Translations under genes and position numbers: made by a program | Notes under the pieces: model-generated | Seen by the model: the letters and a program-made list of their open reading frames with translations, nothing else | Database searches by the model: none | What the model was told of the DNA's origin: nothing | Source of the DNA: an uncultured virus (IMG/VR IMGVR_UViG_3300042402_002237) | Taxonomy: Duplodnaviria > Heunggongvirae > Uroviricota > Caudoviricetes | IMG/VR virus record: IMGVR_UViG_3300042402_002237 | Reading direction: 5' to 3' (one strand) | Length of the DNA stretch: 64,000 bases | Shown here: piece after piece, positions 1 to 64,000 of the stretch | How positions within the stretch are numbered: the stretch's first letter is position 1 | Layout of the letters: the number at the start of each line of letters is the position of its first letter

Positions 1-1
1 A

Positions 2-712
2 CAACCATGGCTTGGAAAACCCCTTGCCTCATTTACTGACGCTCGTGCACCTGAGCGTAATCGTAGCGCTGTCGTTAGCCAGTTGTTGCGTATTGTGGGT
101 GGTGATACTGTCACCGTTAATCGCAAAAATAAAGAGGCATGGTCGGGCTATCTGCCAACGCGTATCATCGTATACTCGAACGAGGCGTTGCAATTAACCG
201 AGAACAGTAACGCGTTGACCGGTCGTATGTTGGTGCTACGCATGACCAAGTCATTCTACGACAACGAAGACACCGACCTGTTTAACAAGCTATCCGGCGA
301 GTTGGCCGGTATCTTTAACTGGGCGATGGCCGGACTTGATCGCAGACTGTCGCGCGGTGGGCACTTCGTACAACCACAGTCGGGCCGTCAGTTGTTGCTG
401 TTGATGGAGCAGTTGGGTAACCCACTGAACTCGTTCGTCGAGGACACGTTCGTGTTTGACCCAGTCTCGCAGGTTAAGAAGGACGACGTATTCCTATGTT
501 GGAAGAGGTGGGCACTAAAACGTAGCCTACCACCTGGCTCGGAGATGTCGTTCAAGCGCAGGTTCTTAGCGGCGACACAAGAGAAACGTATCGAGGCAGG
601 CGAGAGCCGGTCCGAAGGTAGCCGTACCCCGATCTACTTGGGGCTACGATTTAACACATCGGCCGGCGAGTACTTAAAAACAGTTGAGACATTTGAAACG
701 GAAGGGTATTGA
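2..712 (+). CDS. D5/P4-family primase-helicase, C-terminal part (5' truncated by window edge)
   Basis: Frame is open from base 2. Contains SF3-helicase-like segments (IVGGDTVTVNRKN, IIVYSNE, GRMLVL, ELAGIFNWA) and a C-terminal winged-helix-like region. Confidence 0.75.
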   Translation, partial: QPWLGKPLASFTDARAPERNRSAVVSQLLRIVGGDTVTVNRKNKEAWSGYLPTRIIVYSNEALQLTENSNALTGRMLVLRMTKSFYDNEDTDLFNKLSGELAGIFNWAMAGLDRRLSRGGHFVQPQSGRQLLLLMEQLGNPLNSFVEDTFVFDPVSQVKKDDVFLCWKRWALKRSLPPGSEMSFKRRFLAATQEKRIEAGESRSEGSRTPIYLGLRFNTSAGEYLKTVETFETEGY

Positions 713-867
713 TGGAAAACAAGGACGAGGTAATGTTTTACGCGGGTCTCGCGTTGATGGGCCTAGTGGCGCGCGGGGAGGCACCAAGCTCCGCGTCTCA
801 GCAGGCGTGGCAGTACGCGGAGTTTATGATTAATCACAAACCTAAGGAGCAAGGCAATGGCAATTAA
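712..867 (+). CDS. hypothetical protein (51 aa, MENKDEVMFYAGLALMGL...)
   Basis: Read by hand; ATG overlaps the upstream stop (TGATG). Confidence 0.55.
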   Translation: MENKDEVMFYAGLALMGLVARGEAPSSASQQAWQYAEFMINHKPKEQGNGN

Positions 868-1051
868 GTTAAAGGCACTGGCGATATTATCTGCGCTGAT
901 TGGCGCGCCGATTGTATGTTTTTTATTAGTTAAATATTTCGGCGTGTACGTGGCGTATTTTTTATTCGCGGTAAGTTTAGTGTTGTGCTATCTATTTTTA
1001 GTAAAAATTCTTGAAGAAAAAGAAGAGTTTGAAAAACGTTTTATTAAATGA
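857..1051 (+). CDS. hypothetical membrane protein
   Basis: AGGAG RBS; two hydrophobic segments. Confidence 0.6.
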   Translation: MAIKLKALAILSALIGAPIVCFLLVKYFGVYVAYFLFAVSLVLCYLFLVKILEEKEEFEKRFIK

Positions 1052-1296
1052 AACTATTCGACTTTAGGAAGACCACCCTGCGCAACGGATTCACTGTAAT
1101 CTTTGGTGGGGTGGGCCACCGGCGCACTGTGCTCACTAACAAGGGCCCCAAGCCCAATCATTACAAGCGGACTCGGATGCAGATGTACCGGCGCGCGTCG
1201 CAGGGGTGGCGCAACCAAACCTACGCACGTTTGTGCGCGCTAAAGTTAGTAATTAAATTTGGCATACGTAAACCATCAAAACGTTTTAGGAGATAG
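1048..1296 (+). CDS. hypothetical basic protein
   Basis: ATGA overlap with the upstream gene. Confidence 0.5.
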   Translation: MKLFDFRKTTLRNGFTVIFGGVGHRRTVLTNKGPKPNHYKRTRMQMYRRASQGWRNQTYARLCALKLVIKFGIRKPSKRFRR

Positions 1297-1297
1297 C

Positions 1298-1471
1298 ATG
1301 TACCACACAGTACAGGAATACGAAGACGCAGTAAACCGAACACCAATGACCGAGGCACAGATCAACGAGATGGTCACCACGCTAAACAGGACCAACCAAA
1401 TGTGGAGCATGCGCGACTTTGTGCGAACTGTTGAAGAACATCATGGGATTAAAAATGAAACCAACAGATGA
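1298..1471 (+). CDS. hypothetical protein
   Basis: AGGAG RBS before ATG 1298; C-terminus resembles the LTDEEI...FARAIE..HGIK family. Confidence 0.6.
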   Translation: MYHTVQEYEDAVNRTPMTEAQINEMVTTLNRTNQMWSMRDFVRTVEEHHGIKNETNR

Positions 1472-1745
1472 ATACAAAGTTTGTTCGTTAGAAGAGGCAG
1501 AAGAATTTGCGAAGAGGAGAGAAATGAACTACCAAAAGAAATTAGCAGAGGCACCATACCACCCCGGCTATGAGGACGCCGTGGTCACGGAGCCAAGGCC
1601 AGTTTTATACGGAATCTACAAGTCTAAACCCTTGACTGATGAAGAAATAGAAGAAGTCTTTGACAATACTTTTAAGGTGCGTGATTTTGAAGATGCGTTT
1701 TTAAAGTTTGCCAGAGCAATAGAAGAAAGGCACGGAATAAAATGA
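1455..1745 (+). CDS. hypothetical protein (LTDEEI...FARAIE motif)
   Basis: ORF; motif shared with neighbours. Confidence 0.6.
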   Translation: MKPTDEYKVCSLEEAEEFAKRREMNYQKKLAEAPYHPGYEDAVVTEPRPVLYGIYKSKPLTDEEIEEVFDNTFKVRDFEDAFLKFARAIEERHGIK

Positions 1746-1999
1746 ACAATGAACCAGTAGCGTGGATGTATGAATCTAAAAATGTTGATGGCAAGCCTTA
1801 CATATCGGATGTGTCGTTAAAACCTTTATTTGGGCTAGTTACAAGATACGGATACAAAGAAATTCCACTCTATACCCATCCAGTAAAAGAATTAACAGAT
1901 GAGGAAATACTGCAATTTCAAGACAAAGTTCCTTACACACTTGGTTCTGATTTGATTGATTTTGCCAGAGCAATACTAAGAAAGGCACAAGAGAAATGA
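1742..1999 (+). CDS. hypothetical protein (EPVAW...PLYTHP...LTDEEI family)
   Basis: Common phage EPVAW/PLY motif; ATGA overlap. Confidence 0.65.
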   Translation: MNNEPVAWMYESKNVDGKPYISDVSLKPLFGLVTRYGYKEIPLYTHPVKELTDEEILQFQDKVPYTLGSDLIDFARAILRKAQEK

Positions 2000-2187
2000 A
2001 ACGTAAAAAAGAAAACTTTAGATTCACCATCAAGACACTCAGTGAGAACGAGGACGGTTCGGCAAATTGTGAGGTGGAGATGGACGACTACACCAAGGGC
2101 AAGCTGATCGAGATCGGCGTCATCGCGATACTAAAAGAACACATCGCACAGGAGAAAATGAAACATGCAAAAGAAGCCTCCGTTTAA
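1996..2187 (+). CDS. hypothetical protein
   Basis: ORF, coupled to the upstream gene. Confidence 0.55.
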   Translation: MKRKKENFRFTIKTLSENEDGSANCEVEMDDYTKGKLIEIGVIAILKEHIAQEKMKHAKEASV

Positions 2188-2398
2188 GGTAGTGTTTGAA
2201 GAGGGCGTGTTTGATGACCTCGCAGAGGACGCAGACCTGACACAAGAAGAGCTCGACGCGTTTATCGCGGGTATCTTTGAACTGGCCGAGAGCGGTGAGA
2301 TCTTTGACTACTCCACGCCAGTAGAAGAGTTATCAGAAGAGGAACAGGCCGAGATTATTAACATGCTCGAATACAAACAAAAGAAGACGAGGCACTAA
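2165..2398 (+). CDS. hypothetical acidic protein
   Basis: ORF in operon context. Confidence 0.55.
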   Translation: MQKKPPFKVVFEEGVFDDLAEDADLTQEELDAFIAGIFELAESGEIFDYSTPVEELSEEEQAEIINMLEYKQKKTRH

Positions 2399-2649
2399 TG
2401 AACACAAGACGAGAAGAACTATCAGAGCAGTACCCAGACCTATTGGTTATGGACCCCGACTACTTAGACTCTGCCATCATGGGCGTGGTCACACGCATTG
2501 GGTTAGAGGCGGTGTGTTACAGCACCGATAAAGTAATCCGGCTGTTAATGGAGCACGACGGCATGACAGAGGAAGAGGCCATCGAGTACATGGAGTTCAA
2601 CATGAAGGGGGCCTGGGTGGGCGAGACCACGCCAGTGTTTTTAGAATGA
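2398..2649 (+). CDS. hypothetical phage protein (EEAIEY.EFN..GAWVGE.TP family)
   Basis: Recognisable widespread phage motif. Confidence 0.7.
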   Translation: MNTRREELSEQYPDLLVMDPDYLDSAIMGVVTRIGLEAVCYSTDKVIRLLMEHDGMTEEEAIEYMEFNMKGAWVGETTPVFLE

Positions 2650-3167
2650 AAAAATACGACTATTACAAATTAGACGTTGGGTTTTATCCCGACGTGATGA
2701 AGGTATGCTTTTCAAATACTGTATTCCAACAGATACTAAAGGACCACAAGGTCACGATGAAGGCCGAGGCATTAGACATCGGCGTAGCAGAGACGCACCT
2801 GATCGGTGACGGGCAGGACGCACTGGTTATCTTAGTATTTAACTTAGAGGCACTCACCGACGGCATCGACGAGGTAGTCGGCGCTATCGCGCACGAGGTA
2901 AGCCACGCAATTGATCACCTAGCCGAGTACATCGGCGAGGATGATGGCATCAAGGGGGAGACACGCGCCTATCTTAGCGAGTCACTGGTACGGCAACTGT
3001 TTAAGATAACGATGGCGGAGAAAAACAACAATGCTAGAAAAGCAGATCGAAAAATATCTCGTAAAAAAGGTAACACAAAACAAGGGCCTGACGTTCAAGT
3101 GGCTATCCACAGTGACGGGGGTGCCGGATCGGCTAGTATTTCTCAACAATCAGGTCCACTTGGTTGA
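2646..3167 (+). CDS. HExxH putative metallopeptidase-like protein
   Basis: IAHEVSH motif followed by E..AYL. Confidence 0.5.
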   Translation: MKKYDYYKLDVGFYPDVMKVCFSNTVFQQILKDHKVTMKAEALDIGVAETHLIGDGQDALVILVFNLEALTDGIDEVVGAIAHEVSHAIDHLAEYIGEDDGIKGETRAYLSESLVRQLFKITMAEKNNNARKADRKISRKKGNTKQGPDVQVAIHSDGGAGSASISQQSGPLG

Positions 3168-3303
3168 GCTAAAGACAGCAGACGGAAAGATATCAGCACG
3201 GCAGGTCTTTGTATTTGACCAGCTAGGCGAGGCAGGCTTTCCGGTGTACATACTACGATCATACGACGATATTGATGAATTTTTAAAGGGCGTTTTATTA
3301 TGA
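3031..3303 (+). CDS. VRR-NUC domain nuclease
   Basis: EKQIEKYL, GVPDRLV, LVELK..GK.S..Q motifs; usual position upstream of an SNF2 helicase. Confidence 0.85.
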   Translation: MLEKQIEKYLVKKVTQNKGLTFKWLSTVTGVPDRLVFLNNQVHLVELKTADGKISARQVFVFDQLGEAGFPVYILRSYDDIDEFLKGVLL

Positions 3304-3318
3304 TATTTTGCATTAGTA
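3288..3318 (+). promoter_or_regulatory. phage promoter GGGCG-N16-TGCATTAGTA
   Basis: One of 13 copies of the decamer, all oriented toward a downstream gene. Confidence 0.75.
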
Positions 3319-3409
3319 TAAGTAGAGAAGGCGAAAAGGTTTGCAAGCCCTGTCTGTGCCAGTACACAGTCTAGCCCCTCTAATATCCCCCACTTACTGG
3401 AGTATCAAA

Positions 3410-4420
3410 ATGAAACGACTCAATCCCGCCACTGGTGTGCCATTTAAAAAAGGTGACATCCGAGAAAACGGCGACGTGTTTTATCAATACAGAAAAATAA
3501 CAAAAAATTGGACTAAAGGATATTATGTAGAGCTTTGGTTAAAACCAGAGCTATTTAAAAAACATAATTTTACAGACCGATCAGGCAATAATAGAACAAT
3601 TAAAAACGTTGCCCTAAATTTATTAAAAGGCGCGCAAGGAAGATGCCGTGGTTGCCCATCCCGAACAGCCTCCGGCAGGCCACCCACAAATGGAAAAGTA
3701 ACAATCACAAAACAATGGATTTTAGATAGGCTAGAAAAAGGTATTTGTGAGGCCACCGGGGACCAATTAACAATTGAGCCAAGACAATCTAATACCGCGT
3801 CTTTGGATAGAATAGATTCTAATAACCCGGACTATACTCCGGAAAATTGCAGAATAGTAACTTGGCAGTTTAATAACATGAGAGGAGCCTATTCGGACGA
3901 AGAATTTATTCGTGTGGCTAAACAACTTGAAAAAATTAAAAAGAGATCAACTACACCATTACCAACTATCAATAGTGGAAAAAGCCAAAACAACTCCAAA
4001 CATAGGGCTTCTACTTTGCCCAGGTTTGGGGAAGACAGCGACGACGCTAACGATTATCGCGGAGCAACTCAAGGGGAAAACTCTTATCGTAGCGCCAAAG
4101 AGGGTAGCGGAGACAGTATGGGACACGGAGGCAAAGAAATGGGAGCACCTACAACACCTGAAGATAGCCAAGATACTGGGGACACCGGCTCAACGGTTAA
4201 CAGCGCTGAAGAGTTCTTCGAACGTGTACTTAGTAAATCTCGAGAACTTGATTTGGTTGTTGGAGCAACCCGAGGCGCAATTCAACAATCTGATCATCGA
4301 CGAGTCGAGTCGCTTCAAAGATCCTTCAACGAAAAGATTCAAAGCCTTGAAGAAACACTTAAAGAGCTTCGAGAGGCGCATTATTCTGACAGGAACACCG
4401 ACACCACAAGGGATGGGTGA
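3410..4420 (+). CDS. HNH-like (homing) endonuclease with long C-terminal tail overlapping the helicase
   Basis: GGAG RBS before ATG 3410; CEATG...SLDRIDSNNPDYTPENCRIVTWQFN motif. Confidence 0.7.
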   Translation: MKRLNPATGVPFKKGDIRENGDVFYQYRKITKNWTKGYYVELWLKPELFKKHNFTDRSGNNRTIKNVALNLLKGAQGRCRGCPSRTASGRPPTNGKVTITKQWILDRLEKGICEATGDQLTIEPRQSNTASLDRIDSNNPDYTPENCRIVTWQFNNMRGAYSDEEFIRVAKQLEKIKKRSTTPLPTINSGKSQNNSKHRASTLPRFGEDSDDANDYRGATQGENSYRSAKEGSGDSMGHGGKEMGAPTTPEDSQDTGDTGSTVNSAEEFFERVLSKSRELDLVVGATRGAIQQSDHRRVESLQRSFNEKIQSLEETLKELREAHYSDRNTDTTRDG

Positions 4421-5273
4421 TCTCTGGTCCCAGGTGGGTATATTGGACTTAGGGAGCCGTTTAGAGACGTCCTTGACCCGCTTTAGGGACAAGTACATGG
4501 AACCGGACCAATTTAACCGCCATACACGTGTGGTATATAGCTGGAGGATAAAGAAGGGCATGGACAAGATAATCCAAGACAAGATCTCAGACATTTGTTT
4601 TAGCCTGAGGGCCGAGGATTATTTGACACTACCAAAATTAACCGAGCTGTATCACAAAGTAGACATAACCCCATCGGAACGTAAACAATATGACACACTT
4701 AAAAAAGATATGGTCACCGAGCTTGGGACGGAGACGATCACGGCCCCCACTGCGGCCGCGCTTGCAGGTAAGCTCTTACAATTCACCAGCGGGGCGATCT
4801 ATTCCGAGGATGGTGAGTGGCACGAGGTCCATACGGCTAAGATGGAATTTCTTGAGTCGATCCTGGAGGAGTCCTCGTCCCCGACACTCATTTTTTATCA
4901 CTTCAAGCACTCGCTTAGTAGACTCCAGGCTAGGTTTCCGGAGGCTGTCGTGCTTGATGATACCAACATACAGGCGTGGCGTGATGGTAAGATCAGAATT
5001 ATGCTGGCGCACCCGCAATCAGGTGGCATCGGGCTCAATTTACAGTGTAATGTTGGAGAGACAGCGCAGACCGTCTGGTATGACCTGCCGTGGAGTTCAG
5101 AGAACTACATACAGGCCAACGCAAGGATCTACCGCCAAGGCCAAGAAAAACCGGTTGTTATACACCACCTAGCCGTGGCTAACAGCATCGACGAGCAGGT
5201 AATTAAGGTATTGGACGGAAAAATAAATTTGCAGGACGCCCTGCTAAACGCCCTAAATTTTGCATTAGTATAA
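3912..5273 (+). CDS. SNF2-family DEAD/H helicase (start may be TTG 3927)
   Basis: GLGKT Walker A, IIDESS, LTGTP, GLNLQ, QANARIYRQGQ. Confidence 0.92.
   Translation: MWLNNLKKLKRDQLHHYQLSIVEKAKTTPNIGLLLCPGLGKTATTLTIIAEQLKGKTLIVAPKRVAETVWDTEAKKWEHLQHLKIAKILGTPAQRLTALKSSSNVYLVNLENLIWLLEQPEAQFNNLIIDESSRFKDPSTKRFKALKKHLKSFERRIILTGTPTPQGMGDLWSQVGILDLGSRLETSLTRFRDKYMEPDQFNRHTRVVYSWRIKKGMDKIIQDKISDICFSLRAEDYLTLPKLTELYHKVDITPSERKQYDTLKKDMVTELGTETITAPTAAALAGKLLQFTSGAIYSEDGEWHEVHTAKMEFLESILEESSSPTLIFYHFKHSLSRLQARFPEAVVLDDTNIQAWRDGKIRIMLAHPQSGGIGLNLQCNVGETAQTVWYDLPWSSENYIQANARIYRQGQEKPVVIHHLAVANSIDEQVIKVLDGKINLQDALLNALNFALV
5261..5270 (+). promoter_or_regulatory. phage promoter, TGCATTAGTA only (no GGGCG)
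   Basis: Exact decamer upstream of the ACP gene. Confidence 0.65.
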
Positions 5274-5286
5274 ACTAGGAGAGATA

Positions 5287-5571
5287 ATGGATAAGTTAGA
5301 ACTATTTAACGAAACAATCAAACGAGCAAGGCCCGTCAGTGGTGACGAAGTTCAAGCCACGTCACTAGATCAACCAATTAATGAAATTGGTATTGATAGC
5401 CTAGATACGATTATGATTTCAGTTTATTTTTCTGAAATTTACGGGGTAACAGAAGAAAAAGCAAAAGAATTACAACCAACAACGCCAGGACAGTTTTTTG
5501 AATTGTATGAACAGCACGCAACCAAACATCCAAAAACTGTAAAAGAAGCATTAGATAATATTGAATTTTAA
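5287..5571 (+). CDS. acyl carrier protein-like
   Basis: 94 aa, acidic, GIDSLD phosphopantetheine-attachment motif; adjacent to a ketosynthase. Confidence 0.8.
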   Translation: MDKLELFNETIKRARPVSGDEVQATSLDQPINEIGIDSLDTIMISVYFSEIYGVTEEKAKELQPTTPGQFFELYEQHATKHPKTVKEALDNIEF

Positions 5572-5572
5572 A

Positions 5573-6700
5573 ATGAAAATTTACATCACTAAATACAAAA
5601 CGCTTTGCACAAAAGAAACTAAGGTATTGGGTGATTTGGTTTACCCACAACGAGTACATTGGATGCCAGAGTTATACACTCGAGTAAAAACGGGGCTGTC
5701 TTACGTGCCCCATGAAATGGCGAATCGTGTGGCTACAAAAGAAATGGTTGATTATGTCAAATCAAATCCAGTGGAAGGCAAGACAGGATTTTTGTTGGCC
5801 GCTGGGTCACAAGGATGGGCAGGGGGCAAAGCAAAAAGTCAAGACAAACCAAGCGAATTAGATTACAATTTCAAACTTGGAATTTTAACAATGACAAACA
5901 TTTTTGCAGGCCGTATAGCAGGAGTGTTTGAGGCGTATGACTACGTGGCGACTGACGCCAGTGCATGCGCAACGAGCATCAAGTGCATGATGGACGTCAA
6001 CAATTTAATTAACAACATGGGGTTTGATCGTGTCATTATGCTGGCTTTGGAAGATCCAACATCTAAACTAACGCTTGAATTTTTTGGTCAATCAAACGCT
6101 AACTTAGTATTAAAAGACGAAGAAGCAGGCGCGGTACCATCCGCATTTGACAGTAAAAATGGTGGGTTTATTATTGGGCAGGGTGCGGGTTTTGCCATAT
6201 TTGAATCTGAGCGTGCAGTACAAAAGAATGCCGTTAAGCCCGAGGCTGAACTAAAAAGTGCTTGGGTATCAGCGGAGCAATTATCAAACCCAATTGGTCA
6301 GCGTCCTGACGGACAGGGATATCAACGAGCTATTATGGGCGCGATTACACAAGCTAAATGTCAACCATCAGATATTAAAATTGTAAAGACACATGGCACC
6401 GGAACGCCGACTAATAATCAATCTGAAAAGAATGCGCTATTGTCAACGTTACGTGGTGGGTTTATTGCAACGTCGTACAAGCAACACATTGGACACACCG
6501 TTGCAGCTAGTGGATTGTTAGAAACCGGTTTAATTTTAGACGATATTAAAAAAGGAGTCATACCTGGGATTAAAAATAGAACAGAAAACGACGACACATT
6601 TATATCAAAAGATACTACGGCCCCCGATGGTTTATTAATGAGTTTAGCAGCCGGTATGGGAAATATTTACGCAGCAGCTATTTTTGACCCACGAGTATGA
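5573..6700 (+). CDS. beta-ketoacyl-ACP synthase (FabB/FabF/type II PKS KS-like)
   Basis: Cys in DASACATS, His in KTHGTGT, SYKQHIGH, GFIIGQGAG. Confidence 0.88.
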   Translation: MKIYITKYKTLCTKETKVLGDLVYPQRVHWMPELYTRVKTGLSYVPHEMANRVATKEMVDYVKSNPVEGKTGFLLAAGSQGWAGGKAKSQDKPSELDYNFKLGILTMTNIFAGRIAGVFEAYDYVATDASACATSIKCMMDVNNLINNMGFDRVIMLALEDPTSKLTLEFFGQSNANLVLKDEEAGAVPSAFDSKNGGFIIGQGAGFAIFESERAVQKNAVKPEAELKSAWVSAEQLSNPIGQRPDGQGYQRAIMGAITQAKCQPSDIKIVKTHGTGTPTNNQSEKNALLSTLRGGFIATSYKQHIGHTVAASGLLETGLILDDIKKGVIPGIKNRTENDDTFISKDTTAPDGLLMSLAAGMGNIYAAAIFDPRV

Positions 6701-7008
6701 AGAAAATCACAGTATACAAAATTAGCGCAACGGCCCCGCGACTCAGCGATGAGGACCCGGACCCAATCGAACAAGACGAGAGCGAGGGCATCTCCTCGAA
6801 TATCATCGAGGGCTGGCTACCCTGGGACCCGGAAGACATCTCAGACATACGTCGACTGATCACAGAGAAGTTACCACCTAAGCAACAGTTTATTATCGAG
6901 GCATTTTTAGATGGGCTAAGTTATACAGACGTATGCGTGACAGAAAAATATTGGCGCTATCATTTTGCTAAGGGCATCGAACTTATCAGGAAGGAACTAA
7001 AGCTATGA
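6697..7008 (+). CDS. stand-alone sigma70 region-4-like HTH protein
   Basis: LPPKQQFII...GLSYTDV...R.HFAKGIELIRKEL resembles sigma region 4. Confidence 0.55.
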   Translation: MKKITVYKISATAPRLSDEDPDPIEQDESEGISSNIIEGWLPWDPEDISDIRRLITEKLPPKQQFIIEAFLDGLSYTDVCVTEKYWRYHFAKGIELIRKELKL

Positions 7009-7205
7009 GCCACTTTATTATAGAGTATTTATACAAGGACAAGTACATGATGGAGACGCTCATGGGCGTTGAAGACATTGACCTGAGCCACAGTCGATTT
7101 GAGAAGTTGATGGGTGTCTGGCAGTGCGAGACAATGGACGAGGTAACTACGATGCAAACACACTTAAGGGAGATGAGACGTGAACGATCCAGTAAACAAA
7201 CCTAA
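7005..7205 (+). CDS. hypothetical protein
   Basis: ATGA overlap. Confidence 0.55.
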   Translation: MSHFIIEYLYKDKYMMETLMGVEDIDLSHSRFEKLMGVWQCETMDEVTTMQTHLREMRRERSSKQT

Positions 7206-7383
7206 GCACTACACAGCGCACCCCAGTGGTGTGGAGTGTATACAGATCACCGAGCACATGGGCTTTTGTTTGGGTAACGCAGTAAAATACATTTGGCGTG
7301 CCGACCTTAAGAACGATGCAGTGGAAGATTTACGTAAGGCACGATGGTACATTGATAGAGAAATTGAACGGAGATTAAAATGA
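7180..7383 (+). CDS. DUF3310 / T7 gp1.7-like protein
   Basis: DPVNKPKHY...ECI...FCLGNAVKYIWRA..K..EDLRKARWY. Confidence 0.85.
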   Translation: MNDPVNKPKHYTAHPSGVECIQITEHMGFCLGNAVKYIWRADLKNDAVEDLRKARWYIDREIERRLK

Positions 7384-7534
7384 TTACAGGTATTGGAGTA
7401 GCATTAATGATTACGGGCATACTGGCCTACAGCGTGGCAGATAATTTTAAGCCGGACTGTGCGCCCTGGAAACGCTTTGTAATTAATTGCATCATCACGC
7501 TTGGCGCTACACTAACAATCTTGGGTTACGTATT

Positions 7535-7774
7535 ATGACTAACGGATTAAACATCACGGTAGACTGGGACACCGCCGACGCGATTATGGAGGCCCACCTA
7601 CTACACACGTACCACTCGCTAATCAGTAACATAAAGGTTCTCAAGTCTAAAAAGAAACTGCAAGACTTTGAAAAAGAGGACCTAGAGCATTTTAAGCGGG
7701 TACTCAAAAGCATCGAGGCTGTGGGTGACTGGTATATATTTGACTTCGATAAAAAGAAACGGAAGAAGAAATGA
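7535..7774 (+). CDS. hypothetical protein
   Basis: ORF from ATG 7535. Confidence 0.55.
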   Translation: MTNGLNITVDWDTADAIMEAHLLHTYHSLISNIKVLKSKKKLQDFEKEDLEHFKRVLKSIEAVGDWYIFDFDKKKRKKK

Positions 7775-8067
7775 ATTTGTGGAGCGAGTACGATCGATTT
7801 GACCTGGAGCAAGACATTATTAAGTGCGCGCAGGTCGAGGATTACCTAGACGAGTTTTTACGGCAGTACTTAGACAAGGCCGAGCACATGTCAGAGGACG
7901 ACGTGTACAACTATATTAGCGGGATTAAGTACGCGTCAAAACTTCAGAACCAACGACTGTGGGATGGCTTTGAACAGATGGTAGGAAAAGGCCATTTTGT
8001 GCAGTTAAATAAATATAAACCAGATGTAGATGTAGAACTTAAAATAAAGAAAGGAAGTAAAAAATGA
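7771..8067 (+). CDS. hypothetical protein (DRFDLEQ.I family)
   Basis: ORF, coupled. Confidence 0.6.
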   Translation: MNLWSEYDRFDLEQDIIKCAQVEDYLDEFLRQYLDKAEHMSEDDVYNYISGIKYASKLQNQRLWDGFEQMVGKGHFVQLNKYKPDVDVELKIKKGSKK

Positions 8068-8270
8068 AACAAGAATTATTAGATGATTTTAACGTGACGT
8101 TGGAGTTTTCTGTAAAGGAAATTAACGCGTTGCTAAACGTATTAGCGCAGTCGCCATTTATCCAGGTGGTTGGCTTTATTAACGAGATCCAGGCACAGGC
8201 CGGCCCACAGGTCGAGCAGGCAAAGAACAGCCTAGAGGCCGTTGAGAAGGCACAAAAAGATGAATCTTAA
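8064..8270 (+). CDS. hypothetical protein
   Basis: ORF, coupled. Confidence 0.6.
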   Translation: MKQELLDDFNVTLEFSVKEINALLNVLAQSPFIQVVGFINEIQAQAGPQVEQAKNSLEAVEKAQKDES

Positions 8271-8472
8271 AGATTTGTTAAACCGGGCCGGTATCCGTAA
8301 CGATATAGACAAGGCACTGGAGGACAAAGAGGCGGCCAAGGAGAAACAGATCCAGGAGATGGCCGGGGCAGTGACCCGCCTAATCATCAACGAGTCAATT
8401 AAAGAGGCCAAGGCTCGCGCTGCAGAGCGTGACAGGCTATTAATTAACCCGGATGGGGCGGAAAAGAAGTAG
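8260..8472 (+). CDS. hypothetical protein
   Basis: ORF from ATG 8260. Confidence 0.55.
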   Translation: MNLKDLLNRAGIRNDIDKALEDKEAAKEKQIQEMAGAVTRLIINESIKEAKARAAERDRLLINPDGAEKK

Positions 8473-8486
8473 ATTTTGCATTAGTA
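8456..8486 (+). promoter_or_regulatory. phage promoter GGGCG-N16-TGCATTAGTA
   Basis: Exact bipartite match. Confidence 0.75.
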
Positions 8487-8558
8487 GATATAGGGCTAGT
8501 AAGCTGTCGGGAGACACCCGAACGCCTTATTTTACATACACAAACACAGGAGAATTAC

Positions 8559-8816
8559 ATGAACCCATTTGAATTACGCTATGATTTACTCAAGACCTCC
8601 AAGGAGTTTTTGACCGAGCAATACAACGCCCAGCTAAAGGCATGGGAAGTGGCAGACGAGGCAGGTAAAAAACTGCTTGAGAAGGCCCCACAGTTCCCCA
8701 GCATGCACGAGATCATTGACAACGCGATCGAGATGAACAAGTTTATCAGCACCACGATCGAGGCACAATTGGTCGACGGCGTTAAGCGCTTTAACCGTAT
8801 CACAGCAGTATTTTAA
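8559..8816 (+). CDS. hypothetical phage protein (NPFELR.DLL family)
   Basis: CAGGAG RBS; recognisable phage motif. Confidence 0.7.
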   Translation: MNPFELRYDLLKTSKEFLTEQYNAQLKAWEVADEAGKKLLEKAPQFPSMHEIIDNAIEMNKFISTTIEAQLVDGVKRFNRITAVF

Positions 8817-8821
8817 TACCC

Positions 8822-8866
8822 GTTGCGACTTTTTAGCAGACGTTTGCAAGAAAGTCGCGACTTTTT
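8822..8866 (+). terminator. long hairpin followed by T-run (terminator or processing stem)
   Basis: GTTGCGACTTT...AAAGTCGCGAC followed by TTTTT. Confidence 0.45.
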
Positions 8867-8871
8867 AACAT

Positions 8872-8952
8872 GGGGTAGGTATAGTTTCGACGAGGGGCCA
8901 AGGCTGATATGCAACCCAGCGGACCACGGGGCAGTACCGTGCTACTCCACCA
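8872..8952 (+). ncRNA. tmRNA-like RNA reduced to the tRNA-like domain (no tag-coding domain)
   Basis: GGGGTAG/CTACTCC-ACCA acceptor stem with G3:U70, stemless D-loop ending TTCGA-C, GAC variable loop, T-arm CACGG-GGCAGTA-CCGTG. Confidence 0.8.
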
Positions 8953-9060
8953 AACACATGACAACAAAAGACGTCTTCTATTTTGCAACCGTACCAATCG
9001 CTTTGTTTGTAACCTATAAGTTACTACTAGAGCTTTGGTGCATAACTTACGGGATATTTT

Positions 9061-9210
9061 ATGGCAGCTAAACCTGGCCTCTATGCCAACATCCAAAAAA
9101 AGCGTGAACGTATCAAGGCCGGAAGTGGCGAGAAGATGCGCAAACCTGGCGACCCCGGCGCGCCCACATCCAAAGCATTTAAAGACTCTGCAAAGACAGC
9201 TAAAAAATAA
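9061..9210 (+). CDS. small basic phage protein (KPGLYANI..KR.RI)
   Basis: Read by hand, 49 aa; recognisable phage family; stop overlaps the next ATG. Confidence 0.7.
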   Translation: MAAKPGLYANIQKKRERIKAGSGEKMRKPGDPGAPTSKAFKDSAKTAKK

Positions 9211-9599
9211 TGGCAACTAAAAAAGCAAACCCGTCCAAGTACGATCCGGCTATGTGCGATCGCATGATCGAGCTGGGTAAGCTGGGCGCGTCACAGAAGA
9301 TGATCTGGTCTGACCTAAGCATTTCAAAGGGCACCGCAGAGAGCTGGAAAAAGAAGTACCCTGAGTTTGCCGAGGCGCTAGACCTATCCCTGGTCCACGC
9401 ACAGGCGTTCTGGGAGCGTGAGCTACTGGCAAACGTTGACAACAAGGGATACAACAGCCGGTTAGCTGAGATTGCGCTACGTGGCCAGTTCCAGCAAGAC
9501 TACCGAGAGACGCGGGATACTAAGATAGACCTCAAGGCAGAGGTTAAAGTAGACTTCCAAAAAGAGATAGCTAACTTGATTTCCGCCCTAAAGTCCTAA
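9210..9599 (+). CDS. terminase small subunit-like HTH protein
   Basis: PSKYDP..C...IELG..G......W..KYPEFAEA pattern. Confidence 0.6.
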   Translation: MATKKANPSKYDPAMCDRMIELGKLGASQKMIWSDLSISKGTAESWKKKYPEFAEALDLSLVHAQAFWERELLANVDNKGYNSRLAEIALRGQFQQDYRETRDTKIDLKAEVKVDFQKEIANLISALKS

Positions 9600-9627
9600 C
9601 AAAAATAAAGTTGTAGTTTTGACCAAA

Positions 9628-9652
9628 AAAGGCCCTACGGGGCCTTTATTTT
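9628..9652 (+). terminator. rho-independent terminator
   Basis: AAAGGCCC-TACG-GGGCCTTT followed by ATTTT. Confidence 0.6.
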
Positions 9653-9662
9653 TGCATTAGTA
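9653..9662 (+). promoter_or_regulatory. phage promoter, TGCATTAGTA only
   Basis: Exact decamer upstream of the DUF2800 gene. Confidence 0.65.
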
Positions 9663-9694
9663 TATGTACGACTAAAACGAATTGAAAGAATAAG

Positions 9695-10828
9695 ATGACC
9701 GCACACGCTCTTTTATCTGCTTCTGGATCCAAACGATGGCTAACATGTACGCCAAGCGCCAGACTGGAGGCAACACTCCCCGAACCAAAGAAAAATTCAG
9801 ATGCGTTTGATTTTAGCCAGGAGGGCACTACTGCCCACACACTAGCTGAGATAAAGCTCCGCCAACATTTTCAACAAATTGGAACCGAGGAATATGAAAC
9901 AGAATACAACGCCGTTAAAAGCACACCCTACTACAACGACGATTTCGAGGCTAACGTCGATAATTACGTTCTATATGTGCGTAGCCAGATCGGTGAGGGT
10001 GATACCCCGCTCTTTGAGCAACGCGTGGACTTCTCTGACTGGGTCCCTGACGGATTTGGTACGGCCGATGTGGTTATACTTTCTAAGCACACCATTCGCG
10101 TCATCGACCTCAAGTTTGGAAAGGGTGTGCCTGTCTCAGCGATCGATAACACCCAGCTACGACTATATGCGTTGGGTGCTTATGCCAAGTTTAAAGAAGA
10201 GTATCCGGACATCAAAGAGGTATCCTACACGATCCACCAGCCTCGCCTGGACAGTATCAGTACTGACGGCACCACCGTTAATAAACTCGTAGACTGGGCC
10301 AATTACTTTGTAAAACCCAAGGCTAAGAAGGCATGGAGCGGGTCAGGTGAATTTATTCCCGGCGATCATTGTCAGTTCTGTCGTGCGAAGGCACAGTGCC
10401 GCGCCCGCTCTGATTTCAATACAGAGCTAGCAAAACAAGAGTTTAAAGATCCGCCACTGCTAGACGAGGAAGAACTAGCCAACGTATTAGCCAAGGCGCA
10501 GGACCTACGGACCTGGGTCGCGGACGTCGAAGAGTACGCACTCGAGAAGGCAGTTAACGAGAACAAGCTACCGACTGGCTTTAAGTTATCGACCACGGTA
10601 ACGCACCGCAAGATCACGGACCAGCTACTAGCCGTTGAGGTACTAAAAGAAAAGGGCGTGCCAGAAGAACAGCTCTGGGAGTCACCAAAGTTAAAGTCAA
10701 TTGCGACACTAGAGAAGCTAAGACCAAAGGGCCAGGTTGTGGCGTGGTTAGGCGAGCTAGTGCAGCGACCAGAGGGTTCACCCAAATTGGTCCGCGTCCA
10801 AGAGACCGCGTCGGAGGACTTTAAATGA
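9695..10828 (+). CDS. DUF2800 PD-(D/E)XK (Cas4-like) exonuclease
   Basis: HALLSAS..RW..C, EGT.AH, GFGTAD, IDLKFG, QLRLYALG, C.FCRAK..C. Confidence 0.88.
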   Translation: MTAHALLSASGSKRWLTCTPSARLEATLPEPKKNSDAFDFSQEGTTAHTLAEIKLRQHFQQIGTEEYETEYNAVKSTPYYNDDFEANVDNYVLYVRSQIGEGDTPLFEQRVDFSDWVPDGFGTADVVILSKHTIRVIDLKFGKGVPVSAIDNTQLRLYALGAYAKFKEEYPDIKEVSYTIHQPRLDSISTDGTTVNKLVDWANYFVKPKAKKAWSGSGEFIPGDHCQFCRAKAQCRARSDFNTELAKQEFKDPPLLDEEELANVLAKAQDLRTWVADVEEYALEKAVNENKLPTGFKLSTTVTHRKITDQLLAVEVLKEKGVPEEQLWESPKLKSIATLEKLRPKGQVVAWLGELVQRPEGSPKLVRVQETASEDFK

Positions 10829-10969
10829 GTACCTGGCTAATAGCGGCGATGGGCTGCGTGTATTTTATCGTGGCGATTGATCAATTTATGAAGGGCGGCG
10901 TTGGTACGGGCATTATGTTTGTTGGTTACGCAATCGGAAACGTGGGGCTCGTACTGGTCGCAAAATAGC

Positions 10970-11227
10970 ATGAAGATGAAATTTTACAGTGCAGAGTTTG
11001 ATATACCAGAGCTAATGATTGACAAGTACATTAAAGACTTTGACGGATTATCTGGGCGCGGTCTTAGGCAAGAGGTCAATATGCTCCGAGACTCAATCGG
11101 CAGCATACTTGACGTGGTGGCAGAAGACCCCGAGATGCTACACGAGCCAGAGTACTTAGTTGATTTTATCCAGGCAATGGCAATGAAGAAGGCGATGGAG
11201 AAACATGGGATATTCTACGACGCATGA
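10970..11227 (+). CDS. hypothetical protein
   Basis: ORF from ATG 10970. Confidence 0.55.
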   Translation: MKMKFYSAEFDIPELMIDKYIKDFDGLSGRGLRQEVNMLRDSIGSILDVVAEDPEMLHEPEYLVDFIQAMAMKKAMEKHGIFYDA

Positions 11228-11354
11228 AGAGAAGTTATCACAAGAAGAGCTGTCAAAGATCCAAGAGACCCAAGAGCAAACACTTGCGGACTACTATAAA
11301 AGACGGTTGCAATATTGGGATTATCGTATTGTGAAAAATATAAGTGAATAAGTT

Positions 11355-11364
11355 TGCATTAGTA
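11355..11364 (+). promoter_or_regulatory. phage promoter, TGCATTAGTA only
   Basis: Exact decamer upstream of the SSB gene. Confidence 0.65.
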
Positions 11365-11431
11365 TATTTAGTAAAGGGTAGACGAACTGGCCCCTATTGA
11401 AGTCCAGTTCTACAGTTATAAAGGAATCAAC

Positions 11432-11953
11432 ATGGCACAAGCCACTACTAAAGTAAAAGTTGTAACCGGTAAAGTTCGTTTTTCTTATGCGAACGTATTC
11501 CAACCCGCCTCCTCAATCGAGGGTGGCACACCGAAGTACTCTGTATCAATCATCATCCCCAAGTCTGACAAGGACACCATCGCACGTCTTCAGAAAGCAT
11601 TTGAAGACACCAAGGCCGCGGCGTCTGCATACTTTGGTGGCGCGGTACCAAAGAACTTAAAGGGTGGCCTGCGTGACGGTGACGCAGAGAAGGACGACCC
11701 AGCGTACGCTAACAGCTACTTTATCAATGCAAACTCGGCACAAAAGCCTGGCGTTGTTGACGCCGACTTGAACCCGATCATTGACAGCAGCGAGTTTTAT
11801 AGCGGGTGCTATGGTCGCGCATCAATCACGTTCTACCCATACAATGCACAGGGCTCTAAGGGCATCGCATGTGGCTTGAACAACGTCCAGAAGTTAGAAG
11901 ACGGTGAGAAGTTAGGTGGTAGCACAACAGCAGCAGCCGACTTTGCGGTGTAA
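11432..11953 (+). CDS. DUF2815 ssDNA-binding protein (T7 gp2.5-like)
   Basis: VRFSYANVF, PKYSVS, LRDGD, FYSGCYGR, GIACGLNNVQK. Confidence 0.88.
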   Translation: MAQATTKVKVVTGKVRFSYANVFQPASSIEGGTPKYSVSIIIPKSDKDTIARLQKAFEDTKAAASAYFGGAVPKNLKGGLRDGDAEKDDPAYANSYFINANSAQKPGVVDADLNPIIDSSEFYSGCYGRASITFYPYNAQGSKGIACGLNNVQKLEDGEKLGGSTTAAADFAV

Positions 11954-11955
11954 TT

Positions 11956-12153
11956 ATGAGCCCACACGAAGCCGCTTATCGTAGAGGTTACACACACGGA
12001 TATTCCAATGCGTTAGATCACGCATTGGAAATGAAATGTAATCAAAATTCCAAATGGTGGCAATCACTAGCAAAGTTTTTTGATAAAGAAGTAATGGGTT
12101 GGAGATACGATACAAAAAAATTTATTCCGCCCGGTTTTAAAGAAATAGAATAA
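11956..12153 (+). CDS. hypothetical protein
   Basis: ORF (YRRGY.HG motif). Confidence 0.55.
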   Translation: MSPHEAAYRRGYTHGYSNALDHALEMKCNQNSKWWQSLAKFFDKEVMGWRYDTKKFIPPGFKEIE

Positions 12154-12171
12154 TAGTACCTAGTAGTGCGA

Positions 12172-12205
12172 GGGAGTGTCCGTAGAAACTACGGCCTCCC
12201 TTTTT
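12172..12205 (+). terminator. hairpin plus T-run
   Basis: GGGAG..CCGTAG-AAA-CTACGG.CTCCC-TTTTT. Confidence 0.5.
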
Positions 12206-12235
12206 CATCAACCCATATAACATAGAGAACAATAA

Positions 12236-14110
12236 ATGGATCAGTACCAAGAATACATTGCCGCCAGTAGATACGCCCGCTTTCAAGATGACAAGCAACG
12301 CCGAGAGACCTGGGCCGAGACAGTAGATCGCTACGTAGACTACATTTTTACTAGAACACCGGCGATAAAAGATAAGACGGAATTACGAAATGAAATTTTT
12401 GATGCTATCCATAACCTAGATTTGATGCCGTCCATGCGCGCCATGATGACGGCAGGAAAGAGTGCCGATCGTGATAACACCTGTGTCTATAATTGCTCGT
12501 ATCTCCCAGTGGATGACCCCAAATCGTTTGATGAGGCAATGTTCATATTGCTCTGCGGTACAGGAGTCGGGTTTTCGGTGGAGGCTAAATACATATCCAA
12601 TCTGCCAGAAGTGCCTGAAAAACTATTTGACTCCGAGCACACCATCGTCGTCCACGACTCCAAAGAAGGATGGGCAAAATCACTCCGCTTGCTTATTGCA
12701 AATCTCTACGCAGGCGAGATCCCTAAGTGGGACGTCAGCGCCATTAGACCTGCGGGAGCAAGACTCAAAACATTTGGTGGAAGAGCTTCAGGGCCGGAAC
12801 CATTAGTAGACCTGTTTAAGTTTACCGTAGCTACATTTAAACACGCGGCAGGCCGTCGTCTGCATTCGTTAGAGTGCCACGATCTGATGTGTAAAATTGG
12901 TGAGGTAGTTGTCGTGGGTGGCGTGCGTCGCTCCGCAATGATCTCGTTGTCTGACCTTGACGATGAAAGGATCCGTCATGCTAAAGCTGGACCCTGGTGG
13001 GAGACTGCACCTCACCGTGCTCTCGCCAATAATAGCGCGGTGTATAGTGAGACTCCTACCGTTGGAAAGTTTATGGAAGAGTGGCTATCTCTATACAATT
13101 CACACAGCGGAGAGCGTGGTATATTTAACCGTGAGGCTGCCAAGAATACCGTTGCTAAGTACGGACACCGTGATCCTAACTTTGAGTTCGGAACTAACCC
13201 CTGCTCAGAAATTATTCTTCGGCCCTACCAATTTTGTAACCTTACGGAGGCAGTGGTAAGGTATGATGACACTGAAGAAACGCTTCTTAGAAAAGTACGA
13301 ATCGCTTCGATTCTTGGCACAATCCAGGCCACTTTTACAAAGTTTCCGTATCTGCGCAAAGTGTGGCAACGTAACACCGAGGAAGAGAGATTGTTGGGAG
13401 TGTCGCTTACAGGCATTTACGACAACCCTTTACTAACAACACAGGGAGACAAACTAAATGAATTATTATCGAGACTTCGAGAGGAAGCTAGAAGAGCCAA
13501 TGAGGAATACGCAGCTTTGCTCGGAATACCTAAGAGTGCTGCGATCACTTGCGTTAAACCATCCGGAACCGTCAGCCAACTTGTTGATAGCGCATCTGGA
13601 ATACACCCAAGACATAGTGCGTTCTATATCCGCCGAGTTAGAGGAGATAAAAAAGACCCTCTTACACAGTTCTTAATTAGCCAAGGAATCCCAAGTGAAG
13701 ACGATGTTTACAAACCTACTCAGACGACTGTGTTCAGCTTTCCAATCAAAGCCCCCGCAGGAATCACCAGAGCCGATGTCACACCAATCAGCCACCTGGC
13801 CCTTTGGCTCACATATCAGCAGCACTGGTGCGAGCACAAGCCGTCGGTCACGATCTCCGTCGAAGAAAAAGACTGGCCAACAGTCGGCGCGTGGACCTGG
13901 GAAAACTTCAGCGAAATCAGCGGGGTCTCGTACCTCCCGTACGACGGCGGCACCTACCGCCAAGCGCCCTACGAAGAGTGCACCGAAGAAGAGTACAACG
14001 AGCTCAAAGCCAAGGTCCCAACGATCAACTGGAACGAGTTCAAAGAAGTAACAGATAACGTCGAGGGCGCGCAACAGTTAGCATGTAGCGCGGGGTCGTG
14101 TGAGATCTGA
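12236..14110 (+). CDS. nrdJ: class II (B12-dependent, RTPR-like) ribonucleotide reductase
   Basis: YNCSY, GTGVGF, GGVRRSA, GTNPCSEI, TCVKPSGTVS, C-terminal CSAGSCEI; no beta subunit gene. Confidence 0.92.
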   Translation: MDQYQEYIAASRYARFQDDKQRRETWAETVDRYVDYIFTRTPAIKDKTELRNEIFDAIHNLDLMPSMRAMMTAGKSADRDNTCVYNCSYLPVDDPKSFDEAMFILLCGTGVGFSVEAKYISNLPEVPEKLFDSEHTIVVHDSKEGWAKSLRLLIANLYAGEIPKWDVSAIRPAGARLKTFGGRASGPEPLVDLFKFTVATFKHAAGRRLHSLECHDLMCKIGEVVVVGGVRRSAMISLSDLDDERIRHAKAGPWWETAPHRALANNSAVYSETPTVGKFMEEWLSLYNSHSGERGIFNREAAKNTVAKYGHRDPNFEFGTNPCSEIILRPYQFCNLTEAVVRYDDTEETLLRKVRIASILGTIQATFTKFPYLRKVWQRNTEEERLLGVSLTGIYDNPLLTTQGDKLNELLSRLREEARRANEEYAALLGIPKSAAITCVKPSGTVSQLVDSASGIHPRHSAFYIRRVRGDKKDPLTQFLISQGIPSEDDVYKPTQTTVFSFPIKAPAGITRADVTPISHLALWLTYQQHWCEHKPSVTISVEEKDWPTVGAWTWENFSEISGVSYLPYDGGTYRQAPYEECTEEEYNELKAKVPTINWNEFKEVTDNVEGAQQLACSAGSCEI

Positions 14111-14113
14111 TCC

Positions 14114-14302
14114 ATGGATGTGCCCACCTCTGAATCTGATGAACTGGAACCTTTCGTGGATGTGGAAAGTCCCTGCACAGGAATCTGCCAGACAGACCCT
14201 TTCGATGTTTGCAAGGGATGCGGCAGGACACTCGATGAGATATCAAAGTGGACCTTTCTATCAAATCGCGAGAGGCAACAGATAGTTGATCGATTGTTTT
14301 AA
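14114..14302 (+). CDS. DUF1289 Cys-rich protein
   Basis: SPCTGIC...C.GCGRTLDEI..W. Confidence 0.8.
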   Translation: MDVPTSESDELEPFVDVESPCTGICQTDPFDVCKGCGRTLDEISKWTFLSNRERQQIVDRLF

Positions 14303-14321
14303 TTTCACATGGTGGTGATTT

Positions 14322-14347
14322 GGGGAGCTTAGGCTCCCCTCTTTTTT
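14322..14347 (+). terminator. rho-independent terminator
   Basis: GGGGAGC-TTAG-GCTCCCC followed by TCTTTTTT. Confidence 0.65.
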
Positions 14348-14356
14348 GCATTAGTA
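14347..14356 (+). promoter_or_regulatory. phage promoter, TGCATTAGTA only
   Basis: Exact decamer upstream of polA. Confidence 0.65.
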
Positions 14357-14391
14357 TACGTACCGATACGTCGGACAGCCTAAGGAGCGCT

Positions 14392-16305
14392 ATGATTTAT
14401 TCGATTGACTTTGAGACACGCAGTAAGGCCAACCTACCAGACGTAGGCCTTGACATCTACGCCAACGACCCCACAACAGAAGTGTTGTGTATTGCGTTTG
14501 GCACCGCACCCGAGAACGTACAAGTCTTTAAACCAGATGGAGGATTTGGTTTATTGAGGATACTAAACCACGTCCGCAACGGTGGCAAGATCGCCGCCTG
14601 GAACGCCATGTTTGAGTACGCTATCTGGAACTGCGTCTGCGTGCCTAAGTACGGGTGGCCTGCGCTTAAGCTCGAGCAGTGCATCGACACCATGGCCGTA
14701 GCGGCGGCCAATAACATACCACAGAGCTTGGATGACGCCGGCGCCTTTATGGACGCCAAGTACCAGAAAGACCCTATTGGCAAGAGGCTTATTCAAAAGC
14801 TATGCAAGCCCGGTATTAAAGGAACCTTTAATAACGACCCCGAGCTATTAAAGCAGCTCTTTGATTACTGCGCCCAAGACGTACGCACGGAGATGGCCCT
14901 AGGAGCCGTTTTAAGGCCCCTAGAAGACGTCGAACAGGCAGTCTGGACCCTCACCCAGCGGATCAACACACGAGGCGTTCCTGTGGACCCTAGAGAGCTC
15001 CAAAATGCCGTCCTGGCGGTTCGGACGGCCCAGGACACCATAGACCGGGAATGCCTCGAGCTGACCGGCTGTAAGCCAAGCGAGCGGGCCAAACTACTGG
15101 CCTGGCTCAATGAGCAGGGCGCCGGACTGGACGACCTGACCGCCGAGACCGTCTCAAAAATGCTGCAGTGCAGCATTCACACGCGCGTAAAAAAAGCGCT
15201 CGAGCTAAGACAAGATGGTAGCCAAACTAGCGTGGCTAAGTACGCTAAAATGTTGGAGGTGCAACGTGGGGGAAGGATCAGAAATACGCTTGTCTATCAT
15301 GGGGCTAGCACTGGGCGTTGGGCTAGTCGTGGTGGACTTAACCTACAGAATATCGCTCGGCCTACTCTATCCGATGAAGAAATTGAGAGATGTATACCTC
15401 GAGTTTTTGATCAGGCGACTGGTAGCATGGGAGAGCTATCCTCTCTTGTTCGAAGTGGAATCAAGGCGCCGGATGGAAAAACCTTTGTGGACGTTGATTT
15501 CTCGTCTATTGAGAACCGAGTAGGGGTCTGGCTCGCCGGACAAAGAGACAAGGTAGAAATGTTTAGGAAGGGATTAGATGAGTACAAAATGTTCGCCTCC
15601 CAGTCGCTGTACCGAGTCCCGTATGACCAGGTTACAAAGGATCAAAGACAGGTTGCTAAGTCGGCGGTTTTGGGCGCAATGTTTGGTCAAGGCGCTAAGG
15701 GCCTAGTACGGTACGCGGAGGGGATGGGGGTTAAGCTCACCGAGCCACAGGCAAAGAGCGCCGTAGATAACTACCGGGGTTCGTATGTAATGGTCAAGGA
15801 GCTATGGGGAGCGTGCGAGAGCGCGGCGATCCAGGCCGTAGAGAACCCAGGGTCGCCATTCGCAGCGGGCGCTAAGATTATATTGAAGTGCGCGAAGGGT
15901 GCGCTGTGGATGCGCCTACCGAGTGGCAGGCTTATCTGTTGGCAGAGGCCAGAGCTCGAGTTGCTCACCACACCCTGGGGGAGTGAAAAGCTCGGCGTTA
16001 CGGTTCACAGCCAGAACACCTACACCCGGCAGTGGACCCGAAATGCCATCATCGGCAGTAGCATCTTCCAGTCCGCGGTACAGGGTACCGCTCGGGATTT
16101 TCTTGCCGTGGCTATGCTTAACCTTGATAAAGCCGGTTACGAAGTGATTAACAGCGTGCATGATGAAGTTTTACTCCTCGTTGAAGAACAAAACGGGGAG
16201 TCCGCAATGGCCGACGTAATCAAGATAATGACTACGCCACCGTCGTGGGCTCCCGATTTTCCTCTCGCAGCGGAGGGTTGGCACGGCAAGCGCTACCGTA
16301 AGTAA
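14392..16305 (+). CDS. polA: family A DNA polymerase
   Basis: AAGGAG RBS before ATG 14392; IDFET exonuclease motif, TGRW, DFSSIE motif A, RQVAKSAVLG motif B, VHDE motif C. Confidence 0.93.
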   Translation: MIYSIDFETRSKANLPDVGLDIYANDPTTEVLCIAFGTAPENVQVFKPDGGFGLLRILNHVRNGGKIAAWNAMFEYAIWNCVCVPKYGWPALKLEQCIDTMAVAAANNIPQSLDDAGAFMDAKYQKDPIGKRLIQKLCKPGIKGTFNNDPELLKQLFDYCAQDVRTEMALGAVLRPLEDVEQAVWTLTQRINTRGVPVDPRELQNAVLAVRTAQDTIDRECLELTGCKPSERAKLLAWLNEQGAGLDDLTAETVSKMLQCSIHTRVKKALELRQDGSQTSVAKYAKMLEVQRGGRIRNTLVYHGASTGRWASRGGLNLQNIARPTLSDEEIERCIPRVFDQATGSMGELSSLVRSGIKAPDGKTFVDVDFSSIENRVGVWLAGQRDKVEMFRKGLDEYKMFASQSLYRVPYDQVTKDQRQVAKSAVLGAMFGQGAKGLVRYAEGMGVKLTEPQAKSAVDNYRGSYVMVKELWGACESAAIQAVENPGSPFAAGAKIILKCAKGALWMRLPSGRLICWQRPELELLTTPWGSEKLGVTVHSQNTYTRQWTRNAIIGSSIFQSAVQGTARDFLAVAMLNLDKAGYEVINSVHDEVLLLVEEQNGESAMADVIKIMTTPPSWAPDFPLAAEGWHGKRYRK

Positions 16306-17799
16306 TTACTTAGGTATGGAATAGTAGCGGTCTCCAATTTTTACAATCTTGGAGCCGCGCTCTTTCTCAGCCGCCTCGGCCTTGTCAAATGTCTCGTGTG
16401 CCTTGCCTTTGAGCATTACGTAGGCATCTCTTGGCAAATCTCTTAGCATGCGCTCATCGTCCGATGTTGGCGCGACAGATCCCCAGTGCCCTAAATCTTG
16501 TCCGGTACCAGTCGGCCCCATGCCGTACGCCATGGCTGTCTGGTAATCATAACCAGAACCCTCTGGGCTAAACACACTACCACCCTCGGCCTTTTCATCA
16601 AACGGAACAAACCGTGGTAAATCTGCTCGTCCAGAGGCTTCGTTAATTGCCTGGACTTCCTCATCTGTCAAGACGCGATTGACTTTCATCTCACCACCAA
16701 TTAACCAATTACCTTCCATGTTGGGGCTTGTCTTATAACGATAGTGACCACCTAATGGAATCTCATCGGTAATGTGCGCAGTGCTTGGAATTATTTTACC
16801 GGCTTTGTTTAATCTAGCGCGTTGGTTAGCAATATCTTGCCAGTTAACATCGGCTGGCATTTCTACCTCAGCCCATACCTCACCCGGCCTACGGTAGTCT
16901 GGTGCCTTTAATCCAGGTTGTGATTTGCCGCCAATATGAGTGGCAATTGGTAGATCACCAGCGTGCCAACCTGGGCGATATGCAAGCTCACCCAATTTGG
17001 ATTTAACTTTACCGGATGCCGCGACAGGACCAACCTCAGCAGTCACCCATTCATTCATAGGTACGGGTTTGTTTGCGTTAACAAACAACGGGTATAGCGT
17101 CTCTGGGTCGTTCTTTTTTGTTCTAAATAGTTTGTATGCTTTGACAACGTTTTTAGGAACGCCACCACCAGCCAAATGCACTAGACCACCCTGGGCTTTC
17201 ATAAAATCTGGCGAATCGGCCTCTTCGGGGTTGTACTTGGCGAACTTACCACGGATTTTTGATGGATCTAACACGCCAACGTTTTGGTATCCAGACTCGT
17301 TAACGTCAAATGTCTTAATGCCACTCTCGCGTAGGTGCTGTAAAAATGCAGGAGACTCCATGGTGGTCCAGTTAGAGTGTGGGTCTTCTATCCTGGATTT
17401 AAACTGGCGCGCCATCTTGGGATCGTCGGCATATTTCTTAGCCACGTAGGCCTCGATTAATAGGCGACCTTCTGGTGACATTGGATCAAAATGATTTGTC
17501 ATGTCCACGCTAACTGGATACATCGTGGAGCCTTTATTGTAACTACCAAGCGGGATTGCCTCGCCGGTCTTTAGGCTAATGTATGGCCCCTTACCTGCGG
17601 TAAAACTATCGGCAAACTTAGGGCTCTTGGTTACAAATGTAACACCAGGCGTAACAAAGTCAACATCGCGCACGGTTGACTTCATTGGGTCAAATGCTTT
17701 GATATTTGGGTTTGGGCTGCCGTGATAAAATCCGGTGGTAAACCTTTTCTTAAACTCCTCGATCGCAGCCTTCATCTGTGCAGGTGTCAGCTTTGGCAT
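16306..17799 (-). CDS. multidomain internal/ejected protein with N-terminal ART-PolyVal-like domain
   Basis: FYHGS...FD...GVTFVTKSPKFA...YPV (ART-like); second domain KAYKLF..LYPLFV..LAYRPGWH; domains separated by xxGG motifs. Confidence 0.55.
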   Translation of the reverse strand: MPKLTPAQMKAAIEEFKKRFTTGFYHGSPNPNIKAFDPMKSTVRDVDFVTPGVTFVTKSPKFADSFTAGKGPYISLKTGEAIPLGSYNKGSTMYPVSVDMTNHFDPMSPEGRLLIEAYVAKKYADDPKMARQFKSRIEDPHSNWTTMESPAFLQHLRESGIKTFDVNESGYQNVGVLDPSKIRGKFAKYNPEEADSPDFMKAQGGLVHLAGGGVPKNVVKAYKLFRTKKNDPETLYPLFVNANKPVPMNEWVTAEVGPVAASGKVKSKLGELAYRPGWHAGDLPIATHIGGKSQPGLKAPDYRRPGEVWAEVEMPADVNWQDIANQRARLNKAGKIIPSTAHITDEIPLGGHYRYKTSPNMEGNWLIGGEMKVNRVLTDEEVQAINEASGRADLPRFVPFDEKAEGGSVFSPEGSGYDYQTAMAYGMGPTGTGQDLGHWGSVAPTSDDERMLRDLPRDAYVMLKGKAHETFDKAEAAEKERGSKIVKIGDRYYSIPK

Positions 17800-20001
17800 T
17801 TAGCACTTCCACTTACGTAACGCTTTGTTGATGCGGGAATCTGGATCGTTTGCTGTCTTAGATGACGTGAGCTTCTTCTTCATCCCGCCCATCCTGGCGC
17901 AGAACGACTTTTTACGTGAGCCACCCTCTGGCTGTGGTGCCTTTAGCTCGCCACCAGTCTCGCGCTTGTATGATGCACGACCAATAGCATTCAATCCGCC
18001 CGATGGGCTCTTGCCCTCTGATCTTTGCCATGCTGGTGTTGTAGAGCCACCTTCTTTGTAACCTACTAAACCACCACTTGCTTTTTCTTCTTCATCCAAA
18101 GATACACCAGCGCCAGCACCGGCAATACCATACATTGGTTTATTGCCTTTAATAAAACCTTTTAATATTTCCTCTTGAGGCTCACCAGTAATCATATTTG
18201 TGCGAGCAAGCATTTCGTTTATTTCACGAATCATTGGTTTGCCAGGATAGTTTTTTGCACCGGCCCATGCGATATCTTGAAAGTTAGCTGGTTCTACACC
18301 AGCGCGTTTTGCTTCTTTTGCAAGCGCCTGTTCGTAGATACCATACGCATTTGGAGGGGGAGCCATCATCTTAGGATCCCACAATTGACTCATCTGCTCA
18401 TCAAGAGTAGAACGATCACGGTAACCTAAAAAGTTTGCTGAAAAATTATGACGCTTGGGATTTGTTACAGGGATTAAACCAAGGTCCTGTAGTTTTTTAG
18501 CCTGCTCCATATTGCCGCTTACAAAACGGCCACCGATTGGGAATGGTAAATCTGCCGCAGTAGTTGGAATCTCTTTACCTAAACCTTTTTGATAATTTGT
18601 AAATGCAGACATCATTAAGTTTGAGTTAGGATCAGCACCACCAGTAGTAGCAGCCATGGCATCTGCAAATCTAGCACGGAATTGTTTTGGTCCTTCTACA
18701 GGACCCAGTTCACGGATAAACTCATTTTCTAATTGACCCATAGCGTACCAATCTTTCGCTAGAGGACGGTCTTTTGCTACATCAAAAGCACCACGTAAAC
18801 GTAATAGGCTTTCTGGTTGGTTAGCAAGCTGCTCATACTTAGCTATCGTATCCGCTTTTTTAGGAACGATATCTGTCAGTGTCGTACCAGCTAATTGATA
18901 ACGTGATGGGTCCGCATAGAAACGTTTTTCAATATCAAAAAACGGTTCATATCTACCCAGATCAATTTCTTTTTGTGCTAATTTACGAGCTTTTTGAACA
19001 TCAATCGCTTCTGGGCTTAATTGTTTTTGTAAAAACTGTTTGCCTGTTTTTGCATCGGTTGCCATTACAGGAGGTATTACGTCAGGATATACCTCACTCA
19101 TCTTGAACTTGTCAAAGTTGAATTTTTTAATTGCTTCTTTTACAGCTTTACCTTTTGCATAGCCGACCAGTCCCCCTGTAGCCATAGCCTGAGGCTGTGG
19201 TTGTGATTTATTTTTAAGGTAATCAATGTACGCGTTTAGTGCACCCGCGCCCATACCAATTGCTGTGCCACCAATACGTGTAACGGGGTGTGGAATTAAC
19301 GACGCGGCAGACCCAAGAGCACCAATTGCACCAATACCGGCACCAAGGTAATCACCTTCTGCGCGACGATTGAATGCGTCAGCGCCCTGCATACCGGCGC
19401 CGGCGCCGGCAGCGGATTTTAGTAATAGCGGCATCTTACCAGCCGTTGCCTGTGCAATACGGCTAGGTACGGACGAGGCTTTCTGGGCCGCCATTTGATT
19501 AGCGGCGCGCATTTGTGCAAAGCGAGCGGCGTCTGCTTCTTTAGCAGCGATCTGCTCCATCGCTGCGGGACCACCTAAGGCACCGCCAGTAATCTTACTG
19601 GTTACTTTACCCTTACCAAGAGGACCTTCACGTTTTTTAAATTCTTCAACAACGTTCTCAACCGTTGCCCCAGTGCCAGCACCGTAGCCAGTTTTAGCTG
19701 CCCATTTTTGTCCAGGCGATCCAGCTCCAGGTACTGTAGTTGGTGCACCAGTTGGCACACCCTTGGGACCATACGCTGTCTCCAATACCTTACCAGCGAC
19801 GGGGCCGGCAACGGCGCCAACAGCTCCGGCGGCCATTGGATTACGCATCATGCTCTCGTCACCAGCCTCAAGCATTACCTTGTTTTGCTGTTGAGTTTGC
19901 AATTCACGGATATAGTCCGCAATTTGTTGTGCGTCTTCCTTATTACCGGCGGCGTCAGCTTGTTGTAACGCGTCGTATGCTCGTTGTAATTGTGGATCCA
20001 T
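17800..20001 (-). CDS. multidomain internal virion protein
   Basis: Ala/Gly-rich N-part, globular middle, C-terminal TPAWQR..G...SFCARM...SRINKALRKW module. Confidence 0.65.
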   Translation of the reverse strand: MDPQLQRAYDALQQADAAGNKEDAQQIADYIRELQTQQQNKVMLEAGDESMMRNPMAAGAVGAVAGPVAGKVLETAYGPKGVPTGAPTTVPGAGSPGQKWAAKTGYGAGTGATVENVVEEFKKREGPLGKGKVTSKITGGALGGPAAMEQIAAKEADAARFAQMRAANQMAAQKASSVPSRIAQATAGKMPLLLKSAAGAGAGMQGADAFNRRAEGDYLGAGIGAIGALGSAASLIPHPVTRIGGTAIGMGAGALNAYIDYLKNKSQPQPQAMATGGLVGYAKGKAVKEAIKKFNFDKFKMSEVYPDVIPPVMATDAKTGKQFLQKQLSPEAIDVQKARKLAQKEIDLGRYEPFFDIEKRFYADPSRYQLAGTTLTDIVPKKADTIAKYEQLANQPESLLRLRGAFDVAKDRPLAKDWYAMGQLENEFIRELGPVEGPKQFRARFADAMAATTGGADPNSNLMMSAFTNYQKGLGKEIPTTAADLPFPIGGRFVSGNMEQAKKLQDLGLIPVTNPKRHNFSANFLGYRDRSTLDEQMSQLWDPKMMAPPPNAYGIYEQALAKEAKRAGVEPANFQDIAWAGAKNYPGKPMIREINEMLARTNMITGEPQEEILKGFIKGNKPMYGIAGAGAGVSLDEEEKASGGLVGYKEGGSTTPAWQRSEGKSPSGGLNAIGRASYKRETGGELKAPQPEGGSRKKSFCARMGGMKKKLTSSKTANDPDSRINKALRKWKC

Positions 20002-20004
20002 TAC

Positions 20005-21708
20005 TTACCTTTTTGGGTATTTGTCTAATAGTGCTGCGCCTGGATGTGACTTGATGTCTGCCTTAGGTGTTGTGCTTGAGGTCACAAAGTTCTTTATGTT
20101 TGCCTCATATTCAGATTTAAGTTTTTCGTATTCTGGTGTCTCTTTGTAACGCTCAAAGGATACGTTGGGGTTGCGTTTATTAAACTCTTTGTATGCCACG
20201 CCGTTTTGTTTATCAAAGTTAGCGCGAATTTCGTTCCACTTTAAGAAGTCACGGATAGCCTCGGGGGAGTTCTTGACGCTACCGGCTAGCTCACGAATTA
20301 ATTGACGCTCTGCGTCGGATACGGCGCCTTGACCTTTGAGGTATATCTTAGCCGCATTTAATTGCATTAATGCAAACTCACGGGTTGCCTTTTGTGCGGC
20401 GTCAATGTCGGCCTGTGTCGCTCCAGGCATTGCCTTACGCACGGCGGTGCTAATGCCGGTGATGCCTACAGCTCCAAGGTTACCAATGTTAGCCCCCTCT
20501 TCAACGGCTCCCAATACGGCAGTTAACACGCCAGGTTTTTGTAAGACACCAAACGCTTTTGGATTAGTTGTCACAAGGTTGTTAATGTATTGTACAGACG
20601 CTAAACGATCACTTGCATTTGATCCGGCCTCAACCGTAGCAGCACGATCTTTGGCGATATCTTTACCAGTCTCTTGTAATTCGGTGGTGATGCCCTCTTT
20701 ACGAATGTCAAGCTCTTCTTTACTGCCAGGAGCAAATCCACCAGCGCCCACTGGAGCCGCTGGCTTAGCTGCGGCAGGAGCGCCAATCTTAGGTAATGGT
20801 TGTACTTGTGCAATTGGCTGTGGTCCGGTTGCTGGGCTTGGCGCTGCTGCAACAGGTGCTGGAGCAGGTGCAGCTGGGGCAGGTGCGGGTGCGGGTGCGG
20901 GTGCAACGGTAGGTGCTGGAGCAATCCCAGGAGCAGCTGGAGCGGGTGACTTAACAAACGTGCCAGAAGTACCAAATGGGGTTGTCTGCATTGTGCCACC
21001 GGGGCCACGTACATCCTCAGGTTTAAAGGCGCCAGCGCCAACAGATTCAGTTAACAGAATTTGTGGCACTAACTTCGGATCAATCATGTTATTTTGTAAC
21101 ATGTAGTTAACTTTTTTAACAATATCTGGATCTTTAGCGTTATTTGCCAAATAGCTTTGAACAGCTTTCATTGCGCCCTGTCGATCGCCAGATTGAGCTT
21201 GTACTGTAATAGATTGACGAAGGCCAGGATCTTTAACTAAGCTAAGTAAGCCGCCAGTTTGTGTTGGTGCCGCGACACCACCAGGTTGTGCTTGCGTTTG
21301 TGTTGGTGTAGAAAGACCAAGTGCTTTATCAAAGTTACGGGCCTGCTCTTGTCCTACCTTGTACTGTGCTAGATCGCGGCGCATGCCAAACGTGGTGGCG
21401 TCAAAGTCTTCGCGCTCTTTAGCACGTCGTGCTAATGATTCGCTGGGACCAGCAACACCGCCGGTCCACCACGCCTGCGCGTCACGCAAGGACTCCATGA
21501 AGCCACCTTTTTGCGCCTCACGCTCGTCGATTAGCTTTTGCATGCGCTCTAGGATGCCCTGATCAACACCTGCCACACCGGTTGGTGTTGGCAGCGAGTA
21601 TTTACTTTTTGACTGTACGGCCTTACCAACGGTGGTAATTGGTGTCTCGGCAGGTGGTTCTACACCACTGCCCTCGTTGTAACCTTTAATGTAGTCTAAG
21701 CCTGGCAT
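20005..21708 (-). CDS. putative DNA ejection/internal protein
   Basis: Pro/Ala linker; KGQGAVSDAER motif typical of ejection proteins. Confidence 0.65.
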   Translation of the reverse strand: MPGLDYIKGYNEGSGVEPPAETPITTVGKAVQSKSKYSLPTPTGVAGVDQGILERMQKLIDEREAQKGGFMESLRDAQAWWTGGVAGPSESLARRAKEREDFDATTFGMRRDLAQYKVGQEQARNFDKALGLSTPTQTQAQPGGVAAPTQTGGLLSLVKDPGLRQSITVQAQSGDRQGAMKAVQSYLANNAKDPDIVKKVNYMLQNNMIDPKLVPQILLTESVGAGAFKPEDVRGPGGTMQTTPFGTSGTFVKSPAPAAPGIAPAPTVAPAPAPAPAPAAPAPAPVAAAPSPATGPQPIAQVQPLPKIGAPAAAKPAAPVGAGGFAPGSKEELDIRKEGITTELQETGKDIAKDRAATVEAGSNASDRLASVQYINNLVTTNPKAFGVLQKPGVLTAVLGAVEEGANIGNLGAVGITGISTAVRKAMPGATQADIDAAQKATREFALMQLNAAKIYLKGQGAVSDAERQLIRELAGSVKNSPEAIRDFLKWNEIRANFDKQNGVAYKEFNKRNPNVSFERYKETPEYEKLKSEYEANIKNFVTSSTTPKADIKSHPGAALLDKYPKR

Positions 21709-21711
21709 ATT

Positions 21712-22608
21712 TTAACCCCAAAAATCATTATTAGCATCAAAATTACCACCGCCACCACCACCCATATTCCAATCTTCTCCAGTTCCGGTGTCAATAACTC
21801 CACCACCGCCACCGCCACCAGTGAATATATTACCAATTCCTTTAAATAAACCTTGTAGACCATTGTTAACACCAAGCTGGCCTAATACGCCACCGGTTCC
21901 GGTTTGGCCACCTAACAATGAAATTAATCCACCGACTTGGTTGAGCGGCGATAGCTGGGTTTGGTTCATAACAGTGGTTGGTGCCTGAATACCGCCTAGC
22001 ACTTTGCCTAGGTTAGACACGTTCATAAACGGAGACGCTTGTTGGTACTGACCAACCTCGAGTAAATTCTTGATGTCTTGCTGTGTTAAGTTACCAACAG
22101 TAGACGCTGCGTTTACGCCGGCTGTTTGATTTTGTAAGGCAGCCTGCATTTGTTGCGAGGCTAACTGAGCTTGTGCATCAGCCATCGCCTTGTTAGCGGC
22201 GGTCTGACCACGTAGACTACCAAACTGACCAGAGCCAATTGCCGCACCAGTTACGGGCGCGGTGACGTTAGGCATTAATTGTTCTAGCTGTTGGTTTTGT
22301 GCTTGAAATAAACCACCGAGTGCGGTGTTTACATTAGGGGAAACGGTGCCAGTGGATTGATCAACAATCCACGGATTGGCTGCGCCGGTTGCAATGTTTT
22401 GTGCTGCACCGGCGGCTTGTTGGAATGGGTTGTTAGGTTGGGCTAACTGGTTAACAGCGTTTTGGGCAACCGTATTTTGTGGCGTTGGCGCCGCACCAAA
22501 CGCGCTCTGGGCCTGGTTGACTACGTTCTGTTGTGCTGTATCAAACCAAGATGGCAGCGTTGTCTGCTGCATCGCCTTGTTTGTTATGATATCATTTAAT
22601 CCAGCCAT
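21712..22608 (-). CDS. putative DNA pilot/ejection protein
   Basis: Q/A/G-rich; TTLPSW and G.FGS.RG motifs. Confidence 0.6.
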   Translation of the reverse strand: MAGLNDIITNKAMQQTTLPSWFDTAQQNVVNQAQSAFGAAPTPQNTVAQNAVNQLAQPNNPFQQAAGAAQNIATGAANPWIVDQSTGTVSPNVNTALGGLFQAQNQQLEQLMPNVTAPVTGAAIGSGQFGSLRGQTAANKAMADAQAQLASQQMQAALQNQTAGVNAASTVGNLTQQDIKNLLEVGQYQQASPFMNVSNLGKVLGGIQAPTTVMNQTQLSPLNQVGGLISLLGGQTGTGGVLGQLGVNNGLQGLFKGIGNIFTGGGGGGGVIDTGTGEDWNMGGGGGGNFDANNDFWG

Positions 22609-22609
22609 A

Positions 22610-25600
22610 TTATGCCTTTGCTCTACGTTGTGCGTCTATTAAATAGGCCAGTGGGCCTTTGCTATCGGGTGGTAATTTCTTTGGATCGTGGTTCTGTGCG
22701 TGCTTTCTAATCACTTGTAAAAACTGATCTAGTACACTTGCACCAGCATCGTTACTTCCGTTGCCTAACTTAGATACAACATCGGCTGGTATAACAAACT
22801 CACCGTTGGCTAACATGGCGGGTACATCATCGCTAGTGCCATCGCCGTCACCTTTTACGTAACGATTCTCTAATGAGTTAAGACCACCCTCAGAATAAAA
22901 CTGTGGGTTATGTCCCTCGATGTGACCGCCCTCAGCTCTTCCTTGCAGATAGTCTGGCAGGCCTGTTAGTACATAATTAAGTTGCGCCTTGGTTAGGCTT
23001 GGCGTTAATGCGCCGCTAATGCCACTGCCGCCGGCTGTGTCTTTAGTTGAGAATGGATCATATGTAGATCCACCAGCAGCCATTTGTGGAATAATTTGTG
23101 GCGCGTTGTACATGGGGTTTACCATATCTTGATCAGATGGTAAGCCAGATAAGTTATAGTCCATTTTCTCTGTTAATCCCGCCGTTAAATTTTTAATGCC
23201 ACCGTATTCATTTTGCCCGTACAGACCATACATGCCGTACATACTGCCCGGTATAGTAAAACCACCGCCGCCAATACCACCGATACCAAATCCACCGCCA
23301 CCAGTTCCGCCGGTTCCTGTACCACCTGTACCAGTTCCGCCGGTTCCTGTGCCACCTGTGCCAGTTCCACCGCCACCAGTTCCGGGCTCTGTGCCTCCGG
23401 TGCCACCCGTTCCAGGCTCTGTGCCACCGCCGCCCCCAGTACCTGGTTGTGTGCCGCCACCGGTACCTGTGCCAGTTCCTGTGCCGCCGGTACCTGTACC
23501 GCCAGTTGTGGGCCCGCCAGTAGTTGCGGATCCTGTTGTGCCGGTACCTGTACCAGTTCCAGTTCCAGTTGTTGTAGCTAATTTTTTAGCTGCCTTTGGT
23601 CCGGTAAATAACTCGTCAATCCAATTTTGAATAGTTGGGCTAACTGGTGCCGTAGGTGTTGTGCCACCTGATATAGTTCCACTAGGCACAACGTTCTTTA
23701 TTGCCTCGTCGTACTCAGCTTTAGTAATCTGTCCTTGGGCTAATTCAGCATCTAGTTGTGCTTTAGTAGATTGGAACTGTCCGGGTGCGCTGGGCTCTAC
23801 CTCTCCCTTATAAGGCATCATAGACATCCCTGGGACACCATTTTCGTCCACAGTTTTATCAATAACATACCGACTACCAGATGGGCCTTCAGTATAATTA
23901 CCGACTAAAAGTTTCCCTGTATTTGTATATCCGCCCTTACCGTCGGGGATGTACTCGCCCCATTTGCTTGTTGTTGGGTCTTGTTTGTAAACACCTTCTA
24001 CTAAATCTTTACCTTCTGGTGTCTTACCAACGTAAGGCAAGGTACTAGCTTGTGCGCTTGGGACAAAGAAATCTAACACACTCTCAAAAGCATCCTTTGG
24101 ACGCATATTAGACGCGACAGCAATATTATATGCCTGTTTTTGTTCTGGTGTCTCTAACTTAGCTAAATAGGCCTCGTTAATATCTTGTAGCTGTGTTCCA
24201 GGGCCAGTTAAACCATATGCCGCAGTCAATATATCTCCAAGCTGCGGACCTAACCCCGATTGGATAGAGTTAATGTATAATTGTTGCTGTTCTTTTGATT
24301 GCCCACCAACTACATTCGCAACGTTTAATGCTTGATTAGTATCTAAGCCTTTTAATTTTGCGTTATAGAACGAGTCTTGTCCCTCGTCTGATAAGCTATT
24401 AATTTTGCTTGCGATATTAAACGCGCCAGCTGCGTCAGGGTTTTGTGCCAAAGAATCATAAAACGTTTGAGCCGCAACCAACGACATCTTAGATAAATCA
24501 GGTGCAAACTGAATTGCGTCTTCCGGGCGCAGTCCAAATGTCTTAGCAAACTCATACATCTGCTGATTATCTTCTGGCAGTGAGTTTACCCGCTGGGAAA
24601 GATTTACCGCTCTAGTTAAATCACCAGTGCTGGTGTAAATATCTTTAAACGTGTCTTTGGCAATTGATCCGTACTTAGACGCTGTTTCGTACGCAGTATC
24701 GACCTGTTTAGCTACATCATTTGTGGTTTGTTGAATCTGATCGTATACAGAATTAAACTCACCGCTAGCTTGTTTTGTTATAGCTGCTTGGTCTTGCAGA
24801 CGCTTATTAATGTCTGCATATTGAGTGTCTAAAGTTTTAAGCTGATTAACAAAGCCAAGATACGTTTGATTTTTTGAATCAAAATCGTTTCTAGCGGTTT
24901 CGTATACGTTATAGTCCGAGTTATACTTATCAGTGGCAGCATTTAGGCTGGGTATTAGCGCGTTTGCTTTATCAGCAAGGCTATTTGCTAAATCAAAATT
25001 TTCTGCTGCTTTTGCGGCGTCGTACTCTGCAACTAATCTACTAAATTCATCGGACTTAGATTTATAATCATTGTACGATGAGGTTGCCGAATCGGCGGCT
25101 CGCTGGGCTGCTTCTTGGGCGGGTAGTAAAGACCCATCTCTAAAACTTTCTGCTTGCGATTTTACAGATTTGCCTTGCTCTAGTATTGCAGCAATTTCTT
25201 CTTTACTTTTACCTACAAGCTCATCATTACCTTTTAATGCAGCTAAAAATTTTTCCCTGGCTGCGTTAAATGAATCTTTATATTCGTTGACAGTTTCGTT
25301 TACGGACTTTTGTAATGTTTTGTAAATATCCGTGTTTTTAATTGCGTTACCAGTCTGCGCAAGACTGGTACTAATAATATTATTAATTAACGCGGTATTA
25401 AATACCTCACTAGCATCTTGACCAGATAACACTCCTCGAGTTACAGCACCAGACGTTGTGCCAAGGACATTCGCAATTGGTGCGGCCAATCCTAAATCTT
25501 TTAATCCCTGTGTTGCTTCTATATTAACGTACGTGCCGGCTCCGCCAGTTAAACCAGACATTAATATTTCATTAAAGTCACCACCACGCAAAGCCGTGGT

Positions 25601-26119
25601 TGCTACGTTTCCTGCGGCATTTGATATCGCAGTATTTAATGCTCCAGTAATTGTTGTCGGTGCGGTAAACTTAGTCAAACCATCTGCGGTTTGAAGCATG
25701 GTACTGCCATCACTATACGAAAACAAAGACGATCCGTCAGAGAGGTTTTCAACACCCATCAAAGACGATTCTGCACCCGAAGCTAAATAGTCTGATATGC
25801 CAGAGGCAATGTACATGCCAGCATACGATATACCAGCAGATAGTGCAGCCTGACCTAAATCACCACCATTTGCAATTACCGTTGTGGCTGAAATTAATGG
25901 CAACGCCCAGTACTGTTGAAGTGCAATTGCACCAACTTTAGCAATTGTTCCTATTGGGTCATTAATTGCCGCTTGACCAACCTTGCCAATCTCACGACCT
26001 AATGACTCAGCACCTTTACCAACTTCACGAACAGCATCGCTGGCAATGTCACCAACACTTTCAAAAGCATCTCCAACAAATTCACCGACATCACTGACTG
26101 CTTCTACTACCGCGCTCAT
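22610..26119 (-). CDS. large internal/ejection protein
   Basis: 1169 aa, coiled coil, TGGTG repeats, C-terminal GDGTSDDVPAMLANGEFVIPADVV. Confidence 0.7.
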   Translation of the reverse strand: MSAVVEAVSDVGEFVGDAFESVGDIASDAVREVGKGAESLGREIGKVGQAAINDPIGTIAKVGAIALQQYWALPLISATTVIANGGDLGQAALSAGISYAGMYIASGISDYLASGAESSLMGVENLSDGSSLFSYSDGSTMLQTADGLTKFTAPTTITGALNTAISNAAGNVATTALRGGDFNEILMSGLTGGAGTYVNIEATQGLKDLGLAAPIANVLGTTSGAVTRGVLSGQDASEVFNTALINNIISTSLAQTGNAIKNTDIYKTLQKSVNETVNEYKDSFNAAREKFLAALKGNDELVGKSKEEIAAILEQGKSVKSQAESFRDGSLLPAQEAAQRAADSATSSYNDYKSKSDEFSRLVAEYDAAKAAENFDLANSLADKANALIPSLNAATDKYNSDYNVYETARNDFDSKNQTYLGFVNQLKTLDTQYADINKRLQDQAAITKQASGEFNSVYDQIQQTTNDVAKQVDTAYETASKYGSIAKDTFKDIYTSTGDLTRAVNLSQRVNSLPEDNQQMYEFAKTFGLRPEDAIQFAPDLSKMSLVAAQTFYDSLAQNPDAAGAFNIASKINSLSDEGQDSFYNAKLKGLDTNQALNVANVVGGQSKEQQQLYINSIQSGLGPQLGDILTAAYGLTGPGTQLQDINEAYLAKLETPEQKQAYNIAVASNMRPKDAFESVLDFFVPSAQASTLPYVGKTPEGKDLVEGVYKQDPTTSKWGEYIPDGKGGYTNTGKLLVGNYTEGPSGSRYVIDKTVDENGVPGMSMMPYKGEVEPSAPGQFQSTKAQLDAELAQGQITKAEYDEAIKNVVPSGTISGGTTPTAPVSPTIQNWIDELFTGPKAAKKLATTTGTGTGTGTGTTGSATTGGPTTGGTGTGGTGTGTGTGGGTQPGTGGGGGTEPGTGGTGGTEPGTGGGGTGTGGTGTGGTGTGGTGTGGTGGGGFGIGGIGGGGFTIPGSMYGMYGLYGQNEYGGIKNLTAGLTEKMDYNLSGLPSDQDMVNPMYNAPQIIPQMAAGGSTYDPFSTKDTAGGSGISGALTPSLTKAQLNYVLTGLPDYLQGRAEGGHIEGHNPQFYSEGGLNSLENRYVKGDGDGTSDDVPAMLANGEFVIPADVVSKLGNGSNDAGASVLDQFLQVIRKHAQNHDPKKLPPDSKGPLAYLIDAQRRAKA
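23270..23572 (-). repeat. Thr/Gly (TGTGG) low-complexity coding repeat
   Basis: Seen directly in the sequence and translation. Confidence 0.8.
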
Positions 26120-26622
26120 GGTTTAGCGGACCCCTGGGCCAGCTGTTGCTTGTGCAACTCGGATTGTTTTCTTTTTGGCGTTTGGCCTAAATTAACCGTA
26201 ACGCGGTATTTACCAGTTTTTGATGATTTTTGAATGGCGTAACCCATCTTTTCATAGGGTTGTTTTCTGCCAATAAATTTAAAAATATTAAGTAGCGCCG
26301 CGTCGTCAAACTCGGTAACCATATACTCAAAACCAGCCTCGCCCAAAGCCTTAGCAAACTCAACAGAATTTTTTAAATAGTTTTCAATTGTGTCAGCGTT
26401 AATTGCTCTAAAAATTGCTGTTGTAGGATTGTTCTTATCCTGGTGAACTACCAATATGGTATTACCCTGACGTAGCATCAGGGCACCCATTTCATACGCT
26501 TCTGCCGTTAAGCTGGCCTTAACCTGCTCGGCCGTATACTTGCCGCCCGTTTCCTTTGCAGCAATCTCAATAATTTCTTCTTGTGATAACTCCCTTTTCT
26601 TGGAGTCTACAAAAGACGTCAC
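26116..26622 (-). CDS. hypothetical virion-module protein
   Basis: ORF in operon context. Confidence 0.65.
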   Translation of the reverse strand: MTSFVDSKKRELSQEEIIEIAAKETGGKYTAEQVKASLTAEAYEMGALMLRQGNTILVVHQDKNNPTTAIFRAINADTIENYLKNSVEFAKALGEAGFEYMVTEFDDAALLNIFKFIGRKQPYEKMGYAIQKSSKTGKYRVTVNLGQTPKRKQSELHKQQLAQGSAKP

Positions 26623-26630
26623 GGCAAAAA

Positions 26631-26789
26631 TTAGTTAGTTGCGGTGGTTTTGGCTTCGGCGGTTAGGGCCTCTTCCACAGCTTTTTGAAAAGCTGGACTA
26701 ACAGCTTCTGCGTTAGCCTTGTGTTTAGCCATAATAGCCTCGGCAACTGCTTTGTCGTTTAGATAGTTTAATGTTGGTTGGCCGTGCAT
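26631..26789 (-). CDS. hypothetical protein (52 aa, MHGQPTLNYL...)
   Basis: Read by hand; GGAGG RBS; follows the promoter at 26821. Confidence 0.65.
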   Translation of the reverse strand: MHGQPTLNYLNDKAVAEAIMAKHKANAEAVSPAFQKAVEEALTAEAKTTATN

Positions 26790-26820
26790 ATTGCCTCCTT
26801 TGGTTAAATGCTTCTACTTA

Positions 26821-26851
26821 TACTAATGCAAGAATATTGAATTTGTCGCCC
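26821..26851 (-). promoter_or_regulatory. phage promoter GGGCG-N16-TGCATTAGTA
   Basis: Exact bipartite match. Confidence 0.75.
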
Positions 26852-26855
26852 TAAA

Positions 26856-27107
26856 TCAAGTGCTTGGGCCATTTAAAATAAAGCTAAGGGCCGAGGCCCA
26901 CTCCTGCCAGGTATCAAACGCCTCTGGGTCTGGCACCGGGTAGCTCTCAAATGTAGTGAGCTGGCTAATGTTTTTAGCGACCAGTTTCCAATTATTCTCG
27001 GTGTCGTACATAATTGGCTCTTCGCCAAAGTAATGTAAGAAGTTACCGTTCCAATCTTCCCAGGACATATACTCTGGGTTGATCGGGAAAAATGTCTGGA
27101 TACTCAC
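26856..27107 (-). CDS. hypothetical structural-module protein
   Basis: ORF (PDP..F..WQEWA). Confidence 0.65.
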   Translation of the reverse strand: MSIQTFFPINPEYMSWEDWNGNFLHYFGEEPIMYDTENNWKLVAKNISQLTTFESYPVPDPEAFDTWQEWASALSFILNGPST

Positions 27108-29239
27108 GGACGCTCGTCGCCGTATTCTGCCGTAATCAGCAGGCGGCCCATCTCAAAGTTACCGTCGAGCACGTTGGACTCAAACTTAAGCCTAACCTCG
27201 CGGTGCTCTACGCGCAGGTCAATCTTACCGGTGTCTGGGTCAAAGTAAAATGGTCCAGAGGTCTCTGTATCTCCACGGGCAAACTTGCGGCCCAGAATAG
27301 TCATCGCCATCGTGCCGGACTGTACAAAGTCTGGCTCGACACGTCTTAGGTGCATGCGTCGATTAACGCCGGTTGGGCTATCTTGTGATGGTATCCCACC
27401 AACCCAGCTAATGTCGCAGGTCGTGATGCTAGAGGTTATGGCAAACTCTTGGTTAAACGTGATGGCGTTTGTGCCAAACTCATGCTGCCACAGTGGGTAG
27501 CCACCCTCAATATAATAGATGTAATCGCCGGCTACTTGTATTGGATCAAATGGCTCTTCTACCGTGATTAACGTCACACCCGCTGGGTTTGTGGCAATAA
27601 TCGCAGAGGTAAACATAAACACGCTGGTAATAATTTTATAGACAACTGGGTTGCCTGTGTTTACCAACGAAATATAATCGCCGGCACCAAAGGTAGCCGT
27701 AACGTCGCCGTTAATATATACCTGGTTGTTATTGGGTGGAGCCTCGCTGGGTGGCTCGTCAATTACTTCAAACGGAATACTAAATGTATTTAGATCTTCC
27801 CAGCCGGCCCAGATTGGTGTTGGGAATACCTCGGTGGTATAGCCACACGACCTGCGTGATCCAGGCGCGCTTCCGGCGTCGTACCAGATCTTATCTTTGA
27901 CGTTGTACACAATTGCGTCGGTGCACTCGGTGGCGTCACCGCGGGGATAAAAGAACCAGATCTCATTATACCGAGGTACTTTAGTTGCCCATACCTTTTG
28001 GCGCTGTACGAAGTTGAGGTTATCAAATAGCCAGTTTACGTTCTTATCATTTGGCAGTACAGAGACCGCACCATTGTATTGGTAGAAACGGTCGACACCC
28101 ATCCAGTAAAATATACCATCCATCTCAACAAAGCACGAGGATGATATTGTAGAGATCTGGCTAGAAATAATATCATAGCGCCAGTATAGCGGGGTAGTTC
28201 CAGTAAACGAGACACGGATCAAGCTATCGGTTGCCCAGAATAATCCAGACGGTGAGTTAGTACCACCACGCACCGGTATACCCTTAACAATCTTAGACGA
28301 GGCCATGTTGACCTGGTTAGCCGTTGGCCCGTTCCAGTCAGTAATTGTCTGTGTGTTGTAGTTTGCTAAAGTTGTGTTTGTGTCTACGTGGTTGTTGGCA
28401 ATAAATCCATCTGAACCGTACACAAATGTGAAGGGGTACAGCACACACACGCCACCATCTACCGTGATTGGGCGATAGGTTGGGTTTTGTCCGCCAGTGT
28501 CTGCCAGCCCATAAAAGTTCCACTCGTTTAGCGCATCTGGCAATAACCCACCAGTTAATACTTGGGTTTGTATGGCATTGTCAATGTTTACTAAATTACG
28601 CCCTGGGTGAGCTAATACTTGTAGTGATCCACCGGCGGGGGAGTACTGTAAGTCAAACTGCCACAACAAAGTTGGATCTGGTGTAAACGTTACGTCATAC
28701 AACGCCACGGTTGTTGGTGTTCCCGTAATGCTTGACGTTGTTACAATCACCGTCGTGTTTGGCGCGGTATATGACGAGCTAATAACCGTAGTTGCCGTGG
28801 TGGGGTCATCGTCAAATATAACCTCCATACCAGCAGGAAATGCTGCGGTCACATCGGTCGCCACAACAAACTGGCTAGTAGTGTTTGACACCAAGGTAAA
28901 CGGCGAGTATCCAGGTAAAATATTTACAGTAAGCGGACCACTGCCAACGCCGAACGTAGTGCCTGTTGTAAATACTTCTAAACCATATTGGTTGCCAACG
29001 AATACGTAGTTAACGCCGTTAAACGAGTTGGAGATCATACCGCGGGGGATGCCGGTAAACGTGGCAAACAGCTCACGGTATCCACCCATTTTTCTAGGTG
29101 TACCACGTTGAAAACGGCACCATTCTCCGTCACTAAACTCGCGTGACTCGAATACTGTGCCGTCTCGTTTTATGCCAGGCTGAACGCCAAGCGTGTAGAC
29201 CAGATTATACTGATCTGGTAGTTTGTTTTCTCCGGCCAT
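27104..29239 (-). CDS. tail nozzle / DNA-stabilisation protein-like
   Basis: 711 aa, beta-rich; W.RFQRG.PRKMGG, FYWMG, NEIWFFYP motifs; position. Confidence 0.6.
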   Translation of the reverse strand: MAGENKLPDQYNLVYTLGVQPGIKRDGTVFESREFSDGEWCRFQRGTPRKMGGYRELFATFTGIPRGMISNSFNGVNYVFVGNQYGLEVFTTGTTFGVGSGPLTVNILPGYSPFTLVSNTTSQFVVATDVTAAFPAGMEVIFDDDPTTATTVISSSYTAPNTTVIVTTSSITGTPTTVALYDVTFTPDPTLLWQFDLQYSPAGGSLQVLAHPGRNLVNIDNAIQTQVLTGGLLPDALNEWNFYGLADTGGQNPTYRPITVDGGVCVLYPFTFVYGSDGFIANNHVDTNTTLANYNTQTITDWNGPTANQVNMASSKIVKGIPVRGGTNSPSGLFWATDSLIRVSFTGTTPLYWRYDIISSQISTISSSCFVEMDGIFYWMGVDRFYQYNGAVSVLPNDKNVNWLFDNLNFVQRQKVWATKVPRYNEIWFFYPRGDATECTDAIVYNVKDKIWYDAGSAPGSRRSCGYTTEVFPTPIWAGWEDLNTFSIPFEVIDEPPSEAPPNNNQVYINGDVTATFGAGDYISLVNTGNPVVYKIITSVFMFTSAIIATNPAGVTLITVEEPFDPIQVAGDYIYYIEGGYPLWQHEFGTNAITFNQEFAITSSITTCDISWVGGIPSQDSPTGVNRRMHLRRVEPDFVQSGTMAMTILGRKFARGDTETSGPFYFDPDTGKIDLRVEHREVRLKFESNVLDGNFEMGRLLITAEYGDERP

Positions 29240-30501
29240 TAGAACGTCCCGCCACCGATTAACCCTGCGTTAAATGTTGCCGGTGTTGACACCTGTGGAC
29301 TTAGCGTGTTAGTGTTATCAATGTCTAACATGAGCACTGAGTTTGCTGAAAAACCTAAATTGTTTGTACCAACTAAATACATACCCGTGTTGGTATCATT
29401 TGTAAACGAAAATGATGGAGCGGCGGCAGAGCCGTTGTCTGCGTAGTAAACGCCTACAGTTGTCTGGCTGATTACGTATAGCTGGTTACCATCACTCAAA
29501 GCTAAAATAACACCGCCGTTAGCTAATGGAATTGGTGTCTGCAAACTACCAGATATTTGGAATGTTACATTGTATCCAGTTTGTCCTGTATTGTTTACTA
29601 ACACATACAATTGAGTTGTTGCTGGCAGTGTTACATCTAAGTCAACCGAACGAGTACCAGCTAAAGCAACATAGGTTTGAATAATTGGTGCGTATGATAC
29701 TAAGCTAAAAGTATTACCAACAATAGAGTCTACGTCGTATGTCGCCGACGTAAAGGTTACGTTTGATGGTACAGACAATCCAACAGTGAAGAAGTTACCA
29801 GTAGATTGCTGGAATAAAATAAAGCCAGACTCTGCTGGGTTAACGGTAATAGTCGCCAGGCTGTCAATTGTTGAGGTGCCTTGTGGTGTAATTGTAATCG
29901 CACCCGTGCCATTATTTCTAAAGGCAATATACCAACCGCCAGATAAGCTGGCAGCGGTTGGTAGCGTAAACGTGCCGTTACCACCGGACCACACAAACGT
30001 AGACGCACGGCTTGCGTCTGTAATTGATGGGGTCGATGAAACAGACACAATGTTTTGTGTGGTGTTTAGTTTGCCGGCAAGCGCAACCAAACCAGCGCCG
30101 GCTAATGATGCGGCGTCTGCCGACGATGTCCCTGCACCAAACGTAACGTTTTGCCAAACACCTGCGGAGGTTGTGTTATCAGATAGGTAGAAATATTTAG
30201 ATACACCAGCGGGAATTGAGACTGATCCAGTGCCAGTAAAATCTTCAACGGTAAATGTGTTTGCGCCAAAGTTACGGATTAAAATGTCCGAGCCGGTGGT
30301 GCCTTGGTTGCCCTCTGGTAACGAGATAACCAATCCAGATGTGGACGGTGTGGCGTCGATAATACGCGCGGCTGGTACTTGCTGTGGGTTTACAACCGCC
30401 GGCCAATATAGCTGTACGTTCGCACTAAAGTTAAGCTCGTAGTACGATACGTCGGTTGGTTGTACGACTGTGCCGGTAAACGGTGATGTGTAGATTGGCA
30501 T
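29239..30501 (-). CDS. tail/virion structural protein
   Basis: Beta-rich; GSAAAPSFSFTNDTNTG motif. Confidence 0.6.
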   Translation of the reverse strand: MPIYTSPFTGTVVQPTDVSYYELNFSANVQLYWPAVVNPQQVPAARIIDATPSTSGLVISLPEGNQGTTGSDILIRNFGANTFTVEDFTGTGSVSIPAGVSKYFYLSDNTTSAGVWQNVTFGAGTSSADAASLAGAGLVALAGKLNTTQNIVSVSSTPSITDASRASTFVWSGGNGTFTLPTAASLSGGWYIAFRNNGTGAITITPQGTSTIDSLATITVNPAESGFILFQQSTGNFFTVGLSVPSNVTFTSATYDVDSIVGNTFSLVSYAPIIQTYVALAGTRSVDLDVTLPATTQLYVLVNNTGQTGYNVTFQISGSLQTPIPLANGGVILALSDGNQLYVISQTTVGVYYADNGSAAAPSFSFTNDTNTGMYLVGTNNLGFSANSVLMLDIDNTNTLSPQVSTPATFNAGLIGGGTF

Positions 30502-30504
30502 ATA

Positions 30505-31125
30505 TTATGGTTCCTGGACCGTAGTATTTCGATCAATACGACGCGAGTTGTCTTCCTTCTTCAACGCCGCTAGAGACTCAGTGTAGTATGCTTTCCATAC
30601 GGGCAGCTTATCGAGTGCTTTTAAATAACCCTGCGCTTGTAGTAAGGTTCCAAACAACATCGCCTGTGGGCACTCACGAGTAAACAAATTGGTCTGGTTA
30701 GAGGTATCTAACGGCTGGATCAAACTGTAGTAAATAATTTCTACAGGATAATCATCGTCTGGTTTTGGTGCAAAGTTCCAGTTGTTGTAGTCATACTCGC
30801 CGTAATACTTAGGCAATCCATTAGCGGATTCTGATTGGTACTGTGCAATATAATCTTGTGAACGAAGCAAGACGGGCGCGCCGTTGACCTTCATAGACAC
30901 AGTCTTACGCCAACGTGCTGGCTTAGCCAGTACGTCCTGGTTAGTTGCCAGTGTTGTCTCTACTACGGTTAATTGTAGTAGCGACTTTAACTCGGCAGCA
31001 ATCGCTGCCTCGGCCAAACCAATTAGGCTAGGTATCTGCGCAACAAACCCGGCGTCGTCACGTTCCATGTAACGCTGGACGTCATCCACCAGATTGTTGT
31101 AGGTCATTACGTATGCGCCGCTCAT
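30505..31125 (-). CDS. head-tail adaptor-like protein
   Basis: TY..L...V..Y.ER, FAPKPD.DY, LL.G.L..A..YLK pattern. Confidence 0.6.
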   Translation of the reverse strand: MSGAYVMTYNNLVDDVQRYMERDDAGFVAQIPSLIGLAEAAIAAELKSLLQLTVVETTLATNQDVLAKPARWRKTVSMKVNGAPVLLRSQDYIAQYQSESANGLPKYYGEYDYNNWNFAPKPDDDYPVEIIYYSLIQPLDTSNQTNLFTRECPQAMLFGTLLQAQGYLKALDKLPVWKAYYTESLAALKKEDNSRRIDRNTTVQEP

Positions 31126-32189
31126 CGTGTATAGTAACTGTAGTTAGGTTGGAAGTAAATTGGCGACTTGTCGCGCTCTTCTTGTGCCGCGTCGTACTCT
31201 AGTTTAGTAGCCTGCGCCTCTAAGTACTGCACACGGGCTAGATCAACTTGTGGCAACTGCATTGCCAATTTATGTGACAGTGACGCCTGGACGGAACCAA
31301 TCCAGCGATTGGGTACATATAACTCGTTAGTCAACGATCCAACGTCTTGCATTTCTTTTTCAATAATTAATTGGAACATCTGGAAGTCGTTGTTTGGCAC
31401 GGGCCATAGATACATCGATGGCACGATGGTACGATCAAACCAAAACTGTAAAGAACGTACCGATGGGAACTGTTTGTTGGGGAGGTTCCAGTAGTCGTCA
31501 CGGTTTAATCGTGCTAGTGGAATAACTTGCTGGCTCGTGGAGAACACAATCTCACGTACGGTGAATGTAGTTGCCACCGTCTCACGCAGGCGGTAGAAGT
31601 AATGGTTTGGCGTGGTGCTAATATTAAAATAGGCCCATTCGCGATCTTTTAGTGTGGTCTCTGGTAACTGTTCGACAGTTGTCCAGGTCACACCGTCATC
31701 ACTAACCTCGTACGCAAAATTGTAAGTTGTAGTACCACCACCAGACGCGTAGCCATTAAAGCCAACATAAAAGACTGGGAGTGCGTCTTGGTATTCAATA
31801 CCAAAAAAATTTGCACCAATGGTTGAGGTTGCTGTGACATCTAAGTTTTGGTCAAATGCTGCGGGTGAGTCTGGGTTTGCGGTGGGTAAATACTCAGCAG
31901 CCTGTGAGTTAATAATATATACCCAGTTTGATTCGCGCACGTCAATTGTGCCAGGGGGTAGTATTAACTGCTGTTGTGCCGTAACGGCTCCGCATAGATA
32001 GTTTTCTAACAACCACAAGTTAACGCCGCGGTTAGACATGTTCTGTAATATGTAGAACAGTGCCTGCTTACCGGCGTCGATATACTCGGGCGTGATCTCT
32101 TCTGCCGTCTTACCAGCATCACGATATGCGTACGAGATCAACTGATCTACGTTGATCTTGGTCTGGTTAGTTGTACCAGAGTAGGCCAT
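31122..32189 (-). CDS. head-tail connector / tail tubular protein A-like
   Basis: N..NRGVNLW, Y..LPNK, YLWPVP motifs. Confidence 0.55.
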   Translation of the reverse strand: MAYSGTTNQTKINVDQLISYAYRDAGKTAEEITPEYIDAGKQALFYILQNMSNRGVNLWLLENYLCGAVTAQQQLILPPGTIDVRESNWVYIINSQAAEYLPTANPDSPAAFDQNLDVTATSTIGANFFGIEYQDALPVFYVGFNGYASGGGTTTYNFAYEVSDDGVTWTTVEQLPETTLKDREWAYFNISTTPNHYFYRLRETVATTFTVREIVFSTSQQVIPLARLNRDDYWNLPNKQFPSVRSLQFWFDRTIVPSMYLWPVPNNDFQMFQLIIEKEMQDVGSLTNELYVPNRWIGSVQASLSHKLAMQLPQVDLARVQYLEAQATKLEYDAAQEERDKSPIYFQPNYSYYTR

Positions 32190-32192
32190 AAA

Positions 32193-32360
32193 TTAACGTC
32201 CTCTGCCGGATGCGCGTTTAGTTACTTTTTGTGGGAGGTTTGGCTTTGCCTTGCCGGCCTTAATAAACTCTTTGCCAACCTTCTTAGGGATACCAATAGT
32301 TGACTTACCAGCCGCGGCGGCGTACATCGCCTTCTGTTGTTGCTTGGACTCTATTGGCAT
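32193..32360 (-). CDS. small basic protein ([16 protein letters not shown]...[10 protein letters not shown])
   Basis: Read by hand, 55 aa; common phage family. Confidence 0.65.
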
Positions 32361-32998
32361 GCCTTGCCACCTTCTTTTTTACCAGTTAGCTTACGGTACT
32401 TTGCCTCGTAGCTAGATGGGTCTTTTTCTGCAATCGCCTTCTCTTGCTCGGCGGCTGCTTTGTTTTGCTCTGGTGTGCCCATTACATTCTCGTACAGTTT
32501 TTTACCGACGGACTTGATATTGTCTACAATACCGCCGTCAGCATACTTTTTTGTTTTACCGCCCTTCTTCATCATTGGGGGAGGTGTCATGCCCATATCT
32601 GGACTCATTGCTGGCGCTGGCTCGGCGATGTTTGACATGGCTGGCTTGATCGCGGCCTTAGATGGCGCCGCGGCTTTTTTGGTTTTGGTTAGCTTGATCT
32701 TTTGGATGTCTTTAATATCTGCGGCGTCCTTCTTCATCTTAATCGAGCCGCCTTCTTTGTAGCGACCAACGCAACCGCCTTCTTTCTTCATACGGCCACC
32801 CTTTTTGAGTTTGGAGAGGTTAGTCTTCTCGCCCTCGTGTGACTGCTTGTCGTGCATGGCAAATGCCTTCTTGACGACCTTTTTGTCTTGTGCGATGTCT
32901 TCGCTCATCTCTGATTTTTCAGAGTGGCGTGACTTATACTTAACAGCGCCGCCTTCTTTGAAGCACTGCATCTTTGGTGATGTTTTAAAGCCGTCCAT
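32351..32998 (-). CDS. Lys-rich internal protein with seven xxGG motifs
   Basis: FKEGG, LKKGG, KKEGG, YKEGG, MKKGG, YADGG, KKEGG. Confidence 0.7.
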
Positions 32999-33029
32999 GT
33001 CGGTTCCTTCGGGTTAATGGTTCTATATC

Positions 33030-33060
33030 TACTAATGCAAAATTAGGGGTGTTTACGCCC
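33030..33060 (-). promoter_or_regulatory. phage promoter GGGCG-N16-TGCATTAGTA
   Basis: Exact bipartite match. Confidence 0.75.
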
Positions 33061-33586
33061 CGGCTAAGAACAACGAGCGCTCTATTTGTCTACGCTTTTT
33101 AAGGACCGGCGGGGTGCTCCAGTTAAGGAACGCGTCGCCTGCCTTGTGGACGTTGCCGTCGTTAAGGTACCTAACTACCTCAGAGCGGACCATGTTGTCT
33201 GGGCCGATGTTATGGCACAGGCTCATCAAGGCGTCGATCTGGTGCCTCTTGGGAGTGCTGTTTAAAGCCGATTCTAGGGCCGTGGAGCACTTTTCTAGGT
33301 CACGGTGTAGGATACCTATCACCTCGGCCTCAGAAAGCTCCCTATGGAGCAAATGGGCGTCCTTTTGGCGTATTAGGTGGCCAATGCCGGTCGTCCAGTT
33401 GCCGCCGTAGTCTTGGTAGGCGCGGTAGCGCTTTCCCTCAAAGTGTTCAATTAGTTCAACGGTTGAGTCAGCAACCCACTGGAATGGGGTGCTGGCCATG
33501 GCCCATTTAGCTAGGGGGTCGTGAAAACACAGGCCCCAGACAAGCGCAATCGCGCAGGCGTACACCGCCAGGTGATGTCGTAACAT
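33053..33586 (-). CDS. GH24 phage lysozyme with N-terminal hydrophobic (SAR/signal-like) segment
   Basis: E-x8-D-x5-T triad (FEGKRYRAYQDYGGNWTTGIGH), NIG, RR..E..LF. Confidence 0.88.
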   Translation of the reverse strand: MLRHHLAVYACAIALVWGLCFHDPLAKWAMASTPFQWVADSTVELIEHFEGKRYRAYQDYGGNWTTGIGHLIRQKDAHLLHRELSEAEVIGILHRDLEKCSTALESALNSTPKRHQIDALMSLCHNIGPDNMVRSEVVRYLNDGNVHKAGDAFLNWSTPPVLKKRRQIERSLFLAGA

Positions 33587-33611
33587 AGAGTCTCCTCGTT
33601 AGTTTGCTATA

Positions 33612-33621
33612 TACTAATGCA
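33612..33621 (-). promoter_or_regulatory. phage promoter, TGCATTAGTA only
   Basis: Exact decamer upstream of the lysozyme gene. Confidence 0.6.
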
Positions 33622-33629
33622 AATTTATG

Positions 33630-34064
33630 CTAAGAAAAGGCTCTTGTGCCTGTTTTGTCAATGATAAGCGCCTGCTTACGAGGCGCGGTGTCTTTAGTGT
33701 TTGGCACGCTGATGTGCGTCCAGGAGCCAAACTCTTCGATAATTTGATCAAATGGTATTCCTCCATCGATGCAGGCCTGTACGACCTGTTTGGGGGTCAA
33801 TCCGGGGACTCTGATATCGGCGGCACAACCTATCCTATGTTGGCTAGTGTCCTTGCTACCGACAGAGTCGTTGACTGGTTTAGAGCGAAACGCTGAGTTT
33901 ACAAGGATCGGCTTGTTTAGTAGCGATCTGACCTGTTCTAGTAACTCTGCGGTGCGTACTAGGTTAGCCGTCTCGGTGGCGTTTGGGGTGTTGTCTAGCC
34001 CCTTGCGTTGTGCCACTTCGCTGGCGGTTAGTTCTTCTAGTGTAAAGTTAGGGCTTACGTTCAT
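33630..34064 (-). CDS. peptidase M15A endolysin
   Basis: SPNFTLEE, NSAFRS..VN..VGS..TSQH..G.AAD, WTHIS. Confidence 0.88.
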   Translation of the reverse strand: MNVSPNFTLEELTASEVAQRKGLDNTPNATETANLVRTAELLEQVRSLLNKPILVNSAFRSKPVNDSVGSKDTSQHRIGCAADIRVPGLTPKQVVQACIDGGIPFDQIIEEFGSWTHISVPNTKDTAPRKQALIIDKTGTRAFS

Positions 34065-34564
34065 TTTTTAAGCATTCCTTTAATCTCTTCGGTCTTGTCC
34101 TTGGATCCTTGGCTCGAGCCAAAGTAAAAGGACAGCACCTGTCCCGCCGCCGAGGTAATAAACCCAAGGGCGAATATAATGATCTGTTGTTGGTCCTGTG
34201 GCGTGTTGACGAACATGAGAATACCAATGAGCGAGAACGCCAGACCAACCACGCCAAGTGCTAGGATAGGCACGACGGCCTTGTCTAGCTTTGTGGAGTG
34301 CTCTGAGGTCGCCACGGCGGCGTATGCCTTGCGTGCCGAGTCACGGTCTTGTGCGTCTAGCTTGGCGTACTCCAGGTCCAACTCTTTTAACTTCATGGTG
34401 AGTTCTGGGTTGCCGGTGAGGGCTTTTGTTACGCCCTCGATGGTGTCGTCTGGGATGCCTAGCTTGGAGGCGATCCAGCCCACCGCCGCACCGCCAGCCG
34501 GACCAGCTACTGCGGTAGCCAGTACGGGCGCGACACCCTTGAGAATGGATAGTAGGGCATCCAT
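34061..34564 (-). CDS. putative holin
   Basis: DR.SAR motif, two TM helices, FYFGSS.GS. Confidence 0.7.
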   Translation of the reverse strand: MDALLSILKGVAPVLATAVAGPAGGAAVGWIASKLGIPDDTIEGVTKALTGNPELTMKLKELDLEYAKLDAQDRDSARKAYAAVATSEHSTKLDKAVVPILALGVVGLAFSLIGILMFVNTPQDQQQIIIFALGFITSAAGQVLSFYFGSSQGSKDKTEEIKGMLKK

Positions 34565-34570
34565 TACTTC

Positions 34571-35014
34571 TTACCCTTTATGGCCCCATACAAGGTACCA
34601 GGCAATGAGCGCAGCCACGAGGAAACAGTAGAGCTGTACTCTTTTAATTTTGTGTAGGTCTTGGTTAAACAGCTTTTCATTTTCTTTTTTCTCCTTTAAG
34701 AGACGCGCCTTGATGATCTGTATATCATCCCAGGCCTTGGGGCCGTAGTTTCGTGTTACCTCGGCCTTCATCTTTTGCTCGAGGCGCTTTACTTCCTCGA
34801 TGATCTTGAACTCGTCAAACGCCTTTAGTATGGTCTGGTCGACGTGGACTTTCTGTGCCCTGATGCGCTCTTGGGCGCGTTGCTGGGCTAGGTCGGTTGC
34901 TTCTTTTTGTACGTTGGCGATGCTAGTCGACAACTCCTTACTCACGCCACGGGCGGAGTCAAGGGTGCCGCTAAGAGATTTTGCTCCTTCTAAAAAGCCA
35001 AATTGGTCTGACAT
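34571..35014 (-). CDS. coiled-coil protein with C-terminal TM helix
   Basis: ORF in the lysis region. Confidence 0.6.
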   Translation of the reverse strand: MSDQFGFLEGAKSLSGTLDSARGVSKELSTSIANVQKEATDLAQQRAQERIRAQKVHVDQTILKAFDEFKIIEEVKRLEQKMKAEVTRNYGPKAWDDIQIIKARLLKEKKENEKLFNQDLHKIKRVQLYCFLVAALIAWYLVWGHKG

Positions 35015-35020
35015 TATCCA

Positions 35021-35191
35021 TTATTGTAGTTTTATGAGTAGGGCGATCATGGTCGCCACAATGAATCCCACCGATCCGACTAGGATCTGCTCGATGCGTT
35101 TTAGTCTGGCGTTGATGCCGGCGTAGCGCTCGGCACAGACCGCCTCGTGCGCGGACAGCGCGGCTTCGTTTTTGTCAATCAAATCAGACAT
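35021..35191 (-). CDS. small membrane protein (HEAVCAERY family)
   Basis: Read by hand, 56 aa, C-terminal TM helix. Confidence 0.65.
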   Translation of the reverse strand: MSDLIDKNEAALSAHEAVCAERYAGINARLKRIEQILVGSVGFIVATMIALLIKLQ

Positions 35192-35447
35192 TGTTTAGCC
35201 TTTGTGCCTGTTCAACCTTAAACGCTTCATAGGCAGCCTTGACTTCAGGTGTCCATGCGGCATTAGCAATGTCTTTTACTTTTTGTTCTTGGTCGCTAAT
35301 ATCCATATCAGGAGTTAATACCCAACGATGAAATGTGCGAGATACAAACTCACCATCTCGTTCAATGATGGTAGCTTGGCGAACTTGGATGTTCCAATCG
35401 TTTACGATTTCTATTTGGTCAATGTTTGTGCGTTCTGTAAGTGCCAT
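35184..35447 (-). CDS. tail-fibre-associated small protein
   Basis: IQVR....I..DG...SR.FHR...P..D family. Confidence 0.6.
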   Translation of the reverse strand: MALTERTNIDQIEIVNDWNIQVRQATIIERDGEFVSRTFHRWVLTPDMDISDQEQKVKDIANAAWTPEVKAAYEAFKVEQAQRLNNV

Positions 35448-35456
35448 TTTTATTCC

Positions 35457-35987
35457 TTATGCTGATGCGTAATAACAAATTGTAAATGCACCAATTTGTG
35501 TGATGTCTGTAATTTGATTAGCATAATCAGTTAAATTTGTTGATCCGCTATTGTTTTGTGAAAACATTCTTGCAGTTACTGAGCCAGGTACAGGGTAGCA
35601 ACCAGCACCAAAATTACTAGCTGGTAAAACTATTTGAGCATTATAAAAAGTTGTAGCACTATAAGACGCATTTTCATTGTTTACTGTAAATGGAAATCCT
35701 CCAATACTTACATCAGTAGTCCAAGAACCTTTATTAGTAAGTTGTAAATACCCACTTAAAAACACATAACGACCAATTTTTACATACCTTCCCGCTTGTA
35801 AATTATATGCTTGAGAACCAGCACTACCGCCAGAACCAAATAAAGTAGGTGTCCAAGTACCTTCCTCATAATCATCTAGCGTATTAGCATCGGATGAAGC
35901 AGACTGTGTAGCTGGAAAGGTAACACCGCTCAGGCTGGCAAAGCCAGTGCCGTTAATCATTGAACCCGGTACTTGTGTTAATGCCAT
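35457..35987 (-). CDS. tail fibre-like protein
   Basis: ANTLDDYEEGTWTP...G.YVKIG..V motif. Confidence 0.7.
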   Translation of the reverse strand: MALTQVPGSMINGTGFASLSGVTFPATQSASSDANTLDDYEEGTWTPTLFGSGGSAGSQAYNLQAGRYVKIGRYVFLSGYLQLTNKGSWTTDVSIGGFPFTVNNENASYSATTFYNAQIVLPASNFGAGCYPVPGSVTARMFSQNNSGSTNLTDYANQITDITQIGAFTICYYASA

Positions 35988-35997
35988 ATTCTATCTC

Positions 35998-36225
35998 CTA
36001 AGGTAGCGTTGCTACGTATGTTTTTGCCTGTTCGGGCGTCATCGTGTTCCCATCCGCATCTTGAAGTTGGGCTTCGTCAGCAAGGATTTCTTTCTTGAAG
36101 TTTGCGTAGTCGGTGTTGTCAGGATTAAATGGAATAGTTGCGTTATCAGCAGTACGCAAAATTGCATCAGCCAAACTATCAAACTGTTTAGTTTCAAAAT
36201 TGTATTTTTTTAGTTGTTTATACAT
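35998..36225 (-). CDS. tail-fibre assembly/chaperone-like small protein
   Basis: IPF.PDNTDY motif. Confidence 0.6.
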   Translation of the reverse strand: MYKQLKKYNFETKQFDSLADAILRTADNATIPFNPDNTDYANFKKEILADEAQLQDADGNTMTPEQAKTYVATLP

Positions 36226-37221
36226 TTATAACTCCGCAGAAGCAGTTGAACCTGATGCAAAAGAAGCATAGTAACCACCAGTATCATTAGTTAAACCAGC
36301 CGCAAAATCAGCAGTTGAAGTTACTGTTGTTTGGGCAAAATTTCCTGTAACTGTTGGGGCAGTTCTCATAGTAGATTTATAAAACCAAGTAACCGCACCT
36401 TGTCCAGCCGCACCTGATATGCTTCCATAAAGCTGTGTAGAAGTTTTTGCAAAATAGCGTTGGCAAAACCCTAATTCAGTTCCATAGGAGCGGGTATCGA
36501 AACTCGTGGCTGTAGAGCCTACCTCTAATTGCACACCAGTAATGTAGAATGTTGCTCCGTTTGTGCCGACTACGGATGTTGCTCCTGTAGCTGACCAAAA
36601 GTTTGAACCTGCCCATGCACCAGCAGTACCACTTACAGATGAACCAACGCCCAATCCAAAAAATATACGCATACCAATACCATTAGTAGACCCAACCCAA
36701 GTGCCTGAAGTATCACCAGCAATGGTTACTGAAATAGTTGTCCAAGTGTTTGCGGAAGAAATTGTGTAAGTAAATGGATATGACCTATCGTTTCCATCGT
36801 TTCTTATTGCACCGCCAAAAGTGCCAGTTAATGAACTACGCACTTGAAACGACAAAGTAACAGTCTTAGCGTTAGCAGTACCCCAACCTAAATCTGAAGT
36901 ATTAAAGCCTTCAATAAATTGACCAATAGTTAAAATATCGCCACTACCAACAGAATAAGCTGATAGTGAAGTTACTCCTAAATAGTTGCTAAATCCTACT
37001 GGTGGTGTAACTGAACCAGCATTTTGCTGAACACTAAATTTAGACGCTTGATTCATGTTAGCAATCCATCGGTCTAAAGTGTAAGTACTATTTGATGTAA
37101 TTGTTAGACTAGCACCAGCATTACGCTGGTCAATCACCATCGCACCATTAATAATTCTGTTCTTGAACCCTTGTGATACCCCCGTAGAGGCTTGTTGGGC
37201 TAACGCAACGGCTTGTGTCAT
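36226..37221 (-). CDS. tail fibre / receptor-binding-like protein
   Basis: KNRIING.M...TGVQLEVG...EL..CQRY domain. Confidence 0.7.
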   Translation of the reverse strand: MTQAVALAQQASTGVSQGFKNRIINGAMVIDQRNAGASLTITSNSTYTLDRWIANMNQASKFSVQQNAGSVTPPVGFSNYLGVTSLSAYSVGSGDILTIGQFIEGFNTSDLGWGTANAKTVTLSFQVRSSLTGTFGGAIRNDGNDRSYPFTYTISSANTWTTISVTIAGDTSGTWVGSTNGIGMRIFFGLGVGSSVSGTAGAWAGSNFWSATGATSVVGTNGATFYITGVQLEVGSTATSFDTRSYGTELGFCQRYFAKTSTQLYGSISGAAGQGAVTWFYKSTMRTAPTVTGNFAQTTVTSTADFAAGLTNDTGGYYASFASGSTASAEL

Positions 37222-37379
37222 TTTAGTTCCTCATCTGTTGGGCGGGCTAGTGTGGGGTGTTCCCACTTGGCGATATAGTCTCCACGACCATCGCTGTCGT
37301 TTTGTAAGCAAATAGTAAACAAGAAATCTTGTGGTTTTAACTCAGGATATAAAGCCATAATCTTTTCATATAAACTCAT
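37218..37379 (-). CDS. XkdW-like small protein
   Basis: LQNDSDG.G.YI.KW.HP...RPT; start at ATG 37379. Confidence 0.6.
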   Translation of the reverse strand: MSLYEKIMALYPELKPQDFLFTICLQNDSDGRGDYIAKWEHPTLARPTDEELK

Positions 37380-38362
37380 GCTGCCCTCGCTAAAAATCCT
37401 GAGAATTGTGTATTTATGGTCGTTGAAACAGAAGGAGTTGTTCCAATTAAAAGACAATATATTTCTACATAATCTGTTGTTCCGTTCATATAAACCAAAC
37501 CATTTACAGTTCCAACGCCATCAATGGCAGTAACTGGAACATTTAAATTTCCAGGAATATCTCTAGCTCCGTTTTTATAAATTAATGCCCAAATATAAGA
37601 ACCTGAACTTGAAAAAACGGCATACACAGCACTACTTATAAAATAATAGCCAGCTACAGTTGGTGTAAATCTTGATGATGCAAAATTACTATTAGTATCA
37701 AAAATCTCTGTGGCAAAATCTACTTTGGTATATGTTCCACTTGTAACTGATTGGTTTGTAGAGGGTTCTGCACGAAACGCTGGACCATTACCAGCCACAT
37801 TGGTGCTTAACTTAGCCTGCGTTATCGAGCCATTTAACAAATACGCACTGGTCACTGCCCCGTTAGTTGCTGGGATCGCATTTAACACACTGCTTACATA
37901 GAACGACTCCACGACTACCAAGTCACCTGAACTAGCAGCAGAGGCTAATACGACTGTCGTGCCGTTAGTAGCGGTGTAGTCGGCTGTGCCTAGTAAAGCA
38001 CCATTACGGTAGACGTTGATATATCCGACTGTGTAAGACGGTGGGGTAAAGGTTGTCTGTCCTGCGGTTGCGGTGAACTCCGTGACGGTACGATAAGCCG
38101 TAGTGGTTACGCCAGACGCTGGGATGCCTAAAAAGCGTACTGAGATGTTGCCCGTGCCAGACGGGGGAGCGGCTGAGAAAGTTAAGGTTGTGCCTGATAC
38201 GCTATAGGTCGTTGGGTCTTGCAATACACCAGATACCGCCACAATAATCGAGGCAGTATTTGCTGGTGCGGCAGATAAAGTAAAAGCAGTCTGCGATCCC
38301 GTACCGCTGAATTGGTCGGTAAGGAAGGCTACTGTTGTCGGTTGATTACCTATATATGCCAC
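37376..38362 (-). CDS. tail fibre-like protein with C1q-like C-terminal domain
   Basis: PAF.A, FDTN.NF..RFTP.VAGYY, DYVE.Y motifs. Confidence 0.7.
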   Translation of the reverse strand: MAYIGNQPTTVAFLTDQFSGTGSQTAFTLSAAPANTASIIVAVSGVLQDPTTYSVSGTTLTFSAAPPSGTGNISVRFLGIPASGVTTTAYRTVTEFTATAGQTTFTPPSYTVGYINVYRNGALLGTADYTATNGTTVVLASAASSGDLVVVESFYVSSVLNAIPATNGAVTSAYLLNGSITQAKLSTNVAGNGPAFRAEPSTNQSVTSGTYTKVDFATEIFDTNSNFASSRFTPTVAGYYFISSAVYAVFSSSGSYIWALIYKNGARDIPGNLNVPVTAIDGVGTVNGLVYMNGTTDYVEIYCLLIGTTPSVSTTINTQFSGFLARAA

Positions 38363-38364
38363 GG

Positions 38365-38628
38365 TTAGGCTCCTTTGGGGTATTTATTTTTTACGGCTTG
38401 AATCTGTGCCTTCCAAGCATCTAAGCCTTCGTGGAAGATTGTGTCAAACTGGTCGGCATAGGAGGGGTACTCGGCTGCTCTTTGTGCTTTATAGGCATTA
38501 GCTGCAACATAGGCTTCTACGGCTGCTTTGTCGTATTGGACTTCATTGCCGTCTGCATCGTAGGCTATATCGCCACGAATGGTTACTACGGAGGGGTTTA
38601 GTTTATAGATAGCATCTGTGGTTCTCAT
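38365..38628 (-). CDS. tail-fibre-associated small protein
   Basis: Y...RA.EYP...DQ.D...VK.KYPK family. Confidence 0.65.
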   Translation of the reverse strand: MRTTDAIYKLNPSVVTIRGDIAYDADGNEVQYDKAAVEAYVAANAYKAQRAAEYPSYADQFDTIFHEGLDAWKAQIQAVKNKYPKGA

Positions 38629-39110
38629 GCCGCAATCTCCATAAGAGTAATTGTGCTTGTATCACTAGCATTATCTTGATTTATTTGAACTGTTCCACTA
38701 ACCCTTGCTCGAATTTGCAATTTATAAGTTGTTGAAGAAGTAGTTGCTGGCGAATCTAAATAAACAAATCCTGATTCTGATACAAAATCAAATGTTGTGG
38801 TTGAATACATAATATTAATTTGTGTTGTAATTTCACTAGCACCTCTTAAAACTCTTAACGAAATAGCTTGACCTGAAGTGCTTTGTTTATATAAACCAGC
38901 CGCAGTTATTAAAACTAATATTTTGCTAGATGAACTTGTCGGTGTAATAGACGCTGTAATGTTTGTGCAATCAACAAAAGAAGTGCTTGTTGTAGAAGTT
39001 AGTGTTGTGGTTGATGCACTTACCACTTGCAAAACAGAACCAGTTGGTAAATTAGACTTACCAGGAACCCCGCTTGCCAAGGATGCATTTTGTATGAAAC
39101 TCACTGGCAT
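38625..39110 (-). CDS. tail fibre-like protein
   Basis: G.VLQVV, ITP.S.SSKILV, LDSPATTS..TYK, ITLMEIA. Confidence 0.7.
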   Translation of the reverse strand: MPVSFIQNASLASGVPGKSNLPTGSVLQVVSASTTTLTSTTSTSFVDCTNITASITPTSSSSKILVLITAAGLYKQSTSGQAISLRVLRGASEITTQINIMYSTTTFDFVSESGFVYLDSPATTSSTTYKLQIRARVSGTVQINQDNASDTSTITLMEIAA

Positions 39111-39205
39111 TATGGTAGCTCCTTAATAAAGTCTTTTGCTGCTTGGGCGGTCATCAGAGTTCCCTCAGCGTCTTGAAGTTGGGCTTCGTCAGCAAGGATT
39201 TTCAT
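39110..39205 (-). pseudogene. orphan C-terminal half of a paralogue of 35998-36225
   Basis: MKILADEAQLQDAEGTLMTAQAAKDFIKELP versus ...ILADEAQLQDADGNTMTPEQAKTYVATLP; ~30 nt identical. Confidence 0.6.
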
Positions 39206-39381
39206 GGTTGAACCTCATCTGCTGGTAGTGGTGTATTACCTTCAGCTACCCACTTTAGGTAGGCTTGGTAATCTGGATTACTTTCTGATTTACCAATCCA
39301 AGCATTATCTGCCAAACGGATTATTTTGTTGGTGTCATTACCAAAAGGGTCTTTTGGTGGAAGTTTGTATTGGATTGTCAT
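39202..39381 (-). CDS. tail-fibre chaperone-like small protein (NPDYQAYLKWVAEGNTPLPAD)
   Basis: Read by hand, 59 aa. Confidence 0.7.
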   Translation of the reverse strand: MTIQYKLPPKDPFGNDTNKIIRLADNAWIGKSESNPDYQAYLKWVAEGNTPLPADEVQP

Positions 39382-40770
39382 TTATAACTCCGCAGAATAG
39401 TCTATCCATTGTCCGTTTTGCAAAGCCCACAATATGGCGGTTCCATACGGTGAATATGTGTTTGCCGACAGACCTTGATAAAATGTCATGCCATTCAAAT
39501 CAGTTGCAGAAAAAACTACAGAACCCGTCATAAGATTACCTAAGAAAGACTCTGCGTTTCCTGTGCCATACGCACTTAATAATGTGCTTCCACTTGCGGA
39601 AGAATTATTTGTGCCGTTAATAGTTCGTTTGGCTACTTTGAATTCTTGAAACAAGTAAAGATAAGTGTTATATGAATAACCTGTTTTATATGTCAAATTG
39701 GTATTACCTGTAAAACGCTCATAATACCTCTGACACAAAGCCAACTCAGCACCATACGAACCACCAGCCGTTGTGAAGGTCGTTGCCTGTGTGCCTACTT
39801 CGAGCTGTACGCCAGTAACGTACCAAGTGGCTCCGTTTGTTCCTACTACGGATGTTGCACCTGTGGCTGAAAAGTATTGAACAGATGCCCAAACCCCAGC
39901 AGTTCCGCTTGCGCTTGAACCAACGCCCAATCCAAAGAAAACTTGGATGCCAACGCTATTGTCTGTAAGCCAAGTGCCTGTTGTATCACCAGCAATCGTA
40001 ACGCTAATTTGTGTCCAAGTATTTGCAGAAGAAATAGTGTAAGTAAATGGATAACTTCTGTCATGTCCTGCATTTGCAATAGCACCACCAAATGTTCCTG
40101 TTAGGCTTGAGCGAACCCAAAAAGACAAAGTAACAGTTTTTGCGTTTGCACTTCCCCAACCTAAATCGGCAACATTATAGCCTTCAATTTTTTGAACAAG
40201 ACCCTGATAATCACCAGCACTAACAGAATAAGTAGATAAAGAAGTTACGCCAAAATAGTTGGTAAATCCTGCAGGTGGAGTTACAGAACCAGCATTTTGT
40301 TGAACTGAATATTTGCTTCCTGGTGAAGCAAGTGAACGCCATCTATCTAGTGTGTATTGATTTGTTGTTGGTGTAACACTTGATGTTCCGTTATATTGAG
40401 AAATAACCATTGCACCATTGATGATTCTGTTCTTGAACATCACACCCAAGTCTTGCTGGATGTTTGAATCAAGCGTGTTCCAGCTAACTGTGCCTTGGCT
40501 TGGCGTAATCGCCTGAGTCGTGGTGCTGAGATAACGCACGTAGACGTTATTAGTTCCAGCCGATGGTGCGGAGGTCATGGTCAGCGTTGTGCCACTAATT
40601 GTGTAGGCATCGTTAGGCTGCTGGACTACGTTGTTGACTGTGACTTGAATGTCATTGATAGAGGCTACAGTGCGGGATAAGGTAAACGCAGTCTGAGCGC
40701 CTGTGCCATTAAAGTAGTCAGTACCAGAGATAAAGCTCTGGGTTGTCGGTGTATTTCCTATGTAGGACAT
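39382..40770 (-). CDS. tail fibre / receptor-binding-like protein
   Basis: MSYIGN N-module plus KNRIING...CQRY domain; paralogue of 36226-37221. Confidence 0.7.
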   Translation of the reverse strand: MSYIGNTPTTQSFISGTDYFNGTGAQTAFTLSRTVASINDIQVTVNNVVQQPNDAYTISGTTLTMTSAPSAGTNNVYVRYLSTTTQAITPSQGTVSWNTLDSNIQQDLGVMFKNRIINGAMVISQYNGTSSVTPTTNQYTLDRWRSLASPGSKYSVQQNAGSVTPPAGFTNYFGVTSLSTYSVSAGDYQGLVQKIEGYNVADLGWGSANAKTVTLSFWVRSSLTGTFGGAIANAGHDRSYPFTYTISSANTWTQISVTIAGDTTGTWLTDNSVGIQVFFGLGVGSSASGTAGVWASVQYFSATGATSVVGTNGATWYVTGVQLEVGTQATTFTTAGGSYGAELALCQRYYERFTGNTNLTYKTGYSYNTYLYLFQEFKVAKRTINGTNNSSASGSTLLSAYGTGNAESFLGNLMTGSVVFSATDLNGMTFYQGLSANTYSPYGTAILWALQNGQWIDYSAEL

Positions 40771-40780
40771 TATTTACCTC

Positions 40781-41107
40781 TTAGGTAATGTTCAGGACAG
40801 ATGTTACGACGTCGGCAGATGCTGCGGCGGATGTTACCACCTTGAGCGCATCGCTGGTGATCATCACCGTCTTCTGGTCGCCACCGACCACCACCAAGGA
40901 AGAGCCTACGGGGACCGTGGCGTTTTTGATGAGGTAGTAGTCTACCGCAGAGCGTGTGATGTACGCGCTGACTGTGATGGGTGAGGTTGTCGTGTTAGCA
41001 AACGACAGGCCGATAATAGTGGTCTGTGTGCTTGCACCAACCGTTACCACGGTCGCTGGAGAAGTTCCAACGTCTTTGTTAACGTAACTTGTGAATGTAT
41101 TTGCCAT
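40781..41107 (-). CDS. small virion structural protein
   Basis: MANTF...IIGLS.AN...VVGGDQK family. Confidence 0.6.
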   Translation of the reverse strand: MANTFTSYVNKDVGTSPATVVTVGASTQTTIIGLSFANTTTSPITVSAYITRSAVDYYLIKNATVPVGSSLVVVGGDQKTVMITSDALKVVTSAAASADVVTSVLNIT

Positions 41108-41116
41108 TTGTTTTCC

Positions 41117-41683
41117 TTATCCTAAAGCGATTGCCATTGCCACAGCGGTTCCAACCTGATCTGCACCAACGGTACTGTAATCAATCGTTACTGCCGAACT
41201 TCCGTTAAATGTTGCCGGTGCCGTTGCACCACCAGTTAATGCAATTGTTAATGCGTTAATTGTTGTCGCCGATGCAGTTCCCCACGCAAGGTTGGTACCG
41301 CTCATTAATAAAACTTGACCGTTTGTTCCCCTTGCTAATTTACCAAGGGATGTTGTGCCAGTAGCGTATAGTAAATCACCGGCTGTATAGGAAGACTGCC
41401 CTGTACCGCCGTTAGCTGCGGCAAGTGTGCCAGCAACCGTAACCGCGCCAGTTGTTGCCGTTGAGGGGGTTAATCCAGTCGTTCCAAACGAGATAGATGT
41501 AACGGGGGACGACGCGCTGCTCTGCGCCAGTAATGTAACAACGCCCGAACTGTTTTCAAAATACAACTTGCCGTCGTTAATGTTTATCGCCAACTCACCA
41601 GGAACCAAATTGCCAGCAATCGGCACAGCACTTGCCGTGGTGCTGTAGTATAAACTAATCGGTGTAAAACCTGACTGTGCCAT
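41117..41683 (-). CDS. fibre-like virion protein
   Basis: GELAIN..DGKLY N-module, GGTG repeats, AMAIALG C-terminus. Confidence 0.65.
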   Translation of the reverse strand: MAQSGFTPISLYYSTTASAVPIAGNLVPGELAININDGKLYFENSSGVVTLLAQSSASSPVTSISFGTTGLTPSTATTGAVTVAGTLAAANGGTGQSSYTAGDLLYATGTTSLGKLARGTNGQVLLMSGTNLAWGTASATTINALTIALTGGATAPATFNGSSAVTIDYSTVGADQVGTAVAMAIALG

Positions 41684-41685
41684 AT

Positions 41686-42729
41686 TTATTCCTTATAATA
41701 CTCGAGGTTTTTTATTAATCTCTCGTTATTGGGTTCAAATTCCAAGGCGTTTGCGCCGTGTTGTATTGCTTCTTGTTTAAATCCTAACCTGTACGCTGCA
41801 ATCGCCGCCAAGTCGTGCGGCCTTGCCTTCCAGTTGTTTGCATCGATCGTGTACGTAAAGGTACACTCTGTCAGCTTGAGTGCGTTACATGCCGCGCCGT
41901 AACACTCCTCCCATAATCCTTTTCTGTAGCACGCCTGTGCTAACTCACACCACGTCTCACGCACGCCCGCGTCTTCTGATACTGCCCTGCGGTACCAACC
42001 GATTCCGTCGTGTCCAAGGTTGTCGTAGCAGTTACCGATTAACCTCATGGCGTATGCACGCTCGTTGTTCCACGTCGCCTCTGGCATTGCTAAATACTTT
42101 TGCAGTGCCACGATCGCATCGTTCCACTTCTGGTAGTACGTTAGCTCCCTAGCATAATAAAACGCATTGCGTGGGCAGCTTGGGTCTTCTTTAACAGACA
42201 TCTCAAGCAGGTCTAAGTACTGGCCCCTTGACTTTGTCTCGTCTGGGTGGTGCGTGATTAATAACATCTCGCTGTACGCCCAGATCTCTTTTGTCCTGTG
42301 GTCTGGCCTAATGTACTCATGGCACGGGTGGTGCCAGTGGTACCCCTTACGGCTGTGTAGCTTGGTGCTGTAAAACACTTTGCCGTGACCCCAGTCAAAC
42401 TTGTAACTCATGCGTGTGGTGTCTGACTTCCACACACGCTCTATCTCATCTCGCCATCCTGGCTCTAAGCGCTCGTCTAAATCTAGCGATATGCAGACAT
42501 CGATGTCTGCGGGAAGTAGTGCCAAAGCGGCGTTCCTAGCATGATCGAAGCGCCAAGGAGAAATGCAAATGCTATGAACAACAGCCCCATACTTTCTTGC
42601 CTCCTCGACCGTTTCGTCGGTTGATCCTGTGTCGGCGATCATAATATAATCTGCTAGTTTACTCGACTCGCAGAATGTTTTTACAAACTGCTCCTCGTTT
42701 TTGCTAATCGCATATACGGCGATTTTCAT
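41686..42729 (-). CDS. GT2-family glycosyltransferase with TPR-like C-terminus
   Basis: KNEE, DTGSTD.T, FD.ARN.AL, LDLDE, HE, YYARE. Confidence 0.88.
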   Translation of the reverse strand: MKIAVYAISKNEEQFVKTFCESSKLADYIMIADTGSTDETVEEARKYGAVVHSICISPWRFDHARNAALALLPADIDVCISLDLDERLEPGWRDEIERVWKSDTTRMSYKFDWGHGKVFYSTKLHSRKGYHWHHPCHEYIRPDHRTKEIWAYSEMLLITHHPDETKSRGQYLDLLEMSVKEDPSCPRNAFYYARELTYYQKWNDAIVALQKYLAMPEATWNNERAYAMRLIGNCYDNLGHDGIGWYRRAVSEDAGVRETWCELAQACYRKGLWEECYGAACNALKLTECTFTYTIDANNWKARPHDLAAIAAYRLGFKQEAIQHGANALEFEPNNERLIKNLEYYKE

Positions 42730-42742
42730 GTACTACTCCTAG

Positions 42743-44188
42743 TTAAAATGTGCCGCCACTCACCCCTACGTATGCCGTTGCGGTTATTGTACCAGCACTA
42801 AAGTCACCGTTGGTATCGCGCTGTACCAGCGCGCTTGCGGTGTTAGCACTTGCTGCCACTAATGACGCACCCCACGCCGTGCCAGTTGACACTGCCACAC
42901 CTGCGGCGGGGTAAGTCGTTGGACCTGTCGGTCCAGTATCTCCAGTTGGTCCCTGAGGTCCTGTCCAACCAGTTGGGCCAGTAGGCCCTTGTATTCCCTG
43001 CGGACCTGTCGGACCTTGCGGACCTGTATCGCCAGTCGGTCCCTGTATTCCAGTTGGTCCAGTCGGACCTTGGATACCTTGCGGGCCGGTAGGTCCAATT
43101 GGTCCTTGCGGTCCAGTGTCACCCGTCGGGCCTTGTGGTCCTGTGGGACCTTGTGCACCGCTAACAATTGCCAAGAACAGTGGCAAGTTGTTTGCAAAGT
43201 TAGTGGCCCCAGTACCGCCCGATGCGGTGATTGTTACGGGAACTGTCCAGTAACTGTTTATTGTGTTTGGATTAACGTTTGTTGGCGTGCCGTTAATCGT
43301 CCAAGTCTGAAAGTTTCCACTTACGCTTTGATCTTGGATTGTGATGACCTCGGTATTTACTAGCGTCGCTAGGAAAATATCGATGTCGATATTATTATCT
43401 GTTAGGTGGTGGATATTAATCTGCGACGAACTTGTCTGAGCAGAGTTGTTCCACACAATAAATCCTGCGGTTGGGTCACCACTTGTTATCGTGGTGTTCG
43501 CCATGTATAAAAACAGACTAGACGACGAACCCTGTGGTCCTGTCGGTCCGGTGGCGCCTTGGATGCCTTGCGGTCCAGTCGGTCCAATATCTCCGGTTGG
43601 GCCAGTTGGCCCTTGTATTCCCTGCGGGCCTGTGTCACCAGTTGGCCCCTGTATGCCCTGAGGTCCAGTCCAGCCAGTTGGGCCGGTCGGTCCCTGTATA
43701 CCCTGAGGTCCAGTTGGGCCTAGTGGTCCGGTGTCTCCAGTCGGGCCAGTTGGGCCGGTGTCTCCGGTTGGGCCTAGTGGTCCAATTGGACCGGTGGGGC
43801 CTTCAATGCCTTGCGAACCTTGGGGTCCGGTCCAGCCGGTGGGGCCGGTCGGTCCAGTGTCGCCAGTCGGCCCGGTCGGCCCAGTGTCTCCAGTTGGCCC
43901 AGTTGGGCCTAGTGAACCAGTTGGCCCTTGTGGGCCGGTTGGGCCTTGTGGTCCGGTAGAACCTGTCGGTCCAGGCACCGTGGACGTTGGCCCAGTTGCA
44001 CCAGTTGACCCGGTTGGGCCGGTGGGTCCCGCAGGTCCTTGTGGTCCAGTCGGTCCAGTAGGGCCGCCAAGATTAGAAACATCTTGGAGCTGTGTTTGTT
44101 TTGTTACGCCATTTTGGACAACAACCGTAATCTCGTTACCGGTCAGTGCTGTCGCTACTGGCAGTTTAGTTATCGGTTGATTAGCCAT
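42743..44188 (-). CDS. collagen-like (Gly-Pro-Thr) fibre protein
   Basis: Two long G-X-Y tracts dominated by GPT/GPQ/GDT. Confidence 0.9.
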
Positions 44189-44193
44189 TTATT

Positions 44194-44805
44194 TTAAGTA
44201 TATGTAAATAGGTTTAAAGCAATCGCCGAATCAACATTTGTCGTAACAATAACGTCTACACTGCTTGACACACCATACGCTGGTATTGTAACACTAATAT
44301 TATTGGGATCAATTACTGTAAAACTGGCAGGTACCCCGCCAATTAATACATTAGAGACATGTCTGAAATTATCGCCGCCAATTATTGCAGTATACCCGCC
44401 GGCCCTTGATCCACTGTTTGGTGTAATTTCACCAATCGACGCGCGCACGGGGGGCGATGTATTGCTTATGGTATTTAAATTACCCTGAGCTGCTGCGGCA
44501 GGCAGAATGCCTTCCAACGTTAAATTATTATATTGCTGCGGATCGTTGGCGTTACCCTGTGTGTTTAATAGATTTGGTCCGGTTGCAATGGATACATCAG
44601 GACGAGGGAAACGCAACGCAATGTTTTCTGTTTGACGCGCTGGTAATCTCCAGGGGTCGTAGTTATCTAAATCATCTTTACATACCCGCATCCCCGGAAA
44701 GTTTGGGTCGGGCATTAAATCTGTGTACGCAAACTTCCTGCTGCAGCGATCACATATTGCTACAGATAGTACACTGTTACCTCGGGTATCAAGGTACACT
44801 GGCAT
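44194..44805 (-). CDS. virion protein with CxxC motif and IPT/TIG-like domain
   Basis: ICDRC...VC..D N-terminus; ITP.SG..AGG...I.G.NF C-terminus. Confidence 0.6.
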   Translation of the reverse strand: MPVYLDTRGNSVLSVAICDRCSRKFAYTDLMPDPNFPGMRVCKDDLDNYDPWRLPARQTENIALRFPRPDVSIATGPNLLNTQGNANDPQQYNNLTLEGILPAAAAQGNLNTISNTSPPVRASIGEITPNSGSRAGGYTAIIGGDNFRHVSNVLIGGVPASFTVIDPNNISVTIPAYGVSSSVDVIVTTNVDSAIALNLFTYT

Positions 44806-44806
44806 T

Positions 44807-45406
44807 TTAACTTATTTGGTTAACCGTTGCAATCACAGATGGAATTGCAGGATACGCAGGTGTTACGCTTGCTGGTAGTGCTTGAAGGGTTACCGTAGCA
44901 ACCGCTGGCAACCACATAATTTCAACGTACTGACCCGCTGTCATACTAAGAAAAATATTCCAAGAGGCTACACCATAGCCATAAATATTTGACGTTTTAC
45001 GGGCCGGAATTGTTACGTTAGTTGCAGATTTTGGTACGTCTACGCCGTTAATACGGAACCAAATGGTAACTATCTCTTGAGTATTTTCTATGTTTTCAAA
45101 TTGCGCGCTAAACTGAACGTTATAATCTCCAGTTACGGGCGCAGTTAATCGACTACTACTTGCTAGTGTAACCCCGCCAGTGATATCCGTGGATGTAAAT
45201 GTCATCGCGGTTCCGGCGGTGATGCTGCCAGTTTGGTCTGCGTCACTACTAAACGCGCCGTGGTTAAAATAACTATCACGGACAAAGTCGTTGTATGCAG
45301 AAATTGTTGATTTTACATTAACGCCAGATTGTACTAACGGAACTAACTCCGCACCAGTTAAAGGCGTTGTTGCGTTCGGCATTGCCGATATTTTTGTGTC
45401 AGCCAT
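44807..45406 (-). CDS. virion structural protein
   Basis: KIS.M...LTG.E.VP.VQ N-module, YNVQFSAQ, IW.R.NG.DV. Confidence 0.6.
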   Translation of the reverse strand: MADTKISAMPNATTPLTGAELVPLVQSGVNVKSTISAYNDFVRDSYFNHGAFSSDADQTGSITAGTAMTFTSTDITGGVTLASSSRLTAPVTGDYNVQFSAQFENIENTQEIVTIWFRINGVDVPKSATNVTIPARKTSNIYGYGVASWNIFLSMTAGQYVEIMWLPAVATVTLQALPASVTPAYPAIPSVIATVNQIS

Positions 45407-45407
45407 G

Positions 45408-45647
45408 TTAGCCTACCTCTAATTGAATTTTGAAGTCATTTTGCTCGAGCACGTAGCCCGAGTTTTCCATTAATATAAAACTGTTAACAACTGGTGTTCC
45501 GTTGCTGTAAAGATCCACAACACCACCATTACCTACGTTATCACCAAATGTTGTCTCTGCCGGGTCATTACGAGCGCCAACACCAAGAGCGAACCCGTCG
45601 CTAGTGTTTGCTTGATTTGCTACCCCGCTAAAACCAACGTATGGCAT
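45408..45647 (-). CDS. hypothetical structural protein
   Basis: ORF in operon. Confidence 0.55.
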   Translation of the reverse strand: MPYVGFSGVANQANTSDGFALGVGARNDPAETTFGDNVGNGGVVDLYSNGTPVVNSFILMENSGYVLEQNDFKIQLEVG

Positions 45648-45648
45648 A

Positions 45649-45960
45649 TTAAGCGATACCGGCTTGGATTACTGTAAGTGTAGCCGTGCCTGCGCCAGAT
45701 GTAACCGCAACTTTAATTGCAGCCACAGGAAACGCATAGTTGCCGTCGGCGTCGGTTGATATAATGCCATCAACTGTTGGGTGATCAAACCAAGTCGGAC
45801 TTGCTGTGGTCCAAGGGTTGTCAAATGAATGTTGTACTGTATAAGTTACCGTGCCGGTTGCAACAACACCAAAGCCAACGTTAAATGGAGTTGAATCCAA
45901 ATTCATTGGGATGGTGGCGCTGGAACCAACTCCAGTTTGTGATACGACTTGCTGTCTCAT
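45649..45960 (-). CDS. hypothetical structural protein
   Basis: AGGAG RBS; YTVQH.FD motif. Confidence 0.65.
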   Translation of the reverse strand: MRQQVVSQTGVGSSATIPMNLDSTPFNVGFGVVATGTVTYTVQHSFDNPWTTASPTWFDHPTVDGIISTDADGNYAFPVAAIKVAVTSGAGTATLTVIQAGIA

Positions 45961-46006
45961 AATTTCTCCTAAACGGTGAAAGAGGCGGGTTGCCCCGCCA
46001 TCTTAA

Positions 46007-46468
46007 TTAGTTATTAGTATAACCAGAACCGTATGGAGTAATTGTGCCGTCAGAATTGCGACCGGTGTACTGAATAGACAACGTGCCAGCAGAAGCTGCC
46101 TCGGAGGCCAAAGTCACGGTGCAGCCATACGCGCCGACGTTTGCTAACAAGTTAGCTACGGCAGCAGATGCTGTGAAGGCAACAGATACTTTACCGAGTG
46201 CGGTCGTTGTTAACGTACCAACGGAAGTGGTTACGCCATTAACGGTCAAGCTAACAGCACGTGAGGCCGCGCCTACCACGTTTAAATAGCCGTCGATTGA
46301 GTGAATGATGGATCCAGCGGGGATTACTGCGGTTGCTGCGGCAGCGGCCACAATTGCTACTTGTTTAGAAATTTGTGATGCGCCAGTTGTGTCGGCAGAA
46401 ATGGTGCCGTCGTTGCTGGTGGTTTGACGCGTATTTAAACGCATTGGTACTGTAAATGTGCTAGACAT
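46007..46468 (-). CDS. putative capsid decoration/fibre protein
   Basis: Ala/Thr-rich, IPAGS.I motif; follows the capsid gene. Confidence 0.55.
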   Translation of the reverse strand: MSSTFTVPMRLNTRQTTSNDGTISADTTGASQISKQVAIVAAAAATAVIPAGSIIHSIDGYLNVVGAASRAVSLTVNGVTTSVGTLTTTALGKVSVAFTASAAVANLLANVGAYGCTVTLASEAASAGTLSIQYTGRNSDGTITPYGSGYTNN

Positions 46469-46564
46469 TATGTGTTTCCTTATCTCAGTGGGTATCCCAA
46501 GCTGTCTCTGAGTCGTCTCACCGGGAAGTATCGGCGGTCAGAATGGGATTAATCTTCCTATAAC

Positions 46565-46595
46565 TACTAATGCAAATTAAACAGAAAAGTCGCCC
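46565..46595 (-). promoter_or_regulatory. phage promoter GGGCG-N16-TGCATTAGTA
   Basis: Exact bipartite match. Confidence 0.75.
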
Positions 46596-46603
46596 CAAAT
46601 AGT

Positions 46604-46632
46604 AAAAAAGCCACCCTTGTGGGGTGGCTTTT
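46604..46632 (-). terminator. rho-independent terminator after the capsid gene
   Basis: AAAAGCCACCC...GGGTGGCTTTT with flanking A/T runs. Confidence 0.7.
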
Positions 46633-46650
46633 AGGACTGCAGGGTGCTAA

Positions 46651-47568
46651 TTAAACGCCAGCGGTGCCGTAAATGTTACGGGCATCGTGCCAGCCGGTCG
46701 CATAACGCTCGGTGGCCTTGTAGCGCATAGAATCAGTCTCGAAGTCACCTTCCATGGATTTCTCCATTGGACGACGCATTACGAGCATGAGACCATTCTC
46801 AGCATCGGTCTGTACCCACCATGCCTTGCTGGAGCTCAAACGGGTTACAACGTGTGTACCCTTTGGAAGCATACCAGTGGACTTGATTGGGTTGAGATCG
46901 TTGTCGGCTGTACCAGAACGGAGAACAGACTTGAGGATTACCTCTGCCTGGAACTCGAGTGCTGGGGGAACAACTAACTGCTCAGCTTTCAGACGAATAC
47001 GCTTACCGTTGTTGTCGATTGCAGAACGGATCTGGATGAGGATTTGCTCAACAGAAGTCTGCGACAAGCTAGCGGCAGTCGATAACTGATTGCTGTAGGT
47101 TAAGCCATTAGCAACAGGGTGGGCTGTGTTTACTAAAGTTACGCCGTCACCGCCAACATAGCCGGCTGTGAATGCAAAGTTTAGTAAGTTAGCGCACAAT
47201 GTCTCTTTGGTCTCAATCATAGACTGCGCCAAGTGCTTGGCGAAAGTGCTGCCGATACGGATGTGATCACCGTCTTCCATCAACACTTTGGTCAAGGCAT
47301 ATGCCAAGCCATAGATTTGATAGATGAAACGTGTGATGTACAGAGTACCACCCTGGTCATAGCTGACAGGAGTTCCGTCAGGCATCGCAGGAGCGGCATT
47401 CATACCGAACAGCATTACTTCTTCGTGATAATTACGTGGAATACCTTGGATCTGCTCTACAAATCCTTTCCACTCGTCAGCGCGTTGTTCATAAACGCCA
47501 TCAAAGACTTCGTTGATAATCGGCTCGACTACCGCACGAAAGTCTGTACTACGCATTGGGGTTGCCAT
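46651..47568 (-). CDS. major capsid protein
   Basis: 305 aa; EE...G...A, LA.SM..TKE, HP, L.VPP.L, RYKA.ERY..GW.D.R motifs; position after scaffold. Confidence 0.85.
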   Translation of the reverse strand: MATPMRSTDFRAVVEPIINEVFDGVYEQRADEWKGFVEQIQGIPRNYHEEVMLFGMNAAPAMPDGTPVSYDQGGTLYITRFIYQIYGLAYALTKVLMEDGDHIRIGSTFAKHLAQSMIETKETLCANLLNFAFTAGYVGGDGVTLVNTAHPVANGLTYSNQLSTAASLSQTSVEQILIQIRSAIDNNGKRIRLKAEQLVVPPALEFQAEVILKSVLRSGTADNDLNPIKSTGMLPKGTHVVTRLSSSKAWWVQTDAENGLMLVMRRPMEKSMEGDFETDSMRYKATERYATGWHDARNIYGTAGV

Positions 47569-47591
47569 GTGTTAGTTCCTTTCGTTGTTAA

Positions 47592-48254
47592 TTAAATCGA
47601 GACCTTAGGCGCTACAAACGTGTTGTTAGCGATTTGGACTTGAACAATCGTTTTAGCATCGCCCCAAGCGTTTAACTCGCCTGATGGGTAAGATACTTCA
47701 CGGCCTAGACCTACTACGCGAACTTGTCCTTGAACAGTGGTAGCAACAGGAGTTGCCAACAATGCTGTGGTGGAGAAGCCTGCGCCGCCTGTACCAATGG
47801 TATAGCCGTCGGTTACAGTCGAACCTGCGGTTGTATCAAAGTTGTACTGACGACCAATGGAGCCGGTAGATGCGGAACCATTTACTTGAATCTCATAAAC
47901 GATGGCTGGGTCTGCAAAGATCCAGAATACGATCTGAGTAGCTGCGTCTAAAGTTGCCTTAGATGCAGACTTACCAACGGTACGACGGCCTTCAGCGGTT
48001 GTATATTCTACACCGTCAAATACGCCATATACCGTGCCAGAAGCGGCGGTTTGGTTTGCAATGGTTAATTGACCCGAAGCGGTAAGGCTTACTGGTTGGT
48101 ACTGGAAAAAAGTTTCGCCAGCACTCAAAGAGTAAGGAGCTGTAAATGTACTACCAGTGACGAAAGTGTTGGTTCCAACGAATGGAACAGCACGATCGAG
48201 ACCACTTGGGTGGTACACAGGCTTCAGACCAAAGGGTTTAAATGTTGTGGACAT
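47592..48254 (-). CDS. putative capsid cement/decoration protein
   Basis: PFGLKP, GVF.GVEY, DP..VYEIQ; directly upstream of MCP. Confidence 0.6.
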   Translation of the reverse strand: MSTTFKPFGLKPVYHPSGLDRAVPFVGTNTFVTGSTFTAPYSLSAGETFFQYQPVSLTASGQLTIANQTAASGTVYGVFDGVEYTTAEGRRTVGKSASKATLDAATQIVFWIFADPAIVYEIQVNGSASTGSIGRQYNFDTTAGSTVTDGYTIGTGGAGFSTTALLATPVATTVQGQVRVVGLGREVSYPSGELNAWGDAKTIVQVQIANNTFVAPKVSI

Positions 48255-48287
48255 TTATGTTTTTCCTTTGTTAATTTTTGAAGAATG

Positions 48288-48842
48288 TTATTGGAAGCGA
48301 ATATTACTATTTGCTTTTGCGGTCTCTTTTTCCATTTCCAAAATTCCACCCTCAAGAATTGATCTGCCACCTTTGCCGTCCTTAGCAGTGCTACGAACGT
48401 TTGCGGTAATATTTCGCTGGTGCTCAAGGGGATCCTCGAGGTGCAGCATGCGCATCACTTCTTGATAGATTTCTTCTGGTAACTTGAAGAGAACCATCTC
48501 GTTACAACTAACACAGCCTTCAAACTTGCCCGAGCTCATTTTACCTAGTGATTCAAAGCCTTTTCCTAATTCTGCGGCTTTCACTGGCTCATAACCCAAC
48601 GCCATACGTTTGTCGATACTGTCATAATTATTTGTGGTGGATAACCAGCACAAATGGAATCCAGGGATTGTTCCCCCTGGAATATCTGGCAACGCGCTAT
48701 TTTGCCATTTATCTCTGAACGCCTCTGCACGTTCGCGCTTTGATTTCATATTCGGATCTTCTGCTGCCATCCGGTCTTTAACTTCTTCGACTCGATCAAT
48801 TAAACGATCTTCTAAGTCGCGTTTGATTCTTGTATTTGCCAT
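48288..48842 (-). CDS. conserved head-module protein
   Basis: GFH.CW, GYEPV.A.E, M.L.K.P.E motifs. Confidence 0.65.
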   Translation of the reverse strand: MANTRIKRDLEDRLIDRVEEVKDRMAAEDPNMKSKRERAEAFRDKWQNSALPDIPGGTIPGFHLCWLSTTNNYDSIDKRMALGYEPVKAAELGKGFESLGKMSSGKFEGCVSCNEMVLFKLPEEIYQEVMRMLHLEDPLEHQRNITANVRSTAKDGKGGRSILEGGILEMEKETAKANSNIRFQ

Positions 48843-48847
48843 GATAA

Positions 48848-49834
48848 TTATCCTTTGTTAGCGCGATCATACGAGGCGTATGCGCGGATCATTTTATTTC
48901 GTTTCTCAACATCGTCCCACGCACCAGCGTCTTTAATTGCCTGGACACGCTGAGGGCTTAACGTGATTGTTCCAGGTCTTGCGCTGGTTGTGTTTGCTAC
49001 CCGGCTAGAGGCCGTTGGGCCTGCACGACGAGTTTGCTGCCCACCTTTACTTGTGTAACGGTGTGGCAAACGTGCCGATAAACGATTGTCTAACTCTTCC
49101 CAATACTCAGGATCGCTTGGATCCCAACCATCTGTTGCGAGTTCTTGATCAATTACCTTGGCGATTCTACTATCTGTGTCTCGAGCCTGTGGGTCAAACC
49201 AAGAGTTTTTGTTTAACCAACGTGTCGCATTTCGCTGAACTTCCTCAGCCATGGGTGTTGGTACATTTTGCTTGGGTGCTTGAGCCGTGTCGAGCTGTTG
49301 TTTCTTGTAGTATTGAGCCTGTTGAAGTCTTTGCTTTGCTTCTGTTAGCTGCTCTAAATACTCTACCTGTCCTGCTGCGTCACCTGACTGCGCGGCCTGC
49401 AACATTTTCATTTTGGCGTATTCTACACGAGTCGCCTCGTCTTCAATCGCCTTATCAATCTGTGCAAACTGGTAGGAGGCTGTGGTGCTCTCTACCTTAG
49501 CTAAACGCTCTGCCAATTCTGCATTACGTCGTTCAAGTGCGGTAATTTTATTGCGGGCCGTTGCTTCGCGCTGTTTGGTTAATTCTTTCTTTAACCTGCG
49601 CTCTTCTCTACGTGCCTCGCGAATCTTTTCGCGGTCTTCATCCGTCTCCTCAGGATCAGAATCCACCTCGCCACCTTCGGAGGCTTCTACGGGATCATCT
49701 TCGTCCTGGTCGCTGTCTTCAACAGCGTCTTGTTTTTCTTCATCTGGAAAGTGATCAACATGCTCTTCCAGTTTGGCTAAAACCGTGCCATCATTTTGTT
49801 CCTTAATTGGAATATCTTTTTCATTATCTGCCAT
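48848..49834 (-). CDS. putative scaffolding protein
   Basis: Acidic N-terminus, coiled coil, W...N.WF, EY..ELD.RL. Confidence 0.65.
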   Translation of the reverse strand: MADNEKDIPIKEQNDGTVLAKLEEHVDHFPDEEKQDAVEDSDQDEDDPVEASEGGEVDSDPEETDEDREKIREARREERRLKKELTKQREATARNKITALERRNAELAERLAKVESTTASYQFAQIDKAIEDEATRVEYAKMKMLQAAQSGDAAGQVEYLEQLTEAKQRLQQAQYYKKQQLDTAQAPKQNVPTPMAEEVQRNATRWLNKNSWFDPQARDTDSRIAKVIDQELATDGWDPSDPEYWEELDNRLSARLPHRYTSKGGQQTRRAGPTASSRVANTTSARPGTITLSPQRVQAIKDAGAWDDVEKRNKMIRAYASYDRANKG

Positions 49835-49849
49835 AATTTTCTTTCAAAA

Positions 49850-50290
49850 TTAGTCTACAAACGCTTTCATCTTCTGCGCATGGTCAAATGACTTAATGCG
49901 AGAGATAATTTCACGTGCCTGGATGGTAATAAACACCACGGGGGATCCATCATCATCTGGGCTTACAACAAAACGGTCACCGCCGTACTTGATGGTTCTA
50001 ACCAAATCACCTTCTTTGCACCAAGGGCCTTCAATCCAAGGCTCTAGGGTATCTGGCGACTTATATGCTAGCGGGCCAATCTGGCGTACTTTAGCTACGG
50101 TCTCATTGAAACGTAACGTCTGTCGGGTCTCGTCAACTAAAATGATTCCACCCTTGCTTTTGTCCTTCTCCCGTCTTAACTGCACTAAAACACGGTCTCC
50201 GGCCACTTCAATACCTGGATCGATGTCTGGAAAGCACTCGGCTTCCGAACGAAGATCTGGGTCTTCCTTTTGTGATATATCAAATGCCAT
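49850..50290 (-). CDS. groES: GroES-like co-chaperonin
   Basis: GDRVLV, KSKGGIIL, V..IGP.AY, W.K.GD.V...KYGG. Confidence 0.85.
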   Translation of the reverse strand: MAFDISQKEDPDLRSEAECFPDIDPGIEVAGDRVLVQLRREKDKSKGGIILVDETRQTLRFNETVAKVRQIGPLAYKSPDTLEPWIEGPWCKEGDLVRTIKYGGDRFVVSPDDDGSPVVFITIQAREIISRIKSFDHAQKMKAFVD

Positions 50291-50311
50291 CCGGCAGTCC
50301 TTTCTTGAATC

Positions 50312-50506
50312 TTACGATTCGTCTTCTTCGTCTTCCGTTAAAATCTCGTTAATAATATCCAACGTAATCTTAAATCCCTCGTGTCGGCCAACCAATCTCT
50401 GGTAGTCCTCAAACGAATTTACGTTAGTTCCCGCGGTAACGGATTCCGCTAGTGATTTTTGCTCAGCCTTTACACGACCGATAATTTCAGATAAAAAGTC
50501 CTTCAT
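50312..50506 (-). CDS. small conserved head-module protein
   Basis: FEDY.R.VG...G motif; probably leaderless. Confidence 0.7.
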   Translation of the reverse strand: MKDFLSEIIGRVKAEQKSLAESVTAGTNVNSFEDYQRLVGRHEGFKITLDIINEILTEDEEDES

Positions 50507-50511
50507 AATCT

Positions 50512-50542
50512 CACTAATGCAAGTATATGAAGGAATCCGCCC
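50512..50542 (-). promoter_or_regulatory. phage promoter GGGCG-N16-TGCATTAGTG
   Basis: Bipartite match with one mismatch. Confidence 0.7.
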
Positions 50543-50547
50543 TAAAA

Positions 50548-50766
50548 TTAATAAAAATTGCCGCCTTTAAGTTCGTTAAGATTTTTGCCTGGGCCGACTG
50601 GCTTAGCGTTTTTTAAGTTACCTTGCTTGGCGCCAATTTTCCAGTTATTATCCCGGTGGCTGCCAGATGGGCCAGCGTCTAGGGTTTTATCTTCTGGGCC
50701 GCCGCCGCTAGATAGTTTACCAGTCTCTTGGTATGTTTGACGAAAGCCTTTTAAATTTTCGGCCAT
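50548..50766 (-). CDS. hypothetical protein
   Basis: AGGAG RBS. Confidence 0.6.
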   Translation of the reverse strand: MAENLKGFRQTYQETGKLSSGGGPEDKTLDAGPSGSHRDNNWKIGAKQGNLKNAKPVGPGKNLNELKGGNFY

Positions 50767-50767
50767 G

Positions 50768-53515
50768 TTATGCTCCTGTGGTGGGTTTTGGTTGTAGTGC
50801 TGCCTGTACTGCCTGTTTAGCCATTTCGGCGTCAGTTAAAAACTGCTGTTTTTCAATCTCGATACCATGCTGACGGATATCTTTCTCTGCCTCGTTTACT
50901 GCCTGGATACCAAGCATTGCCTGCTCTTGGGCGAGCGCCATCTCTTGGTTTGTTAGTTGCAACTGCGCCTGCATAGCAGCCACCCGCTCGCGCGAGGAGT
51001 TGTTCATGCTGTTAATTGCGATGTTGGTGGAGTTCTTCTGGTTATCCAGCTCGGTTTGTACCTCGTATTTGCTCTGGAGTTCCAGTACTTTGCGCTGCAA
51101 TTCGGCGATCTTAAGCTCGTAATCTTGCTGGGCCTTTGACTGCTCCATCTGCATTTTAAGCTGTGACTCTTGCTGTTTGCGCTGGGTCTCTGCCATCTGG
51201 GTCTTGAGAATAACCTGAGCCGTTGGGTCCTGGGCCGCAACTTTTTCCATCTGGGCCTGTTGTGCCTGCTGAACTTTAGCCGCCAGCTCTTGTATCTGGC
51301 CAATGTATGGCTGTAATGTTGTCTGCGCGTCTTGTCCAACCATCTGCGAAGCTAACGCCAACGCCTGTTGAGATTCTAAATCTAATGGCTTCTCTTGGTT
51401 TAACTCTAACGTGTCCCGGCCACCTTGAGCCTGTGCAACGTATGCCCTCATCGATTGCAGGTAGTGCAGCGTTAAGTGTTGTTTAATGTGTTCTAACGCC
51501 AACGGTGCGTATGACGGCCCAATTACAGGGTTGCCGCCGTAGGCTGGGTTCGCAGCGTATTCTAAGTGAATCTTAATGTGGCTGATGTGATCTTGGTCGG
51601 GGTATGCCGCCGCTGGTCTGCCCATTGTCATCGAAACGTTTTCCAACGCTGGGTTTGACTCTTTCGCGCCCAATGGGTTTGGTAATATCTCGTCAATGTT
51701 AGGCACCTTGAGCTGGTGTAATACCCTGCGATACGCTGCCCGAATGTCAAACATTCCAGGTGGCGCTGATGTTGCCATCTGCAAGATAGCCTGGTTCTGA
51801 GCTAGACGTTGCGTCTCGGAGAAAATGTTGGGGTCAGATACTGGACGTACGTCGCTGTTGTATGCAAAGTCACGTACACGAATTTCTTCGCCGGACTGGT
51901 TGTCCATCTCTTCCAAGTACCAGTGATTGATACGGGAGATAATTGCCAGCGATTTAGCTTGGCTGCGGTGTAGTCGTGCGTGAATGCTGGAGAATACCTT
52001 AGCGCCCTGCTCGATGAGAGCCTGGGCCGTACCAACCGGCATGTTGTTGTTTGCCTCACCAATTTTTTCTTCTGCGGTGGTGACAACGCCTTTAGCCGCA
52101 TCAGTTAACCAGCCAAGTAAGTTAAACAGTACGCTGGACGGTTGATTAAACGGCATTGGCATCGCAATCTTGCGAACATCGTCAACGCCAGGTGCTCCTT
52201 CAATTTCTACTACTTGCGTAGGTTCGATTCGATCGCTTTGGCCACCAATTCGTCCACCCTTGAGCTTAAGTAGCGTTTGGGAATTATTAATATGCGCCGC
52301 GTCAAGGAGAGCGCGTAGAGCACCAGTGAGAGCAGCGCTAAGGCCGCCAATAAGATGGGGGAGACCAATAGCATAAGCGCCACGCCAAGGGATAAATTTA
52401 AACTCGACATACCAGTCCAGTTTTTCAAACTTCTCATCATTTGCTTCCCAGTTACGATACAGACCCAAGACTTTACTTGTGGTCTCATCAATCATTAAAA
52501 TGTAAGGGGCGCGTTGTCCCTTAGTTTTGTCGTCTTCATCCAAACGCATGAAGCAGGTAATCTCATAAACACGACGTAATCCGTCAATGTTTTTAGAAGG
52601 CATGTCTTTGCCTTCGATCTTGTTGTTTGCCTTTTCAGATTGCGTCTGATCGTTTAGCGGAGCATCGGAGGTGTACTCACTGTCGATGTCAATGTAGATA
52701 CCGGCTTCAACGCGCTGCAAAAATGTGTCTTCGGTAATGTCTTGTACTTCGGTTACACGTTGCGCTGTGTAGAAGTTAGTCGACGCGTATGGTAACAAGA
52801 TGTTATCAATCGCTACCCACTCGCAGATTGGTCGCTTTTGTTCTTCATCCCAGCGCCACTTAAGGAACTGTGATCCACCTAGTGGCAACTGAGTGAGCAA
52901 CTGCTCCATCTCGTCGCGATACTCTGGCACCTGCTCGGTTAGCTGCCAGTTAAGGAAGTTAACCTTACGATCTGCTGTCTCTTCTTTTATTCGGTCTGCT
53001 TCGCCCTTGATGTTGGACTTAACTAAACCATCGGGTGGAAGTAATTCCTTAGCCGTTGACGCAGCAAAGTCAACGCAGGCCTCTGCCATAACTGGGTGCA
53101 CCACCTTGGAAGCACCGTCAAACGTCGCCCCTCCCGGTGCATCTTTTCCAAGCCCAGTTCTACGCAATCCTTCTTCATACTGTTTATCTCGTTGTGTGCG
53201 CGACTCTTTGTCGGCGTCAATTAAATCCAAGTACTCCGTTGCGAGGGCCTGTAATGTTCCCTCATCAAACGACTCTGCCAGGTTCTCGTAGAACTCTGGA
53301 TTCTTACGTGGACTTTGTTTTTCTTGGTAGTTGACAACAACCGATCCGTCTTCTAGTTCAACTATTTCTTCTTCAACGTCGCCCGGTTCTAATCCCAGCG
53401 CGTCTTCGTAATAGTCCATCTCGGCATCTTGCGCCATGGCCTCTTGAATGTTTTCTTCGGTTTCAAGGCCCGGCAAATTTGCACCAGACTGAATAGGTAG
53501 TATTGGATTTGCCAT
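50768..53515 (-). CDS. portal protein
   Basis: 915 aa; ENLAE, VVHP..AEAC..F, LPL.GS.F.K, PVGT..AL.E.G, PVSDPN, C-terminal coiled-coil barrel; follows terminase. Confidence 0.88.
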   Translation of the reverse strand: MANPILPIQSGANLPGLETEENIQEAMAQDAEMDYYEDALGLEPGDVEEEIVELEDGSVVVNYQEKQSPRKNPEFYENLAESFDEGTLQALATEYLDLIDADKESRTQRDKQYEEGLRRTGLGKDAPGGATFDGASKVVHPVMAEACVDFAASTAKELLPPDGLVKSNIKGEADRIKEETADRKVNFLNWQLTEQVPEYRDEMEQLLTQLPLGGSQFLKWRWDEEQKRPICEWVAIDNILLPYASTNFYTAQRVTEVQDITEDTFLQRVEAGIYIDIDSEYTSDAPLNDQTQSEKANNKIEGKDMPSKNIDGLRRVYEITCFMRLDEDDKTKGQRAPYILMIDETTSKVLGLYRNWEANDEKFEKLDWYVEFKFIPWRGAYAIGLPHLIGGLSAALTGALRALLDAAHINNSQTLLKLKGGRIGGQSDRIEPTQVVEIEGAPGVDDVRKIAMPMPFNQPSSVLFNLLGWLTDAAKGVVTTAEEKIGEANNNMPVGTAQALIEQGAKVFSSIHARLHRSQAKSLAIISRINHWYLEEMDNQSGEEIRVRDFAYNSDVRPVSDPNIFSETQRLAQNQAILQMATSAPPGMFDIRAAYRRVLHQLKVPNIDEILPNPLGAKESNPALENVSMTMGRPAAAYPDQDHISHIKIHLEYAANPAYGGNPVIGPSYAPLALEHIKQHLTLHYLQSMRAYVAQAQGGRDTLELNQEKPLDLESQQALALASQMVGQDAQTTLQPYIGQIQELAAKVQQAQQAQMEKVAAQDPTAQVILKTQMAETQRKQQESQLKMQMEQSKAQQDYELKIAELQRKVLELQSKYEVQTELDNQKNSTNIAINSMNNSSRERVAAMQAQLQLTNQEMALAQEQAMLGIQAVNEAEKDIRQHGIEIEKQQFLTDAEMAKQAVQAALQPKPTTGA

Positions 53516-54066
53516 TATTTTTTAATCTTTTTTGAAATTGCGCTAGCCGCTTTTTTAATTGGCTTTGCAAACGGGAGAACACTTAATCCAGCGATTCCAC
53601 CAGTCAAAGCGGCACCGCCAGTTTCTCCTTGCTCTAATTGTCGTTTCATTTCTGGTCCTGCATCAACAATAGATGTCGCCATTGAAAGTGGGTTTAAAAA
53701 TTGAAGTGGTAAATATTCTGATTGCTGACCTTCAAAGCCAGTTCCAAATAATCTGTCGGCTGGTCTTTCGCCAATCAAGCTGGCTATTTTGTCACGCATC
53801 CAGGTTGTAGCTGTTTGGGGTTGTGCTTGAAACGTTGGCTCAACTTCTGGCCGCTGTGAGGCCATTTGGTAGTCGTATGCCTGCATTAGTGCCCTTAACA
53901 TTTCAGGGCTCATTTGATTTGTGCTGCCGCCGTCCGCAAAAAACTTGGGCTGTATGCCAGACTCTTCCATCAACAACTGTTGCGGAGTCTTTAACATGCC
54001 GGGGGAGGCGGGCGTCATGCCAGCCTCTTCCATTAACATTTGTTGTGGGGTCTTTAGAAAGTTCAT
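53515..54066 (-). CDS. hypothetical internal protein (duplicated LKTPQQ.LMEE.G; FADGG motif)
   Basis: Start at ATG 54066, downstream of a promoter. Confidence 0.6.
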   Translation of the reverse strand: MNFLKTPQQMLMEEAGMTPASPGMLKTPQQLLMEESGIQPKFFADGGSTNQMSPEMLRALMQAYDYQMASQRPEVEPTFQAQPQTATTWMRDKIASLIGERPADRLFGTGFEGQQSEYLPLQFLNPLSMATSIVDAGPEMKRQLEQGETGGAALTGGIAGLSVLPFAKPIKKAASAISKKIKK

Positions 54067-54092
54067 TTTGAGCGGGTGGTTATTCCTATTTA

Positions 54093-54123
54093 TACTAATG
54101 CACAAATCCAGGGGTATCCGCCC
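54093..54123 (-). promoter_or_regulatory. phage promoter GGGCG-N16-TGCATTAGTA
   Basis: Exact bipartite match. Confidence 0.75.
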
Positions 54124-55568
54124 TACTGGGCGTAGGGGTTGGCAAATCGCTTGCTTAGGTCGTCGTCCACGTAACTATAGTCTCGAGCCGGTAGCGGGTC
54201 GAGCTGGATCCATCCAGAATCACGTAGAACGCGCAACGCTTGCGAGAGGGAGTCGACGTAGTCGTCGTGTCCACCAGCCTCTGGAAATGAACATACTTGA
54301 CGCAGAAAACGTTTTGCCCAGTCTGCATATTCTCCTTTGCGTTGGGGTTCCTCTGGTATCCAGACTTTGCCCTTAGACACCAGCGGCGCGACAATGTTTA
54401 ACCGTTGTACCTTATCGGCGCGTCCCGGGTTGTATCCCCTGACAGGCACACCAGCTCCCTGGAGCTCCTGGATCAGCGAAATACCCGCCGACTTATCTTC
54501 CATGAGGATCAGGTCCGCCTTTCGGCCCTTACCAAAGTCATTATCGGCGCCGTAAACGACCTCCTTAAAGTCGTTGATTACCTTCCTGCGTAACTCGGGG
54601 TAGGACAGGTGCTCGTCCCAAGCGTCCAGTAATATGATCGCTGTACCAGCGTCTTGTTGTTCAAACACGCCCCAGATGGTGCAGGCGGTTGGGTCGTTCA
54701 TTGTTTTCTCAGAAGTCGCCGGGTCATACGACGCGATGACATACTCCAGTGTCGGAGTTGGCTTGTTGGCTGGCCAGAGCTTAAACTGTTTGCGTTTGAT
54801 GATACCTGACTGTTCTGGGTCAAGGATCTCGCCATAGATCTCTTGTCTTCCAATGTCAGTTCCGTCATACGTTTCAAGCTGTTTGAAAAAAGTCTCTGAA
54901 AGGTTTGCTCGGTTGTCGTAGGACGACGCGTTTGATACGTATACATCCCCACCTACTTTCCCCTCGTTTAAATCTACAATTAATTCTTTTGGCTTGGGTG
55001 TGGTGGTAATAATCTGCTGCACTCGAGGGATGCGTGGGTCCCGTAGACGGAGGGTAAACTGTACTCCATCGTAGGCATCGTCGATGTAATCAAATGCACA
55101 CAGCTCGTCAAACCACGCCCCGTGATATTGTTTACCTCGGTAGCGCTCAGGCTCGGAGGCCGGGATCCCCTGTATAAGAGATCCATTTGTAAGGGTGATT
55201 TCAAACAGGGACTTGTTGTAGTCTCGAATGAGTGACGGGGGAATGATATTGAGAAGTCCAGAGTCCCCCTCGAAACAAGTTGCACGTATATCGTTTGAGG
55301 TGGGAGCGGTGACGAGCCAGCGGGTGTTGTCATACATCCAAGCCCGAATACCAATCCAGTGGCTAGCAGTGTGCGTTTTACCCGATCCACGACCGGCAAG
55401 CATAAGAAACGTGTCATATTCGCCATCCTCTGGCTCCCGTTGGTGTGGTAGCGCCTGTAGGTGCCACTTGACCTGCCAGATGGCAGCCTCAAGCTGTTCC
55501 TTAGGCCAGTGCTTGTTGCTATCTGCGAACTTTTTTAATACAAGCTCTTGTTTTGATGTTAACGACAT
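54123..55568 (-). CDS. terL: terminase large subunit
   Basis: AGRGSGKT Walker A, WFDE Walker B, TTTP, EDKSAG, HDDYVD nuclease. Confidence 0.93.
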   Translation of the reverse strand: MSLTSKQELVLKKFADSNKHWPKEQLEAAIWQVKWHLQALPHQREPEDGEYDTFLMLAGRGSGKTHTASHWIGIRAWMYDNTRWLVTAPTSNDIRATCFEGDSGLLNIIPPSLIRDYNKSLFEITLTNGSLIQGIPASEPERYRGKQYHGAWFDELCAFDYIDDAYDGVQFTLRLRDPRIPRVQQIITTTPKPKELIVDLNEGKVGGDVYVSNASSYDNRANLSETFFKQLETYDGTDIGRQEIYGEILDPEQSGIIKRKQFKLWPANKPTPTLEYVIASYDPATSEKTMNDPTACTIWGVFEQQDAGTAIILLDAWDEHLSYPELRRKVINDFKEVVYGADNDFGKGRKADLILMEDKSAGISLIQELQGAGVPVRGYNPGRADKVQRLNIVAPLVSKGKVWIPEEPQRKGEYADWAKRFLRQVCSFPEAGGHDDYVDSLSQALRVLRDSGWIQLDPLPARDYSYVDDDLSKRFANPYAQ

Positions 55569-56551
55569 GAAATAAAACCCTCTCCTACGAGATAGCTGTT
55601 ATCTGGCCCGTCTGTTTCGATGTGAACACAGGTCTGCGGCTGGATCTTTGTAATTTTTTCGATGTACCTACGCGCCTGGTGTACTTTTATCGGTTTAGAT
55701 ACCTGATTAGGTACCAGTTTTAACCTGGTTTTAAAAAATAGCGAGTAAATTTTCTTTTGTTCTGTAAAACTGAGCCGGGTCTTGCCACCCAGGGACTCAA
55801 CTAGGCCCTGAACTGCCAGCGCCGTGCCATAATGTGTGGTCGAGAACCTAAACTGGTCTCTGTTTGTCGAATATTGCTGGGCCTTTGCAAACAAAATGCC
55901 ACGTAGCAGCTCAATTCGCTGGTCTTTGTCCGCCAGCAGGTAGTTTGCCGGTAATTTTGTCGGAATATCTGGGGCCAACTGTGACTCTATGGTCGGCGAT
56001 ATGGTAAATTGGCGCCAGCCATTTTTCAAAGTCTTGCGAATCTTGACCTTGTACCCAAAATCTTTGAGTTGCTGCTCAACTTCTTCGGTTGTATCGGGGT
56101 TTGTTGTAAAATATCCGCTGGGTTTGCGGTTTATAAACCAGAACCCAAACACAAACGGCGGGACTGGTAGGGTCTGGTGGGGTAGCTCGATGGGTTTTGT
56201 GGTAGGGATCGAATAGATCCGGTGGTTGTCTTCCCGCTTATGTCCCCGCTCTAACAAATTTTCCACGTTTATGGGCCGTAGTGGCCGCCTAAATGGGTGG
56301 TAGCCTTTGTACGTCATGGCACGCAGCCGGTACTTAAAGTTTTCCACCAAAAATTCCAGGCGTTTGTCCCCAGAAATTGTAAGGTAATCGTTTAACGTAA
56401 CCTCGTAGCAGTCCTCTGAGAAGTATTCCTGGACCAGCTTTACCTTTACGGGTTTGCCGTTTTGGTCAAACAGGTAGTCACCCGGCTGGATTTTGTTTGC
56501 CGGTTTCCAGTAGTCCAAGGTCAGGACTTTTTGATTTGCTAGTATTGCCAT
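55559..56551 (-). CDS. free-standing Hint (intein-like) plus degenerate LAGLIDADG protein
   Basis: VLT..W...I.PGD..FD..GKP..V N-Hint, PPF.FG.W and R.ELLRG endonuclease blocks, CVHIE.D..DNSYL C-Hint. Confidence 0.7.
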   Translation of the reverse strand: MAILANQKVLTLDYWKPANKIQPGDYLFDQNGKPVKVKLVQEYFSEDCYEVTLNDYLTISGDKRLEFLVENFKYRLRAMTYKGYHPFRRPLRPINVENLLERGHKREDNHRIYSIPTTKPIELPHQTLPVPPFVFGFWFINRKPSGYFTTNPDTTEEVEQQLKDFGYKVKIRKTLKNGWRQFTISPTIESQLAPDIPTKLPANYLLADKDQRIELLRGILFAKAQQYSTNRDQFRFSTTHYGTALAVQGLVESLGGKTRLSFTEQKKIYSLFFKTRLKLVPNQVSKPIKVHQARRYIEKITKIQPQTCVHIETDGPDNSYLVGEGFISCR

Positions 56552-56819
56552 AAAAATTATCTAGGACCCACAGGTCCAGCCAACGCCCTAACGGCGCCCT
56601 AATTTTGTTTTGGATCTCCACGGGCAGTCGGTTAATATCCATGTGCTCGCAGACCTTTAAACGAAACTCGATGTACTTAGCCGTCTCTTTGTCCAATATT
56701 TCAACTGGCGCGTCGGCAGAGTCAAAGTGATACAGGTTACAGACCAGGACACGGAACCCCCTAAGTCTTCCATTAGAATCTTCTAGGGCACCCTGGATCT
56801 GGTAAACATATTCGTTCAT
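56478..56819 (-). CDS. hypothetical protein (probably leaderless)
   Basis: ATG 5 nt after the promoter decamer. Confidence 0.6.
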   Translation of the reverse strand: MNEYVYQIQGALEDSNGRLRGFRVLVCNLYHFDSADAPVEILDKETAKYIEFRLKVCEHMDINRLPVEIQNKIRAPLGRWLDLWVLDNFYGNTSKSKSPDLGLLETGKQNPAG

Positions 56820-56824
56820 ACATC

Positions 56825-56855
56825 TACTAATGCAAACATTTGATTATTATGGCCC
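56825..56855 (-). promoter_or_regulatory. phage promoter GGGCC-N16-TGCATTAGTA
   Basis: Bipartite match with one mismatch. Confidence 0.7.
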
Positions 56856-56901
56856 CACCTCAATGCGATAGTTTTTAACTATCAATTTTGCTCGCAGAAG
56901 C

Positions 56902-57014
56902 GCGGCACTTGCGGCACTTGCGGGGGTATATTCCAGGTTTCCCTCTATCTTTATTTTTTATTTTTTAAAAATAATAAAAATAGTAAAGTAACCCCCGCAA
57001 CCCCCGCATCCCCG
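56902..57014. repeat. inverted 9-bp iteron-like repeats around an AT-rich core (possible origin)
   Basis: GCGGCACTT x2 plus TGCGGGGGT ... ACCCCCGCA repeats flanking an A/T tract. Confidence 0.5.
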
Positions 57015-57200
57015 TCAAACATCAAGGACTTAGCGCATTTCATTTCACATTGTGAAATTTACTATACAAATTTTACAAAAAAAATTTTAGAAAGTCGACT
57101 TTTGTGGGTAATGGAACGAGCTTGGGGTCTGTGGGGCCCCCAGCCGGCCGCCCCGCCACGGGACCCAAATTGGCATACCGCATTATGAAAAAGCCCCCCG

Positions 57201-57257
57201 TGCACCAAAATGGTGCACAAATTCACCGCCTTGGTGCGTCTGCACCAACATGGTGCA
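57201..57257. promoter_or_regulatory. three NtrC-box-like sites
   Basis: TGCACCAAAATGGTGCA, TTCACCGCCTTGGTGCG, TGCACCAACATGGTGCA. Confidence 0.65.
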
Positions 57258-57270
57258 CAGCTCGAGCGCT

Positions 57271-57428
57271 TCGATGTTAGTGAGCGCTCACTAACATCGA
57301 GGCACCGCGCCCCCCTGCCAAGTAGCGCATTGGTTAGTGAGTACTAACTAACATGGCCGAGCGCCCACTCTGTCCCCATTATCAGCACTCGATGTGCCTG
57401 AGTGCTAAGTTAGTAAGTGCTAACTAAC
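57271..57428. repeat. three GTTAGTRAG|..CT.ACTAAC palindromes
   Basis: Perfect 30-bp palindrome 57271-57300; related copies at 57333-57352 and 57409-57428. Confidence 0.75.
57382..57408. promoter_or_regulatory. CIRCE element (HrcA operator)
   Basis: TCAGCACTC-N9-GAGTGCTAA; 17/18 match to TTAGCACTC-N9-GAGTGCTAA. Confidence 0.75.
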
Positions 57429-57517
57429 ATGGCGCCCTGTTAGGGTAAATACCTATTGACGGATTGGACGCGTTTTAAGGGGGCTAGGAGGCGCGCAGGG
57501 CAGAGATGATGGTTAGG

Positions 57518-57530
57518 TATCAACTCATTG
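57518..57530 (+). promoter_or_regulatory. IHF-site consensus match
   Basis: TATCAA-CTCA-TTG fits WATCAANNNNTTR. Confidence 0.5.
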
Positions 57531-57628
57531 ACGATCGTTGAGCCATCGAGCTGGGGTGCCACCACAAAGGCTTTGCGGGCGCGAGGGCGGATAGGTGGGG
57601 TGGGCGAGTGATCAGGTAATTTGAGTTA

Positions 57629-57653
57629 CCACAATATCCCACAATCCCCCACA
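57629..57653 (-). promoter_or_regulatory. MraZ-box-like triple repeat
   Basis: TGTGG-N5-TGTGG-N5-TGTGG (10-bp period). Confidence 0.55.
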
Positions 57654-57679
57654 GTTTAGTCAGGTATTTTATTTAGTTG

Positions 57680-57709
57680 TTTACATTTAATTCCAAAGGT
57701 CTGTACAAT
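57680..57709 (+). promoter_or_regulatory. host sigma70-type early promoter
   Basis: TTTACA-N18-TACAAT with AT-rich upstream region. Confidence 0.6.
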
Positions 57710-57893
57710 AGAGGGTATCGGAAGTGCAGTGGCTAATCCACTCAAACGCAAACCCAACCGCGATCTATAAGGGGGAGCCGGCAGAACCGGTGCTGTTATC
57801 CAACACAGCGTATGCTAACAGATAGTAATGCTCAGAGCGCATTGTAACCAGTGCGCTCGAGGCAGTACTAACCAAACAACAGGAGATTACACC

Positions 57894-58145
57894 ATGGCAA
57901 AATTCACAGTCGTTAAGTTAATCGATGAGAAAAAAGTAGTACCTGCAAGATTGTTACCTGAGCAGTGTGGTGGCAACATGACATGGCAGATTGATGACAA
58001 AGACGTATTGGAGTACAACCCCAAGACTAAACAGTTTAGCCTTGAGGTTTATGAGTTCCAAAATGATGACTACGAGCTAGTCAACACCTTGGGGCACGAT
58101 GACGCGTATCAGATAGCATTAGATGAGGGTATCTGCTACGAGTAA
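57894..58145 (+). CDS. early hypothetical protein
   Basis: CAGGAG RBS before ATG 57894. Confidence 0.7.
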   Translation: MAKFTVVKLIDEKKVVPARLLPEQCGGNMTWQIDDKDVLEYNPKTKQFSLEVYEFQNDDYELVNTLGHDDAYQIALDEGICYE

Positions 58146-58147
58146 CA

Positions 58148-58199
58148 GGTCGAAACAGCCTAACGGCTGTCTGCACGTTAGGCGTGCACTGATGAGACC
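58148..58199 (+). ncRNA. type II hammerhead ribozyme
   Basis: GGTC-GAAA-CAGCC-TAAC-GGCTG-TC^-TGCACG-TTAGG-CGTGCA-CTGATGA-GACC. Confidence 0.92.
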
Positions 58200-58220
58200 A
58201 CACACAACACAGGAGAGCCT

Positions 58221-58619
58221 ATGAACTTTCAATACATCTGCAATAACCCACGCACATTTGACTTAGAGATCAACGATTGCGTGGTTCGGGCGCTATCGCT
58301 CGCATTCAATCGGGCGTACCCCGAGGTGCACGAGGTATGTGCCAAGGCAGGGCGCAAGCCACGCCGTGGCATGATGCGTGCCCAAACCGACAAGGCGATC
58401 CAAGTACTGAGCGCCAACAAAGACGCCAAGCTCGAGCGATACAGTCGGGGCAACCGGTGCACACTGGCAACCTTTGCCAAGCACAACCCCAAGGGTAACT
58501 TTATCGTGATCAAGAGGGGACACGCCGTGGCGCTGATCGATGGCGTGTACCACGATAACAGCAACACCGAGACAGGCCTGCCACGCTCGATCGTGCAGGC
58601 GTGTTTTAGGACTAAGTAA
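58221..58619 (+). CDS. early hypothetical protein (DCVVRAL...H......G..D motif)
   Basis: CAGGAG RBS; Cys/His/Asp pattern suggests a papain-like fold. Confidence 0.7.
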   Translation: MNFQYICNNPRTFDLEINDCVVRALSLAFNRAYPEVHEVCAKAGRKPRRGMMRAQTDKAIQVLSANKDAKLERYSRGNRCTLATFAKHNPKGNFIVIKRGHAVALIDGVYHDNSNTETGLPRSIVQACFRTK

Positions 58620-58621
58620 CA

Positions 58622-58671
58622 GGTCGAAACGCCGTGAGGCGTATGCACGTTAGGCGTGCACTGACGAGACC
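58622..58671 (+). ncRNA. type II hammerhead ribozyme
   Basis: GGTC-GAAA-CGCC-GTGA-GGCG-TA^-TGCACG-TTAGG-CGTGCA-CTGACGA-GACC. Confidence 0.92.
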
Positions 58672-58691
58672 AAACAACGGAGAGTAATAAC

Positions 58692-59072
58692 ATGGCATAC
58701 ATGAACCAAGACAAAAAGGCAGTAATCAAGGCAAACCTAGACAAGGCGCTCAAACCACTGGGCATTAAGTTTAGCCTGCGTGTAAGTAATCACATGGCGA
58801 TTACTTGCACAATCAAGAGCGCGCCATTTAATATGCTCGCAGATCGTAAGCAAGCGCTGAGCGCATTCCAACAGGATCATGCGCAGGTCAACCCATACTG
58901 GTTCCAAGACCATTACGTGGGCAAAACACGTGACGTACTGGCTAAGGTCATGGAGGCAATGCAAAGCGCCGGATACTACGATCGCAGTGACGCCATGGTG
59001 GACTACTTCGACACGGCGTACTACTACCATGTCAACATCGGCGACTACGACAAACCATTTCAGGTAAAATAA
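58692..59072 (+). CDS. early protein, LPD29-like
   Basis: K.S.R N-part and YDRSDAMVDYFD motif. Confidence 0.6.
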   Translation: MAYMNQDKKAVIKANLDKALKPLGIKFSLRVSNHMAITCTIKSAPFNMLADRKQALSAFQQDHAQVNPYWFQDHYVGKTRDVLAKVMEAMQSAGYYDRSDAMVDYFDTAYYYHVNIGDYDKPFQVK

Positions 59073-59134
59073 AATCAGTGGCTCGATCTATGAGCCACTG
59101 ACACAGTACAATGATGACATCAACAGGAGATAAT

Positions 59135-59353
59135 ATGAGCTACAATACAGACTGCGCTGAGATTTGGAACCCAACGGGCGCGATTAATTTTGAGGTGCGC
59201 ATGGATCCACTGGGCGCCGGTAAGTACGACGTGTGGGCAGTGCAAGGCGGTTATGCACGCAAGGTCACATCAAACTGGTTTGCCGATCGTAAAGATGCAG
59301 AGGCATTATTTTTATCTAAAGATTATTCTCAATGGATGGAGGAACTACAATGA
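59135..59353 (+). CDS. early hypothetical protein
   Basis: CAGGAG RBS. Confidence 0.65.
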   Translation: MSYNTDCAEIWNPTGAINFEVRMDPLGAGKYDVWAVQGGYARKVTSNWFADRKDAEALFLSKDYSQWMEELQ

Positions 59354-59604
59354 AAGCACTACAAAACTATGTAAAGCAGGCCAATGACTGGAATGCGATC
59401 TTTAATCGTGGTCAGTACGACCTAGCCAATGAGCGCGATCGTCAGCGCCTAGCACGTCGCATTGACAGCGAGCTGAGCCCCGAGAACCTAACCATGGACG
59501 GCGAGCTCTCACGCACCGAGGTCAATCGCAGGTATAATAATTTAATCCGAGTCGCCGAGCAGTTACAGGCACTCGACCCATCAATTCAATTTTCGGAGGT
59601 GTAA
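59350..59604 (+). CDS. early hypothetical protein (LSPENL..DGE family)
   Basis: GGAGG RBS; conserved phage motif. Confidence 0.7.
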   Translation: MKALQNYVKQANDWNAIFNRGQYDLANERDRQRLARRIDSELSPENLTMDGELSRTEVNRRYNNLIRVAEQLQALDPSIQFSEV

Positions 59605-59605
59605 T

Positions 59606-59872
59606 ATGGCAAACCTACAATTTGGCGTGCGTGAGCTAGCAAAGAAGTTCTACCACGACTATCAGGAAGAGCTCTTCAACACGATCAATGACATCGGAGA
59701 CCCGATGCGTGCGCTGAGATTTTTGCAGGGCGTAGCACGCTCTAATCAGTCGTCATGGTCGGGTGGCTTTAGCGCCACCAACATGGAAGAGCAGATCAAG
59801 CGTGAGCTAGCCATCGACATGATGGAGTATGTAATAAATAAGATGGAGTACTCAACAAAGGAGGTAGTATGA
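59606..59872 (+). CDS. early hypothetical protein
   Basis: GGAGGT RBS. Confidence 0.65.
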   Translation: MANLQFGVRELAKKFYHDYQEELFNTINDIGDPMRALRFLQGVARSNQSSWSGGFSATNMEEQIKRELAIDMMEYVINKMEYSTKEVV

Positions 59873-60189
59873 CAGCGACTACATTCCCCGAGTGGGAGCA
59901 GGAACTAGATGCGTGGGAGGCTAAGTATCGCCCGATTAAAAATCGTTTTAATGGCGAAGAGTTATTTCCTGACGATAAGTTCGAGACCTACGGCGCAGAG
60001 CTCGAGTTCGTCCGTGCGCAGGATCCACGCAATATTTGGACACTGGTCGACGGCGACGACGGCAACCTGTATATAGTAAGTGGGTACCACTTGGTTAACA
60101 GGATCAATTACTTTGTGACCGAGGTACCATACGAGGGCGACGGCATGGACGTGCCGTACTACATATTTGACGAAGAGGAGACAGAATGA
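59869..60189 (+). CDS. early hypothetical protein (FETYG...IWT..DGD...G.H.VNRI.Y family)
   Basis: AAGGAGGT RBS; conserved motif. Confidence 0.7.
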   Translation: MTATTFPEWEQELDAWEAKYRPIKNRFNGEELFPDDKFETYGAELEFVRAQDPRNIWTLVDGDDGNLYIVSGYHLVNRINYFVTEVPYEGDGMDVPYYIFDEEETE

Positions 60190-60371
60190 TGAGCTACGAT
60201 GCAGATTTTGAGAAGGTTTACATGGTCGAGTTCGAGTCGGGCAGGACCATCCACGTGCAGTTCTTTGACGTTGAAGACGTAAAGGAGTACTGCGCACAGA
60301 ACCACGGCGGTATCGCCATTAAATCAATCTACCAAGAGGTTTACTGTAACTTTGAAGAGGAGACAGAATGA
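60186..60371 (+). CDS. early hypothetical protein
   Basis: Coupled ORF. Confidence 0.65.
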   Translation: MMSYDADFEKVYMVEFESGRTIHVQFFDVEDVKEYCAQNHGGIAIKSIYQEVYCNFEEETE

Positions 60372-60514
60372 AAGTTGTCAGCCACGAATTATTAATCCAC
60401 TGGAGCGACGGGACTAGCGAAGTTCGCACAGATTTTCCGTACATTGAGTACATTGATGAGTATTTACAGGAACTAGAAAATGAATACGTTAAAGATGAGG
60501 AGGAGACAGAATGA
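60368..60514 (+). CDS. early hypothetical protein (48 aa)
   Basis: Read by hand; bounded by the same junction repeat. Confidence 0.65.
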   Translation: MKVVSHELLIHWSDGTSEVRTDFPYIEYIDEYLQELENEYVKDEEETE

Positions 60515-60738
60515 CTGAATTAAGATCACTGATTAGCGCCACGATTAAAGAGCGCTACGAGCCCGAGTATCAACCCAGTATCACGGACGCACAGGCGCTA
60601 GGCGCCATGATATCGAGCCATTTTATGTGGGATGGCGTTCAGATATTAGATGCGTTACAATACGCACTGGAAGACGCCAATTTTCACAGTGTCAACGAAC
60701 AGATCAACGCCATTAGAAAGAAGGAAGACCTACTATGA
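60511..60738 (+). CDS. early hypothetical protein
   Basis: Coupled ORF (ALEDANFH). Confidence 0.65.
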   Translation: MTELRSLISATIKERYEPEYQPSITDAQALGAMISSHFMWDGVQILDALQYALEDANFHSVNEQINAIRKKEDLL

Positions 60739-61004
60739 CACGCAAGCACAGACTAGCATATAACGCACTCAGGAAGATCAACGCACCCGTATACGAGCGT
60801 GTTGATATCAAAAACTTTCAGATCAGCGCCGAGCATAATTTCGACACGAAGTACGGCAACACGCTATGGGCAGATTATTATGACGGGCACACGATCGGAT
60901 CAGATTGGGAGTTTGGTGTCAACCCACTGATCACCGAGACGTTAAACAAGTACGGGCTCTACGCCGAATGGATCAACGCAGGTGAACTGGGAGTATACGA
61001 ATGA
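60735..61004 (+). CDS. early hypothetical protein
   Basis: Coupled ORF. Confidence 0.65.
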   Translation: MTRKHRLAYNALRKINAPVYERVDIKNFQISAEHNFDTKYGNTLWADYYDGHTIGSDWEFGVNPLITETLNKYGLYAEWINAGELGVYE

Positions 61005-61237
61005 ACCGACTAATTAAGGCAGTGGAGATTTTGAAGGATCGTTATAAGCACGAGATCTATAAAAGCGGTGACTGGTCTTACAATCTGTGGTCGTGGACTG
61101 TTACCATTGCAATAAACGAAGAGGACGACAGCAGTTACGACGTCGTGGCGTATCGTGCCAAGGGTAACGTGACGGACTGGTCGGACTGTGTAGTGTTACC
61201 ATCATATCCAGTACAATGGGAGTTAACTTATGAGTAA
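61001..61237 (+). CDS. early hypothetical protein
   Basis: Coupled ORF. Confidence 0.6.
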   Translation: MNRLIKAVEILKDRYKHEIYKSGDWSYNLWSWTVTIAINEEDDSSYDVVAYRAKGNVTDWSDCVVLPSYPVQWELTYE

Positions 61238-61412
61238 GTATATTGTGACGTACGTACGTGAGTCGTATTACTCGACTGTGATTGACGCCGAGGACATTGA
61301 CGAGGCACGTAAAAAAGCGTGGAGTGTAAACCTCTTAGACTTGGAGCACGACTACGACAGTGGTGTGTTTAAAATTAACAACGTGGTACCACAAATAGGG
61401 ATAACAAAATGA
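61230..61412 (+). CDS. early hypothetical protein
   Basis: GGAG RBS. Confidence 0.6.
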   Translation: MSKYIVTYVRESYYSTVIDAEDIDEARKKAWSVNLLDLEHDYDSGVFKINNVVPQIGITK

Positions 61413-61717
61413 CATTCACATTAGAAGACGTAAACAATATCGAGTTTAACGAAGAGATCAGCGAGGCAGACTACTACGCCTCCATACAGCGAGCAATCAA
61501 CGGCGGTATGTGGTCATTACAAGGATCGTATGGTCGTACCATGATGGAGGCAATCGAGGCAGGCAAGTGCCTGCTAGGTCTTAAAGGCGCCAGTGACTAC
61601 TGGGGCAACACCATCCCGTCACGCCTCCAAGTACAGGACGGCACCAAGGGATCGTGGGAGTACGTAAAGCAACACAACGGCGTAGTATGGGCAAACAAAA
61701 TGGCAGGAGTGAAATAA
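61409..61717 (+). CDS. early hypothetical protein (W.LQGSYGR family)
   Basis: Conserved phage motif. Confidence 0.7.
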   Translation: MTFTLEDVNNIEFNEEISEADYYASIQRAINGGMWSLQGSYGRTMMEAIEAGKCLLGLKGASDYWGNTIPSRLQVQDGTKGSWEYVKQHNGVVWANKMAGVK

Positions 61718-61846
61718 CATGAGCCAAAAACAATTTATCAAGTTGTTGATTGAGGTTAGTGAGCGCCTCGCAGACGAGTCGGACTACGAGGATTATCTTT
61801 TACCACAGCTACAAAACGCCGTGGATTACTTGGAGGAGCTACAATA

Positions 61847-62053
61847 ATGGCATTCTATTACTTTGGCGACATGGAGTTCGGGGACTTTGTGAAGGGCGAC
61901 GACCACTACCCAGTGGCGCTGATCCACGCAGTACGTGACACACGGGAGTTTGCCACGGAGGAAGAGGCAGACGACTACATGGTCGAGCAGGGGTTTGGTG
62001 GGTATGTAAACGCCGACTCCAAGAACATTGAGATATACTTTGCAAAGAAATAA
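61847..62053 (+). CDS. early hypothetical protein
   Basis: GGAGGAG RBS. Confidence 0.65.
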   Translation: MAFYYFGDMEFGDFVKGDDHYPVALIHAVRDTREFATEEEADDYMVEQGFGGYVNADSKNIEIYFAKK

Positions 62054-62068
62054 AAAGGTCTGTATAAT
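62040..62068 (+). promoter_or_regulatory. host sigma70-type promoter
   Basis: TTGCAA-N17-TATAAT; shares AAAGGTCTG-TAYAATA with the promoter at 57680. Confidence 0.7.
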
Positions 62069-62089
62069 ATTACTTTTAACGGAGGAATT

Positions 62090-62398
62090 ATGAACACAAT
62101 CAACGTACCATCATTTAACGAAGTACCTGCATTCACCGACGACTTGGTCGACCAGTTGGGCGCAGTCAAGCAGGCAATCGACGAGCTCGAGGCAACAGCA
62201 CGCAAGTTTAAGGCAGAGCTCATCAAGCGTGGCGTAGGCACCTACGAGGGCTCCAAGTTCTTTGCCGAGGTGCAACACTACGATCGTGCCACGATCAGCC
62301 CTACACTGGTGCGCAAGCTCAGCAACGAAGACTTCGTCAAGCAGGTCACCGAGGTCAAGGCAGTTGACGCCGTAGTAGTCAAGGCACTGGGGGTGTAG
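62090..62398 (+). CDS. hypothetical protein
   Basis: GGAGG RBS. Confidence 0.7.
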   Translation: MNTINVPSFNEVPAFTDDLVDQLGAVKQAIDELEATARKFKAELIKRGVGTYEGSKFFAEVQHYDRATISPTLVRKLSNEDFVKQVTEVKAVDAVVVKALGV

Positions 62399-62399
62399 T

Positions 62400-62597
62400 A
62401 TGAAGATCGGCGACGTGCTACACAACGGCGCCACTGTGCTCCAGTTTAGCGACAACGCTATACTGGCGACGTGGCGCAGTAAGGTGACGCCATTCGTAAC
62501 GTGGCGCTACTTTGAGGGCGACCCTAGGTCAACGTCATGGGGTCACTACTTTAGCAACCTTGAGGATGCGGTTAAAGACTATGAGGAAAGAAAATGA
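62400..62597 (+). CDS. hypothetical protein (FVTW...WGHYF...A..DY..R family)
   Basis: Conserved motif. Confidence 0.7.
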   Translation: MKIGDVLHNGATVLQFSDNAILATWRSKVTPFVTWRYFEGDPRSTSWGHYFSNLEDAVKDYEERK

Positions 62598-62751
62598 GTA
62601 ACTACAAATTCGTCCTGATTGACGAGTTTGGCGGGGCTGTACGCAAGTTTGCGAGTAAGTTGGAGGCTACCCCCTACCTTACCAACGGAACACGCCTAGA
62701 GCCCCTGCCAAAGGCGCCAAAAACGAATCTATATCAACAGGCACTATTACT

Positions 62752-62940
62752 TTGTGGAGAGGCACCATTTTGAAAATCATCGGCGCATTTATTGTAATGA
62801 TCACTGGGTTTTGGTTTGCCCAAGGGATGTTTGATCTGTATACGATCTTGTGGTTTGTATTTGGGCTAGCAATGCTCATACCAACAGAAGTTTATAAAAC
62901 ATTATGGGAGCTATATGAAAGAAAACGACATTCTAAGTGA
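62752..62940 (+). CDS. small membrane protein (start may be TTG 62770)
   Basis: Two hydrophobic segments. Confidence 0.5.
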   Translation: MWRGTILKIIGAFIVMITGFWFAQGMFDLYTILWFVFGLAMLIPTEVYKTLWELYERKRHSK

Positions 62941-63487
62941 CTACCTCAAGTCGCTGTACGGCATCGAGCCGTTGACAGTGGAGGAAGAGCACGAGCTCGC
63001 CAAGAGGATTCAAGCAGGCGACGAGGGTGCACTTGAGCAGTTGATCAAGCACAACCTGCGCTTTGTGGTCTACGTCGTCCGTAAGATGACGGCGTGGAAC
63101 CACGGCAAGGTGCCAGTGGAGGACATGGTCGCCATGGGTAACGAGGCATTGTTTACGGCGGGTCGTAGGTGGGTGCCTAAGAACAACGCACGCTTTGCCA
63201 CATACGCCAAGACGTTTATTGAGAAGGGCGTACGGCGTGACCTAGACAACACGGCAAACATCATACGCCTGCCAATCAATATCATGGAGCAGGTAAAGAA
63301 GTTAAACTATACCGAGCGCTCGCTATCCCAAGTACTGGGGCGTAAGCCCAAGACGCACGAGATCGCCACGCTCATGGGCGTCACAGAGAGCAAGGTGCAC
63401 CAGTTGCAGGGATACATCGCACGTGAGCCAGTATCGCTCGACCACATCAACCAAGAGAAGTTTACCGAGGAGCATTTAGATGATTGA
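62915..63487 (+). CDS. sigma70-family factor, regions 1.2-3 only (lacks region 4)
   Basis: L..EEE.ELA, LI.HNLRFVV, ED....GN..L..A, RFATYA...I, IRLP, LGR.P...EIA, PVSLD then stop. Confidence 0.88.
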   Translation: MKENDILSDYLKSLYGIEPLTVEEEHELAKRIQAGDEGALEQLIKHNLRFVVYVVRKMTAWNHGKVPVEDMVAMGNEALFTAGRRWVPKNNARFATYAKTFIEKGVRRDLDNTANIIRLPINIMEQVKKLNYTERSLSQVLGRKPKTHEIATLMGVTESKVHQLQGYIAREPVSLDHINQEKFTEEHLDD

Positions 63488-63827
63488 ACTAAACGAAGAA
63501 CAACAGAGGGCATACGCACGCTTTATCAAGGCACGTGACCGAGTGGGACTGGGCGCCGTAAAGCCAAACAAAAATTACAGTTGGGTGCCCCTATCCGACT
63601 ACTCATCGTGCGTGGACGTCGCGGGCATGAACCACCCACTATTTGTACAAAACGACGAGTGGCTCGAATACAAGGAGGCATTTGCCTCGTGGCTTGCAGT
63701 TGAGCCGGAGTTTAGAGACCGAGAGCGTATGCGCATGAGTCGGGGCGACTACGGCACGCAGGACAGTTGGGAAGAGCGTGGCAACAAGGTAACGGACATC
63801 GTTAACAAGATCAAGGAGGAAAAATGA
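63480..63827 (+). CDS. hypothetical protein
   Basis: GAGGAG RBS; overlap with the sigma gene. Confidence 0.65.
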   Translation: MIELNEEQQRAYARFIKARDRVGLGAVKPNKNYSWVPLSDYSSCVDVAGMNHPLFVQNDEWLEYKEAFASWLAVEPEFRDRERMRMSRGDYGTQDSWEERGNKVTDIVNKIKEEK

Positions 63828-64000
63828 GGGTGATACCAACCGACGTATTAGACAAGGACGGCAACCTAGAAAAGATCGAGTTTTATGACGAGCTCGGTGG
63901 ATTCCAATTTCAGGCCATGTGGGACCCAGTCGACGAGCAAAACGCAGACAACCGACGTGAATTTAGGGAGTGGGCCAATGGCATGGCCAAGCGCATGGAC
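63824..64000 (+). CDS. hypothetical protein (3' truncated by window edge)
   Basis: AGGAGG RBS and ATGA overlap; open to the window end. Confidence 0.55.
   Translation, partial: MRVIPTDVLDKDGNLEKIEFYDELGGFQFQAMWDPVDEQNADNRREFREWANGMAKRMD

Follow-up and report, generated by a model that had tools for sequence, protein, structure and literature searches.

A truncated RpoD-like sigma factor and a separate sigma-4-like protein as a possible split sigma in a group of lake phages

To our knowledge, few systems with split sigma factors have been described, and none of these has an RpoD-like sigma divided between domains 3 and 4 whose pieces belong to different temporal classes. Two-subunit sigmas are represented by gp34/gp33 of phage SPO1, by SigO-RsoA of B. 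subtilis and by Sig7-Sig8 of Tn916, according to a preprint (bioRxiv 10.64898/2026.10.01.756105). In phage T4 the pair gp55/gp33, together with the gp45 clamp, has been termed a split sigma, and the T4 late promoters are described as having a -10 element and no evident -35 element (PMC12867686). In phage phiEco32, gp79 is reported to displace the host sigma and to stabilise gp36, the sigma of the phage (PMC12276001).

The DNA analysed here, which is called the window in the following, is a stretch of 64 kb with 47% G+C that looks like most of the genome of an uncultured tailed phage. On its + strand small early ORFs at about 57000-64000 are followed by the replication genes at 1-16305 (the end of a primase gene, a SNF2 helicase, a PD-(D/E)XK exonuclease, a gp2.5-like SSB, a ribonucleotide reductase and a family A DNA polymerase), and the genes for packaging, head, tail and lysis are carried by the - strand at 16306-56551. 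As an observation in its own right, six metatranscriptome runs contain 8-9% of the sampled words of 45001-55000. No close relative of the window was found in the phage record collection, and megablast of 62000-64000 against the phage records gave no match; the large terminase is 53% identical to that of an uncultured spring-water phage and 42% identical to those of some Caulobacter phages. Relatives are numerous in IMG/VR, and judged by 570 clusters of near-length relatives of the sigma described below, by 177 IMG/VR stretches that encode relatives of its putative 103-amino-acid partner and by the presence of the window stretch in DNA runs of several freshwater and lake studies, the phage group is abundant in lakes.

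An earlier note on this DNA had described a sigma70-like gene that ends after region 3, and this description was borne out. In Pfam the 190-amino-acid product matched Sigma70_r1_2 (residues 5-37, 32.6 bits against a cut-off of 22), Sigma70_r2 (residues 43-108, 24.7 bits against 24) and Sigma70_r3 (residues 125-177, 40.7 bits against 25.3); its sigma-70 region 2 was also recognized by alignment with region 2 of RpoD, and the protein matched PHROG 351 (sigma factor) with an E-value of 5e-30. Region 4 was absent from the Pfam result, where a single r4 row reached 12.4 bits against a cut-off of 24.1; this row is not real because it covers the helix-turn-helix (HTH) of region 3 (residues 148-165). 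The search for longer relatives returned cellular RpoD-type proteins only. When the phage protein was aligned to 43 of these (27-37% identity, all with region 4), it was seen to end in an acidic stretch right after the EPVSL motif, in region 3.2. The same stop point and the same acidic tail were present in 44 of the 45 sigma loci of relatives, the remaining one being cut by the end of its contig, which indicates that the gene is not broken. Among the best 120 of the 570 near-length relatives, which measure 188-221 amino acids, none has an r4 Pfam domain. Two inspected matches in the phage records, from a Bacillus phage (for example a 256-amino-acid gene) and from a Klebsiella phage, are full-length sigma genes. 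Region 4 is truly and conservedly missing from the sigma of this phage group.

How this gene itself is read was examined in the early region. The host-type promoters that the earlier note had assumed for it found no support, as the early region contained 8 sigma-70-like promoter matches against 8.3 in shuffles, which is no enrichment. From 56835 up to the sigma gene the + strand was found to be free of the phage-type core described below, so that the sigma is presumably read by the host holoenzyme.

The motif TGCATTAGT occurs exactly in 14 sites of the window, where about 0.5 would be expected from length alone, and 13 of the 14 lie in the promoter-like context TTTGCATTAGTA. GGGCG begins exactly 20 nt before TTGCATTAGT in 7 of these 13 promoters (at 3288, 8456, 54123, 50542, 46595, 33060 and 26851), and an eighth (56835) has GGGCC at that offset, which together make up the eight promoters with a fixed-spacing -35 element that had been reported before. 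The other 5 promoters are without the box. The two classes precede different genes (Table 1): the box-less class lies upstream of replication genes, the endolysin gene and the operon of the 103-amino-acid protein, whereas the boxed class lies mainly upstream of packaging and structural genes. ORF 3341-4420, behind one of the boxed promoters, looks like an HNH endonuclease from a reading of its sequence. The genes at 5287-5571, 5561-6700 and 6697-7008 are co-oriented, have overlapping ends and follow the box-less site near 5261, and no terminator-like site was found on the + strand between them; the earlier placement of the 103-amino-acid gene downstream of a promoter without box at 5261 is in agreement with this.

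Table 1. Positions in the window of the genes and phage-type promoters discussed in the text.
Feature	Positions	Strand	Description
Truncated sigma factor	62915-63487	+	190 amino acids; regions 1.2, 2, 3.0-3.1 and first part of 3.2; acidic C-terminal tail; without region 4
115-amino-acid ORF	63480-63827	+	Start overlaps the sigma stop by 8 nt; directly downstream of the sigma, conserved in relatives
103-amino-acid protein	6697-7008	+	Residues 1-43 acidic disordered tail; 44-103 sigma-region-4-like three-helix domain (predicted)
Box-less promoter	5240-5276	+	Core 5260-5269 in the last helicase codons; inferred +1 5276; precedes ACP-like, KAS-like and 103-amino-acid genes
Box-less promoter	9632-9668	+	Core 9652; upstream of exonuclease gene
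Box-less promoter	11334-11370	+	Core 11354; upstream of SSB and ribonucleotide reductase genes
Box-less promoter	14326-14362	+	Core 14346; upstream of DNA polymerase gene
Box-less promoter	33606-33642	-	Core 33622; upstream of endolysin gene 33053-33586
Boxed promoter	3288-3324	+	GGGCG 3288-3292, core 3308; upstream of ORF 3341-4420
Boxed promoter	8456-8492	+	Core 8476; upstream of small ORFs and small-terminase-like gene 9210-9599
Variant-box (GGGCC) promoter	56819-56855	-	Core 56835; ATG at inferred +1 56819 opens a 113-amino-acid ORF heading the packaging module
Boxed promoter	54087-54123	-	Core 54103, variant GTGCATTAGT; within the end of the large terminase gene
Boxed promoter	50506-50542	-	Core 50522; ATG at inferred +1 50506 opens a conserved 64-amino-acid ORF
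Boxed promoter	46559-46595	-	Core 46575; head region, just downstream of capsid-like 46651-47568, upstream of ORF 46007-46468
Boxed promoter	33024-33060	-	Core 33040; upstream of 32351-32998 and following virion genes
Boxed promoter	26815-26851	-	Core 26831; upstream of 26631-26789 and large tail-region genes

The promoters were compared with those of four relatives that are complete or nearly so and in which the sigma shares roughly 50-63% identity with that of the window. In the whole records of these four, TTGCATTAGT had 0 matches, which brought their different core motif to light: the drifted cores read TTGCATTA[AT]T, TTGCATTATT, TTGTATTATT and TTGCATAAGT. Of the core sites in these genomes, 5 of 9, 3 of 11, 8 of 14 and 5 of 9, respectively, have RGGGCG(G) at the identical spacing; the second genome has one GGACG in addition, and the fourth one variant. 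In 158 distinct promoter contexts from the loci of relatives, 42 of the 44 GGGCG pentamers within 60 nt upstream sit at the single offset, a count that is not independent because many of the contexts are orthologous copies. The helix VTEK[YH]WRYH[FY] of the 103-amino-acid protein is present in all five genomes, and regions 2.4 and 3.0 of the sigma vary between them. Thus, in the five-genome comparison a conserved box goes with a conserved helix and a drifting core with a drifting sigma, a pairing that is a correlation over five genomes and not a statistical test of covariation. By this correlation between the conserved box and the invariant last helix, the domain of the 103-amino-acid protein is a candidate reader of the -35 box.

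A likely start site was indicated by the distance between the cores and the following ATG codons. In the five genomes the largest peak, with 13 of the 56 sites, was found for an ATG exactly 16 nt downstream of the first core T, and each of these 13 ATGs opens a conserved ORF of 62-152 amino acids. As leaderless messages start at their start codon, this peak points to a conserved A, preceded by T, as +1, and transcription would apparently start sixteen bases after the first T of TTGCATTAGT. Counted from this position TG would lie at -15/-14, ATTAGT at -12 to -7 and GGGCG at about -36 to -32, which is the canonical layout of an extended -10 with a -35 element; the box would therefore occupy the canonical -35 place if the start site is as the leaderless ATGs indicate. 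The core positions that vary between the genomes would be -13 and -8, where an extended -10 is under the least constraint. In three relatives the 103-amino-acid gene is the first gene behind the orthologous box-less promoter and has its ATG exactly at the inferred +1. This suggests that its own expression is independent of the box.

The 103-amino-acid protein had been likened to sigma region 4 in the earlier note, and Pfam had been named as a check. A match to Sigma70_r4_2 was indeed obtained (E 0.018), at 15.1 bits against a cut-off of 25.7; with this sub-threshold score the protein fails the curated Pfam cut-offs of Sigma70_r4 and r4_2 for region 4, so that at the level of sequence the likeness is weak. 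Among the members of its family r4_2 was found at E<=1 in 13 of 29 and in 10 of 31, with a best E of 0.0023. Sequence profile searches of the PDB with the family gave nothing significant, and its sub-threshold sequence matches include GerE and FixJ. When hhalign was run against a region-4 slice cut from the RpoD relatives, the family fell into the expected register at a probability of 3% and a pairwise E of 0.014, and 4-6 residues of the first HTH helix faced a gap; the complete RpoD alignment gave nothing. No match at E<=1 to the Pfam families of phage late activators was seen among the 29 or 31 members, and tblastn of the protein against 50,697 phage records gave no match at E<=1. The nearest named ESM Atlas clusters (scores 0.90-0.93) are small stand-alone HTH proteins of about 95-157 amino acids from phages and mobile elements, several of them labelled sigma-like, HTH_50, HTH_38 or GerE, and serve as a lead only.

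From the loci 62 distinct relatives of this protein were gathered. Searched with a profile, 1.84 billion representative proteins yielded 33 matches at E<=0.001, all shorter than 130 amino acids except two (229 and 1,251), and no full-length or sigma-length protein was among them. The N-terminal tail contains the invariant motif PRLSDE-DP-E, of which D22 and E25 are invariant in the family even at 25% identity. The final helix, VTEKYWRYHF, is conserved, and down to about 25% identity the VTEKYWRYH helix is the most conserved part of the family.

With respect to the fold the likeness to region 4 was upheld. In the AF2 model residues 41-103 have a pLDDT of 79-98 per ten-residue block and form helices at 45-58, 61-71 and 83-100; compared with sigma-4, the first HTH helix lacks 4-6 residues, which take the form of a loop in the model. 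When 48,161 chains were searched with this model by VIA-align, 24 of the 25 top rows were sigma factors by title, covering the whole domain at Z 8.4-6.0, where a Z near 8 (8.4 here) is attainable by models without a true match or kinship; the remaining row was 9n9q_C. HTHs of the LuxR/FixJ type ranked below the sigma chains, at Z 6.0-4.5. The sigma-4 reading of the fold follows from the near-unanimous list, the coverage of the full domain and the contrast with the 115-amino-acid protein as a control (Z up to 5.5). The top rows of Foldseek in the PDB and BFVD were also sigma-4 domains (e.g. region 4 of SigR, TM 0.71, rmsd 1.6 A over 59 columns), with E-values that are not significant. T4 gp33 was not among the top 50 structure rows, an absence that carries no weight. 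The domain closes with its recognition helix, an order shared with sigma-4 and different from that of GerE/LuxR, whose extra helix after the recognition helix is missing. The model thus has a sigma-4 fold ending on its recognition helix, at a middling Z and with the first HTH helix shortened.

Residues 83-103 are basic (+2.9), and in distant members of the family the C-terminal domain is basic, up to +9. The protein as a whole has a pI of 4.8, with charges of -5.5 on the N-terminal tail and of -1.1 on the domain; since the whole is acidic and the domain near neutral, DNA binding is not assured. Taken as a prediction from the model, the C-terminal domain folds like sigma-4, and its last helix is both conserved and basic.

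The co-occurrence of the two genes, which had been put forward as a further check, was confirmed within one phage group. Both genes were present in 5 of the 5 genomes compared; among loci that reached far enough, the 103-amino-acid gene followed downstream of the sigma in 13 of 13, and the sigma lay upstream of the 103-amino-acid gene in 15 of 15, the two sets overlapping and including several identical contigs. In the relatives the distance between the two genes is about 8 kb, with a range of 5.8-9.9 kb. Contig L055/L143 has no sigma in the 9.9 kb upstream of the 103-amino-acid gene, with 3.3 kb further upstream outside that stretch. The contigs of distant members of the family are 3.5-5.5 kb long and would not reach a sigma at a distance of 6-10 kb, and other queries with these members led only to closer relatives of this phage group.

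The 115-amino-acid ORF behind the sigma is translationally coupled to it in all relatives checked. Its model consists of two long helices and a beta hairpin and gave only generic helical matches (best Z 5.5), and no DNA-binding fold was found for it in the structure search. On this ground it was rejected as the missing region 4; a fusion of the sigma to this ORF by frameshift or readthrough is likewise unsupported, its model not being sigma-4-like. The ORF is associated with the system and is not a shown part of it.

These observations would fit a naturally split sigma that gives a middle-to-late cascade, a reading to which we assign a probability of about 0.55. The early region, which is without phage-type promoters, would produce the 190-amino-acid RpoD-like sigma, comprising sigma-1.2, -2 and -3 and the first arm of the region 3.2 finger. 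On the host core RNA polymerase this protein would read TTTGCATTAGTA as an extended -10, for which no contact with a -35 would be needed, and the sigma alone would thereby fire the box-less 'middle' promoters of the replication genes. One of these would yield the 103-amino-acid protein, whose sigma-4-like domain would replace region 4 on the polymerase and read GGGCG(G) at about -36 to -31, while its conserved acidic N-tail would substitute for the missing covalent 3.2 linker. In this way it would switch on or boost the boxed 'late' promoters of the packaging and structural genes. The binding steps and the timing are what we infer from the gene structures and their conservation, the predicted fold, and the two promoter classes with their gene content. 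A more specific form, in which the tip of the region 3.2 finger is where the sigma is divided, its two polypeptides appear one after the other and the PRLSDE-DP-E tail threads the RNA exit channel to anchor a free sigma-4 on the flap, is possible but rather doubtful. The cascade from truncated sigma to region-4 piece to late promoters, as the earlier note had sketched it, is consistent and plausible, not demonstrated: the missing region 4, the predicted fold, the box position and the promoter classes fit it, and reservations come from the sub-threshold sequence match, the shortened first HTH helix and the lack of an excess of host-type promoters.

The same cascade could be run without a split sigma. 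The 103-amino-acid protein might be a free-standing late activator with an HTH of the sigma-4/LuxR superfamily, comparable to small sigma-like late activators in other phages, which binds GGGCG itself and recruits the polymerase with the truncated sigma without occupying the region-4 site on the flap. Its nearest ESM Atlas clusters being small stand-alone HTH proteins and the inclusion of GerE and FixJ in its sub-threshold matches point in this direction, and a fixed box position is likewise a usual trait of activators overlapping the -35. However, sigma-4 chains outrank those of the LuxR/FixJ type, the additional GerE/LuxR helix is missing and no Pfam family of phage late activators was matched at E<=1; moreover, region 4 is missing from the partner sigma throughout the relatives, so that the flap site is free. 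We hold such an activator to be unlikely. It is quite unlikely, in our judgement, that the protein sits on the beta flap as a mimic of region 4 and does not read DNA, whether in a co-activator role similar to that of T4 gp33 or by competing with the host sigma, whose region 4 it would displace to silence host -35-dependent promoters, with GGGCG read by the 115-amino-acid protein or a host factor. The acidity of the protein and especially of its N-tail and the shortened HTH scaffold helix would suit this role, as would the conserved 115-amino-acid gene coupled to the sigma. On the other hand, the last helix is basic and better conserved than any other part of the family, and it stays unchanged together with the box in genomes whose -10 core drifts; distant members have a clearly basic C-terminal domain; the structure search gave no DNA-binding fold for the 115-amino-acid protein; and a sliding-clamp family was not found among the 50 and 78 ORFs scanned in the window, which may not be the whole genome.

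The two genes could also be functionally unrelated, the truncated sigma serving both promoter classes, GGGCG being a strength or spacing element touched by the polymerase and the 103-amino-acid protein regulating something else. This is compatible with the fact that the analysis yielded no direct link between the two proteins. A complex prediction of the truncated sigma with the 103-amino-acid protein, each given as an alignment, had a score of 0.10 and a mark of 0.32, values that speak neither for nor against such a link. A sigma without region 4 would also be able to use the extended -10 promoters, as can E. coli sigma-70 when it lacks this region. What would be left unexplained is a G+C-rich pentamer at one exact offset in five diverged genomes, in front of late-type genes only, and a sigma-4-like protein in every genome of a group whose sigma is without that domain. 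We therefore regard unrelated functions as very improbable.

Compared with the known two-subunit sigmas, the putative split sigma differs in the cut inside region 3.2 of an RpoD-like sigma, in the clear -35-type box and in the placement of the two genes in different transcription classes. T4 also has a sigma piece without region 4 and a separate small protein in the place of region 4 that turns on the late genes, which is the arrangement predicted here. The T4 system is clamp-dependent and has no evident -35, whereas this phage has a conserved box at about -35; in addition, gp55 is a minimal region-2 protein, whereas the sigma of this phage is RpoD-like with regions 1.2-3. In the tblastn search of the 50,697 phage records (E<=1), among which T4 presumably is, no sequence relationship of the 103-amino-acid protein to gp33 was seen. 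With gp34/gp33 of SPO1 the proposed system would share that two phage proteins direct late transcription by the host core polymerase. It differs in that the 103-amino-acid protein has no match at E<=1 in the phage records and that the inspected Bacillus-phage sigma matches are full-length, and the two systems are likened by description only. The division of -10 and -35 reading over two polypeptides, which is proposed here, is described for SigO-RsoA and Sig7-Sig8 as well, where it concerns regions 2 and 4 of group-4-like factors encoded by adjacent genes. Here, in contrast, the cut lies inside an RpoD-like region 3.2, and the genes are 5.8-9.9 kb apart in the relatives and stand behind different promoter types, so that one sigma body could serve two promoter classes. 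The pair gp36/gp79 of phiEco32 is similar in combining a phage sigma with a small phage protein on the host polymerase, but gp79 is not reported there to supply a missing sigma domain. No description of the present arrangement was found in the literature searched, subscription journals being largely outside that search.

The system is small, consisting of two small proteins, a 37-bp promoter and a five-base box, and it bears on the roles of sigma domain 4 and of the 3.2 linker in initiation; its parts could serve as orthogonal transcription modules. Should the split at the 3.2 finger be true, it would be a minimal and modular timing switch, undescribed for any phage, and a natural test of the role of the 3.2 linker. 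A sigma cut into two differently timed pieces would give one body two successive specificities, for the -10 only and then for the -35 together with the -10. If the model is true, abundant lake phages would thus show a middle-to-late switch that is built from one sigma gene.

The sequence of the first half of the long ORF (see table) looks like an HNH endonuclease; the gene end is provisional, because this ORF overlaps the start of the helicase gene (3912-5273) by ~500 nt in another frame. At the other end of the helicase gene, where a phage promoter of the box-less class is embedded, the box element, which boxed promoters have at about -36 to -32, occurs twice in inverted orientation (CGCCC, reading GGGCG on the minus strand) just upstream of this promoter, at 5253 and 5241. 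They could serve in autoregulation, or could have arisen by accident from the coding sequence, in which Ala-Leu codons recur.

Features of the window discussed in this section
Feature	Coordinates	Strand	Remarks
Long ORF	3341-4420	+	start lies 3' of boxed promoter at 3308
Box-less promoter with the inverted box copies	5232-5269	+	inside last helicase codons (...N F A L V stop)
ACP-like ORF, 94 aa	within 5287-6700	+	GIDSLD motif
Beta-ketoacyl synthase-like ORF, 379 aa	within 5287-6700	+	Pfam ketoacyl-synt N and C
497-aa protein	16306-17799	-	weak match to ADP-ribosyltransferase domain of polyvalent proteins
115-aa ORF	63480-63827	+	8-nt overlap of its start with the sigma stop codon

In the window, the ACP-like ORF (no Pfam match at E<=0.001) and the beta-ketoacyl synthase-like ORF separate the box-less promoter from the gene at 6697-7008, which encodes the 103-aa product with a predicted sigma-region-4-like domain. 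Since the 103-aa gene directly follows the promoter in three of the relatives (G002, G003 and G004), the pair, of lipid or polyketide type, seems to have been inserted in the lineage of the window. Elsewhere in the window, the ADP-ribosyltransferase match of the 497-aa protein (E 4e-4) is below the cut-off, and the PHROG that this protein matches is one of unknown function.

The divergent region 57201-57433, with the packaging genes on one side and the early genes on the other, contains a palindromic unit of 25 nt, GTTAGTnAGynCTnACTAACAT, repeated three times (at 57276, 57333 and 57409); next to these repeats, a 36-nt unit with TGCACCAAnATGGTGCA occurs twice. Both units look like operator or origin repeats. 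Repeats were also found in relatives: a unit containing TAGCCAGAGATACCAG is present in ~90 copies in the whole record of G005, and TGTTTAAAC, a 9-mer based on the palindrome GTTTAAAC, occurs 28 times in L018 and 13 times in L139, both 20-kb loci.

An ATG falls exactly on the inferred +1, the A sixteen bases past the first T of the promoter core, in 13 of the 56 phage promoters of five genomes (the window and G002-G005). With +1 so placed, several conserved small genes would have leaderless messages; candidates include the 64-aa MKDF... ORF at 50506 and the 113-aa MNEY... ORF at 56819.

Directly 3' of the truncated sigma gene, in the relatives as in the window, lies a conserved 115-aa ORF (38 distinct sequences) whose invariant motifs include NHP, EP-R and RGDYG. 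Its predicted model consists of a beta hairpin and two long helices, with which a structure search returned no informative match. The product may be a polymerase-associated partner of sigma.
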